Of a stretch of DNA of 64,000 nt, positions 1 through 64,000 are shown in pieces. Each line of letters begins with the position of its first letter. Position 1 is the first letter of the stretch. The notes beneath the pieces are model-generated. The model had not been told where the DNA came from. It made no database searches and saw only the letters and a list, made by a program, of their open reading frames with translations. The translations under genes and the position numbers were made by a program. The stretch is from Amoebophrya sp. A120 (Eukaryota > Protista > Dinoflagellata): NCBI GenBank assembly GCA_905178155.1, contig CAJINV010000011.1, forward strand, positions 196,154 through 260,153, given 5' to 3'.

Positions 1-120
1 CAGCTCGCCGGAGACACAAATCTGTGTTGCGTGGGCGCGCATCTGTGTTGCGCGCAACACAAAGCAGTGTTGCGCGCAGCTCGCTGCCGACACAGATCTG
101 TGCTGCGTGGACGCAATCGG
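1..120. repeat. End of a degenerate tandem repeat
   Basis: cagctcgc.g..gacaca.atctgtg.tgcgtgg recurs at 1 and ~77. Confidence 0.5.
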
Positions 121-384
121 AGCTCCAGGGGGCCTCGTGAGAGTTTGCGCCTGTCTGTGAGATAGAAAGAGGTCGGGGCTCCAATGCTGCATTTTTCTCC
201 AGCCACGGCCTGCGTTTCCTCAACCCAAGCAAAACACACTTGGGAAATAGAGACAAATTCGCGCAAAATTTGGATCAGCCCCCGCTTGGTCAAGCCGAGC
301 GGGGGCTTTTTGCGCAACCCCTTGGCTTCGCGAGTCCCTTGCTTGCAAGCCCCCTGCTAATAGATTGGGCCATAGGCGACGCAC

Positions 385-1335
385 GCTCGCCCCACCCCCT
401 CCCCCCCCGCTTGGCAGGTGGGCTGGTAGGTCGGTAGGCGTGGCNNNNNNNNNNNNNNNNNNNNNNNNNNNNNNNNNNNNNNNNNNNNNNNNNNNNNNNN
501 NNNNNNNNNNNNNNNNNNNNNNNNNNNNNNNNNNNNNNNNNNNNNNNNNNNNNNNNNNNNNNNNNNNNNNNNNNNNNNNNNNNNNNNNNNNNNNNNNNNN
601 NNNNNNNNNNNNNNNNNNNNNNNNNNNNNNNNNNNNNNNNNNNNNNNNNNNNNNNNNNNNNNNNNNNNNNNNNNNNNNNNNNNNNNNNNNNNNNNNNNNN
701 NNNNNNNNNNNNNNNNNNNNNNNNNNNNNNNNNNNNNNNNNNNNNNNNNNNNNNNNNNNNNNNNNNNNNNNNNNNNNNNNNNNNNNNNNNNNNNNNNNNN
801 NNNNNNNNNNNNNNNNNNNNNNNNNNNNNNNNNNNNNNNNNNNNNNNNNNNNNNNNNNNNNNNNNNNNNNNNNNNNNNNNNNNNNNNNNNNNNNNNNNNN
901 NNNNNNNNNNNNNNNNNNNNNNNNNNNNNNNNNNNNNNNNNNNNNNNNNNNNNNNNNNNNNNNNNNNNNNNNNNNNNNNNNNNNNNNNNNNNNNNNNNNN
1001 NNNNNNNNNNNNNNNNNNNNNNNNNNNNNNNNNNNNNNNNNNNNNNNNNNNNNNNNNNNNNNNNNNNNNNNNNNNNNNNNNNNNNNNNNNNNNNNNNNNN
1101 NNNCCTCGCCCCACCCACCCACCAGGCTGGTGGGTCGGTAGGTCGGTAGGCGTGGCCAATAGGCAGCGCGCGCTCCCTCGCCCCACCTACCCACCATGTG
1201 GGTGGGTAGGTCGGTAGGCGTGACCAGTAGGCAGCTGTCTCTGGGTGGCAAGGGATAGGTAGGTAGGTGGATCGGTGCGATCACGGTACTACAATGAATC
1301 GAAAAGACGCCAGGTAGGTGGGTAGGTAGGCAGCT
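385..1335. repeat. (GGTA)n-rich minisatellite flanking N gap 445-1103
   Basis: ggtaggtcggtaggcgtg recurs on both sides of the gap. Confidence 0.7.
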
Positions 1336-1592
1336 TCAACAGTAATAATAGATGAATCTCAGAAAAACACAAAACACAATGGAGCGGGTTCGGTCAATTG
1401 TCGTCTGTCCAAAACCAACCAACCGACCGACCAACCGACCGGAATTTAGGCCTACAGGCCCACGCCTATTGTAACAAGAGCACTATGCAACAAAGCAGGG
1501 GGTGCCACTGCAGCGACTACGATCTGCGTCGCCTGTGACTGATGCTCAACCTCAAAAGCGACGAATCAATATGTTTCTTTGTAGAAATATAC

Positions 1593-2855
1593 CTTCAGCG
1601 AGAAACTCTTGGCGTACTGCTCCGCAGTCGTTATCGCGTTCGCGAAGAGCACATTCGAGCCAGACGACGATGCGCCGGATGCGCTTCTATGCATTGCAAA
1701 AGCATCGCTTCTGTACTAGTACAACAAGTTGCATACCCAATTTTTCTTCTAAACCCAGAGTCGAGGCATCTTCTTATGCTAGATCGCTTGGAAGGTTAGA
1801 TTTGTCATGCATGGTTGATGATAAGATTACAACGAGTTGTACAGGAGCATCACTTTTGCAGTGGATAGCTGCCGGCGGCACTGGATGTTGCACTGGATGA
1901 TGAGCTACCAGACGCCGACGCGGAACTAGAAGTCCCGGACGACGCTGCTGCTCCGGCCTGCAGGATGACACTTGCGCTCGACCCGGCCTGGTGCCCAGGG
2001 CCGGTAGATAGAGACGACTTGTTGATTACTGCAGCTGCGGTTCCGCCACCACTTGTGCTCATGTCCTTGGAGTTTTTTGGGGAAGAGCTGTGACTTATCC
2101 TACGTAAAAACATCCCCACCCCAGAGTCAAGATGGGAAATCCGCTAGACAAATCAACCAGCTTTGGTTGTTTCGCATGACAAATTTGGCCCCGTAGTGTA
2201 ATCCTGTTTCGCTAGCTGCAGCAGCATCACAGATCTAGCATATCATGCTGATTTGCGCATCACAAACTCCAAAACAGGACAGGGAAATGCTTCGCATGGG
2301 GCTCCGAATGAGAAACATTTTTGGCATGCAGATTCGCATAACAACTCTGGGGTGGGGATGTAGTTTTTACTCAGAATATGGCTGCGGGCAGAAAGATACC
2401 CGTTTCCACCGGATCCGGTGACCGGCAATTTCCCGTTCTTCGCCCCCGCTGTCGTAGTTACTGTCCGCAGTTTGGGAGCTTTTCGATCAGAGGTATCCTG
2501 TGCAAACGTATCGTACTCGTAGTAATTGCATTTATGCATTACAAATCTTTCTCGCAAGGTAAATCAGCATTACAAATTCAATTTATAATGCTGGGCTAAT
2601 TTGTAATGCAATCTATACTAGTACGATGCTTTTGCAGTTCATAAGAGGATGGATTCTCGCCTAGCGGCGATCCGCGCTTGAGGTTATAATTTGCGGACGT
2701 GGTCGTTTTCTTGTTGTTCGCCCCCGGAGGACTCCTGCTGGCAGGTGGATGTTGCAGTTGCAGTGATGTTGACTTGTCTTGTCCGTCCTTGCCACCTGGT
2801 AGTTGTTCATAATAAGTTGTTCGTCGTAGTGGTGGTGGTGGTGTTAATGCACGAA
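1593..2855 (-). CDS. Low-complexity coding exons, either a separate gene or an alternative 3' part of the fusion gene; continues leftward
   Basis: One frame stays open across three introners (exons ~2855-2644, 2488-2379, 2090-1868, 1682-1593) and ends at a canonical donor AAG|GTATAT. No domain recognised and the 5' connection is unresolved. Confidence 0.5.
1688..1867. mobile_element. Introner, family B
   Basis: TIR tatgcattgcaaaag...cttttgcagtggata; DR gcttc/gctgc. Confidence 0.8.
2096..2378. mobile_element. Introner, family A
   Basis: TIR tatcctacgtaaaaacatccccaccccagag; DR tgact/tggct; homologous to 9663-9945 over its full length. Confidence 0.88.
2494..2643. mobile_element. Introner, family B
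   Basis: TIR tatcctgtgcaaacgtatcgtact; exact DR agagg. Confidence 0.88.
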
Positions 2856-5800
2856 TTCATCGTAGTATCGACGTAGTTTTACGCACAGGAGCAGAGAACC
2901 GATGTACATGACGAAGAGGGGACCAAAGACAAAAAGCGTGCGAGTATTTGATGTAGTACCAGCAGCGGCAGCGGATTTTTTCGCGGATGTCTTCTGCATT
3001 TTCTGGTGATCATGATCTTCCTGATCTTGATGTTCCTGGTCGACGCACAGTACGTACCGGATTCGCTGTGGCGCGTATGCATTTCAATCATGATGCCCGG
3101 TCCTGGCACAATAAGTTCCACCTCTTAGGCGGTTTATAAATATTCTCGGCTTGTGGTACTATTGCCTGCAGCTGCATTATATTCTGTCATGCATCTTCAC
3201 AAGTTGCAACCCTCCTCCCCAGAACCAGACATTTTTGCACTCGATACCACATCCTTGGTGCTGATCTCGCTATCCCGCAAGGTGTCCAGGCACCGTATGG
3301 GATTTCCAACAGTTACATTCTCCACTGTTGCATGGTTTGTCATGCAGAATTTTCATCAGCATCTCGCAGCATCAAGCTGCCTCGCATGACAATTTCTCGA
3401 CGCCCTAGGTAGCAATAGAATCCGCGCCAAACTTGTAATGCAGGAGGTGCAAAAATCTTCTCGTTCTCCCTTTCGCTTTCACTTTTGCCATTCTTGCATT
3501 GCAAATTCACGTAACAGCTCAGAATGTAACGTTTGAACACTCCATATACCGTTCGAAATATGTGTCATCGGGGTAGCCGTGGTATTGCTGCCCACCCGAA
3601 GGTATGCATTGCAAACATACTTCTATCACACTCGTGTACATTCAATTTGGAGAAGTGATTTGGAGATAGTCATTTGTCATGCACACGTCGATTGCGACAA
3701 TGTTCATGTTGTACACGAGAGTTCTTTTGCGATACTTTTGCAGAGCATACACGGCGAAGTTTTTAAATGCACGTTGAATGTTGGGCCCAGAGTGCCCGTC
3801 GTCATCCGCGTCCCGAAGCCGAACATCACGCGCCGCTTGAAGGCGACCTTGAAAAGCTCCAACAGCATGATGCCCCAGTAGTTGTAGGGTAAGTAGCACC
3901 GCTCCGTCCGTGCCGCAAAGCTGGCGTTGGTGGTCGGGTGCCGACCTTGTTTGAACGAGAACAACACCAGAATGGAGCCGCCGAAGCCGGTCTCCCCCAC
4001 GAGACTCTGGCTTGTCCACTGCCAGGACATGGTGCCGTGTCGCGGTTGCTGCCCGACCACGATTCCCACGGGGGCCTTGCAGACGGGACACGTCCGTTTC
4101 TCCTCGAACCACTTGAACAGACAGGCCTTATGGAACACGTGGCCGCAGTATGACAGTGCACAACTCCCCCTCCCCCTCATTTGTATAGCATGAACAGCAA
4201 CACAAGCGCTGGCAAAGATGCAGCTTTTGCATGACAAATTCCGAGAGGCTTGTAGTGCTGTTTTGGATTCCGGAATCTGTCATGCAAACAGTACTAACAG
4301 GCATAGGGTGGATTTCGAAATTCGCATGACAAATGAGGGGGAGGGGGGGTTGTGCACTGTCATACGCAGGTTTTCAGCTTGAACGCCGGTTCGGGGTCGT
4401 CCATGTGGCAGACCAGGCAGTTTTGTCCGTCTGGGAGGCTGGGCAAGTCCTCGCCGATCTCCGCGGCAACGAGCTGACCTTCGCCCTCCAGCTCGCCGGG
4501 AATCGTGATGCGGCCATGATCGGTGTAAACCTTGGTTGCGTGGAAGGGATCAGAGGTTTTACCAGTAGTAGAAGCACTTGCTGTTGCACCACCACCGCTG
4601 GAGAAGAAAGAATTTCCGGCGCTCGAACTGCTGCTACTTCCAGGGCCGATGTTGAACGTGTTTGCAGCTGCGCTGGAGGTCGTGCCGCCGAAGATCGACG
4701 CGAGAAAGCCGCCAGTTGTACCTGTCGCATTGCCCACCGTAGAACCCTTTTGCACGCAGATCAGCGGCCTGGCCTTGAATTCCTCGAGGCGGTGAAATTG
4801 CCCAAAAGCCGCCCCCGACGAGTCCGTTTCGGCCCAGATTGTTCCGTCGCCCATCGCCTGCAACGTCGCCCCCTCTCGCAGGACCTTCCGCACCGTGGTG
4901 CCGCCGCGCTCAAACTTATCCAGGTTCTCAATCAGGTAGAAGACACCGTTGGAGAACTTCGTCCCGCTTTTCCCGGCGTGGCTCGACAGCGCTCCTGCTC
5001 CGGAGCTAGTACTTCCGAACAAAGTAGTAGACCAGGTTGATGGCCCTGCGCTGGAACTGCTGGAACTGAAGGTGGAAGTGGAGCTACTATTTGCGGCGCT
5101 TGTACCACCTCCCCCAGTGCCCCGGTGGACTCCTGACGTGATCCGCGAAACCAAGGGGTCGGTTGGCGAAACGGGGGTGCCCGTCTCGACCAATAGGCTT
5201 GACGGTCGCGGGTTCACCGCCAGGCCGATCAGCACCAGGTAGTCGCACCAGTCCGGCCGGGCGTCGGGCAGCATACTCGGCTGGAGGAAAACATCCCAGA
5301 TGTCGGCACCATTCTGCACCGCCGATTGCGACCAGACGGCGCCCTTCGGGGCAAACGCAACGCGGTGCGCGGCGGATTGCAAGCGGATCTTCGGTGGCTA
5401 TGAATTGCAGAAGTATCGCACTCTACGAGTGACTCGTAGTAATTGCTTTATGCATCACAAATCTCGTCTGTCTTATTCTTAAGTTGTTGAATCCGCATTA
5501 CAAAGTTCATTCCTCTTTCTGGGTAATTTTGTATTCGCAATTTCTATATAGTACGAAATACTCTTGCACGGGATAGTGGCGTCGCCGGGACAGCTGAAGT
5601 CCGGGCAGTGGTGGTATTCATCGTCAGCGCCTTCGCTGCCGCAGCATTCACGAGCTTCTCCAGCTCCTCCGTCTTGACCTGAAACTCGGCGGGAAAAATC
5701 TTCTCGGCTTTCTTGCTCTTGCTTTTGCCCCCACGAGTGTAGGTCAAAAGCCGTGCCTTCGCGTGTTCGGTTCCGGCAGCGTCCTTGTGCGCCAGGAGCC

Positions 5801-8800
5801 CCAGGATGCCTTGGTCGGCGAAGGTTTCGTACGTGGGAAGGGCCACGTTCCCCTGCCGCTCGTGGTCCAGGAGCTTCTTATCAAATGTAAAAATGTCTGG
5901 GTCTGGAAATTTGTGATGCTGTGTGGCATATCATGAGGAGGCCACAACTGCTGGCTCAGCATGACAAGTTTCTGAGCTTCTAGGTGTTGCCTATTCTGCA
6001 TGACAAACTACGTTTCTGCATGACAGAAAAGTGGGGCTCTTTNNNNNNNNNNNNNNNNNNNNNNNNNNNNNNNNNNNNNNNNNNNNNNNNNNNNNNNNNN
6101 NNNNNNNNNNNNNNNNNNNNNNNNNNNNNNNNNNNNNNNNNNNNNNNNNNNNNNNNNNNNNNNNNNNNNNNNNNNNNNNNNNNNNNNNNNNNNNNNNNNN
6201 NNNNNNNNNNNNNNNNNNNNNNNNNNNNNNNNNNNNNNNNNNNNNNNNNNNNNNNNNNNNNNNNNNNNNNNNNNNNNNNNNNNNNNNNNNNNNNNNNNNN
6301 NNNNNNNNNNNNNNNNNTCTGCATCACAGAAAAACGGAGCTCTTGGGTAACGTGCATGACAGATTTTAGAGTCATGCCAGACAAGCATGACAAACATGAA
6401 TTCTTCCAGACCCAGACATTTTTACAGTTGATAAACAGGTATGCATTGCAAAAGAATGATCGTACTAGTAGGAAATATGATCGCATGGCAAGTTTTGTTC
6501 TCAGCATGAGAAATGGAATTTGTAATGCGGGTTTAGGTTTACCTGAAGTAGACTGGGATTTGTAATGCATGCCAACGATTATTTACTACGAGTGTACGAC
6601 GAGTACGATACTTTTGCTGTGCATAACAGGGCGGACGCCTCCTCGTTCACCTCGCAGGACGCGAATATGTGAAACGGCGCGATGACGTATCCAAGAAAAA
6701 AACACCATCGCAATCACATTTAGGAGGTTTTGCATCAGAAATTTGTCTCGCATGACAAATTTTTCTTGTATTGCAAAAACACAAAGGCAAATCGCCCATA
6801 ACTCTTGACTGTGATGCTGATGCATTTTTGCGCATGACAAAACTTTTTGTATTGCAAAAATGTGCAAAAGTGGTTGTGATTGTGTTTTTTTCTTGAATAT
6901 GACGCAGTTGTCGCGGTTCAACCGCAGGAGATTCTGCTGCTGCCAGTCCGCCGCGCCAGCTGCAACAACGCCTGCAATCCTCGATGGGGCGTTCTTGGCG
7001 TGGTCCGGCGTGACCGCCATCCAGATGTCGCGTCCACGGTGCACGTTTACTCCTCCAGACAACCCACCATTTTTCCGCTCGAAGCGGTGCGTACCGCCCC
7101 GGACGATGGTCTCGACGTCTAGTTCCACGACAAAGTCCGCATAACCGCCTCCCCGAGCACTACCGTAGTTGTTGGCGAGAACCTGGTCTTTGGTGACAAA
7201 GGCGGGGTTTATACTGAGCAAAAGTTGTATCATACTCGTACTATGTTTTTGCAATCATGCGTTACAAATCCAAATCCCTTTTACAAGAGCAAGGTGAACA
7301 ATCTGAATGCACAGATTTCATTTCTTGGAGAAAAAAATGCTGACCACAAAATTTGTCATGCGGTAGTCTCTACGAGTTCAATAATTTCGCACAACAGGAT
7401 AGGGTGTACAGCGGTGCAGTAGATCCCGGGCCCATGCTATAACAGTGCACAACCCCCCCTCTCCCTCATTTGTCATGCGAATTCCCAAATCTAGTCTCCT
7501 CGCTCTCTTTCCTGGCACTTTTTGCATGACAAGTTCTGGTAGCCCAACTAGCACTACACTCCACTGTAAATCTGTCTTGCAGAGCCGGCGTTCTTGGTGA
7601 TGCTTGTATTGCCGTTCATGCTATACAAGTGAGGGGGGGGAGGTTGTGCACTGTCATACGTACGCGCCACTGACGGAGGGGAGGAGTACCAAGGACTCCT
7701 TGATTTTTTTCGCTTTGCTATGCAAGAAAAAAACTGTGTTAGTGTAAGTTTGTGATGCAGAAAATGTAAAACCGTGACACTTGTCATGCTAGCTAGCCAT
7801 GCGGCGCTATTTCGTGCGTGATCTCGTCACGTACTGGGTGCGCATGACAAACTTTCTCCGTCATGCGAGACAGATTTGTCATGCTGTGACCACAAGACCG
7901 CTACACTAACACAGTTTTTTTCTTGGATAGGTGCTGTGTGTGGTGTAGTGGTAGAGCTTGCGCGGACGGCCCGAGCTGCCGTCATCCGGGTTCATTGCCG
8001 AGATCTGCTGGGCCGTCGGCGCCGTGGCCGGGCGGGCTGTGCTGGCATTCGCAGAAGTACTCGCTGCTTCATGAAAGTCCACAACTCCCCCTCGTCCTAC
8101 TCATTTCTCATAACAATAAATTCCGGAAGTTCAAACAACACCAAAATAGGCCTACCGAATTGTGTCATGCATAGGCTCCACCTGCGCTGGCGTTTGTCTT
8201 GCTGTTCATGCAGCGATACAAATAAGGAGAGCGAGGTCGGGTTGTGCACCCTCATATCCTTGCATGCCCGTGGAATTGGCAGTGTCGGTCGCGTCCATCG
8301 CGTCGTCAAAGCTGATATTTTATCAAAAGGAAAAGCATCGCTTTCGTATGAATGCAAGTCTTGCATATACAAACCTCGTTCTCAAGGCAAATCAGCATGA
8401 CTCATTTTATTTCTTTTGCTGAGGAAAAAATTGAAATTTGTGATGCAATGGCTTCTAGTACGATACTTTATTTGCAATTCATATATTTTCTTTCGGGTCG
8501 GACAGCACTGAGCGCATCGTTTGCAGCACCGACTTATCAAATGTAAAAATGTCTGGGTCTGGAAGAGTGCACGTTTGTCATGCTTGTCTGGCATGACTCC
8601 CAATTCTGTCATGCATGTTACCCAAGAGCGCCATGTTTCTGTCTTGCAGAAACACAGTTTGTCATGCAGAATAGGCAACACCTACAAGCTCAGACATTTG
8701 TCATGCTGGGCCAGCACTTGTGGCCTCCTCACGATACGCCGCTCAGCATTACAAGTTTCCAGACCCAGACATTTTTGCACTTGATACGACTCCAGGTTGT

Positions 8801-10033
8801 GGGTCGGCGACCACATGTCCGAGATCAGCCGTTTATCGAAAGGAAAAATCCCCCCTCCACAAGTCAAAACGGAACTTCTGCTGCTGGATTTGTGTACACG
8901 ACAAATGCGCTTTGTATTGCAGGAAGACACTGCAGCGGCCAGATCCCCAGCCTAGGTAGGGGCGTTTGGGTCTAGTTGTTCAGCATTGCAAACGGCTGCT
9001 CCTCAGGCCCAGCAGCATGGCAAATCGCTTCCATAATGGGACGGAAGAGTCTGCCCTTGCAAGACAAATGTGATTGGTGGCCACAAATCAGCAACACAAA
9101 TTTTCGGAAACATACCTTTTCAAAATGGGGAGGGGAAGTTTTTCCTTTCAATAACGCTGGCAGATTTTGCCGTCCGTGTCGACGTTGGGGTGGAAAATCG
9201 GATCCGAGAACCGCGCTTCTATGGCCTTCTCAACTGTTACACTCTAAACTGTTACATGATGAGTTTGTGATGCAAGAATGGCAAGAGTGAAAGTGGGAAG
9301 GTTGCGCCTTTTGCATTACAGGTTTGGAGCACAGCATAATGCTTATGCTATCTAGCGCGTCGAGAACTTGTCATGCGGAGGAGGAAAAGTGCTAGTGTTT
9401 TTGCATGACAAATCATGTAACACCAGTTGAGAATGTAACGTTTGAGAACCCCATAGCCTCCAACGGCTCCATCGGGTAGGTTCGGGGGACAAGAAGCTCG
9501 ACCTCGAACACGCCGCACTCCCATTCCGTGGAGAGGGGACCCTGGATGTAAGCGGTAACCCGGTACTGGCCGTCTGCCTCGGCTGCAGAAGAAGACCCCG
9601 GCTTTGGCAGCAGCGCAAACTGCTCCGGGTCGACCCACACGCCGTCCGCGACGAGCGTGCAGTATCCTATGTAAAAACGTTCCCACCCCATAGTCAAGAT
9701 GGGGAATCGGCCCGACAAATCCACAAGTTTTGGCTGCTTCGCATGACAGATTTCAACTATTGGTGCAGTGCTGTGTAGTGAGCTAGGTCAACAGCATCAC
9801 AGATCTAGGATGTCACGCAGATTGGAGCATGACAAACTCCAGAACACGACTAGAAAATGCTTCTCATGGAGCTCCGCATGGGAAACATTTCCAGCATGCA
9901 GACTTGCATTGCAACTATGGGTTGGGGACGCTTTTAAATACGATATGCACGGGGTCTGCTTCAGTTTGTCGCCTTCCTTCATCAGCCGCCGGTGGGCGTA
10001 GCCCACGCCACCCGGGTTTATCTTTGACGCCAT
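2844..10033 (-). CDS. Multi-exon E2(UBC) + HYD1-type ADP-ribosyltransferase + Deltex RING-H2/DTC fusion protein, ~1056 aa
   Basis: Exons (upstream DR copy kept): 10033-9946, 9657-9456, 9214-9154, 8828-8787, 8529-8484, 8315-8257, 8064-7930, 7713-7659, 7432-7402, 7204-6900, 6682-6626, 6434, [~46 nt in N gap], 5873-5576, 5393-4365, 4143-3750, 3597-3547, 3290-3247, 3070-2844. Every visible junction keeps the frame. Restored motifs: UBC (GPLSTEWECGVF...YPMEP...IFHPNVDTDGKICQRLISDMWSP); ART (LYHYT...GAYGPGIYCT...NNYG...RDIW); RING-H2 (CLVC...CGHVFHKAC...CPVC); DTC (GQQP.GTM...CYLP...AF.RR.MF.FG...HLKTS..GG...HGYPD). The last junction and the C-terminus are uncertain. Confidence 0.8.
3076..3246. mobile_element. 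Degenerate introner, family C
   Basis: Right end clearly family C (ccagacatttttgcactcgata); left end decayed; DR matches only 2/5. Confidence 0.55.
3296..3546. mobile_element. Introner, family D
   Basis: TIR tatgggatttccaacagttacattct; DR caccg/taccg; interrupts the DTC C-terminus. Confidence 0.88.
3603..3749. mobile_element. Introner, family B
   Basis: tatgcattgcaaa...tttgcagagcata; DR gaagg/cacgg; removal restores HLKTSPxGG..HGYPD. Confidence 0.85.
4149..4364. mobile_element. Introner, family E
   Basis: ~35-bp TIR tatgacagtgcacaac.ccccctccccctcatttgt; exact DR cgcag; splits the RING at C|GH. Confidence 0.93.
5399..5575. mobile_element. Introner, family B
   Basis: tatgaattgcagaagtatcg...atactcttgcacgggata; exact DR gtggc. 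Confidence 0.9.
5879..6042. mobile_element. Introner, family C, left part (runs into N gap)
   Basis: Colinear with the first 164 nt of the reverse complement of 8535-8786. Confidence 0.85.
6318..6433. mobile_element. Introner, family C, right part of a second copy (emerges from N gap)
   Basis: Matches the last 116 nt of the reverse complement of 8535-8786. The region shared with the 5879 copy differs in sequence, so these are two copies. Confidence 0.8.
6440..6625. mobile_element. Introner, family B
   Basis: tatgcattgcaaaag...cttttgctgtgcata; exact DR acagg. Confidence 0.9.
6688..6899. mobile_element. Introner, family G
   Basis: tatccaagaaaaaaacac...gtgttttttcttgaata; exact DR tgacg. Confidence 0.9.
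7210..7401. mobile_element. Introner, family B (diverged)
   Basis: tatactgagc...acaacaggata; DR gggtt/gggtg; in frame within the ART domain. Confidence 0.82.
7438..7658. mobile_element. Introner, family E
   Basis: TIR tataacagtgcacaacc; DR catgc/cgtac; removal restores GAYGPGIYCT; opposite orientation to 4149-4364. Confidence 0.9.
7719..7929. mobile_element. Introner, family G
   Basis: TIR tatgcaagaaaaaaactgtgttagtgta; DR tttgc/ggtgc. Confidence 0.87.
8070..8256. mobile_element. Introner, family E (diverged)
   Basis: catgaaagtccacaact...ggttgtgcaccctcata; DR tgctt/tcctt. Confidence 0.82.
8321..8483. mobile_element. Introner, family B
   Basis: tatcaaaagg...tttgcaattcata; exact DR tattt. 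Confidence 0.87.
8535..8786. mobile_element. Introner, family C
   Basis: 30-bp TIR tatcaa.tg.aaaaatgtctgggtctggaa; exact DR cgact. Confidence 0.93.
8834..9153. mobile_element. Introner, family F
   Basis: TIR tatcgaaaggaaaaatccccc; DR ccgtt/acgct; homologous to 60998-61319 over its full length; inserted two codons after the E2 catalytic Cys. Confidence 0.92.
9220..9455. mobile_element. Introner, family D
   Basis: tatggccttctcaactgttacactct...agaatgtaacgtttgagaaccccata; DR gcttc/gcctc. Confidence 0.9.
9663..9945. mobile_element. Introner, family A
   Basis: TIR tatcctatgtaaaaacgttcccaccccatagt; DR tgcag/tgcac. Confidence 0.9.
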
Positions 10034-10846
10034 TTTTTTTTGCAGTGTCTTTCAGCGCAAAAATACGAATACAACCTGCCGTGGCCGGAAATTTTTCTAA
10101 CTCATCATTAAACCACCTCAAGATGAAAAAAAACTACAGTTTTTTCTTTCCATCCACATGTTGTTGCGCGCAGTAGTATCATCTATTTTAAACCCGCGGA
10201 AACATAGACCATCTACGGTGCTAGACGTTAGAGAAAGACCGCTGTAAAAACGTTCGATACTGATTTTCGGAGATGATGCAGGTGCGCCTTTTTTGCTACA
10301 GTGCAACATCGATGACGTTGTCAGTCCTCATTGCAACGAGCCCCGAATGAAAAGTAAATGGCAACGGCGAGGATCCGACAGGAAAGGACAGTTGAAAATG
10401 ATCAATCTGAGGGTGGTCCGCATTTATCGCGATTGTCGTCATGGATTGCTATTCTTGGAAATCTCTTTTGCTTGTATCCCTCATCGAGCCTAGCCAATAG
10501 GTGCAGCCCGCGATCCAAATGAACGCAATACTCAATACGACGGAGGTCCTGGCACTGTGCCCGAAAGAGACAAACAGATGCTAAAGCTTTCTCTCACCAA
10601 TTCGAACTGGTGCCGCGCCGACGTGCTCTCATCGGGCGCAGGCGCTCGACTTCACGCGAATGTAGAACATCTTGACAGCCAGCATTTTACGAAAGGAAAC
10701 GAATGCAGACCAACTGTCGGTCGACTTCTAGTCTGTCCGATCAGACTGACACCACGGCCGCGCGGCGGCTTTGTCCTGCTCCTGCTGTGGCCAGCCACCA
10801 ACCTGCAGCGGCTGCGGTCGTCGAAATCCTCCGCCCAGGGCTGCTA

Positions 10847-12145
10847 GAAAATGCGGCCCCTTGGAGTTTTCCGGGGCGGAGATGTCTGCCCCTGCTATTC
10901 GTTTTGGAAATCACGCACACCGCAGAGGAAGCTAGCCAGAGGAGGAAACACACAACCAGACGCCAATGGGCCAGATCCGAGGGACGTCCAGGACGGGCAA
11001 ACAAGGCACCGGGCGCCCGCGCATCATCTTGGCCGCGGCTTCTGCCTTCGAAATGCCTCGCCCGGAGCCAGCTACGAGAAAACCCGGCCGGCCCCTTGGG
11101 TTTTGGTATTGCGGTGGTGCCGCCCGGTTTTGCGTTTTGGAAATCACACAAAAGCCGAGCCCCCGGAAACCAACCAGAGGACCACCCAACCCGACACCAA
11201 CGAGCCAGACGGACCCGAGGAAGGGAGGTCAGGACGGGCCAGCAAGGAAGGCACCGGGCGCCATTTTTTATCTTGGCCACGCGCCTTCTGCCTGCAAAAT
11301 GCCCCGCCTGGAGCTGCGAGAAAATTCGACCCCTTGGGTTTTGGTATTGCGCTGGTGGCGCCGGTTTTGCGTTTTGGGAACCACACAAAAGCCGAACCCC
11401 CGGAAACCAGCCAGAGGACCACCCAACCCGACACCAGCGAGCCAGACCCGAGGAAGACACGTCAGGACGGGCCAGCAAGAAAGGCACCGGGCGCCCATTA
11501 TCTTGGCCGCGCCTTCTGCCTTTAAAATGCCCCGCCTGGAGCTGCGAGAAAATTCGGCCCCTTGGGTTTTGGTATTGCGGTGGTGGCGCCGGTTTTGCGT
11601 TTTGGAAATCACACAAAAGCCGAGCCCCCGGAAACCAGCCAGAGGACCACCCAACCCGAAACCAACGAGCCAGACGCGAGGAAGGGAGGTCAGGACGGGC
11701 CAGCAAGGAAGGCACCGGGCGCCCACTATCTTGGCCGCGCCTTCTGCCTTCAAAATGCCCCGCCTGGGGCTGCGAGAAAATTCGGCCCCTTGATTTTTTC
11801 CGGCTGGTGGCGCCACCGGTTTGGCGTTTTGGAAATCACACAAAAGCGGAGCCCCCGGAAGGCAGCCGGAGGACCGCCAAGCCGGACGCCAATGAGCCAG
11901 GGAGACCCGAAGGGAGGCAGGGCGCGCGGGCAAGCAAGACAGCGGGCGCCCATCTTCTTGGCCGTGGCCTCTCCCTTCTGCCTCCCACCTGCCTCGCCTG
12001 GAGAGCTGCGAGAAAATGCGGCCCCTTGGTTTTTTCTGGATGGTGGTGACACCGGTTTTGCGTTTTGGAAATCACACAAAAGCGGAGCCCTCGGAAGCCA
12101 GCCGAAGGACCGCCCAGCCGGACGCCAACGAGCCAGGGAGACCCG
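10847..12145. repeat. Tandem satellite, ~230-bp unit, at least 5.5 copies
   Basis: gttttgg(a/g)aa.cac marker at ~10901, 11134, 11371, 11599, 11826, 12062; runs into N gap 12146-12245. Confidence 0.92.
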
Positions 12146-12245
12146 NNNNNNNNNNNNNNNNNNNNNNNNNNNNNNNNNNNNNNNNNNNNNNNNNNNNNNN
12201 NNNNNNNNNNNNNNNNNNNNNNNNNNNNNNNNNNNNNNNNNNNNN

Positions 12246-12790
12246 AGGGCCGCACCGGGACCCTAAGTAGAAACGCAGAGTCCCCGAAGGGCCCAAAAGC
12301 ATCATACAGTGCTGTTTCAAATTGCTAAGCCTGCGCCCGAGGCCGCTCCGGGACTCCGACCAGAAACGGAGACGCCGCGGAGGGCCCAAAAGCATCATGC
12401 CGTGCTGTTTCAAATTGCTAAGCCTGCGCCCGAGGCCGCACCGGGACTCTGAGTAGAAACGCAGAGTCCGCGGAGGGCCCAAAAGAGCCATGCTGTTATC
12501 AAATTTTGCAAAGCCCGCTCCAAGGGCCGCTCCGGAACTCCGAGTAGAAACGGAGAAGCCGATGCCAAGGGGGGCTGAAAAACATCATTATGCCATGCTG
12601 TCTCAAAGTGCAAATCCTGTGCCCCGAGCCGCTCTGTGGCTCCGACCAGAAACAGAGAATCCGAGCGGACCCCAAAAGCATCATACCATGCTGCGCCAGA
12701 GTGCAAAGCCTGTGCCCCGGGCCGCTCCGGGACTGCGATTAGAGACGAAAGCCCAACGAAGCGGGGGCTGCTGGCTCCGGGCCGAATCTA
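12246..12790. repeat. Tandem repeat, ~93-bp unit, decaying rightward
   Basis: agggcccaaaag at 12288, 12381, 12474, then degenerate copies. Confidence 0.88.
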
Positions 12791-13689
12791 TCGCGCTCCG
12801 ACTTCTACAACCGACCCGAGGACAAGGAATCCAATAAAAGCAGCACTTACAGTGTCGGTTTTAGAATTGCAACAGAGACTGGTCCCAAACTGCGGCCAGA
12901 GGGCCGCTCCTGTGGGTAGAACCCTCTTGGGCCTCAGCTGAAGCAGCTTCCACGGAGAGAGCATGGCAACACGGCTCAGGGTTTCAGATTGCAGAGCATG
13001 ATCCCCTAGTGTCTGCGTACGGCGGCGCCGGGTCGAACCTCCCAAGAGGCCAGAGGCAGACAGTCAGGTCGTAGCGTCCCAGCGCACCTGGAAGTGCGGA
13101 GGGCTCCGCTTAGTGTAGATTCCGCCGAAAGCCTAGCCTGTAGGCCATTCTTGCAACGTGGAAAGCGCGGTCTGGAGTGCAGCTAAGATGGAACCTCCGG
13201 TGGGTCGCGATGAGACAGCCCGAGCACAGTAGCCCGCTCCCTGGTCTTGAAGTCTGAGATTCCCCGAAGCCGAAGCCTCACATCAGCTCGAAACGCATAA
13301 CCAAATCAAATCAAATCTGTGCTGTCCACAATGTCCCTGTTGAAAAGTGCAAAACGCTGATAGAGGTAGTCGTAGTCAAGATAGTGTCCTGTCGAGGAAA
13401 GCGAAAGTCGCGGTGCCGAAAAAAACATGTCAAAACACAAATGTCTGCACCCACTGCCGGAGAGACTCTGATAAATGAACATGACAGACACAATCTCAGT
13501 CTCACTCTGTGGAAATTTCAATTTTCGCCCGGAATATTCGCGTTTCCACATGTGAAAACGAAAGAAAAACGCAATTTACCGAAAAAAAATGCAGTGATCT
13601 GCCGAAATGCGGAGGATTCAGCACATCTACAACTTTCCCAACCATACTGCTACCTCGTTGTGCTCTCAAATGAAGTCGATTCTTCAGTC

Positions 13690-16600
13690 TCAACTTGCAC
13701 TTTCTCTCCGCAAGTCAACACTCCAACCTCGACCATTGTATGCATCGATCCCCGTAGAATGATCTAAAGCCAAACCAAGGATCATGTGATAAGATCCGAG
13801 ATGCTCCTGAGTCTGCCAGTCCGAAAAATAACTGAGCCAATCCTGTTGCTCGTCATATCCGTGTCCAGCTTTCATCCACATGAAAAAGCTTTCTGGACGG
13901 GACACCCGAAAAACCGAAGCGGCTTCGTCTCGCCATACCTTGTTTCGTATTCGTCCTACCTCACAAGGATATAAAAACATTTCATTCGTCGAAATCAAAA
14001 TGTCCAAAATGCCGAATCAGAAACAGTTTGCTGTGTTCCCCTCTTCTACAAGTAGGCACACAACAGCCGCATCAGTTGCAACACTTCACTACAAGTACAA
14101 GTAGAAGTCCCGGTGTCCCTTTTGTCTGTAGTAATTTGTGCTCAAGACTGAAAACGAGTGGTCACAAGCAATTGTATTTCTGCTTCGACGGCTGATAGGC
14201 TATCACATTCACAAGCCATTAGTTCCGCCTCTTCTCCAAGTTTCCTGCTCAGGGGCAGATAAGTTTTATTCAAATTTCAAATTATCGCTATAATCTTGGG
14301 GAGTACTCCACTTACAAATAGTACAAAACATTTTCAAATTTCGTAAGTAGCGAAGATAACAGTTCATTTTTCAAATACGAAGCTCAAAATCAATAAAATC
14401 CATATGCTAGTAGTTTGTTTCTAGAGGACCAACCGCACTTGAGCTGGCTTTCTCCTTTCATTCCCCAGAATTACAAGAGAACGGGAAGCAGCCGCCTTCT
14501 TTTAGTCTCACACATGCACAAGCACTGCTAATTCTCTAGATCTAGAAACCTCTAGATCACAAAAATTGCAATCACCAGTACTGAGCTGCGACTCTCTGTT
14601 GTTCATCCGGGAACTTATAGCACCCATAACCGCGAAAGATAGCTTTCGCAGAAGCTGGGATTAAAGTGCTCACAGACAGGTACTACAGAAGGGCGCCACA
14701 AAATCTCCTCCATCCAACTGAGTAATCTTGTTCTGCGTTTTTCCAGGTAAAATTTCATTTTCACGACGCTTGAGAGAAAGAGTACGAGGTAGCGATAGAG
14801 AAAGGGATTTTTCTATACATATTGACATTTTTTTTTACTCATGAATCCCCACTGTCACAGACTTAGGATTGTGATTCAATACTGAGCTGTTGCTGTGTAC
14901 CATCAGAGCTAACGGGTGAGAACGACGGACTTCGGTATAGTTGAATTCCTTCTAGCGTTGCTCCTCGTCCTGTGTGTATTAATTAGTTCGATAAATACTA
15001 CACTTGTATCCTTGTTTGATGATGCTCTTGCCAGCAGCATTTCTTTTTGATATATTTTTCGAGCGCTTCTTATTCTTCTGAGGTAGTTATCAAAATTTTG
15101 TTCGTATTCGCAAGGTTGTCACTATTGTAATTGCCTTTTAAGTACGAAACTCAAGCTTCCTGTTTCCTCGGCACTTGCTGGTAAGCAAGACGAAATGCTC
15201 CTGAGTGTCAAAATCAGTTTTCTTGAAGAAACTTGATTCAAATATCTTACAGAGTTTGTGCAGTGGCAGTCTGCAACACGTAGCTGAGGATTGTTAGTTA
15301 CCTACATCGCTAGGGTACATGAACTTGTTGATTGGCACGAGTTCGGCATCGCATTCGTGCAAATACATATTCAGAGCAGTGTTTCATCAGTAACAATAGT
15401 GCAAAATTGCCACTTGCCGCTCAACAGGGTGAAGGATCAAATCAATTGTTCAAAATCAATGCAGATTACGATCAGCTCAAGCTTCACTTCTTCCATAGCT
15501 GGAGTTATATTGTGTTCCTTTCCAACACCGACTAAAAACAAAATATACAGTTTCCAGTTTGTAGTATACAGGATTTTAAGCTTCATGTGCAATGTCACTG
15601 CCGTTGTCGTTCGTATTGCCTGTATTGATTGCACATTCGATGCTCTTCGCCACACCTTCCTTCACCACCCGCTCTAACTGCTCCGTGATCTCGACTTTGA
15701 CGCCCTTCTTAGACCCGTGGCGGACGAATCGTTTCTTCATTGCGGTTACGTTGTCGGAGAACAACGTGGGCAGCTTGGGGATGATCTCAGGTCCAGCAGC
15801 TGTAGCGGGGATCACTTATGTCACAGTGCAAAATGATAGCCCGACAACTCATTCCTGTATGAAAACAAATTTTGATGCATGCATGCGAAGTCAATCTTCT
15901 TCCAAGACAGGTGTGGATGCACGTGACAAAATGAGAGGGCTACAGCTTCTCTCTATGCTTCTTTTCAATCAAAATATTTTTTTGATTCACATTCAAGTTC
16001 GAGTAGTCTATCCTGAACGAGTATCGAAAAAGTCAGATTTTTTCGACATTTACTCAGGATAGACTCCGTTACGTAGACTGGAACTGGATTATCGAGTTTA
16101 TGCAACGGCGATATGCGAATCAATGTGAGTACAGATCTTCACACTGTGTCGTTGTTACCAATGACCATAAAGAGACAAGCGTTGGGATCATACAGTGCAC
16201 TTTGATAAGCCCCCGGTGCGCCTCGTATCCTGCAGGCTTGCGTTCGTTAAAAAGATCGGCAATGATTGCGCTATGCATCTCGATTGCCGCTCTCCCGAAA
16301 CTCGCTTCCGTAGCCAATCGTGACTGGATTAAAAGCGCGTTTTCCTCGCCGAATGCGTGTATCAAATGCAACACATATCTGGGTCTGGTCGTGATGACTG
16401 AAATACTAGCATGCGTGCACGACCAGGAGACGTATCGGGGACACGAACGAGCAAACATACGTCATGCGAAGTTGTCCGTCGTCAGGACAAAAATCTCTGT
16501 GCTTTTTAAAAGATCAGGCATTCTGCATTTCTTGGATTTGGCCCGACGATCACCCATGATAGGTATGAATGAGTGTCAACGCGCCGTCCTGGAATTGCAT

Positions 16601-16810
16601 TTGAAATTCAGTGTTTTTCTTCCAGACCAAGATTTGTTTGCAATTCATAGTTTTAACGGTCTCCACGTTCGCCGTATTGTCGAGTACCTGCGGCTCGGCT
16701 GCTGTCAGCGGTATTTCCGTTGGCACGGATTGTAATCCGGCCGCCACCGCCCGAATTGCTGCGCCATGTGTTGCGTATGTCGCGGCGTGACCCGTTTCAA
16801 AGCTGAAATA
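13690..16810 (-). CDS. Probable further short exons of the kinase gene or of an adjacent gene; model not resolved
   Basis: Short protein-like frames (e.g. 16800-16688, 16410-16200, 13980-13740), some bounded by CAG| and |GT; no domain recognised. Confidence 0.3.
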
Positions 16811-16996
16811 TTCTACGATATGGATGGCTATCGTGAGGAAACACACTCTGCTACATACGAACACAAAGAAACTGTCGCGGGTCTGGCGCTTTTATATGCT
16901 CTATCAAGAAGTTAAAGCTTTCGGCATCCTTTTTTGCATTGGCCGAAAGTTAGTGGGCGCACTGTCCACCGGCGACACGACCTTTAATTCTCATGC

Positions 16997-19614
16997 TTAC
17001 ACCGACAAAAATTCCCCAAAAACAAAATGGGAATGCCTGTGGCAGGGAATCGTTCTCACGATACAACCAGCAATCATCTCACACATTGCGAGGGCTAATG
17101 CTGGAAAGTCGGTCGTCGCCGTGACGTTCGGGCGGCGGGATTTCGGTGTTAAACGCGAAGCCCCCGCGTTGTCGGAGTTGCCGTAAACGTCTCCGTCCCC
17201 GTTGGATCCTACTCGTCGAACTTTTCCAAAATCCGACAACTTTGGAACTAGCGTTTTTCCGCCGACCTGTTTTTCCAGATGTTGTTAATGAAGCCGCTTC
17301 AAGATCATTCTAAAGCTAAACCGAATCAAGTTCATCTTCACGAATTATGACACACGAAACTAGACATGCTCGTCGCAATTGAATGACGAGCGACGGCGCA
17401 TCCTAGAAGTCTTTTAACACAGTAGACGCAAAAATCACCTATCTCTACTGCAATTTTTTCTTACCATTTGTGTATTACTGGTGCTCTTGACACTGGTGAG
17501 AATGTTTTCAAAGCACAGGTCGAAATGAACTCCTTCGCAGCTCTGAAAAAGCCAGTTGAGTGCGTCGAGAAGAGCGTGAACCCATTCTCTCACTGCGATT
17601 AGACCACTGCCGGCCACCTGCTCCTCGAATTCACGGAGTTGCGCCAGGAACGCGTCGCCGGGCTTCAGAAGTCCGTCTACAAGCGGCAGGACCAACACCT
17701 GAATCAGTATTTTAATTTGATGGTCGTGAAATTGTGAAGGTCCCGCTGAACAAGAATATATAAATGTCTCGCATTTATTTGTAGACAGCATTACTACAGA
17801 TACGGTTCTTCCGCTGCACGCGGGTGAAGATGGTGGAGAAGGTAAAACATGTAAATTCTTCTATACCAATATTTCCATCCAGGTAGCTGTATCTGCTTCA
17901 CAGAAATAGAGTGTGGCTGGCAGCACCGAGGTCTGTAAAGAATCTGGAAAGTAGCGTCCCAGTGCAGTTAGCTCGTCTTTGATCGTATGCATGTCGTCCA
18001 TCAACACAGCTTCCCGTAGGACTTCTCTGCGCTCCGTGCTGCCGCAAAAATCCCACACTTCGCTCTGGGTGCCCCTCCCGACTTTCGTAAGCAAACCCCT
18101 CCGCAGTTTTGTCAGCTTGACTGCCACGTCTCCTTTTTCCGCCGTAGAGACCCGCATAACCTGGCCGAAGGAACCTTCGCCCAGTGATTGTGGGATGCCC
18201 CCATTGTTGTACTCTGCCAATATTGCGTCCACGGACGTTTTGATGAGCTGTTGTTCCGTTGCCAGCACTTGCTGAATTTCGTCGTTCGCGTTCGGGGCGT
18301 CTAAGATGGCGCTGTGGTTATTCTTATTCCCAGTAGCTGCGGGCCCGACTGCTTGGGACTCTTCCAGGCCAGTGCTGCTTTTACCCGAGGTGGACGTTGC
18401 TTTGTTGCCCTCCTTGTCAACGCCCTCTTCCTTCAGAGTTGCTGCTGCCGGATCGGTAATCTGACCAATTGGTGTCTGCTTTATCGTGTCCTCCTTCATC
18501 TTCTCGATTTGGTTTTTGTTTTTAATCTCCCCGACGAGGTGCCCTGGTTCAGCTTCGGCCACCGCCGGTTTCTTCCCGTTCCCGGCCTGCGTTTTCGTCA
18601 TCTTGCCCGACTCCGGGGGCAGCAAGGACATGTCGTCGATTTCAGCAGCAATAGCCGCAAAGTCTTTAGCTCTTGCTGGTTGCTCCGCAGATGGTGCGGG
18701 TGGGATGACGTGGCCAGGTTCTGGAGAATTTTGTGATTTTGCGTTACTGACAGCTGGGTCTTGCAGGTGCGAGGACAACGAGCAACCAAACAAGGGCTGC
18801 GAAGTCGTGCGGGTCGTAGGTGTCCTTCCTTTCAAGCCGCTCTTGTTGCTGTAGTCTCGACTCTCCGGCAAAAACGCACTTCCCGGAATATCACCGGAAT
18901 TATTCGGCTGCCCGACGAACGCGGGTTGTGCTAATGTTGACTCGGATAACTTCAGGTTCAGATTGCTCGAGGCGGAGGAGGTCGTGTTATTTTGCTTTGT
19001 TTTGACTGTGTTCATTTTGTCCTCCTGATCAGTCATCCCTTGGGTTTTATTTGCAACGGCGGATGATGAGCTCGCATAGTATTTCATGGGCTTGATGCGC
19101 TTCCGCTGAAACCTGGTTTGCTGCTGTTGGGCCGGCGAATTCCAGTCCGGGTCCGGGCTATACGGTGCGTCGGTTCTCCTCTTCGACGCACCTTGTAGGG
19201 TTGTAGGGTTCTTGTGGCTGTGCGTTCTTTATGTCATGTCGCTTCTAATGGCTGTTTTTTCTATTTTTTTGATTCTTCTAACGCGATGGACCCTCCGAGT
19301 TCGAGAATGAACAGTCTGTGAAGAAGTAATTTATAGAGCTAAATAAGAATAAGGAAAGGACAATTTACAATTTAAATTTCATTTTGCGTTGTTCACGCCA
19401 CTTTTGACGAAAATCCAAATCCATCATTACAGTGAAGAAAATATTGCAGAATACCTAGTGTGATCCCGGTGATCCTTTGATCCACCTCGTCATCGGCGGA
19501 GCTGTGCGAGTCGTCAGAAGCGCTCTCACTTGGACGCCCAAACCCTATTCCTGCTGCTTTCGACGCAATCGGTTCTTCTTCCGAAAGAATTTCGGGGTGT
19601 TTACCTGAGGACAT
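16997..19614 (-). CDS. Divergent protein kinase with long disordered N-terminus (GT-AG introns)
   Basis: ATG at 19614. GT-AG intron 19454-19192 joins in frame to ORF 19087-17861 (LGEGSFGQV, VAVKL, alphaC Glu). Catalytic loop VHFDLCFENIL at ~17498-17530. GT-AG intron 17464-17267 leads to KLSDFG, then TDFPALALAMCEMIAG (subdomain IX-like). Confidence 0.75.
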
Positions 19615-20077
19615 GGTGAATTGAGTAGAAAAAAAAGTATCATGAAAGATCAACATTCCCTTGCATGAAAAAGCCTCAAGGCCACAATGCGGACAAAACC
19701 TCTTGCGACTGTCCCTCCAGCAAACGGAAAATTCTACGCTGCCACTAGCAAATACCACTTTCCGGCACATTGCGGCAATGAGAGGCGGCCATGGATGGTT
19801 GCGGTAATTCTAGTGCAACCGCGTTTTTGTGGTCAGGACTAGGCAGATTGAGACCACCCTTCTTTGTTCGCGACGGCGAACCTCCCTGCACCAAGAGCAC
19901 GTTGTCCGTTCCAAGATCACGACGATCATCAGAAGAACCTGGATGAGAAAAATGGTTATGATGACTGGGAAAAGACGAGTATGGTTGATTCCATTCATTG
20001 TGCCTTGGTCGTAATAGGAAAGATAGATTCTAATACCCCCTTTGCCACAGTATTATCAGTAATCGGAATCGAAGTTG

Positions 20078-20728
20078 TCAAGTTGACGACGTATTCAAAC
20101 ATGAAACAAAACAAATATAAATCATCTGACTCCCACCCTGATGGCTTGCTGTAGGAGCTGCACGATCGACCAATGCGTCTTCTTCTTGCAGTTTCGTCAC
20201 CGCACACTGTAGTTGCTCGTACATGTTGCAAACAACACTCAACTGCTTGCCGAGCTCCTGCGACAAGAGGACAACCGCCTTTAATGTTGTCTTTCTGGTC
20301 GGCTCTTTGTCTTTGTCGTGCTTGTACTCCACCGCGTCCGCCCGTATGACCGGTTCTATTTCATCATCCTGCGCGCCGGGCGACGACCCCGTTGTCTGGG
20401 TCGTCCACGTCTTTTTCGCTAAGCTGGGGGCCAGTGCGGCCAGCTCGACGTTGAAAGCGTCAGGAGGTCCCCTAACTTCCTGACCGTTCTTGTCCACAAT
20501 CTTGATGTGGCGCTGGTACTCTACCAGCAGGTCGCGGACGAGTCTGCTTGCGTTTTCGGCGACCGCGTTGAACGCAACCCTCTTGTCCTTGTCCTGCAGA
20601 GACAACATCGCCGCGGCGCACCAGTTCGTGATTTCCTCGACGTGCGTTTTCGTGCAATAGATTGCACCTCGCCCGTCCTGCACCATCACATCGTATTGTT
20701 TCATCCATGAATCTTCAGGCTCCGACAT
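20078..20728 (-). CDS. Hypothetical protein (~215 aa, partly coiled-coil)
   Basis: Coding-like ORF starting MSEPEDSW at 20728; the 3' end may be spliced. Confidence 0.55.
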   Translation of the reverse strand: MSEPEDSWMKQYDVMVQDGRGAIYCTKTHVEEITNWCAAAMLSLQDKDKRVAFNAVAENASRLVRDLLVEYQRHIKIVDKNGQEVRGPPDAFNVELAALAPSLAKKTWTTQTTGSSPGAQDDEIEPVIRADAVEYKHDKDKEPTRKTTLKAVVLLSQELGKQLSVVCNMYEQLQCAVTKLQEEDALVDRAAPTASHQGGSQMIYICFVSCLNTSST

Positions 20729-21772
20729 TTTGAGAGTGCGATGAATTAAGAAATACGGTGTCTGTGCTGCTTCAAGCAAAAGTTTTAAAATTAAGGTATT
20801 CTCGTGATGCTGTTCTAGTCATCTACTGTGGTTTGTGTTTTAGAGTCTCAAACACTCTCCTTTAGTTTTCCATGGAAAACTACGGGGAGCCGAGTTCGGT
20901 ACGGGCAAAGAACGAGTTCGGTAGGGTGTCAATAATTCCTTTAAATTTATATATTCAAAACTTCTTCTTGTTCCCGTTCCCCAGAAGTACAAGTACAAAA
21001 ATTGGTTCTTATTATAGACAAAAAAAGACCACTAAACCACCCTGTCGTGGCTCCTGTTGGTTTTGATTTATAGGTTGCGTTGTTTCGGGTTTGTTCCTGG
21101 ATAATGTAATACAACATCGATCGAGCTTGAGAAAGTTGGCTCTCCGTCCGGCTCAATCTCAAAGCCAAGGGAAGTGCTCCGAGAAAGCAACGAAAAAAGT
21201 AAACCGACCCGACGATTGACGAGTGACTCTGCGCCCATGCGAATCTGGCGATAGCCGGAAATTTCACTCCACGGTCAACTCCACTCTGTCGAGTTCTTCT
21301 CTCACTCTCTTATGCGAAACGAGTGGTGATCTACGAGATTTAGGTATTGCAAACAACGAAGCCTCAGGCCGCCCACAGGATCTTAATGAATACGAACGGG
21401 TGCAGCTCCTGAATACTCATTGTTATTACGAACAGCTAGAGGTAATTAAAGCAAGGAAGTACTGACAGCAAACTGTTGACGTGCACATCGTACGTGATGA
21501 GTACTTGTCTTGGCACGTGAAGTAGACCAGAAGAAAGTACAATCGTGGCGGAGCCTGTGCAGATCAGGATCACGGGAACTGAAAGGACCGCCGGTACACG
21601 AGGACGTGCTTCCACCGTTTACGAAATCTGATAAAGCGTCATGCACCCGGCCGCCGAGCTTGCGCATCACTGGGCCTAAATACCTGCTTTTTGTTTCTCC
21701 AATTTCCGTCGTGCCGTTTCGCAAGCTGTGGCCGCGGTTTTTCCGTCACCGAACGCTGCGGCGAAGACCGAC

Positions 21773-22926
21773 TCACGCCTCGGCTTTGATCTTGCTGCAC
21801 CAAGACTCGAAAGCGCGATAATCGAACTCGCGGGGACGCAGGTTGAACTTTTGCACCCACTCAAACCGGTCCACTCGAGCGTATGCCTCCCGCAGAAATT
21901 TGACGGCCAAGGCGCCCTGCTTGCGGCTGAGGTTTCTGTTCACGATGTCGGCCCGGAGCAGCACCAAGTTGTGGGACGACAGCAGCTCCGTGAAAAAGTT
22001 GACCACCATAAAGGGCACCGCGTTGCGCGCGTCTTTTTGGTAGTCGTCCAAGAAGGTCAACACGATCTCCTCGTCCTGCCATTCGCTCACCAAGTTGTAA
22101 TACCCAGCTGTGGAAGATGCTGCCGACGCGGGGGTGAAGCTGGCACTAGACTGCTGCGTCGTGGTTGCGGTTATGCATCACAAATTTGAATTTCCCGGAG
22201 CCGGACATCGACATTCATGTCATGAATTTCATGAGATAATTCATCACAAATTTCACCAACTTAAATAAAAACAAATTGTCATGCTGAAGAGGTTTGAACT
22301 TGAAGGAAAAGTTTGTCATGCGGAAGTTACATTTGTACGTCGTCGTCGTTGTGTACGGGAAATTCACTGTGGATACCGGTTCCATCTACGTGTTTGGTCG
22401 AGTGCAAAGTAACTGCTGGGTCTGGATACACAGGTACGACGAATAATGGCGCGGCTTTTGCGTTGGCGGCGGATGCGCGCCATTCCGGAGTAGAATTATT
22501 TGGAAATTTCGAGTCATGACGCCCAAATAATTGCATGCTGCAGTACAATCCGTCTGGGATATAAAAGTAAGTCGCGCACGCACACTACATAAAAGAATCT
22601 ATACAACTAGATCAAATCAAATTATTCTCTGAAAAACATCCCTACTCACGTCGTACAGTTACGAGCTGTGCACATGTAAATTTGCCGTGAAGACGCGAAA
22701 TTCAAATTTCCCTACCATATGCAGCCAGGACGCCGTTGATTATCCTGGGTTTATCATGCGACAACCACACCTCGCGCACCTTCTGCGGAGACTCGCGCTG
22801 CAGCAACGGGAGCTTTACGATGTCACTCAGTTTGCGCGAGACATGTAGGCTGGGAATCTGGGCGAAGCCGCGGCGAAGGTGCTGGAGGTGGAGGTGTCTG
22901 CTTGTGCTGGTCGGCAGGGGCGACAT
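21773..22926 (-). CDS. ATP11: ATP11/ATPAF1 mitochondrial F1-ATPase assembly factor
   Basis: Exons 22926(or 22962)-22720, 22485-22376, 22166-21773 after removing two introners. Presequence-like N-terminus, then KLSDIVKLPLLQRESPQKVREVW, NAKAAPLFVVP, FTELLSSHNLVLLRADI, FNLRPREFDY. Confidence 0.8.
22172..22375. mobile_element. Introner, family H, in ATP11
   Basis: tatgcatcac..tgaatttcccg / cgggaaattcactgtggata; DR gcggt/ccggt; restores frame. Confidence 0.8.
22491..22719. mobile_element. Degenerate introner, family H, in ATP11
   Basis: Imperfect TIR (aatttcgagtcatgacg / cgtgaagacgcgaaatt); left end TAG rather than TAT; DR cggag/tgcag; restores frame. Confidence 0.7.
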
Positions 22927-23575
22927 CTTGAGATGTGAGCAACTGGTGGGGGAAAACTTCATCTTGAAAAGGTATTTATATTCATCCGGCCTAGTACGCC
23001 TAGTCAACAAGTTCAAGTACACGAATCATTTGTTTTGGTTTTTTTCTCAGCGTGCTCTAGTAGTTTTTGTGTCAAGCAGCAAAACCTCTATCAATCGTGA
23101 AAGAACAGGAGGCTAAAAAAAAAAGACCGACGTTGTCAACGCAACATAAGGATGATCCATTCCATTCGCCACTAGCTCGTCTTTTACACTTTCTACACGT
23201 GGTCCGCAGGGAAATGGAGAAAAAACACAAGGGGACTACAAGCAGTCGAACGCTTGATCGAATTTCAGGTTTTCACAGGACGTGCCCGAGAACTGGTGGT
23301 CGTGCTGTGGTTCTACGAGAATTGTGAATGGATCATGTTGGAGGTTTTGGTTTTGCTATCAACTACTCTTGAAAAAAAGACACCGTACAGCGGTCGGCAG
23401 GCTGAAAGTGATGAGTGACGCGATACCATTGACCGATAATCACCTTCATTTTTTTCGTGCTTCAAACATCACTCAACCAGACACAGGCACTGAAGATGTA
23501 GTACCTGAGACCACCACCTCAATGGATATCTATGGAATAGGACAGACTAGTGTCGTCGTTTGTTGTTCGCCAGGT

Positions 23576-26500
23576 CTATCTCTTTCGACCGGTTGTTTTG
23601 TTTTCGACTATGAGCAGCTGCTCCCTGATGCCCAGACAGTCCGGATCGTTCGATAGCGATATCGTGACCGGCATATTGCTCCTTTCCAGAGGCAGCTGCG
23701 CTGTCTCACTTCGTTGCCTTTCCGAATTGCGACCACCCTCCGCAGGAGCAAGAACCCGGTCTTCACGTGGGTAGTACATCATCAGGTTCTGCGCGACTTC
23801 CCGAAGCTCTCTTCTCAGCAAGCGACACCCTTCCCCGGTTGGAAGACAAGCGGAGCCCGTCACGGGGTGCCGCCCCGGGGCCAGGAAGACCAGTTGGCGG
23901 TACAGACGCCGGAACTTTTTGATATTCTGCAGACCATTCTTGCCGAAATAGTCTTCCTCTGCGAAGGAAAATTTTTGACCGCCGTCGGAGGTCTGCAACC
24001 CGACGACCGTGAAATCGTATTCATCTTCTACACCAGCTGCAGGCGGTGGTCGGATAAAAAGTACCACATCCTCGCCGAAGTGCCCACTCGCAAGCAGCCA
24101 CAACCAACTTCGGCCTGCTGGCAGGAGTGTCGCGCCGAGCACTTTGATTTTCGAGCCCTCGTCGAGCACGTCAGCACCAACTGCAATGTGCGAGTACTCG
24201 TCCACGGGGGGCGGCGGGGCACGGCCGAGAAGGCGTTGCGTGAGGCGGTCAGAGGAATCCGGTCTGGTAGATGGTACAAACGTCCGAAGGCGAGACGCCC
24301 AAGGAAACACCGCGTCGCGCTGCGCAGGAGCATTTCGTCCTGCTGGTTTTGCACCGGCGAGGTCATCCGTTCTCGAGGGGAGGATTTGGACGGACATACC
24401 GGAATCAGTAGAGATGAGATTTTCACTTTCACGACAACAGATCACAGCCGCAGCTGGCGGCACTGAGGGCGATGTCGTCATTCTTTCACCTCGAAAGCCC
24501 CTGACCGCATTGTTGAACCAGGTCCAGCGGGGAATGAGTGGGGATATGGAGCCCCCGCTGAACGCATATAGCCTGTCTTGGTCGTCCCTCAACACGTTGC
24601 CGCACGCAGAAGAGTGGGAAAGAAATTTCGGTAGCCGAGCCAGTGTCTCGGCGATCGGTGGAAAGAAATTTGGGCAGCGTACAAGCCCTCCTGTAGGCCC
24701 AGGAGCCACGCCGCTGCTGTCACGGCCGGCGCGTAAAAAGCACTGCAAGTTTGAGGGGCCATAGCCGAGATCCGAGTAGTTCCCAAAAGAAACATAGTCT
24801 TCGAGGATTTGTAAATCCTGACCTGAAGATGATGTAGTTGTTCCCAATTCGCGTTTCAAGGCTTTTACAAATTTTTCGTTGCTGTCACGAGACGAATCCG
24901 TTAGCGGGCTGCGGAAAATAGTTGTCGGGGCTCGAGCGTAGTTGGATAAAAAGTTCAAAGCAAATTCTCTTGCCGCAAAATCCACATCGACTCGTCCATA
25001 GACGACGGCATTGGAAAGAGAAGCCAATCCGACTCCGAGCAAAAATTTGCGAGCTAGCACGGCAGAACCTTCAACACGACCTCCTTCGGGTGGTCTACTT
25101 CCGGAAGCAAATTTGTTGATCTGGGGATACGACACAGGATGGCGTCCTGTACCGAGACCGCGTCCACAACCCGGCCCGGCCGACGCCCAATCGATGAGCC
25201 TCGAGGCATTTCCCGCGGTTCGCGACAAGGTGCGGCGCCACGCTTCATAGCGTTTCTTGTCGCACTGCACGGAGTTTAGCTGCGAATCAAGCCGATACAG
25301 TTCGAAGGTTGTGAGCGAATCGCTAAAGCTGCCACCGTCTAAGTCAAAACGGTACTCCAGCGCCTTGTGGAACGCTCGGAGACCTTTCATCGTCGGGACT
25401 AAATTACCGGATTTGCTTGAGCTGGTGCCGCCCAAGCGAGGTGGAAGACCTTGATGTAGCGGATCGTCCTCCTGTTCGATGCAAGCCGCCAGAACCACCG
25501 CTTCGCGAAAGCGGTCGTGCAGGTCAGGATCCATCGCCCATCCCAGGAAAACGAGGGAAGCGGCCGCGAGAGGCGCTCCGGGGAGGTGCATCGCTACGAG
25601 ACCAAGAAGTGTCAGCTCGCTGTTGTCATCCAGGAAGAGTTGGCGGCGCAGTTGCAGCACCGCCTCCGGAACCAGTCCTGGATTGGGTGGGGCCGGCAGC
25701 TGCGCGAGGTGATGGTCGAACGCGCTCGCTGATGCTGTCGTGGAGGTTTCATTCGCATTCCCAGTTGTAGTCTCTTCACCTACTTCTACCGGCCGAAACT
25801 TCCAACACGAGTCCGCTGCTGCCCAGTGCGTGCAGACCCGTTTAGTTGATGTCGACCCGCGATGAACAACGTCGATAAAGCCGGGATAGCACCAAGAATC
25901 TTGTTCGCCGGAGCTGCTGATGCTGCCCGAGTCGGAAGTAGATTTGTCGTCCGCCAAGATTATTTTTCTCGCCAGGCTCCTGCGTGCGTGCTCCACTTCG
26001 AGCAAAACGCGTCGCAAGTCGAGGTCGGCCAGTTCGCCGCAATCTCCAGTCAAACGAAGGTGGTCGTACAGCATTTTCGGAAAAAGGCGCACACAAGTTC
26101 CCAGTTGGACGCGGCCGGCTCGCCCTTTCCGCTGGTCCATGGCCGAGGCCGTAGCCCACCGCAACTGCGACCGCTCCGTCCCGAGTCGCAAGTCGAAACG
26201 CCGGTGGAGTTGTAAGCCCAGATCCACCACGGCCAGCAGCTGTGGCAAGGTGTCGCCGGTTTCGCAGATGTTCGTTGCAAGCAGCAGTTGCACGGTTCCG
26301 GGCGGGACCGGACGGTATATCCTGTGAAAAAACGTCCCCACCCGAAAATATTTGTCATGCTAAACAGAAGTGCAAGAGCAAGTGCGGTGCACTTTGCCGT
26401 ACACCCTGCAAACGGCCAAAGATGGCTGTGACGCAGGCAAGGTAGGTCAGGCGGAAGCCGAAGTTCCAGCACCATATACATATTTTTCATGCAAATCTGT

Positions 26501-29500
26501 ATGTCCAGCTTCTCTCTTATACTTTTATCCGCAGCCCTGTAAGAACCATTTCCGAACCTTAGTTAGTCTGATAATTAGTCACACTAAATCGACCGACACC
26601 ACAAACGTGCCTCGCAAGTTCCCCTTCCGCAGATGGTTGGGCCTCCAAAGCACGGAGTCAGACGGACCACGCTAATGAGCATCGTCGTCTTCACCCTCGG
26701 GCACTTTTGCTATACTTAGCACCGTACTCGCCAACATACGTTTATAGCTCGCCAGCTTTGCCACACTTATTAATTTGCCGACGTGCGCTTATAGCTCGCC
26801 AGCTTTGCCACACTTATTTGCCAACGCGCGTTTATAGCTCGCCAGCTTTGCCATTGCCACACTTACTTATTTGTCAACATGCGTTTATAGCTCGCCAGCA
26901 TTGCCAAATCTATGCGCCAACACGCGTTTATAGCTCGCCAGCTTTGCCTCACTTATTTCTTGCCAACATGCGTGTATAGCTGGCCAGCATTGCCAAAGGA
27001 AATTTATCTGCGTGTGCCACAATGCATTTATAGTTTGCCAACTTTTTCTTCACAATAGCGCCAACATGCGTTTAGAGCTCGCCAGCTGCCAGCAGCTACC
27101 CTCCTGTTTTGTAAGCGATTCTTCTGTGCACGTTTTTTGGGGGAATGATTTGACCGTCGTGGGGCTTTGGAATTGTGCAGCACAGAAAACGGGATAGTTA
27201 GTTGTTTCTTGAATCTCCAAAATTGTGCCTCTTTGTTATGATGGGAATGAGATCAGTGGAGACGCTTTGACTCAGGATACGGTAGCGTGCATGGTTTGCC
27301 TCTTCTGCAAGGTCGCGGTGGCACAGGGTGTGCTGAATGTTCAGATCTGCAAAACAGGATGACCCATCATTTGTTTTTCCGGATAGAAAGAAAGACGAAC
27401 TCTTGCGAAGCAACTGCTCGCACCGCTGCAACATGCCCATGGTCGGCAAAAAGATCAGGATCTTGCCGCCTTCTTCGCGGCATATTGACAGGTATTTTTC
27501 GACTAGTGATTCTAAAACTGGCACAAGCAAGTGCAGAAAATAAACCTGTAGACGCTGTATTAACCGCTCCGAAGATGCGAATGGTGGAATGGCGGGCATT
27601 TTTTCGTCCTCCGCTGGGTCGATATGAGGATTGTTCTGAGAGGTGTTGGCACGACATGATAGCCTACTCACGCGTTTTGCCAAATCTGCTAATGCACCGA
27701 CGGAAGGGCATTTCTCCAGCGCATTGTCGCGGTGTAGATCATGATCTGGCGGCAAATTAGTAGACGATACCCCTTCCGCTTCCTCCAGGTCGGCAAGGTC
27801 AGTACTTTCGGCGGCAGCAGAGCCCGTCTCATCCGCATCCTCCACCCGCACAGGAGCCGCGCCGTCTGCACTGGCGGCTTCTGACTGAGTAATAAAGGCT
27901 TGAAGGCAACTCCACACGACATCGGCGACGGTACTTACAGCCTTCTTCGTCTTTATTTTCGTTTCCCGGGCGAGGGAGGTCTGCGGCAGGAGCGACAACA
28001 GGTCTTCCAGGTGCAGCGCGTCGATTCGAAAAGGATGCGACCCAGCAACCCGCACTACCGGACTGCTGGTCGCGGACGATGCTTTTTCCCGACTGGAAGA
28101 CGTTGACGAGACCGTGGTCTGTCGTTTTTTCTTCGACTGCATCTCAAAATCGAGCACCTCCTCAGGTTTATTCGTTTTTGCACAGGATCGAAACAAGTCT
28201 TCTTCGTCGCTGGTCGTCAAAACATACCCGAGTGGCGCGAAATAGCGCTTTACACCCCGCACAGCTTCCAGCGTCGCGGACATCAGGACTAGTCGCGTGT
28301 GGCACAGCGAGGGGTCGCTCAGCAGGGCCCGTAGCAGGAAGCACAAAATGTCCAGGTCAAACGACCGCTCGTGGATCTCATCCAGCATGATGTGGCTGTA
28401 TTCGCGGATAAGATCCGGATTTCGAAGCAGTTTCTGCTTCAGCGTGCCCACCGTGTAAAAAACGATAGGACTTGTCCCGCCCATGTCCTGGTCATCTTGA
28501 GAAATTTGATACGTCGCGACCGGGTGGTGTTGCGTTTGATTTGTTCCTGTTGTAGTTCCTGCAAGAAACCTCGTATGTTTGTTTCTCTGGAAGTGGTTTT
28601 TACCGCTACCACACGTAACCCGGTAGTTCCATTCGACTCCGCAAACGGTGTTGATCCGTCTGGCGCACTCGCGGGCGGAGTCTCTCCGCGGCTGCGTGAC
28701 TGCAATGCGACATGCCATTTTTCGCACTTGGAGTTGGTGGTGCGCCAAAATCAGCGGTGCCAGGGTGCTCTTTCCGCTCCCAGTGGCACCTTCGAGAAGC
28801 ACGACTCGGTTCTGGGTCAAGGCCTGCAGGAACGGCGAGCGCTCTTGTTGTGTGGTATAGTTTTTCTGGTGTGTTCCTCTCCTCGCAGCTCCACTTCTAT
28901 GATTTTCGTTGATTTGACTTTTCTGCACGAAAAAATGAACGTTGCTGCGCTGTTCGCTCATCTTCAGACGCGGGTCATTGCCACCTCCGTCAGCGTTCGC
29001 CATTCCAGTGTCGATTGCTTCGAGAAGCTCGCTCGGAACGTCGTCTGGCCCGTATCCGGAAATTTCGCGAGGAGCGACAAACCGCGTGTCGTGTAAATCC
29101 GCTCTGTTTGAAGTTAAAAACTCCTTCGCAGCCGGAAGTAGAACCTCGCTGGTACTATCAAACTCCGAGGAGTGGTCTGCGCGAACTCGCTTTCCCCGAC
29201 GAAGTCCCCCGGAACTGAGGTGCTTCGTCTGTGCAGCTCGTATAGCTGTGGAGGTTTCGTCGTCGCTAGAGGTGGATAGATCTGGCTCACTAGTGCTGCT
29301 GTAGTCTGGCGCAAAAATATTGTCTTTCGGTGTTATTCCAGCGCAAAAGGCCTCGTTGCTACACAGAATCGCTGAGAAGCTTTTCTGGACGAATGCGCGA
29401 CTGGGCCGAAGCGACAACAAGCTTTTTGAAGGTCCTCGCACGCGATGCCTGGCCAGCATTGTATCTCTCCTGCTCTCGCTATCGGTTTCATGGTGCACCT

Positions 29501-32500
29501 GCCCCTCTGCTACATCACGGCAGCTGCGGTCATCAAAGACGGTCGTGCGGCTCCAGCGCGGCCGCTTGTCCAGAACCTCCTCGAGCAGCACTGAGGCCTG
29601 ATCCAGAATATGAATACCACCGCCTGCGTGGCTGCACGACGGCAGCTTCGGAGGACGCAGATGCTCCAGCTGCAGCATGGCAAATGCCTCCTCGGTGGGC
29701 GGAAGTAAGGCAACCTCGTAGACCAGATCCGTGCTGCGCAGCTGAGTGGTCCTCATAGGAGAAGTGGTCCTGGAACCCGAGGACCTTGCACTGTCGGTTT
29801 TACGACAGCAGGCTCGCATCAGATCTTGAAGGCAGGAGGCTTCGTCCTTCCCCGCCGGCGCTGCGGAAAAGGAAGATTGTCTTCGTGATCGGCAAAATTG
29901 TGTCATCCCGACAGCACGAAACTTCCGGACTCGATTCACCAAATGCAGCTGAGCGATGGTAAGCTCTCTTTCCAGCAGGATTGGCATCTGAGTCGCACCA
30001 TACCGGAGACCGATTACGCGCAGCGGAATGGCTTTTTCAGAAAAGGATGGCGCCTGTAGCGAATTATGAAGCGAGAGCGAGATGAGTATGAGTCTTATCT
30101 TTTTGGAGAAGAGGATGAAATCATGATGATGGCCTCCTTGTGAAGACATGTTTGCGACGATGAGGAAATCCTTGCGATGAATGTGTTCTACTCAACACAA
30201 CAAATGGATAGTCCACTACTTCGATGTAAGGTACCATTGCCGTTTGCACATGCACAAGAACGGTCACTCCGTACTGAAACACCGGTGTACTTGCCAGCTG
30301 CAGGAGGATCGCGAAGTTTTCGGAAGGCATCAAAGTCGCGTTTCGAAACAAAACCCGGTGTCGGTGTTCGTCCTGCACAATACTCCAGGGGACGCAATAC
30401 GCCTTTGGATTCGCGCGCACGACTTGTTGGTCCTGTTCGTCGACGAGTTCTTCGGCTTGGTCTTTCGTCATCGTCGAGTGAACTCGACAAGACCCGTTCC
30501 CGTCCTGCGGAGGTATGCCACATGAAGCCCGGTGGTCGAAGCGCAGATGATTGGTCCTGCTCTTGTCTCCAGTTGCGGCACGGGTTTTCTCTTCGAAAAG
30601 ACCGTCCTCGTGGACAAGAGGTGGTCGGTCACACAGCGCACTGTGAGTACCATTATTAAGTCGCTGTCTGTCGTCAGGGTCCTGTTGCGTACCGCAGAAG
30701 TCGGTGGAGCATTCGGTGGATGAATCCACTTCAGGAAAAAGCAAGTAGCGATGCATGATGCTGCTTATCGGACCTCCCGCTGCCTCTGCCACGAAAAACA
30801 AATTGGGTTGCTCAGCCCCGTTTCCTTTCTTTGCTTCAGTGCTCCACCGCGCCATGAAGCTCTGCGGCGTCCAAATCCACTCCACCTGGAGCGGATGCTG
30901 TATCTTAAGCCGAGCCTTCGGATTCATGCCCTCGTACTCCGGAATGAGAATCTCCAGTGCGTATTGTGTCGAGACTGAGGCGGCCCCTTCGCTGGTGCCA
31001 TCTGCTTGTAAAGCTCTTGCAGCTGCAAGAGCTGCAGCATACCCGTGTGACGGCGGCGCATGATTTTCCTCATACGTCGGACGTGCACGAGAAGCATTTG
31101 TTCCACTCATCTTCGGGACGACGTGAAGATAAAGAAAGTTCTGTGCAGCTGCTGTGTCGACAGTATTAATGCCTTCCTCGCATGATGTTTTCCCGGTCCT
31201 CCGATTTTTCCGTCGAATTATGTCGCCCGGCCCTTGTATGTCAGCGTATACACCCTGCACGCGATACCCTGAATCCGTGAAGAGCTGGGAGAGTGACTCA
31301 TTCTGCCGCATTGAGTCTTCGAAAAATAAACTTCTCCTCGCTGCATCCACTAAAGGAGAATGCTTTTGCTTCGACGACGAATGATCTGAGTGCGAAGACG
31401 ACCGTTGATAAAGCCATTTCACGGGCCATGCGTTCTGGCTTCCAGCAGTCCCACTTCCGAGCGGGATCTGCACCATGTCTTTCCAGCATGAAGTAATCGC
31501 GTTTATCTTCTCTCCAGGGCACCTACTTTCGATAATCTTTCGCATGCTCTCGTAACTTTCCTGTCCCGCTGGCTGGACGGTCGCCAGAGTTTGGCCCATC
31601 ATCATACGCTCAGGAAAAGCCGATATAAGCAGCGCAGCAAGGCTCTCCCGGTTGACTTGAAATTGAAACGCTTCATTGTCGTTACAGCGAAATGGTGTCG
31701 ACGCTCTGGGTGAGGGCATACGCCATCTTAAAACTCCTTCTTCGGACGCGCAGCCAGAGCCAGCCTCGGGAAAGAGCGCGTGCCACAGTGCCGCTGCGGT
31801 GAGAGCTCCGCTTCTGCCGCTTTCGAGTACATTGAGGAAGTGCTGCAAGATTCTTTCTGCCTCGGGGGCAGCACATAGCTTATTGGTCAGCAAAGCCCGT
31901 GCCACGCGTCGCATTCGCTTGAAACACAACAGAAAAAGATCAGGTTTAAGATGTCGCCGAGAACTACTATTTTTCACTATTGAGGAGGATTCTCTTACAT
32001 CATGACGTGAGTCAAAGCTTCTATACGTTCCTTGAGTTGAAGTTGTTTGTGAAGAACCATCGAGAATGGCGCCTCCGAAATACCTCTGCAATAGATCGCC
32101 ATGAGTCCTCGCAGTGGTGGTGCCGCTGGGGGCAGACGGACGGTCCGCAGAAGACGCCACGGCAGCTTCGACGTTTTTTGTGCGGGCACGACCGTCCTTC
32201 CTGGGCTCGACAGCAGCCTGAGGCGGCAGAGACAGCGTCCAGAGGTGAAAGTCGTAAAGCGCATTGTGCAGGTCGCGAAGCAGTGGCTCAAAGTCACTCC
32301 ACGCGTTTGAATTCGATGTAGTTCTTGCAGAATCTTCTTTATCTTCCCCACAGTTGGTAGCGCTATCCGAGGACAACTCCGAGGACGACCGTGCTTTCAC
32401 CTCTGAATTTGCACTCGGAGAAGACCAGCCGTCCGGAAAGCAGTCTTCGACACTTGCAAGCAGCAACCCCATCCCGACGTGCTTGTGTAAAATGGCGACG

Positions 32501-35500
32501 TGCAGGAAGCGAGCTCCTGAAAGATCCAACGGCAGCGTTGCGCAAAAACGTCCAAGCAGCGTTACCTGGTAATCAACGTGAAAGTTTGTGGTCTTAGACG
32601 AATGTGTGGAGAACAGAGTGCTATTTATTTTCTCGGCTATAATCTTCTGCGATTTGTGATCCTCGGCAGTCATGATACCCGCACTTTTATATCCAGGAGG
32701 AACTGGTTTCGTTTTCGGGCGGCTCCGCAAAGTGCACTCGCTATCGTCTTCTCCTACTCGTCCACCCACGACGCGCTGCAGCAGGCCAAGCGATTGGTAA
32801 TACACTAGGGGACGCAAGAGGGCTTCCCGCAGTGGCGTGGTGAAGAGCTCCATGGCCACGCGGCAAAGTCTGGAGGGAAATCGCTGGTCGAGAACTTCAT
32901 TTTTTCCCACCGGCGGCACAGGTCGGGACGTACCTGTAGATTTCTCGCCGCCTGCTTCGTGAGCCATCGGTTGAACGGATTTTCGTGCCCGCGCCTGCGG
33001 AAAGTGCGACGGCCGCAGCATGCTCCGCGCACCAAGCTTTCGTCGCTTCACCGCAAAGACCCAATCATGCAGACTTTCCAGCCGGAGAAGAAACTTTGCC
33101 GAGCATAGTACTGCGTTACGCTGCTCCCGAGTGGAACAAGAACGCGCATCTTGCCTACTTGGCATCACCTCTCGGTAAATGCTCTCGGGGTACAGTCGAT
33201 AGCAAACCCCAGAACAGGTTCTACCAGTGCGGCCGCGACGCTGCTCGGCCGAGGTTTGGCTTGCCCAGACGGTCCGCAACCCACGCAGCCCCGTGGACGG
33301 ATCGAATTGCACCTGTCGTGAGAAACCGGCGTCAACTACGGCGGTCACGTGGGGAATTGTCAAAGAAGTTTCGGCGATATTCGTGGCAAGAAACACGTTC
33401 CTGCAATTCGGCTGCTTGACTACGAGTGAGAAAGGGACGCGAAGATCTCCCCAGCGAGTTGGTCTGCACCTGTTCTTCCTGCTACGCACCGATGGTGCAC
33501 CTCTGTTGCGAACAGCCTTATCCGCAGTTCTTGCGCGGCGTGGTTCTGCTGCTGCTGTTATATCCGGCTCATGGTCGACGTGAGTAGATATTTTTGAACA
33601 AGTAGAACTGCAAATGATGTCGATGATAGCATCAACGTCGGCGTTGATGTGCACAAGAACCTCCGCATCTTCTACATTATCACCGTCTACTACTTTCCAC
33701 GTGAAGCTGCGGCTGAATGTGCTAGGAAAATGAAGATCGTCGTTCTGACCAAAAATCGGACAACACATAAAATCATTCAAAAGCAGTGACTTCTCCTCTT
33801 CGGTGCGCACCCGTAAATGTTGGATCAGAAAATCCTGTGACCACTCACGGTCAACGTGAAGATCGGAATGCAGTGTGAAAACCCGCGTTGAAAGCAGGCT
33901 TGGAACGGCGATGCTGTGCAACTGCAGGCGGCGTTGCAGTTCCGCGTTGACGTCCCGGATCTGTGCCAACCCCGGTAGAAAGACAAGCACATTGCCAGAT
34001 GGAAGCGTCTTCTTCGTTAGCTCGGCGAGACAAATTCCGACGACGAGGTCAGCCAAGCGCGATCTCGTTGCGGACAGCTGGCCTGCAAGAACGTCTTCCC
34101 AGTTTCTCTCGTTATTTGGCGCAGGTTGAAGGTCTCTCATGTGCGACCTGAAGTTAGTATCACGAGGAAGTTCAGGACCAACATAAAGATTTTCGCGCAG
34201 CTGCTCCTTCTGCTTCATCTTTTCCTGCCGATGAGTAAGCTTCGCCTCCGTTGCCCACTGCTTTACCGTTTGCAAATATTCCACCACTGTCGGGCGGACG
34301 GCCTTTGGGAAAGATTGGACGGAATTCAAGTACAGGGTGGTGACGTTGTGGACCACCTGAGAAGTGTTAGAGCGGCTTACGACGATGCACTCCGTCGTCG
34401 GTATTGTTCTTAACTTCTCCACCATCACATGATCATCGTTGCTCGCAAAATACTTCCACAGAAGCCCTGCCTCCATAGTCGCGCTGAGCAGGACGACACG
34501 CAAGGTTGGAATCTGGATCCGAAGGGTTTTCACACAAAGGAGCACCAGCTCCAAATCTTCCGAAGACTCGTGCACCTCGTCGATCAGAAGGTGCGTGTAG
34601 GGGAATAGAAGTAGCTGCTGCTGCTTATCCCGGAAGACCATTTTTGCTCGTCCTGCCGATTTTGGTTTATTTCGCTTGATGCCGGATAATACTGAAGGAA
34701 GCTCAGCATCATGCTTCAAACCCGGTAAATACTTGTGCACGAATTCCTCAAGAAAAAACGCAGTTGTGGTCAGACAGATTTTCGTCTCGCCGGCTGACCA
34801 TTTCGATTCATCCGCGATGCGGTATCCGACGGTGCGACCGAAAATAGATTCTACTGGCACTCCTCTCACTACCGCAAGGTCTTTCGCAATCTGCGAACAG
34901 CACTCGCGCACCGCGAGGCGGCGGGGCTGCAGAACCAGAATCCGGGCTTCTTCCGGGCGGTGCAGAAAGGTGTACAGAGGAACGCGTGTCGTTTTTCCAC
35001 ATCCGGTGGTGCCAACCACGAAGAGAACCGGCAGTGGAGATTGCAAGAACCGGTTTTGGGACGTCCGTGTGCTGTGCTGGCCTGCTGCAGAAGCACACGA
35101 GGACCTATCTTCTTGTCTTCCGGTCGAAGTGTTCATCCACAGTTTCCGGACGATTTCTTCCCGGTGCACCGAAATTGGAAGTGGTAGGAGAGGATAATCA
35201 GGATCTTCAGGCGGTACTTCGTCTAGGAGCTTTTGCTCATTGCCATTTTGATTTATTTCTGTCGAAAGACATTCATGAGTTGCAACTGCATCAGGATCAG
35301 CGCTATCTTCTTTACCATCTACACGTACACCACTCAACACATCGTCGTACCCTGTCCTTGTAGCAAGGCTCTTTTGCTGGTCCTTCGGTTCAGACCCTGA
35401 GGCGACCTCGTCGCACTGGTCTCCTGCTGCTGAGTGCCCAAGAAGAACTCCGGAAGTACTTCTCGACGCGTACGTACTTCTACAGGGAAAAAGCTTCGAA

Positions 35501-38500
35501 TCGATCGCCGTCGGTGCACCAGCTGTACCTGCCGCGCAATTTGGATTTGCATTTGCCCTCATCGTCACCGTGGAACCAAACATCCGTAAGGCTTTGCGAA
35601 CCTCTCGTCGTCCCGTGTGCCGCACCTGCCGCACTTCCGAGTCACAAGGAACGCTTTTCGGAATTGGTTCCCGGGCGTCGGCAAACTGGCATGATTTTGG
35701 GGACTCGGGTGCTGCCATTTCTAGCGCAAACTGCCGGAAGCGCTGCTGTGGATCGTCGTTGATCGTACCGTCCAGGCCTTCTGCTTCTGGCTCGACAGTC
35801 ATGGTGGTGTCACTTGTTTTTTTCGAATGAGTTATCGCATTGGAACCTGAACGGCAGAGTTTTGATGTCGATGCGCGATCAGTACAAAAATGTAGTGCAT
35901 CTGAAGGAGTAAAAATCTTCGCTGGCTTTTTATTCCCCGAAAGTTCAGCATCAGCTTCTTCCACAACGTGCCGATGGACCCACAGTCCGTAGTCTCGGGC
36001 AGTTCGCGCCGCGAATTCTCGGGGGGTCTCCTCGTACTCATCTCCTCCATGCGCCATTTCGCACTCCTGGCGAGGAGGGAGCGTCTGTGCGCAGGCGAAC
36101 GCATCAACAGTCCGCGCTGCGCAGCCTCCGTCCGTTGCAGCAGGCTGTCTCCGGACGACGAGATTGGTACCTGTCGGGTCCCCGATCTGCCGAAAGACCA
36201 GAGGGTGGCGTGTGCTCGTCGTGGCCTTGAACAAATCACCTGCGGAGCCGTCCGTGAACTTGAAGGCACTAGTACTACACGAAGATGGTGCTGTAGTTGT
36301 ACCAGCAGTCCTCGCCTGGTCAGAGTTGGTAGTTACCTTTCGTACCGCAGGAGCTGCTCCACCGACTGCCGCGTTTGTCTGCCCTCCGAGCTGCCAAAAA
36401 ACCCTCTCCACGCGGTCGGCGGGGAGACTGCGCAGGATAGCCGTCGCCAAGGGTTCGAGGAATCGCACGCGGTCGACGAGGTGCCGGAGAAGCCGGGGGG
36501 CGACGGCCGAATCTGCCTCTGCCAGAACGTGTCGCGACCGGTGATTTTCGATGCAGGGAAACATCGAGCTGGGACTACTTCCCACCTGGGCCAGTTCGTA
36601 GCCTGGACGATGCTTGAACAGAGGACCCAACCACTGGTCCACAAGTGTCCCGATGGAAATTTGCGACTCTCGATGTGGTTGGACAATGCCGCAAGAACTC
36701 CTAGTTCTACAAGGTGGACCTGGGGTGAGTGATTCGAGTTTTTTGCTCAGATCAAGATCGAAATTCACTTTGAACAACTTGCTGCTTCCTGACGATATCA
36801 AGTTCTGGCCACTTGTACTGGTCATCTGCCCAGGTCGTGATGGTAATATGCGAAGTTGCTGTAGATCGCGCCTCAACAGGGTCGAGAGATCGATCCACCG
36901 GGGCAAGAAAAGCTGCTCGCGGCCGAAAACTGCTGACACCGCGGTCATCTGCCGGCAAAGGTCGAAGGTCAGCACAGTGAGCTCCGGATTCACGTCACAA
37001 AGGTAGCTCTGCACGCACGACCGCAGGCGGTCTAGCATCGCGTCGAGGCCTTTTGGATCTGAGCACTCTCCGTCTGGATCGAGATATGGGGCTCGCAGCA
37101 GTAAGAAGTCGAAGATGAAGAAGTGACCGCCAACGCCGATCGTCAAGTAGCGGCAGGCGTGATTACAGACAAAGTGTTGACCTGTCAACAGTGGCACGAA
37201 GTCAAGCGCGAGAAATGCGCTTTCTTTGATTACGCTTCGCAGCCGAGCATCGCAGCTGTGTAAAACCTCCATCGAGGAGATCACCTGCATCAGCTTCTTC
37301 GGGACATTGAAGTGCAGCTCACGGATTCGGCCCGGCGCACATTGGAAAAGAGCAGCCCGAGGGTGGTCCATGCCGTTGCCAGTCGGAACAAGAGATTCCC
37401 GCCACTGGGTCTGGAGGGACTGTCGAAGAACAGAGGCGTTTTCTGGCAGCTGCAGTCCAAGAGGCATCGGTCGCGGGCGTTGAAGCTGAAGGCGAATCCA
37501 TTTTGCATACACTAGCGAAGACTGACGTAGAAGACCAAGCTGGTGCAACTCCGTGTCGAGAAAGGGTTCGGCTCCCGGGTTGTCAAAACGTTGCGGCATC
37601 TTTTCGCAAAAATTTCCATGCCTTATTAGCATGTTACCAAAAACGTCCCTGTTTGCAGCGAAAACCTTCTCCTCGAGAAAGACCAGCATTGCAGCCTTCC
37701 AATGCTTTTCTTGAATTTGGAAAATAGGAAGACCGGCGTAAACCGAAGAAGCTGGGCACCGTATTGGAAGGAATGTATCGGCAGTTATGTCCCAACCCAA
37801 ATTGTCGTCTTCGCGTTGATGTTCGGTCTGATTCATATTCAGTTCTCGCCCATATACATCCTGGGTCAGGTGCGCTAGCATTTCGTGGTATTGCAAGTGC
37901 TGCTGGTGGCTGCAAGAGCGACTCAGGTTACCACGACCCGAGCCCACACTCAACGGATCCTCGTACAAAAACATGCTGTGCTCGCCTCGATCTACGGCCA
38001 TGTACTCCCAAACGCGTCGGTACCGAGAATAAGCACTCCCACCGTCTTCCCCCTCAAGCATAGGGTCACTGCACCCTGGATCCTGGCCTGCGGCGATGCG
38101 CGCAAACGTCGCGAAGCTCGGACACTGGCCCACCGACCCCGATAGCGCACGCAGTGTTCGCATTTTGATCTCGAAGCAGAATCGTTCGGAAGCTTTCGCG
38201 TCCACCTGTGCCTGAGTCAGCCAGAATCTGTAGGTTTGCCAGCCTTTGTGTACCCCCTTTCGCCGACGAAAAACGTACCTTTCAAACAACTCCAGCACAT
38301 AGTCATCTGTCACGAGCCGCCGTTCTCGCCCTCGTTCGGGATGACGTTCTTTCGAAGCTGTGGCACAGTCGCTACTACACTGAGGCCGCTCGTCGCCCTC
38401 GATGTGCGGTGAGAAAAACATGGCGAGCAGACCTTCCAGGATGATTTTGCGTACCTCCGCAGGCAAGCCGAAGATGTTGATGTCCTCGTCGCGGCGCGCC

Positions 38501-39648
38501 CCAAGCTCTTGCAGCTCGCCGGACTGCGTAGCAGAAGAACTGAGACAAGCTCTCCCGGGAAATCGGGCTTGACGCGGCGGAATGTACTTGTATACTGGTC
38601 GCAAGACGCGGTGGTAGAGCACCGCGGGCTCCAGGGGAAAGTACGTCGCCTCCTCGGAAAGGGGTTGAATGTCGTTTTCATCGAGATATCGCTGCTCGAA
38701 GTCGGTGTCCTTCCAAGCGAACAGCTTTTTATTTGTTGCGAGATTCAGGTTCTGCAGAAACTTCAGGAGCTGACTGTAAGCAATCCGAAAATTTTGTCGC
38801 TGCGAGGCTGGTTCACGAAGCGTCACGGATGACATGACTGCTGCAGGTGACTGAACCGCTGCGTACCGCTGGTTTGTTTGCTCAATTGCTCTCGCGACGA
38901 GATACATTGCCAATTCGTCGTCCTCAGAAATTATTTTCGCAAGCCGCGGCCACGCCTCCAACAGGCCCCTCCCGTGTCCTGTTTCGCACCCGGACAGACT
39001 CAGACGCTGATCGCGCAGCCCGAACCAGCACCGGAAGTCAACCGAAGTCAAGAGAGACGCTGCAAAGTAGAAATGCCTCTCTGTTTCTTGCTCCATGTCA
39101 CAACACATGGAATCCGCGGACGTGTCAAAAAACTGGTCCAGGATCCCCGGCTCCAAGCGCTCCAGCAAGCCCACACCATACTCAATCACAGAGTACGGGA
39201 GAACCCATTGACCAAGTTCATCGAAGGATAAAATACCGAAAAAGAGCGAACGGAGACGTACTACTTGAACTTGTTTTTCTTCTCGGCTGTCGTGGTCCCG
39301 CGTGGCGGAGAACAGTTCTCTGCTGGCAGCAAGTGCGCTGTCGCACCATTTGCGCCGCTCGGTCAAACTCCCTGCAACTCCATGTCTCTCCCCTGCGAGG
39401 AAGGTTGGCTGGCAGGAGAGATCGTCTAATGTGAGCACCGATGTCCAAAAAAACAAAAAGTCGTCCCCTCTGTCGCCAAGCGGCCCGCTATTCTCACTGC
39501 TGACGGACGGTCGCGGGGACTCCGTTGGCGTTGCTGCAGCACTCTCCGAGCGCAGCAAATGCTTCTGCACAGTACCTTCCTCCATCTGCCGCTCCGCGTG
39601 GGCTGCTTTGGCCGCTGGCGCTCCACCGCTGAGGTTGGGCTCGCTCAT
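23576..39648 (-). CDS. Giant tandem DExH (RHA family, Spindle-E/TDRD9-like) RNA helicase with N-terminal 3'-5' exonuclease-like domain, ~4974 aa
   Basis: Exons 39648-30235, 30053-27280, 26312-23576 (14925 nt, in frame). Module 1: GTTGCGKTT, DEVH, SAT, ATNIAETSLTIP, QRRGRTGR. Module 2: GATGSGKST, DEIH, SAT, ATNICET, QRKGRAGR. The first join uses a predicted GT-AG intron, the second a 962-bp introner with an exact DR. Confidence 0.75.
26318..27279. mobile_element. Large introner (962 bp) with family A ends and an internal minisatellite
   Basis: tatcctgtgaaaaaacgtccccac / gtggagacgctttgactcaggata; exact DR cggta; removal gives HARYRPVPPGTVQLLLATNICET. Confidence 0.88.
26725..27095. repeat. Minisatellite (~42-54-bp unit, ~8 copies) inside the large introner
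   Basis: tttatagctcgccagc(t/a)ttgcc repeated. Confidence 0.88.
30054..30234 (-). other. Predicted canonical GT-AG intron joining the two helicase ORFs
   Basis: Donor ATG|GTACCT (or GAA|GTAGTG at 30219, also phase 0); pyrimidine-rich tract and acceptor CTACAG|GCG. Confidence 0.65.
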
Positions 39649-40548
39649 ACTGCTGTTGAGGAGGCCAACGTCGTCAAGCGATCTTCATGATGCTCCTCTC
39701 TATCCGGCCAGAAGGGCAAAGTTCCGTGTGCGCGACGGTGCACGGCTCCTTGCTTGGCTTTGATCGAAAGCGAAGCCATGCCTGATGCTGCTCAACCATC
39801 TTGTCACAAAAAACAACCACTTCTCCTGTTCAAAACTTCTTTTTATTTTGTTTCCTTCGGGTCAAAAAAAAAGAGCATTTAGTCCAGTATAGGCATTATG
39901 AAAAGCTTTTCCTTCTCACTACAACTTTGACAAACACTCATTCGTATTCCTCACAGCTTATTGTTATGCGTACTTCCTCGACCTCGTCCAGGCCTGTGAT
40001 CGTGTTGTTGATTAGCGAAATTGTATCGTCGAAGATGAGCTTCGCATATGCTACAACTTCGAGATGACATTATGCGCACAAAAAAAACAGTGGCCTTGTC
40101 ACTTGTCAATTCAAATAATCCTGCTGCTGTATAGTTCGTGTACAAAACTCAAACTCGGATCTTGTTCCATGTTCTTTGCAGGTATGCAAAAAAAGACGCG
40201 CTGCAACAAAGAATTCGTATAAGGAGATGAGGATCACACCAACATAGCCGAAGCCGAAGGCAAAGCTGCGATTGTCATACCTGCAGACCGAGGATCCGGT
40301 TCGAAATGGGGTGTAGGAGACCTTTTTCATGAAGTGGAGACGATTTTTTGTGTTTGAGGCTCAATTTGCTCGCACGACAATAGGATCGAAAAAACGATAT
40401 TATGATCGCCCGACCTGTGTATAGACATTTTGTACGAGCAACGACACTCAGTTGTGAGTTGTGCCTAGTTCTTCACATATCGCTTTTGTTCTTGAATCTA
40501 TGACGCTTCATCTAGCTTGTAGTTTAGTGGATCGAATTCAAAATTGCT

Positions 40549-43500
40549 TCACGTTCCAGAAGATTTGCACATATTTCTGCGATGAAAGACGAAAAGCGCA
40601 ATAAGATAGAGCACGACAAGACCAGAGAACGACATTTGTGTGTTTTGTTCGAGCGCAACCAGAAGAAGTGTATGGTGCTGCACCGCTGCGCTCTTTCCTG
40701 CATTCGCTCCCGCAGGGATGGCGAGAATACCAGCTCTGGACTTTGATTCCTGCATTGCAGCTGCCCTAGACGATGAAGCAGGAGCGAAGCTGCGCTGGTC
40801 CATCCGGTCTGCCGTTTCCCTCGGAACCGGGTCTACCGCCGTAGAGTGCACAGAGGTGATTTCCGTCGAAAATGGATCCATTAAAGGGTACGCGATGTCG
40901 ATTGTTCGTCGCCTTCGGCTTCGCTTCCCTACTGCACGGACATCACGACCCTCCTGCAGTGCTGTTCCTGGTTGCACCAAAGGCGATGCGGCGGCCACGA
41001 TAGCTGCAACATTCTGCTCTGCTTCTGTGCCGGTCGTCGTGGTACTGCTTGTTCTGCCGGTGATCATCCTTGTTCCGTCTGTGATGCCAGTATTTGTACT
41101 CCTACTACCCCGCACAGCCAGTTCGAAACTCGATCTCTTCAGGTGGGACGAAAACCGTGGGTCGAGGTCGACGATCTGCAGGGTATTTGCAATGCCAACA
41201 TCGAGGAAGCACTTGGGTACGTACAACTGCCGCTGCGGGCCCTGTTCCGCAAAGTATCGCCCCAGAACGCGGCCGTTCACCAGCGCCACGCCACGGGAAA
41301 GCGGAGAAACGTCCAGCCAGAAGCCACCTCGGATAGTACTAGAAGAGGTTGCCTGTAGTTGTTCTGGCTCATCCAAAGCTCGGTAATCGAACTGAGCCTC
41401 GAAGACGAGCGGAAACGACGCGAACTTCTCACCAGTTGGCACTTGCAATTTTTCCGCCCTCTCCATCGCCTCACGGTCGTGCACGACCGTCACCGCTGCT
41501 TCTGCTGCTACTCGTCCTTGTGTCTCTAACACGTTTTTACATAGGTACCACTGACCGGAGGGAGGCTGCGCCAATTTGACTTTCCTACCCGTGTACCGGT
41601 CCAATTTGTACCAGGCAACGCGAAACCCCTTGCGGTCCCGCGCGACCTCCCGGGACCAGTTGACGCGCCCAAGACTCTCGAAGAGAAGAAGCGTTGACGT
41701 TTGGGTTGGGGTTCTTCCCGTCCTCGACGTAGAGTCAGTAAATCCACCTGTTTCCATTCGTAGCCAATGCTCCTTGCCGGCCTGGGTTCCCGCCAAATCC
41801 GGCGACACAGCGAGGTTCGGTCGCTGCAGCACGACTACGCGGTTATTTGCTGCTGGACCGCTCTCCCCCTGTAATCTTTCTGCCCCGGGGGTATCTTCGT
41901 CACCAAATTTACGGCCCGCTTCTGCACCTGCTGACGCCGATTTAATATGTTCGTCTCGACTGGTACCATCGGCACTGACCGCGCCTCCCAATACGTACAA
42001 GCGATCTTTCAGATCGGTGATGCGCAAGAAAATTTCCTCTTGCGTAGACAGTGCCTCGGACTGGTCGTGCCGCGGAAATAGATCTTGTGGAGCCGCAGCA
42101 GACTCTGACTCTCCGCCGTGCCTGAACTCGAACATCAGTAGTTGGTCAAAGGAATCTATCTCCACTCGCTGCGAGGATGAGGTAGGCTTTGCGCTGGACG
42201 ATGCCGGAGAAATGGAAATAATGTCATCGAGAAAATTAGGCTCTTTGATCGCGACGCAACTGTTGTAGTTGCTGTTGCTGTCGCTTCCGCTAGCTGCACT
42301 TTTCCGGCCTTGTGTCGCCCGCTCGAACAGCGTGAGCAGACTACCACGATTTCGGAAATTGAGTTTGATTAGCTGGGAAGATGTCTTTACATCGGTATGA
42401 TTTTCACGCAGCTCCGGTGTTGAAGAAGCTCTACCGCCTGCTACTCTTCCTCCTGCTGTCGCCGCCGTCGTCCCCTCTGGCAACAACCCCGTCGCGTGCT
42501 CCCGGGAACGAATCTCCTTTTGGAGTAGCCGGTATTTCTCGCTAATCGCAGCACCGTCTTCCGAGATCGGCGCGTCGTAATCGTAGCTCACGGGCTGTGG
42601 CCGAAAGGTTCCGCCGAGAACGTTCGCGCCATTCGTGAAGCCGAAGTCCGTCCCGCCGTGCACGACGTAGAGTGCAAAATTGGGGCACTGTTTTACAGTT
42701 GCGATTAACTGCTCTGCCTTGCGCGAGGCCATGGTCCGGTCGCCCACGTGCGTCAGCCACCCGGTGTACTATCCTGTGCAAAAGTATCGTACTCGTACAA
42801 TACGTCAAACTCAAATGCAATTCTTGCATTACAAGTATTTTTCTTAATGTAAATCAGCATGACAAATTTCATTTCTCATGCGGAGAAAATTTGTAATGCA
42901 TTTATACGAGTACGATACTTTTGCAGTTCATATGTACAGCGCGCCAACAAAAGGGGGAGAGAACCCCGCGGGACTGTTCACCGCTCGCATCTTCGCGAAC
43001 GCCGCCTTCGCGTCCTCGCCCGGGCCGAAGTCTGCCACTTTGTACACATTTGGTAAACCGCCTTTCACAAGGTCTCCGGGTGGATCCACCGTAAAGAATT
43101 CCACGAAAGGAGGGGACATGGTCATCTTGGTCACACCGGAGATTACCGCCTCAAGTAGCTGCTGTACGCGGTTATCCTTTCCTGCTTCTACTTCGGTTAT
43201 ATCGCCGAGCTCCAGAAATGCCCCTAAACTTCTCCGCACTGCCGAGTGGTCGACGTCGGCGGGTGAATCAGAACTACTAGCCTTTGCTACGTCCACCTCC
43301 TCCTGCAGCTCGATCTGCATCTGCATCCAGAGAAATTGCAGATATTTCTGCGGTGCGGAGCCACTCACACTGGCGTCCGCCCAGGTACCGTACTCGTCCT
43401 CTAGCTGAATCAAGATAATGCTACCGCCGAGTCCCCGCGTGTAGAGTTCGTCTCGGAGCGGGGGAAGCAGCCGGTGCCAATACCTGGCAACCTCGTGCAG

Positions 43501-44613
43501 GTACTGTGGCGAAAACGTCCGCAGGTTCGCTTCGCCCAGCCTGGCCAGCCGCTGCGGGAAACCGCCAAAGTCAAACTCCGCACAAATGTACGGACCGGGG
43601 CGCAGCAGGACGAAAAGACCCAGCTCCGCGGCAAGACGAATGAATTTCAAATACTTCGGAAGAAAAAACTGCTCGTCCTCCGGATGATCGCGTGCTGGCA
43701 CTCCTACCTTTTTGTAACTGGGTGCTTCACGAAAAACGGCATATGATCATCAGTGTCGTATTTTAAGTATCAATGCCTAGTGACGACGTACGGGTACGGT
43801 ACATGTTTGACATCGAGTTGCTGTCGAGAGCTGCGTATGAACATAGAGGGAGTTGTCCGTTGCAGGAGCTGCTGCTGCCACTCTAGTGGTACTACGCGAA
43901 CAAAAAGAAGCATATGCGTTTATATACCTCCTGCGTTCGTCGCCGTCAATCTTGTCTCACCTACTCCTAGGCCACCGGAAGACCGGGAAAGCGCTGCGGG
44001 GTCTGCCTTTCCGGCAGCGACCGCCGCATCGAAAAAGTCGAGTTCGCGCATCCAAAGAAAAAGAGCCAACCCCATCAATTTCTAACATGACAAATACTGG
44101 GCTTTTTTATTTTTATGCATGTTTTGCATGACAAATTGGAACGGGGTGGCTCATTTTGTTGCGGATATCGCGCTCCGCCACGTTCCACGCGATGTACGTG
44201 TCCACGGTGTTCAGGCCAAGGGCCATGAGCTGCAAGAGTCGCTCCTTCCAGTCCGGCTCCGGAACACGAAAGTAGTGCATTCCGCCGGCGAGTATCCAGG
44301 AAAAAACAACCATCCCCATTCATTTTATGCGCGACAAACACAGGAGCAGGACGCGGAGTCCATACATGATTTGCATGACAAATTGGATGGGGATGGTTGT
44401 TTTTTTGTGGATAGCGAGCATGTTCCACTTCCTTCCGTCCAACCAGAACGAATCCTCGGGCCCGATCCGGAATCCGTTCTTGATCTGGGATGAAGCAGAG
44501 GTGGGTCTGGGTAGTACCACAACAGACCCAAAAAGCCCTGCGACTGCCAAAAAGTTGTAGACCGCAATGAAGCAGGGGCGCAGCGGCGCTGGATCGTGTC
44601 TGCCCAGCAACAT
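40549..44613 (-). CDS. GH35 beta-galactosidase-like protein, N-terminal signal/anchor and C-terminal TM segment
   Basis: Exons 44613-44414, 44287-44168, 44043-43961, 43703-42933, 42764-40549. Motifs FWLDG..WNMLAGGMHYFRVP, GLNTVDTYIAWN, RPGPYICAEFDFGGFP, QLEDEYG, YTGW, HGGTDFGFTNGAN, VNGRVLGRY...GPQRQLYVP. Confidence 0.9.
42770..42932. mobile_element. Introner, family B
   Basis: TIR ...tgcaaaagtatcgtactcgta; exact DR tgtac; removal restores YTGW. Confidence 0.93.
43704..43960 (-). other. Predicted canonical GT-AG intron in the GH35 gene
   Basis: G|GTGAGA...GTAG|GA, in frame; an alternative donor at 43927 has the same phase. Confidence 0.65.
44049..44167. mobile_element. Introner, family G-like
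   Basis: catccaaagaaaaagagccaacccc / ggggtggctcattttgttgcggata; exact DR tcgcg. Confidence 0.9.
44293..44413. mobile_element. Introner, family G-like
   Basis: ~33-bp TIR tatcca..aaaaaacaaccatccccat; exact DR gcgag; removal restores MLAGGMHYFRVP. Confidence 0.93.
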
Positions 44614-47050
44614 TTTCTTGTGCCTGGATGTCGAGAAGAATAAGTGCTGGCCCTCAGCAATGCGGCAACTGCTCTGGCTTTTTCGGTCAGAGAAGATCAA
44701 TGACTCGTCCACCAGGACTAGTGCTGTTCAAGAATATATATCCTGAGGACTCCAATGGCGCTGACGTCAACCTGCTGTGTTGAACCAAAAGAGCATGCTA
44801 GCCAAACAAAGGACGACGGGAAAACACAAGAAAAAGAAGCAAGGACCAGGGCGATCGGCTAGTTCTTCGACGTCGGTTAGATGACATGAACAACCACAGA
44901 CGAGGGAGCGCTAGGCGCCGTCCATATTAGCATCCAAGGTGCCGAGCTGCCACTGTGTGCGCAAGGGACAAGCATGCAACCGGGCTCGAGGGCACTTGCT
45001 CATGTATGTTTTTCTTTTCCTGTCTAGCCAGCGGCGGGGCCATCGAAACAATAATCAAACGCGCGCGTCACGGGCTTGTGGTGCTACACAGATCAAACCA
45101 AGGGGCCGATGAATCGCTTCGTCGTACGGATCGGCGGGGCGGCGGGCTCTCTCGCCTGCCAACGTACGAACGAACGGAACCTGCCACCAGGCGGCGCGCT
45201 TGCTACGGGGCGCCGAATAAAACCACCGCGCGTCTTCGGGCTACGGCTGCTGCTATGGTGCGGGCACCACTCTGCGCGGGCGCCCAACTCGGGGCGCGGG
45301 CCCATTCAAAAACGGAAGGACACAATCAGAGACCGCGCACGCGCTCGCCCTGCCGCCCCACGGCCGCCCGCCTACCTGGGCACGGCGGGCGGGCGGCGCC
45401 GGGCGCCCCTCGCTTTTATAAATAGCGACCAGGCAAGGGCGCGCAAGTGCGCACAAACGCGGGCGCCGCTGCTGGGCCGGCTGGCTGGCTCCCGGCGGGC
45501 CCCCCTGCGCGCGGGGGGGCGCCCGGCGGGCGGCGGGCGGCAGATGGCCAGGGCCGGGGCCCGTTGGCTGGGCCCGGGCGAACGGCGCGCCTCCGTCGGG
45601 GGCTCCCTCGCTAGGGCGGGCGGCGCGGCCTATGGCATTCCTTCTGATCACATATGGGGCCCGCCCCGATGGGCCGACGGACATGCATGGAGCACCCCGA
45701 AGGCACCCGGCCCAGTGGGGTTCCGACCGAAGCAGGCCGGCCCGCCACCCGCCAGGCAGCGGGGCCGGGCCCAAACCCGGCGCCACACCGGGGGGGCGGG
45801 AACCCGGGCCCGGCGCCGCAGCTGCGCGCGCCGCTCCTCTGCACTGCTTGGCGTGGGGCCAGGTGCCTGGCCGTGCGTTGTGCTTGGGCTTGCTGCTTTG
45901 CTTTTCTAAATCAAAAGCGGAGCCGCCCGGGCCCAGAGATAGGGCGCCCCCCGTCGAGAGGCGAAACACCGAACCGCCGGCCGGCTGGGGTAGGCGTAGA
46001 CATGAAGCCAATTTACCCATGCTCCACAAAACTTATCTCATTGCCAACTTTTCACTAAGTCAAGGCATCCGAGCCTGAGGCAGATTTTCTCCGTTTCGGA
46101 TCTGGGCTGCTACCCTTCGGGGCTTCGGCTGTCCGCATCACCAGCCGCGGGCGCGCGCAAAGGAAGGAGTGGAGCAACGGAAACGCGCGGCGCGCCGAGG
46201 GCTACCGGTTGGCGCCTGGCGCCCATGGCGCGTAGTCCGCTTCGCGATATGCCCGCTGGAGGTTGCCGGGCGTGCCAACCTTTGACGGGCCGCGGCCGCC
46301 CGCGCGTAGCGAGCGGGGCGCCGCAGGCCGCCCCTAAAGTCTCACGCGTGACAGTCCGCAGCGCTTCCGTTCTTGCCAAAACATGGGCCCAGAGGTTGGC
46401 TTGGGCGTGTCCTCCTGCCTGTCAGTTCCCCTTGCCGGCCCGCGGCGCTAGTTCCCGCCGCACCTTAGGCGCAAGGATTGGGCCGCCGTTGTTGAAGGTT
46501 GCAACCTTCAGCCGGGGGCCCCACTTCTGTGGCGCGCCCCCCCCGGCCTACCGGCAGGAATGCAGCGCGCCCTATTCCACGGCGGCCAGTGGTGTAGCCT
46601 ACGCGGGGGGTTTGCGCAGGTTCCCCGTACTGACGGGCAGCGCCCCCCGGACACCAACACACCGCCACGGCCCCGTAGCCGCTGCCTCCCCCTCGCATTC
46701 TGTTGGTCTGCGAAAATGGGGAGTCGAACAATGCTGCTAGGAAATGCTGACAATAGCAACACCGAGAACGCCTCGCGAACACATTCGTCTTTTTGAACGC
46801 AGCAGTTCTGCAGCCTGAAGTTGATGGCTTGCTGAAACTTGCAAAATGTCGACTCATTTTTGCGCTCTACGTTATATTTCGGTGCTTTCAACAACACATC
46901 AAGCTTTGCTAAAGTCCCTTTTCACAGGTCCAATATTCAGTATACACACCAATGAATGTCGCTCAACAACATGATCTACCACAGGTAACACCTAGAAGAA
47001 ACACGCACTGTCTCTGCACATCAAAGCTTTCCTTCTCAGCACAAGACTAC

Positions 47051-50000
47051 TCAGGTTCGCTGCCGCTTTGATGCGGGATTCACCAACTTCACACTTCCTG
47101 CAGCACCCAGCTGCACACCGGCACCCGACCTTTTGCCACCACCGCCGAGAAAGGACAACATGGACCGCGTCTGGTTTCTCCAGGGGTGCGTCTCTCGTGT
47201 CTGCGCTGCGGACAGACCGCAGGGCTTGTTGGGCAACGAGTCATAGACTTCGTCTGGAAGGAGAAGGCTGATCATGGTGTGGTCCGAGTAGGAGGGCGGC
47301 GTGTAAATGATGCTCGCAAGGTGGCGCTTTTTCTGCAGAAGGGAGCTCCTCGTCAAAGGACCTCCAAGATCCCTCGGACTGCTGGTTGACGTGTGGTCCG
47401 CTGCGGTCCTCTCGTCTGGCTTGTGGTTCCTCCCTTGTAGTTGTAACCCCTCTCCACTGCTGGTGTTTTTGTTCTTCGTCGTACTATTACCAACCCTTGC
47501 CCAGTGCCGTAGCTGCAACCGCTCCGCGGTTTCAAAATTGTGGGAAAACTGACTGTTGTTCAGCCGCATGTCGTCCTTTTGCCCGGATTCGTCTCGCTGC
47601 CCCTGTGAGGCGAAGCGGTTGAGGCCGTGCCAGCCGCCGAAACACGTAGCTGCGTTGTGGGCCGCCTGCTCTTCCGTAAAGGGTCCGCGAACGTCCGAGA
47701 TTCGCGGGTCATAGACGAAGTGCCCGTCAAGTGGGAGAGGGGAATAGACGGGCGGGTGCTCCTGTAGTGGTGCTGTCGCAGTTCTTTTTGTACCAGTCTC
47801 CTTACAACTTTCTTGGACACAATCTTCACTGTCCACCGCTGCGCTCCTGTGTGCAACTGGTGTTGACCCTAGCGCCTCGTGATCCAACGGGGACCCCTTT
47901 GTAGCTGCAAGGTACTTCTGCACACCTTCCGCAAGGTCAAGATTTTTCGCTTCCTCCGCGTCCAGAAAACCAACGTCGTACATAATGCTTTTAATACTAT
48001 TTCCCCGCCGGCTGATTGTATCTTCTTTATCTTTTTCTACCTCTAGAAGGTTCTGACTCTGTAGCATTTCTCCAGCCGCAGCTCCTCCTCCCGCTGGTCG
48101 CAAGTACCGTGCAAGAAGAGGTTTGGACACGAGAATCAAGTCTATCCTTGACCCGTTATTCGACTCGACCCGCTCCGAGGTAAACTGATTCCAGCAGGTG
48201 AAGCGGTCCCTCGCGGTCCTACCGTAAATTACGTCGAATAAGTCTGCGCACTTGGTCCGCAGCAGCTTTTGCAGCCATCTCACGGCCTCCTGCTCGAACC
48301 GCAAGTGCCGGGCCAGGCCGTGCGCGCGAAACGCGCTCAGTGGCAGCTGGGACTGCTCCATTGCAGCGGCGACGGTGAGAAACTTTGTCGAGCTGCTAGA
48401 TGAAGTAGAGCTTGATGTTACCGTCGTACTTCTCGCAGTCGTTGAGGTGGATGAAACTGAATTTGTTGTACTGGTCTCGACCACACGACCTACTTTGTTC
48501 TGCTCTAGCAGCGTCTTTGTCGAAGTTGCGGAATTTTTTTGAGGTTGTAGTGCGACATCTTGTTCGTCGCCTGCTGCCCCTTTGAAAATGTTTTGTGATC
48601 CTGAGATCAAAGAACCATCTGTACCTTTGTCCCCACCTGCGGTCCCCGTCGTCCCGGATGGAAACCCAGAGAAAAAACTCGAGATCTTCGGCTGCCCCGC
48701 AGGTTTTGGTCGTGGCACGACGGCATCTTTCTTCACGTTGGCAGCTATGTGCGCTGCAGGAGGAGCAGCTACGGGGTTATCAGTACTACGAAGTCCTCGT
48801 GTGGGGTTCTTTTCGGATGCGGAAATTGTTCCGAGAGTATGTTGAGGCTTTGGCTGTCCAGCACTTGATGTACTTTGCAGAGGTAGTTGTCCTTCTCCTT
48901 GTCGGGATGATGAGCCATTGTCTTGTTTTAATCTACCCGTCATCGCGTTCTTCCCAGTGTTCATCGGCGGTGGCCTTGAAGTGGATCCTGCACCAACTAC
49001 ACCCGCTGTTCCTGGGGTCGCTGTGTTGTCTTCCTCACCGGAGTTCCCGTCGTCCGGATCCTGGTCCACGTTGAGCGGAAGGGGAATCATGTCTGCCGGC
49101 ATGCTATGCATTGCAAATATGTCTGGGAGGTCTGAAAGGTTGCAAGATCTGTTATGCAGGTTTCGTATGGCTATGGCCCCGAAGTTCTGAAACGCGAGCT
49201 GTAGCGTAGCGTCACATCTATCCTGCATGACAAACGCCATCTTCGGGCTTCCAAAATTGCGTTGCTTGATATGCTGCCCACGCAATACAGATTTTTTTGT
49301 CGCGCACACCAAGCAACAGAAAGAAACTCGGACTTTCCAAACTACCCAGCCACATTTGAACTGCATAGATGCCGGCCACCACTCGCCCAGTTTCCCGGTC
49401 CACTTCGAGTAGTCGGCGCTGCACCTTGACGTCCTCTTTCCGGTAGGAAATGTTGAAATCTCCACACAGGATTGTAAAATTGTCTGGGTCGAAAAACTTA
49501 TTTCCTCTGTTTCCGCCGGTCTGTGCTTTGTTCTGTTGCTGTTTCATATCACCTCCAGCCCCCTCGACGCCAGCTGCTGGTACCATCTGTTGACCCGCGT
49601 TTGCAGGTCCTGCAGCAGACGAGCCATTACTTTGCTGGGGCAGTTGTAGTTGTACTGGTACAGGGACCACGTCGGCCCCTTTCGCTGTAAAAGAAGATGT
49701 TGAAGAGCAACCAGCTGTGGTGGACGAGGTTGCTGTGATTCTTCCAGTGGTAGTTGTGCCTGGTGGCTGTTCTTGTTTCACCGTGCGGAGGTACCTGGCT
49801 TCTAGTTTTTGCAAAAACTTGAGCTTAAACCGCTGTCGCTCGACCGTCACGTCCGGCGAGTTCGCAAAGGGCGCGTAGATGTTCAGCAGCCGGAACTTTC
49901 CAAAGTCCAGCAGCAGCGCCCGTCCCTCGTCGTCTAGCTCCGGGTCGTTGAAGACCTTCTGGGTCGCCGCGTACACCGGATACCTGTCGGTCCGCACGAA

Positions 50001-50546
50001 ACAGCCCACGCCGTTGAAGCCGGAAAGCCGCTTATTTTTGCTCTTGTTGAACGCGAAAAAAGAACTCCACTTCCGACGAGGAGAGCTGTTGGGCTGAGAA
50101 TGAGATTGCTGTTCTTGTTGAACATGAGTATCAACTATGGTGCTGCTGATTGATTGCGGCTGCGTTTTTTCTACACTAGAAGTACCTGAAGATGCCGCCT
50201 CCGTGGACGTGGTCGTGGCGGTCCCAGATGAAGCCGGAAGTAGATGGGCAGGACCTCCACGTGCGTCCGCAAGGGAGGTCACGCCCCCGTTGTCCACCTC
50301 CACCTCGTGCTCGCGCACCTCGAGGCCCAGTTGGAACGCCTCCCGGTGCGTGGTGATCTCCGACGCTTTTTGCGAGGAAACCTTGCTTTCCTGGATGCAC
50401 AGCACGTCGCACCCGTGGTTCTCCAGGTAGTTTTCCAGGCTCCCAAAGTGCGCACAGATGGTCTGATGCGTGGGCCCCCAACCCGCCACGTTCCAACTCA
50501 GAATCAGCATCTTTTTGCTCGTTTCTGTTGTGTTCGTCCCTTCCAC
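47051..50546 (-). CDS. Exonuclease III family AP endonuclease, APE2/APN2-like
   Basis: Exons 50546-49368 and 49099-47051. Motifs SWNVAG, CIQESK, EGR, NIYAP, GDFN, FTCWN..., GSRIDLIL, SDH. PIP-box-like QPKISSFF and QTRSMLSFL. Confidence 0.88.
49105..49367. mobile_element. Introner, family C-like
   Basis: tatgcattgcaaatatgtctggg / cccagccacatttgaactgcata; DR catgc/gatgc; joins the two ExoIII ORFs in frame. Confidence 0.82.
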
Positions 50547-53500
50547 GATAATATCTTTATTTCCGTCATGGTCATACTTTTTTCCATTTTATTTCGGAAC
50601 AATTGATGCGTTCATGACCGTGATGACTACCAGTAGTTCTGACAGAGGGAAGTGGAAATGTGTTCTTCTTTACTAGTAAAGTTTTTCTATCGTCGTCAAC
50701 GTCGTGTCTTATTTCATCAGTTTAGCGTAATTGTTCTCATTGCTCCTGATGTGTGCTTGAGTTGTATACAAACTTGCCGCAAAAATACAATTGATACAAA
50801 GACAGATCCTAAGTGAAGCCGGTACTAGAGGCCGCATATTACAACTGATCCGGCTTCGAGAATGTGTTTGTTATGGCAGTAAGCAAACGCGAACGTGAAA
50901 AAAATAGGGATCTTCGACAAGGCTCGTACACAAGATGAATTAAATGCGAAAAGCTGAAACGTCGAAGATCACTTCTGTACTGTATGTCATGAGTTTGTTT
51001 GTGTTTACTGTTCTCGTACGTTGATCAGACATACAAAACGCAATTTACATTTTCAAGCTCCACGATACTTACTGTTTTGCAAACCAAGAAGTACTTCAAC
51101 CCTTCACATGAACAGCTTCTGCAGTTTAGACCAGAGTAGTTGCGGACTACGCCGCCAAAAACACAGAAACGTCGCAACATTTTGCGCTTTTTTCTTGACC
51201 TTCGCCTTGATCATCGACTTCATGCCGTAGCTCGTTATGTACATTCGTTTTGCCCTGGGTCGTTAGTAGGGCCTTTCATCCTCTCGAACAAGAAACACAG
51301 GCGCCGCGGACCCCTGGTTGCCGACCGGCCGCACCACATAAGTCGACGTCGACCGACGTGCGTGGGCGCAAGGCCCACGGCCCTGCGAGTTTCGTGCCGA
51401 CGGGCTGCGCCGCTGCTGCGGGGCGCCCCATAATTGCGCCTACCGAGACATTGGGCCCGGGGCTGGCACACGCTGGGAGGCCCAGAAAAGAAACCGCCCA
51501 TCGCTGCCGCTTTGCGAGGGGGTGGGGGGGCGCAGCAAATACGCAAAAGCGCGGCGCCCCATCCTGCCGCGCGCTCGCTGCCGGGGGCCACAGGCCACCC
51601 GGAAACAGCCGAACAGAATGTATGAAAGACGGGCCAACGAGGCGGCCGGCTTGGGAGATTGCCGACGGCGCGAAGCTTCCGCGGGGGCGGACGCGCCGCC
51701 ATCGGTCGCCCAGCCAAAGTTGTTAGGCGCACGCGCATACTTACGACGGCCCACCCTCGCCGGGTGTGCCGCCGGCACTACCAGCGCGCTTTTTGGGCGG
51801 CATAGCTGGTCTCCCTAGTCCGCCCGATGTAGGAGGTAGTCCATGTATTCCCGCCGTGCTGCCAGCCCACCCCCCGGGCTTGCCTCCTCAAAAGCGCGGG
51901 CGCGACGCCACGAAAACCCGACCCCTGCTTCGCGCGCATGCGACACACACTGGCTGGAAGGCGCGCGGCCGGCGCAACTGGCCGCAGACCCGCCACACCA
52001 TGGACCACCCCAGGCGCGGGAGTGCCTTTGCTGTGCCAGCCAGTTGCAAGCTGTGCGCACTCGTGCGAGCGGGACGCGCGCGCAAAACACGCGCACGGCA
52101 TCCCCGACGGCCTCTCTGCGCGAGGATTTGCCTATTAGTGGGGGCTGCCTCAAATCGCGCCGCGTTTCCTCTGCAGTGCTGCCATCGCCTACGCTCGCCA
52201 CCGCCCTGCTGGGGTCGGCGCGCTGTCGCCCCGGGCGTTTTCGTGCCTCCCTCTGCCCTCCGGCCCCGCCTCCCTCACTCTTGAAACACAGAGGCCGGGG
52301 GCATTCACGCCGTCGGTGGCGAAAGCTAGCGCGCGCAGACGCCGGCGACCGACGGCCCGGCACGCCGGTTAGCAGACGAGCGAAACAAGCGAGGCCGGGC
52401 CCCCACAAGACGCAAACCATCGCAGGCACCCGGAAGCACCTTCGTCGCCCGCGGCGTAGGTCTGCCGTTTCTTCGGCCCAGTGCTTGGCTTTGAGCAGTG
52501 CTGTTACGGCCCAACTATTCTCGCGGCCTACCCTGGACAAACTTGAGGAAAAAGCGAGCGCGCCACGCGACAGCGCGGTAAGGTAAGCCGGGCCCGCTGC
52601 TGATGAAACCCGTCAAACTTCCGCCGCCGCCGCCGCCGGCGCTTTGCTCCCGGCATTTCCCCTCGCCGCCACCTTGCTTTTTTTGTCAGCTGTCTTTCCA
52701 CCCATCGGTCGCGCGGGCCTTTAGCTCGCGCGATGGGTGAGCCTTCTGGCCTCCTCGCAAGCGCGGGCCAACTATACGCAGGGGGGGGCCCCCCCGCAAG
52801 CGCGGGCCAGAGCAGCCCCGTCGCAAGAGCGTGCGGGCGCCACCGGAAAGCGGTCGCGCTTTCTGGCCCAGTCCGTCCCCGCGCACAACGCTGGCGGCAC
52901 AACTGGCCCCCTTTAGCTTTACGTGGCGGCTGCTGCGCCATGGCGCCCAGGCTTTCCTTTGCTCGGCGGCGCCGTTGTAGTGCGTTGGAGAACAAGCGCC
53001 CCCCATTGCCGTCCGGCCTTGGAAAATTCGCAGACCGTGGGCGGGGCGCCCTCCACGCAGGTTCTGCAGACCATATCGGGGGGCCCTCGGTTATGGCAGT
53101 AAACACACGAGGGAGCGCCGCCAACGAGATCAGGCCCAAGCGCTCGGCCATTCTCCAACGCGCGCATGGTCTTCTCCCACCCAAGTCCCCACACAGGCCG
53201 CGCACCTTCGCAAGCGTGCGGGAGCTCCAGCGCCATGCTTTAGATAATGGCCCGCGGCGTCAGGTGGCGCGCTGCGTATTCGTCAGCAGGCACCCGCGCC
53301 GGCTTGGTGGGGCCCGACTCACTTGGCCGATACTGCCACCAACACCAAGGCCGGATGGGCTCGTCACCTGCGAAAAAGAAACGGCGGCGCGGTTTGCTAC
53401 GAAGTACTGGCGGTAGAAGATGACACAGCAAGTCGAAGCGCAAAAGAAGAACACCAGAAATTTTTGCATTTTTGAACACATCCCTGTTGAGCGGGTTCAC

Positions 53501-53683
53501 ACCATTCAATTCCGAGGGTCGGATTTATTATTTGAAATTCCAGAAGACCCTTCATCGGTGTAAAAATATGTGCGCGTTCTTTATCTTTTCTTTTTGCAAC
53601 ATTCTCGTCTTGATAAATTGAAATTGAGCAACCTCTTGATCAGAAGAACATCCTGGGTACTACTACGACTAGCTACAAAGAGC

Positions 53684-54836
53684 TTATTCTTCCAGTTCGT
53701 CGAACATGGGATCGAGTTGCCACGCCCGCTTCGCTCCAACTTGCACCGCGGTGGGCTTGTTCCGCTCGCGGCGGTATTCCGGCAAGTTCTGCGCGTCGCC
53801 GAACACGTCGAAATGCTCCAGCAGCTTGCGGTACCCGACGGCCTCGCTGGGTTCCCAGTTCTCGAAGTTCTCCAGCGCCTGCAGGTGCCGGACCGCTTCC
53901 ACCTTGCCGTACTTCAGGTACTGGTTAGGCCAGCGCCGGACACTGTTCAAGTGGTCCGCGAAGGTCTGCAGGCACGGGTGCTTCTTCTTGCTCTGTTTCT
54001 CCCGGCGCATGATGCGCGTCAAGATCTCGTCCCCCTGGTCCCAGGGCAGCTTGGGAAACTTGTACTTGATCTGCGAGTTATGCATTGCAAAAGTTTCCTC
54101 GTACTTGGTAGTAGAAATTGCATCACAAATTTTCATTTTCGTATAGAAGAAACAGTAAACTGTAATTTTCATGCAGATGTAGGTAGGAAGCCACATTTGT
54201 AATGCATGATTTCGATTAGTACGAATACGATAAACTTTTGCACAGGATACAAGTCTGCGTTCGGCAGCATGGTGGTGTGGGACCGCTTCTTCAAACTTCC
54301 GTTGTACCAACTGGTCTGATATGTACTGCAAAAGCATGCGCAACGTTCTCGTAGTAATCGCAGTCATGCATTACTGCAAGCTCGTTTCTTGAGGCGAATC
54401 CACATTACAACAAATCCCGATTCTCATCATGCTGAGCAAATTTGTCATGCGCTTTCTACTAGAAGTGCGATGCTTGTGCAGTTCATATCTCACTGTTCAA
54501 ACCGTACCGGGCAGCCAGCAGCTTCGCCGTTGCGGCTTTGGAGGAGGCGGAAGTTGTTGGTTGTGTTATAGGTGCTGTTGAAGGCAGAGGAGCAGCTTCC
54601 CCTTCCCGCATGGATGAACAGGAGCTTTCTGTTGCAGAGGATGAAACAAGAACAGTCCCGACACAATTACTGTTCGATGTTCTTGTAGTGCCGTTCAAGT
54701 GGGACATGTCGTTCTGGATGCAGTTCGTCGCTCGACGCCGCATCGACGCTGCTGGAGGCGGTCCTCGAAACGTGGAGGCACCGCAAGCGGCCCGACCTGC
54801 TGGTGCCAGGCGAGGAGCATTATTGAAAACGACCAT
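53684..54836 (-). CDS. Hypothetical protein with mitochondrial presequence-like N-terminus
   Basis: Exons 54836-54488, 54314-54250, 54073-53684; frame open after removing two introners. Arg/Ala-rich N-terminus with no acidic residues. Confidence 0.65.
54079..54249. mobile_element. Introner, family B
   Basis: tatgcattgcaaaagttt / aaacttttgcacaggata; DR cgagt/caagt. Confidence 0.85.
54320..54487. mobile_element. Introner, family B
   Basis: tatgtactgcaaaagcat / atgcttgtgcagttcata; DR tctga/tctca. Confidence 0.85.
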
Positions 54837-55318
54837 GATGAGTTTGTTAATATGTCTTGGTACTGCTGCGGCCCCAACTTCTTCGCTGAGAGGACATTGG
54901 ATGAATTCACTTTTTTACCGCACCATCTCTGTTGCTTGTACAGATCAGCACAAGAACTCTTGGACCCTCGCTCGTCACCGCATACGGCTTGGGAAATCCA
55001 TTGGAACTCTTGGACATTCTCCGAGCCCGAGGCATCGGGAGTGCAGGCGGAACACGACCGCCACAAGAACACAGCGCAATACACAATTCAAATTCAACCG
55101 CGGTTGACGTGAAGGAACTGACACGAAATATAATTTATCTATCTATTCATAACGAGCGCTTGCGCTACTTCGAGGATTACATTATTGGCGCCTCGTATTA
55201 CATATGATCACGCGGGAAGACGTGACCACTCGGACGTTGCAACACGTTCACGTCGTGCTGTTTTGTTGTTGCTCATCATGTCACGCATCAAATGGGAGTC
55301 GCGCAGGCGCAAGTTGTG

Positions 55319-57100
55319 CTATCTCCGCGTCAAGTCAAAGTGTATCTGCATCCAGAGGGAAAACAACCCGATCGCGCCACCGAAAATGTTGCCCCAGAGC
55401 ACGAGCCAGCCGAGATGTTTCCTGATCATTTCCTCTAGCAAACGCTTGACGAGGTCGGGGGAAAGCAATTCCAGTTTCTCTGTCATGAGCAGGTCAATCT
55501 CCACCTTGATACGCTCCACGGACAAGAAACTGCCGACCTGAAAGAAGGTTGGTGTTTATTTGGTGCTACATCATGGAATACTGCGTGTGCGTTTTCATCT
55601 CATGCTTAACGTTAAGGTTCTGCATTTTCGTATGACAAATAGAAATGCACATCCGAAAATACCGCAAGTTCTAGTAGTTGTTCGTGAGATCATTTTTCGA
55701 AAATTTTTTTTCGTAAAGTACGTCCAGATTCGTGGTCAGATCTTTTGCGAGCGCGGCCAAGGTCGGCTTCAGCATGGGCATGAGGCCGTCGAAGGAACCC
55801 CCAAACATTTGCTTGATCATGTTGAGCATCATTCCCTCGGGCGTCGCGGCCACTTCCTCCATCTTTTGCTTCAGCGTCGTCTCAAACCCCGGTTTGTCCA
55901 GCAGGCTCGGGATGTCAAACTGCTCCAGAAGTTTCGGCACCCGGGTGTTAAGGTAGGAGTTCAAGAACCTGATTTATTTGGTGGAGTGTTCTTGAAAGGA
56001 TGTGCTGTCATGCGATGAAAAGCATGCAATAGTGGTCGTTCGATTTTGAATCTATGTTGGTACGTATGATACATCAAAAGAGGAAGAATACAACTGTCGA
56101 ATTTGAAACAAAATGAGTACTCGTCGTCAAAAAACGCTTTCATGATCGTTGACTTGACAACCGTCCTAATTTCCTTGAATCGGGCTGGGATCACGCCGGA
56201 GCCCGGTAAATTACACACCGGTTCGAACAGCATTTTAATCGCGAGCCAGTTTGTGAACCCGCCCGCGAAACCGAAGAGCCCGAACGCGAGGATGTAATTC
56301 TGTTCCCGTTGCTCGTCCGTCTCAAACCACACAACCTGCAGCCACAGTCCGAAAAGCATCACGCAGAAGGTGGCGAAATTGCTCACGTCGCCCTTATTCA
56401 AGTAGGGGTGCAGCCAGGGGGGGAGAAACTGTCGGGCGTGGGCGTCAAGTTTCTCGACCAACAGGTTGAGCTGAGCAGTCGGTCCTCGTCCGCCAGAAGC
56501 AGCAGTTGTACTATCGTTAGCGGGCGTGCCTGGGTCAACAACATCGTAGCTCCCGCTCCTGTCAAGAAATTTCGCAGTTTCCGAAGAGTTGGCACTCAGA
56601 CCCGTCACGGGCGTTTCTTGCAGCTCGATTGCAACGTGGTGCACTGCTCCGATGGCCGTGGACGATGAACTAGAGGTGGCTGTGGAGGAAGAAGTAGAGG
56701 TGGACGAGGCTGTACTTGAACCAATTTTTTGTGGTCCACCAGCATGTAGTTCTGCTGCGGGCCTCTTGCTACTGCTGCTCGAGGAGGCTGAAGATGCTGC
56801 CGTGATCTTCGTACCTTGGTCGTCCTGTGCCGGCACAACTTTCGCACCACCGTCGGAGTTCTTCTTACTGTCAGTGCTGGGCATCGGCAGAGAGGTGCTC
56901 CCTCCGGAAGAGCTTGATGCACCAGCGGACGAGGTCATGTTGCTGGGTTCCAGAGCAGGCGATAACTCGCTTGTGATTGATCCCAGAGGCCGTGGATCCG
57001 GCACCGCGATCACGAAGATTGATTGTAGTGACGCGACGGCAAGAACATTGTACACAAGAAATGCGAAAGAGCACCTGAAGAAAAACTTCGGGACCTTCAC
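55319..57100 (-). CDS. DUF445 (YheB-like) membrane protein
   Basis: Exons 57100-56121, 55968-55722, 55537-55319 via two GT-AG introns. Motifs GGFTNWLAIKMLF, GVIPARFKEI, EEMIRKHLGWLVLWGNIFGGAIG. Confidence 0.8.
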
Positions 57101-57483
57101 AGAGCTCTCCGGATCATCTTGTTCCAGCTGGATGAGCTGAAAACAGTCAGCAAATTGCTAAAACGAAGCAGAAGAAATGAGGTCGGAAAAAAACGAATAT
57201 TACCGAAATACAAATAAAACGAGAAAACAAAAAAATAGAGTGAGGAATACGGAAGTAAAGGTGAGAAGCCTGAAAAAAAAATTCTGCGATGAACACGACA
57301 GCACAGGGGCCCCGCGACGAATGATCCGCCTACTACGGACAGCAAATATTAGACCGCAGCAAGAGACATTACCGGTTTTGGTTTTCAACTTCACGGTATA
57401 AAGTTTTCTCGAAAATAGCGATCGGCTCCTACCTGTCCACAATGGCGCAACAACATCATTGCTGCTGTTGAAGCTGTAGCTGA

Positions 57484-59586
57484 TCAGGCCCCAGCATAGT
57501 TTTTCCCCTCATGATCGTTTAAAAGCATGGTCAGGTACACTCGCCACTGCCCGGCGAGGCGAACCATCTCGCAGATCGCCCTGCGGAGATCTACTCTCGT
57601 CGCCTGCTTCTCAACTCGCGTATTCAGTAGCTGTTTCCAGCTCGCCAGCAAATCCACAGGAATTTCGAACGACGCTGCGGTGGAATGGGAGTCTTCTTGC
57701 TCGTAGGCTCGATTTGTGGGATCATCATCATACAGCCCCGGGCTTCTACCGTGACTGAAAGGTTGCCCCAGATCTGATGGTGGATATGGATTAGGATTAT
57801 TACTCGCAACGGCAGCGTTATTCTCTTGTATCAGCAAGAGCTGTCGCATCAGCTGCCGTTCCAACGCCTTCCTTCTTCGCGCGGACGAGTTGTCACAAAC
57901 TCTGATTCGTTGAAAGCCCGTAGCAGTTCCTGCACCCTGCAGCTCCTGCGCTGGATCTTCGTTCGAAGCAATCGGCAAATCCAAGCCCAGGTCGAAGAGT
58001 CGTTCGGCCAAGTCGAGGATGGCCTGTTTGCTCATGCATCGGTAGGCGAGACGATTGTGGTACTCGGTGTAATTGTGGCTGGTACAATCGCCATCCGTTT
58101 TGTACTGTTGACCTGACGGCCTTTCATGGCCCGTGTGCGGCGAAGAAGCATCAGTTCTCCTCGTTGGCAGGCCGTCTTGTTCTATCGGGTGGTCTACTCC
58201 AAGTGTGGTCGTATCAAAATTCCACTCCGGCTTTTGTGGTTTTGCATTCATCTTCGTCGTCGTCGTCCCGGAGGAAGAGGTGCCAGCAGGAGCTCCCTCT
58301 TGTCGTAAACATGATGACCCGACTTGTCGTCCATTCTCACCCTCAGACGAAACCAAAACCAGCTGTTCTGCGAAGCACCGCAGCTCCTGCTCCAGCGCCC
58401 ACACCTTCTCTTTCGTCCACCGCAGAGAATTTCCCGCGTGACCCGTTTGCTCCACTTCTGTCGCGCAGCGTCCTCCGGAGGATTTCAACATACTCGCATT
58501 CCACTTCGCTACCTGCCTCTCGAGCGCGAGAATCTGGGCTTTCAAGAGGAAAACCCGCCGTTCGTCCGCGTTTTCCAATTCCTTTCCCTCGTCCCGTAAA
58601 AATTCCCAGAGTTTCCACGGACTGCTGTTGGCGGTCCGCTCCAGGGCCAGCTGGGCGGTGGTCGTTTCCAGTCTTTTTCGCAGCCGCTCGTTATCGGCGG
58701 CGAGTTCTCTGAAAACCTCAATCACTTCCGCAAGATGTTCTTGTCCGGTTTGCTCATCTCCATCACCCTCGCCGGCCGTCAACCTACTGGTGCGACGCTG
58801 GCACTCTGCCCTCGTCACATGATGTCCTCGCCGCTTCTTGAATTCGTTCGAGAAACTAGGGCAATTGCGCAAGAAGGAATCCACTTCAGATCTGAAAGCA
58901 GCAAGGTTTTTTACCATAGTGCCGTGGTCTTGATGTTGATCTACATCTACTCCCGTGTTCCTCCTCCTGCTGCCTCGTCCGCTAGTGCCGGGACCGGCTT
59001 CCAGGTGGTCCACGACGCCACTTGCGCTGTAGAAGTCTGCTGACGACGCCGTGGTGTCTTTGGTTGTCTGCGCGGAGGTCCTCGGAAAATGATCCTGCTG
59101 TGCCATAAACATCACCCCGTCCTCGTGGTCTTGTTCCGGTCTATCAGTTGCAAAATCGGAATTCCAAGCTGGACGTGAGGACAGGTCAGCATTCATCTTC
59201 GCGCCGCTCGTTTTAGACACCGATCTCCTGCGTGGAGGACGGGTCATCTCTCCCTGGTGTTGTTCCTGCCCGAAGGTAGTGGTGTCTGGTGGCTCATTTA
59301 ACATTTTCGACCTAGAAGACTTTTGGTGAAAATTGACCACTGAGGAGGACCGCGCTCTGGAAGATAAGGTGCCGAACCCTCCATCTTCGATCGGAACTGA
59401 GTCGCCCTGAAGACGCTGATGTTGACCGAACGTACCGGGCTCCTGCTTACTCTGCGTGCGCCCAGGTGGTCCTCGGGGTTGCTGCGGTGCTCCAGTTGGA
59501 CCTCCCGGAGCAGTCAGACGCAGAGACCGGCTCGTGGATGGTTGGTGTGTTGGACCTCCGGGTTCCGTCCGACGGGGACCGAACAT
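57484..59586 (-). CDS. Hypothetical coiled-coil protein, 700 aa
   Basis: Long uninterrupted ORF with heptad-like segments (ELAADNERLRKRLE; LLKAQILALERQV). Confidence 0.7.
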   Translation of the reverse strand: MFGPRRTEPGGPTHQPSTSRSLRLTAPGGPTGAPQQPRGPPGRTQSKQEPGTFGQHQRLQGDSVPIEDGGFGTLSSRARSSSVVNFHQKSSRSKMLNEPPDTTTFGQEQHQGEMTRPPRRRSVSKTSGAKMNADLSSRPAWNSDFATDRPEQDHEDGVMFMAQQDHFPRTSAQTTKDTTASSADFYSASGVVDHLEAGPGTSGRGSRRRNTGVDVDQHQDHGTMVKNLAAFRSEVDSFLRNCPSFSNEFKKRRGHHVTRAECQRRTSRLTAGEGDGDEQTGQEHLAEVIEVFRELAADNERLRKRLETTTAQLALERTANSSPWKLWEFLRDEGKELENADERRVFLLKAQILALERQVAKWNASMLKSSGGRCATEVEQTGHAGNSLRWTKEKVWALEQELRCFAEQLVLVSSEGENGRQVGSSCLRQEGAPAGTSSSGTTTTKMNAKPQKPEWNFDTTTLGVDHPIEQDGLPTRRTDASSPHTGHERPSGQQYKTDGDCTSHNYTEYHNRLAYRCMSKQAILDLAERLFDLGLDLPIASNEDPAQELQGAGTATGFQRIRVCDNSSARRRKALERQLMRQLLLIQENNAAVASNNPNPYPPSDLGQPFSHGRSPGLYDDDPTNRAYEQEDSHSTAASFEIPVDLLASWKQLLNTRVEKQATRVDLRRAICEMVRLAGQWRVYLTMLLNDHEGKNYAGA

Positions 59587-60250
59587 CTTCTTGCTCTGGG
59601 ATGTTGGAATTGCTCGTCGATTATTCTGCTACCTACGACCTCCTTCATGCTAAAAAAAAAATTGAAAACGTCGACGACCACGAGGAACATCGCCAGCACA
59701 AGAACTCCCGGTAGATCTTTTGTCGATCTACTTCTACCAATGAACGCAAGATCGTAGCGGTGTTGACAATTCTTGAACTGTGGCCGTATCACGGGTGTCG
59801 GTGTCGTCGCACGAGTGACTGGAGTTGCGTTATTTCATTGTCTTCATACATCATCTTCTTCACACCATCTACGGCCGACAATTCAACATCTACGGCCGAC
59901 AATTTGTGCATCGCCATTCTGTTCTGGTAGTTGCGTCACAGATATATTTATACCTGTCCACGACCAGAACAATCTGATGGTAATAGTCGCCTTCGTCAAA
60001 TTTTTGGTTCAAAGGATTTACATGGTCGCATTATGTGTTTTCTGGAACTACAAGGCCACAGCCTATGTCACGGTACTTATACCTGAAATTGGTGCGGCAC
60101 TAACTTAAAAATTTGTCAATGTGGATGAAATCGAAACATCTTCTCATGATTGATTAGGATAGGAAAGTCATTTTCTGATACAACCGCAAACCCGAAGGCC
60201 AGACGTTACTTCACCTACGCCACCAGCGAGAAACTACAACTCTTCCGGCG

Positions 60251-62971
60251 TCAAAAATGCGGGACCAATCCCCAGATCGTGTTCTCCACAAACCCGCCCC
60301 GTAACTCGCGCATTTTGGTAAAGTGGACAAAATTCTTCAGCACCACCGCCACGCCGCCGGACAGCAGGAAAAATCGGCCGGAAACGACGATTCCGTCATT
60401 CGGCCCAAGAGAAACCACTTCCAGGTCGCTGAACAAGTTCTCGGTCGAGGAAAGCTGGTAGCGGCTCCTGTCAAAAGAAGTTGTACGTGAGTTGTTCTTG
60501 TCCTCTCCGCATGTTGTTCTGTAGCTGAAGCAGAGCGTCGACGAGGCCACCCTCACCAACAAATTCTCGACTAGCGGTATCGTCTGCAAAGCAGAGAACA
60601 GTGATGTCACTATGGCGCTAGCAGATGAGGTAATAAAGTGCGAGCTGTTCTTCTTGTGGCTGTGATCGTCGTTCTGGTCATCCGCTGTACCAGGCGGCGT
60701 GCTTCTATTTGCCGCTCTCGTCAAGCCGTCTTTAGAAGAGGTCGTACTAGTAGTCACGTTTCTTGCGGCCGCCACCTCCACTATCTTTTTTCGCTGCTCC
60801 AGCAGCACCCGTTCGCGGATTTGCCGCACGACCAGCCGGGCAGTGGTCTCCGCGACGTACCCGTTGCGGTTTCGTTGGGACTGCACTGTCTTTTGGGTGT
60901 ATTTTTTCTGTCGTCCCGCCGAATTTCTTTCACCGGCACGGGGGCCGTGTTTTTTCCGCTTCGCGCAAAAGTAGGAAGTAGGCGAAACCAGCGCGAGTAT
61001 CAACAGGAAAAATTCCCCCTCCCCATATCAAAACGAAACCTCTGATGCTAGATTTGCGTACACAAATCCGATTTGTCTTGCAGTAAGGCAGCGCAGCCAG
61101 ATCCTCGGCCTAAGTAGGGGCGTTTTGGTCTAGTTGCTTAGCGTTACAAACGGCTGTCCCCTAGGCGCAACAGCATGCCAAATCGGTTCCATAATGTTGT
61201 CGAAGCTTCTGCGCTTGTCTTCTTGCAAGACAGACGTGATTTGTGGTCTCAAATCAGCAACACAAATTTTCGGAAACATACTTTTTCGATATGGGGAGGG
61301 GGGATTTTTCCATACAATAGCGAGCCCGACGTCCAGCACCGTGAGCGGAATGCTCCACAACGAGCTGCAAACCGAAGGACAGCGCCACGTGCTATTTCTG
61401 GTCATTGATGTTTTGTTCTTGCAGCTTCTGCTCGGAGAAGTACATTTAACTTTCTCCATCTTACCCACCAGGGATTCCGTGCTGCTTCCGCTCGACTTTA
61501 CCTCCACGTCCACTTGCTCATGTGGTTGTTGGGAAATCAAATCATCTTCGTCGTGTTCTGGTACTACCGCAGCGCTCTTGTCTCCTCCAAGTAATCCTTC
61601 ATCCTGTATTTCCGGACCTCCGAGTTCCGCGGCGTCACCCACTACAAACACGTTCTTCTCCAAAAAACCATGGACCTGCAACTGCCGGTTCGCGCGGAGG
61701 TGGTTTTTAGTGCTGATGCTGTCCGTACCCGTAGATGATTGTGGGTAGCAGCGGTAAACGCGGAGGTAGGAGCTCCTAGTATCTTCTCCGTTTGTACCGT
61801 CATTTTTCCGCTCCACCTCGTCATCTCCGTACACAATTCGCACGCGTTTTGTCCTTTCGAAATACTTCAGAACGTACTGCCGTGCGCTCTTCGGGTAGTC
61901 CTTCAGAACCTGACTGCGACCCCGACTGGCCAGCTGCAGGTCGATGTGCAACTGGGGGAAGTAATGCAACAGATCCGCGCACAGTTCGACTCCGACCACC
62001 CCGGCGCCAATCACTTTCACACGAGAAGAGCCTGGGTTCATCACCGTTGAAGTAGAGTGCAGGACGCGTTTCTCGGTTTGCAGAAACTTCAGCCGGCCGG
62101 CGAGATCCAAATCTGCAGTCGAAAAATCATTGGTTGCGGCGGTGCTGGTGTTGCTCTCGTGCTTGTCCCCGGTCGCAGGCTCGACCACGTCGTTCTCGTT
62201 GATTCCGACGGCTCCGTAGCAGTCGGCTTTCCACACCTGGTACGCACTACCCGTTGCAATCACTGCGAAGTCGAATGGCACGGTCTGCAAAGTCGTATTT
62301 TTTGCCGCAGGAGCGTTCGTGAGTTGCAACGGCGGAGCTGAAGAGGACTTCTCCGTCTTTCTCACGACCTCCACCAGCGCCGCTCCAGGGTTCAGATTCC
62401 GGACAAGTCCTTGCTTGAAAACAATCTCGCAGGCAGGTGGTTTCATCGCGGTTTTCTTCCTGGAGAAGCTCGAAGAGACAACACTCCCTTGCAGCTCCGC
62501 GAAGTACTCCTCGTAGCGAAAGTGCGTGTAGTTGCGGCTCAGGAGAGTCGCAGTTCCGGGGATCAAATGACCAGAGGTCGTGGTCGTTCCATAACCCATG
62601 TTGCACCATCGGCGCTGGCACCACTGTGGAAGCAGGCTGCGAACCTTCTCCACGGCGAAACCCAGAACTTGGTGCGCTCTGCTTGTAGTTTTGGAGGGGG
62701 TGGAGGCGCTGCTGATCATATTGTCGTCGGAAAAATTATTATCCGCCGCCTCGCACATAGCCCGAATCGCACCGGGCGTGAATTCGAAGTACTCTTTTGC
62801 GTCGACCGCGGTGATATGGAGCTTAAAATTACTCGAAGCCAGTGTGGTCAAATTGCGCACCACATTGAGCCCCGCGAAACCCAAGCCGACAACGAGGACA
62901 CGCGCCTGCTCGTCGGAGCAGGTACTAAGATCCGTTTTCGGTGTTGACGAGTCTGGATGAGGGTCTGACAT
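60251..62971 (-). CDS. FAD/NAD(P)H-dependent oxidoreductase, AIFM2/FSP1-like
   Basis: Exons 62971-61320 and 60992-60251. Motifs VVGLGFAG, FEFTPG, FDFAVIATGS, VIGAGVVGVEL, NVFVVGD, VVSLGPNDG. Confidence 0.85.
60998..61319. mobile_element. Introner, family F
   Basis: TIR tatcaacaggaaaaattccccctccccatatc; exact DR gcgag. Confidence 0.92.
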
Positions 62972-64000
62972 TTTTTCGGCCAAGGTTGTTCGATGCTACT
63001 AGCTCGTAATAAATGCTACATATTGCTGCACACGTGGTACTATGTATCACAGCGGGACAACGAAGAGAAACTGGTCCAGGGGAAGCGTTTTCGGGATAGA
63101 AAGTAGCTTGTACTTGTTCAAACATCTTCTCTCTCAAGGCCGAATAAATGAAAATGATTGCAAAAGTAAAACTGCAAATAAAGAACCCTGTACTTCTCTC
63201 ATTTCCTCGAAATAAAGAGTCCGCACAACAAGAAATCCACGGTTTACAACCTCGCCGGAAACCCGACGTATACACGTAGATAAATCAGATGACACAGGCT
63301 GCGGCAAGTTCTTTTCGGCCCCGTCGCGCCATTGCAGAGTAGGGGCAGTGGAAAAGGCGGGCCTACGCACCAAGAAGCGGCACACCGACGGGCCAACCAC
63401 GCACGTGAAGCCGGGCCCGCGCCCGTTGGCCCTTGAAGAGCCTGCTGCGGCTGGTTGGGGCGCCAGGCGAAGGCGGGAACCCGGAATATGGCAAGGGCGC
63501 GGGAAGCTCACGCCCACGGGCGTGCCCTGCCCCAGCGGCCACGAGGGCGCGGTCCGGCTAGTAGCAGCCACCAGGCCTAGCGCTCGGCCCTTGGCTGTCA
63601 CTGCGCCACAGGCCAGCGGGGGCGCCAGTGATCCGCCACCCAGAAGAGGCCGGGGGCGCCCTTTCGCGCGGATTGCTGCCAGGAAGAGAGCCCGCCGCTC
63701 GAGTTGTTCAGTTTGTAGTCGCCTAAGGCCGTGCCGGCTTGTACGGGCTCGGCGCTTGTACGGCCGTGGATCTTGCCTGGTATAGCCTTCCAGCCCGGAC
63801 CTGGGCGCGTAGATAGGCCTGCGGCTCGAGGATGCCGCGTCCGGCGCTGGTGCCACTTGGTCCGGGAAATCGAGTCGCGTGCACCCGCCCACGCCGCCTT
63901 TCGCACCTGCACGCCGAAGCAGGTATCCGCTCGGCGGTGACGAATCTGGATCGGGGTCTGGCATTTTTTCGGTCACGGTGCGATAGATTCTGAATGCTAT

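Follow-up and report, generated by a model that had tools for sequence, protein, structure and literature searches.

A single gene of Amoebophrya sp. A120 encodes an E2, an HYD-type ADP-ribosyltransferase (ART) and a Deltex RING-DTC, as supported by spliced contigs that cross an assembly gap in the locus and by three relatives in which the same parts lie in one open reading frame. We read its product, of approximately 1,347 residues from one spliced transcript with a predicted ART-in-E2 and a RING-DTC, as an intracellular single-chain ADP-ribose/ubiquitin writer, and would place the probability of this reading at roughly one half (0.52). The window, that is, the whole stretch of DNA analysed, comprises 64,000 nt of contig CAJINV010000011.1 (GCA_905178155.1; forward strand, 196,154 to 260,153); coordinates below are those of the window, and the gene is on the minus strand. 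In the public A120 annotation, the protein was concealed by introners and the assembly gap. The hybrid mark ADP-ribose-ubiquitin was discovered recently, and work on which writers and ligases naturally pair, and on what substrates, is still under way in animals; the conservation of ART, E2 and Deltex on a single chain provides independent evolutionary evidence for the coupling of the three steps, and would widen this chemistry to protists, where an ART of toxin type replaces the PARP.

The coding frame is interrupted by introners of the form repeat-TAT..ATA-x-repeat, the repeat being a 4-nt direct repeat. An earlier note, made from the DNA sequence alone, had counted 18 of them, and all 18 are located between 3076 and 9945 by one repeat rule, 16 whole and two cut by the N gap. 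Their TAT..ATA cores lie at 9663-9945, 9220-9455, 8834-9153, 8535-8786, 8321-8483, 8070-8256, 7719-7929, 7438-7658, 7210-7401, 6688-6899, 6440-6625, 6433-gap, gap-5879, 5399-5575, 4149-4364, 3603-3749, 3296-3546 and 3076-3246; three further introners left of 2844 (2494-2643, 2096-2378 and 1688-1867), in the spliced-form extension to 1593, bring the number to 21. Across the 19 whole elements (the 16 above and the three further left), 61/76 letters match in the repeat register, against 15-27/76 at six shifted registers. Removal by the one rule leaves a stop-free frame from the ATG at 10033 to 6434 (1082 nt) and another from 5873 to the TAA at 2844, and the three modules proposed earlier for a single frame are each matched in it; under random phase shifts, the upstream half was open in 88/3000 draws and the downstream half in 4/243 combinations. 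The elements have a TAT-starting inverted repeat and a 4-nt direct repeat and are spliced out of RNA, and are thus of the same type as the introner elements of A120, which are TAT-starting inverted repeats with 4-nt direct repeats (PMC7789003). The sole difference is density, at about 5.8 per kb coding here versus 1.42 introns per kb genome-wide.

In each of three RNA-type runs (two samples, one study), one spliced contig runs from exon 1 to the DTC exon and lacks the introns; these are assembled contigs from that one study, and contigs alone are no proof of one molecule. The exon sums equal the contig coordinates for the 18 introners and match to the base. Contig coordinates also size what lies in the gap (6043..6317): the inner ends of two introners and a 64-nt exon, in frame. 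As such, the in-frame link over the gap that the earlier note proposed is borne out by the spliced contigs, while its exon size of approximately 46 nt is not. In five relatives, 37 residues separate the motif Cys from a downstream R-Q, and in this gene the figure is 37 with 64 nt and 31 with 46 nt; the 64-nt exon probably codes the rest of E2 helices 3-4.

The public annotation cuts the gene at the N gap into two proteins of 405 aa and 881 aa. The annotated P0002 begins at the ATG at 10033-10031 (minus strand), within the segment that holds the 5' UTR and exon 1 with E2 helix 1 (9946..10169; RNA-type contigs start at 10130-10169), and the annotated Met of P0001 (5621) is internal, with 84 open codons upstream of it. 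Nor does the gene end at 2844, as had been supposed, since that TAA (2846-2844) sits in a canonical GT-AG intron of 164 nt (2796..2959) whose removal takes the stop with it. The spliced form runs on into a low-complexity extension (1593..2795; exon 2795-2644 and predicted exons 2488-2379, 2090-1868 and 1682-1593), with contig X4 extending 1433 nt past 2644; a GT intron follows exon 1682-1593, and the gene continues beyond the window start, to the left of which lie the last 131 residues (a C2-like lead). Retention of intron 2796-2959 would yield a hydrophobic 19-residue segment and a stop, giving a predicted tail-anchored form of 1062 aa. The middle region (4420..5873; exons 5873-5576 and 5393-4365) is composed of Ser/Gly-rich linkers and segments without domain assignment. 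Its comparison with the middles of relatives gave no significant match (best E 0.07), and Pfam gave no match on the middle exons alone or on the ART exon alone. A WWE domain in the middle region was considered and rejected, a profile of six relatives scoring 3.4 bits against 4.7 for the best of 300 shuffles. Word-index protein searches with the middle exon and the ART exon returned solely the organism's own records; given that such a search from the RING-DTC side missed the three-part relatives, these blanks carry little weight.

The E2 is matched by UQ_con (E 5e-24, Pfam). Its N-part (8484..9657; exons 9657-9456, 9214-9154, 8828-8787 and 8529-8484) bears the HPN motif at 9192-9184 (His105, Asn107) and the catalytic Cys115 at 9162-9160. 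A linker from E2 helix 2 (7930..8315; exons 8315-8257 and 8064-7930) leads into the ART and already holds the ART residue His205 (7950-7948); after the ART core, the chain returns into the E2 at 6626..6682 with an S-C-x-x-N motif at the start of helix 3. The modules had been taken for a simple tandem, whereas we predict the ART to be nested in the active-site loop of the E2, between helices 2 and 3. The family profile aligns to E2 5v0r as two pieces flanking the ART. In the predicted model of P0034 (pLDDT 77), a relative with 33% identity to the A120 protein, residues 24-328 superimpose on whole E2s (150 residues, 2.0 A, Z 19.5) and residues 171-291 on the ART-fold Tpt1 (Z 9.6), and helices 3-4 follow the ART insert to complete the E2 fold. 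The A120 copy presumably has a complete E2 fold as well, with a helix in the gap exon. The idea of an E2 without its last helices and with Ile at the gateway was dropped after the family alignment, the two-piece profile match and the P0034 model. Pfam on five 32-residue helix pieces gave no match, and the AlphaFold model of P0002 alone (pLDDT 33.5) was unusable.

At its active site, this E2 departs from the UBCH5/Ubc13 type. With reference positions in UBCH5 loop numbering, Arg117 occupies the Asp87 position and Cys351 (6656-6654) aligns by register with Asp117, the lysine gateway, a placement obtained by extending the alignment two residues without a gap. The canonical Cys is kept in 12/13 family rows (the diplonemid member P0012 has Ser), the second Cys in 11/11 rows reaching that site, and Arg or Lys stands at the Asp87 position in 11/13. 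An enzyme domain in the E2 active-site loop, combined with the loss of both active-site aspartates across the family, would be unexpected for ubiquitin enzymologists. Asp87 of UBCH5A is reported to be required for both reactions, and E2 Asp117 to be dispensable for ADP-ribose ubiquitylation (PMC7615817).

The ART core (6900..7713; exons 7713-7659, 7432-7402 and 7204-6900) contributes Tyr234 (7421-7419) and Asp299 (7029-7027); an ART fold with H-Y-[DE] residues is present, as are all the motifs quoted earlier (HPN, E2 Cys, ART H-Y-D). Tox-ART-HYD1 (PF15633) scores 23.8 bits (E 7e-5), below the Pfam gathering score of 25, a cut-off which many ART matches of the family reach or near; the fold matches HYD1 clusters at TM 0.61 with an Atlas feature score of 0.96. 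His and Tyr are kept in 13/13 rows and Asp in 10/11 rows where it is placeable. The HYD1 type of ART was delineated among polymorphic toxins (PMC3482391), and one member, Photorhabdus Tre23, modifies 23S rRNA (PMC8661411). The H-Y-D signature is common to these toxins and the A120 protein; the latter, however, is eukaryotic, has its ART inside an E2, and is without Rhs or secretion module or immunity gene, no Pfam family of polymorphic-toxin delivery or immunity being found in P0001, P0002 or 20 long ORFs of the window.

Downstream, the RING-H2 finger (E 7e-10, Pfam; 4076..4419, from Cys 4419-4417 to Cys 4081-4079, split by introner 4149-4364) has eight zinc ligands and Lys at the linchpin position, and is directly followed by the DTC (E 2e-19; 3247..4075, exons to 3750, 3597-3547 and 3290-3247). 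The closest solved structure to the pair is DTX2 (E 4e-20). The DTC bears the equivalents of His582 (3769-3767) and His594 (3581-3579), and Phe at the Trp578 position. The Glu before the final Leu is absent, as the earlier note had observed: the A120 copy has Thr (3283-3281) at the Glu608 position, which is Glu in P0010, P0012 and P0030, and Thr or Ser also in P0007 and L012. In DTX2, His582 and Glu608 activate the ADP-ribose hydroxyl, and E608Q is markedly impaired (PMC7615817); E733A of DTX3L is impaired also. DTX2 Arg535 aligns with Glu in the A120 DTC, and Arg at the Ser567 position is found in the three-part family and in L007, hence is not family-specific; Arg535 is a diphosphate contact in DTX2, and Ser567 touches ADP-ribose by its main chain (PMC7442474).

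The architecture search in other protists suggested in the earlier note located 3/44 ART matches whose single ORF also carries UQ_con, RING and DTC, namely an A120 paralog and the proteins of A25 and the diplonemid Lacrimia lanifica; judging from sequence, the three-module architecture is that of a family, beyond the A120 gene. What this analysis adds is the predicted placement of the ART within the E2, the real extent of the gene and the protein family. UQ_con is present in 11/44 ART matches, eight of which show E2 and ART without RING-DTC, and the E2-ART unit may therefore function without Deltex; some of the eight are fragments, and UIM or UBA-like segments form the tails of P0017-P0019. 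In the E2-ART tree, proteins with RING-DTC fall on four distinct branches, found on either side of the deepest split, which is consistent with an old three-part form. An AT5.2 fragment (54% identity) clusters with the A120 copy (support 100/97). A tree built from the ART alone lacks the strength to establish a single origin; in the DTC tree, where the A120 copy is a long branch, a single clade is not rejected (p-AU 0.39, with L011 and L013 left out). Among 13 metagenome Deltex loci, all on short contigs, none resembles P0002 at E < 0.1. A viral contig scan gave one weak match, to the E2 alone, the viral fold matches being plain E2s, and PADLOC on six proteins gave one weak E1-E2 match, on P0034. 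Purely by analogy, a role in defence or quality control is likely.

From the residues described above, we infer how such a writer might operate. The cell's E1 would charge Cys115 with ubiquitin, and the H-Y-D ART would use NAD+ to place one ADP-ribose on a target, either protein or RNA; the Phe/His/His pocket of the DTC would bind that ADP-ribose, while the RING would hold the protein's own E2~Ub, such that ubiquitin would pass to the ribose 3' hydroxyl and not to lysine. Where other E2s have a loop with the gateway Asp for lysine, this one would bear the ART and a Cys. Deltex ligases are reported to ubiquitylate ADP-ribosylated RNA and DNA (PMC10810221). Thr for Glu608, Arg for Asp87 and Glu for Arg535 stand against the writer reading, as does the Ser of the diplonemid member at the E2 Cys; with its Thr, the A120 copy would be slower than its relatives or would turn to the neighbouring Asp instead. 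Protein, E1, ubiquitin, ATP and NAD+ would make a minimal system for assay and structure. A far bolder version is doubtful: a new eukaryotic E2 class with the ART in its active-site loop, a second catalytic Cys at the gateway Asp and Deltex in one chain. Such a protein would write ubiquitin-ADP-ribose on RNA and act, in alveolates and euglenozoans, as an antiviral or translation-arrest device made of one protein; retention of an intron would toggle between a soluble and a membrane-anchored form.

It is conceivable, if unlikely, that ADP-ribose serves as a recruiting tag alone, with the ART marking, the DTC reading, and RING and E2 ubiquitylating side chains (lysine or serine/threonine). The A120 copy has kept the binding residues (His582, His594 and the aromatic at Trp578) and lost the catalytic Glu, and DTX2 brings in ADP-ribosylated proteins for ubiquitylation (PMC7442474); yet the gateway Asp is, by register, Cys in 11/11 rows, and three other three-part proteins keep Glu608. 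More doubtful is the proposal that the nested E2-ART is the true enzyme and Deltex an accessory, the ART acting on ubiquitin or the adjoining E2, or the second Cys relaying ubiquitin from Cys115 to an acceptor. The predicted insertion in a loop adjoining the active site speaks for it, as do the invariant second Cys, which persists even in P0012, whose canonical Cys is replaced by Ser, and the several members with UIM or UBA-like tails in place of RING-DTC. However, that Cys, placed by alignment register, may be structural, and the RING-DTC bearers are scattered over the tree.

We regard it as improbable that the A120 copy has partly degenerated, as a paralog or scaffold, and that P0010 (CAD7925034.1), the second, Glu-bearing gene in A120, performs the chemistry. 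Thr at Glu608 and the long DTC branch would fit such decay, but the frame is open over 21 introners, the gene is spliced, the other catalytic residues are all kept, the AT5.2 fragment groups with this copy, and the P0007 and L012 proteins share Thr or Ser at this site. Quite improbable is the secreted effector against the dinoflagellate host that the earlier note had entertained: although Amoebophrya is an intracellular parasite and its ART is of a type defined in toxins, the N-terminal half has no hydrophobic segment (best 19-residue hydropathy 1.2), the identical architecture is recorded from a diplonemid, and the RING-DTC falls in a broad protist Deltex set including Gymnodinium. Finally, two genes as annotated, linked merely by scaffold or read-through, can be dismissed as very improbable, for although the annotation splits the locus, the gap-flanking introners are distinct members of one family (where misjoins typically arise) and none of the DNA contigs listed bridges the gap, in-frame spliced contigs cross it in 3/3 runs, open codons precede the annotated Met, the spacing is that of the relatives, and a split would cut the E2 fold.

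The single-chain writer that we favour can be set beside several known systems; no description of ART, E2 and Deltex on one chain was found in the literature searched. Animal Deltex E3s (DTX1-4, DTX3L) form ADP-ribose-ubiquitin with PARPs and UBCH5 (PMC7615817, PMC10810221, PMC11460948). They share with the A120 protein a RING-H2 followed by a DTC, His582, His594 and the Lys linchpin, but there the three activities reside in separate proteins and the partner ART is a PARP, whereas the A120 chain has a HYD1-type ART, no PARP Pfam match, no Glu608 and no WWE signal. Fungal PARP-Ubc (fPARP2) likewise joins ART and E2 in one protein, in that case as a PARP6-type ART and then a C-terminal UBE2Q-type E2 in tandem, and is described as fungus-only (bioRxiv 10.64898/2026.07.25.740670; PMC13720257); the accessible text of these sources names no Deltex, whereas in A120 the RING-DTC follows the E2-ART. 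Unlike the fungal protein, A120 carries its HYD1-type ART inside an N-terminal E2 closest to the Rad6/Ubc13/Ubc4 types. Legionella SidE also joins ADP-ribosylation and ubiquitin transfer on one chain, ADP-ribosylating ubiquitin with no need of E1 or E2; the A120 protein, in contrast, contains E2 and RING modules and gave no phosphodiesterase match. Protist WWE-RING-DTC Deltex proteins (e.g. Gymnodinium smaydae P0003) are 40-49% identical over the RING-DTC; WWE is present in 6/6 of them and E2 or ART in none, and they read ADP-ribose made elsewhere.

The stretch 3076-9945 of the gene studied (minus strand, ATG at 10033) contains 18 elements, likewise on the minus strand, that share one anatomy: a TAT..ATA core bounded by terminal inverted repeats is flanked by 4-nt direct repeats, the second copy being set off from the core by a single spacer base. 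Across 19 whole elements (16 of this set and 3 further left), the direct-repeat letters agree at 61/76 positions at the called register versus 15-27/76 at six shifted registers. Their excision by a single rule yields two open halves flanking the N gap (6043-6317), as expected from the earlier note, in which 18 introners were held to hide a frame. The elements fit the A120 introners as described in the accessible portion of PMC7789003. Their density in the gene is ~5.8 per kb of coding sequence, and 14 of the 21 strict-scan matches of the 64 kb fall within 8.3 kb (1688-9945). Two introners, one at 6440-6625 and one running from 6433 into the gap, lie nearly back to back, with one base between them beyond the direct repeat; the micro-exon at 6434 that they enclose agrees with the contig arithmetic.

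In the public annotation the locus is two proteins, P0002 (405 aa, E2 and ART) and P0001 (881 aa, RING-DTC), the former departing from the frame at the N gap. Contigs came from four runs: three presumed to be RNA (two samples, one study) and a fourth, its kind unstated, in whose contigs the introners are retained. Among the contigs listed, each of the three RNA-type runs has a single one with introns removed from exon 1 through the DTC exon (3186, 3172 and 4794 nt), these being assembled contigs, which do not prove one molecule. Exon sums equal contig distances exactly (429, 208, 87 and 209 nt), and the 122 nt that span 6900 to 5873 in the contigs place a 64-nt exon inside the gap, with the frame kept. 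Independent support for one gene is provided by the distance from the Cys of an S-C-x-x-N motif to a downstream R-Q, which is 37 residues in five relatives and 37 in the gene studied (it is 53 in one relative with an insert, and R-Q was not found in four); contigs and spacing support the ART-to-Deltex link proposed across the gap.

The family alignment runs from the E2 through helix 2 to the ART, and then to S/T-C-x-x-N-x-x-A with two helices. When a family profile is compared with the solved E2 5v0r, chain 20-136 is matched ahead of the ART and 141-165 behind it; the latter match is weak alone (conditional E 4e-4). In an AlphaFold model of relative P0034, made from 18 rows with P0034 at their head (pLDDT 77, pTM 0.58), residues 24-328 superpose in VIA-align on whole E2s (Z 19.5, 150 residues, 2.0 A) and residues 171-291 on Tpt1 (Z 9.6, 102 residues, 2.9 A); in the Atlas, the window's own ART falls with HYD1 clusters (0.96; TM 0.61). 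Taken together, alignment, profile match and model point to the gap exon as the most likely coding site of E2 helices 3-4. Given this predicted nesting of the ART, two genes as annotated would cut the E2 domain, and we find that reading scarcely credible.

The E2 has HPN and Cys115. Its catalytic Cys is present in 12 of 13 family rows, with Ser in that of Lacrimia (P0012), and the Asp87 position is Arg or Lys in 11 of 13. A second Cys, invariant in the 11 rows reaching it, falls on the register of the gateway Asp when the 5v0r alignment is extended by two residues, a position we take to be Asp117 from UBCH5 loop numbering. P0012 also has a 16-residue insert after HPN, and keeps the second Cys despite its Ser. 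The proposed HYD1 signature of the ART is found as His205, Tyr234 and Asp299. Relative to DTX2, the DTC keeps His582 and His594 and has Phe for Trp578, Glu for Arg535 and Thr for Glu608, the last a loss against which the earlier note had cautioned; functional roles of these positions are taken from the accessible parts of PMC7442474, PMC7615817 and PMC11460948. Glu608 is kept in all three other three-part proteins, and Thr or Ser also occupies its position in two protist Deltex sequences (P0007 and L012).

We favor, at a probability of roughly 0.5, a reading in which the single chain would write ADP-ribose and then ubiquitylate that ADP-ribose with its own E2. Loss of the gateway Asp favors a non-lysine acceptor, and weighs against a reading in which ADP-ribose serves to tag proteins for ubiquitylation; that reading seems unlikely. 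That the E2-ART unit has a separate chemistry of its own appears less likely still. Loss of Asp87 and, in the copy studied, of Glu608 counts against full activity. A degenerate copy, for which the Glu608 loss speaks, we judge improbable; a secreted effector is very improbable. As for the substrate of the favored writer, analogy with Tre23, a HYD1 member that ADP-ribosylates 23S rRNA according to the accessible part of PMC8661411, and a fold search of representatives only, raise the idea of RNA as a candidate.

At the 3' end, the stop at 2844 formerly taken as the gene end lies within a 164-nt GT-AG intron (2796-2959) that is skipped by the spliced contig X4 and by P0001. Exons down to 1593 agree with P0001 at 224/228 residues (4 masked), and its last 131 residues fall left of the window; the long spliced form is ~1,347 aa, and its tail is weakly like C2 domains (TM 0.57, under the tool's threshold). 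The main contigs of X1 and X2 stop at the intron branch. In each, the intron itself is found in another contig, of 221 nt (2767-2987), whose depth is roughly half that of the main one (12.3 vs 24.1; 10.8 vs 22.9), contig depth being a poor measure. The intron-retained form, of 1062 aa, has at its end a segment of 19 residues with hydropathy 2.3, a value reached in 2/5000 intron shuffles in a test made after the segment was seen; a predicted tail-anchored isoform through intron retention is a lead. Short repeats rich in GGTAGG/CCAACC (393-1440) surround a gap at 445-1103 in the gene's inferred last intron.

With the ART as query, a full HMMER search gave 45 matches, the query included. UQ_con occurs in 11 of the 44 others, and three of these 11 carry RING and DTC as well: an A120 paralog (P0010, 1119 aa), an A25 protein (P0030, 1188 aa) and P0012 (776 aa), recorded from a transcriptome assembly of the diplonemid Lacrimia lanifica (Discoba). 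An AT5.2 fragment with 54% identity groups with the gene studied at 100/97. Among the remaining matches, most of them fragments or HYD1 proteins standing alone, some come from mites and a fly. P0010 has a second, degenerate DTC (residues 545-676) ahead of its RING-DTC, without His/His/Glu equivalents, and four E2-ART proteins without RING-DTC (P0017, P0018, P0019, P0022) end in UIM matches or UBA-like tails. From the RING-DTC side, a wider protist Deltex set comprises 6 proteins and 13 loci without E2 or ART; all 6 proteins, one from Gymnodinium, carry WWE matches, and its members L001-L012 and P0003-P0008 were not met in the literature searched.

The gene is real, and its proposed chemistry is of a known kind. 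In keeping with the earlier impression, no description of the E2-ART-Deltex architecture was found in the literature searched, which lay largely outside subscription papers, supplements aside; there, nothing was found on an Amoebophrya ADP-ribosyltransferase, and only unrelated papers on Deltex in dinoflagellates. The nearest described fusion, in the accessible part of its source, is the fungal PARP-Ubc (bioRxiv 10.64898/2026.07.25.740670; PMC13720257), a PARP6-UBE2Q tandem without Deltex.

Just upstream of the gene, at 11003-12747, units of 228 nt and 93 nt are arrayed in tandem, in 4.8 and 5.3 copies respectively. Very long helicase-like ORFs of 927, 997 and 3187 codons at 23579-39684, with one DEAD and two Helicase_C matches, are possibly one giant helicase gene. 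Domain matches, on the minus strand as are these ORFs, mark a beta-galactosidase (GH35; 40552-43746), an exonuclease-endonuclease-phosphatase domain (49221-50588) and a pyridine nucleotide oxidoreductase (61133-62995).
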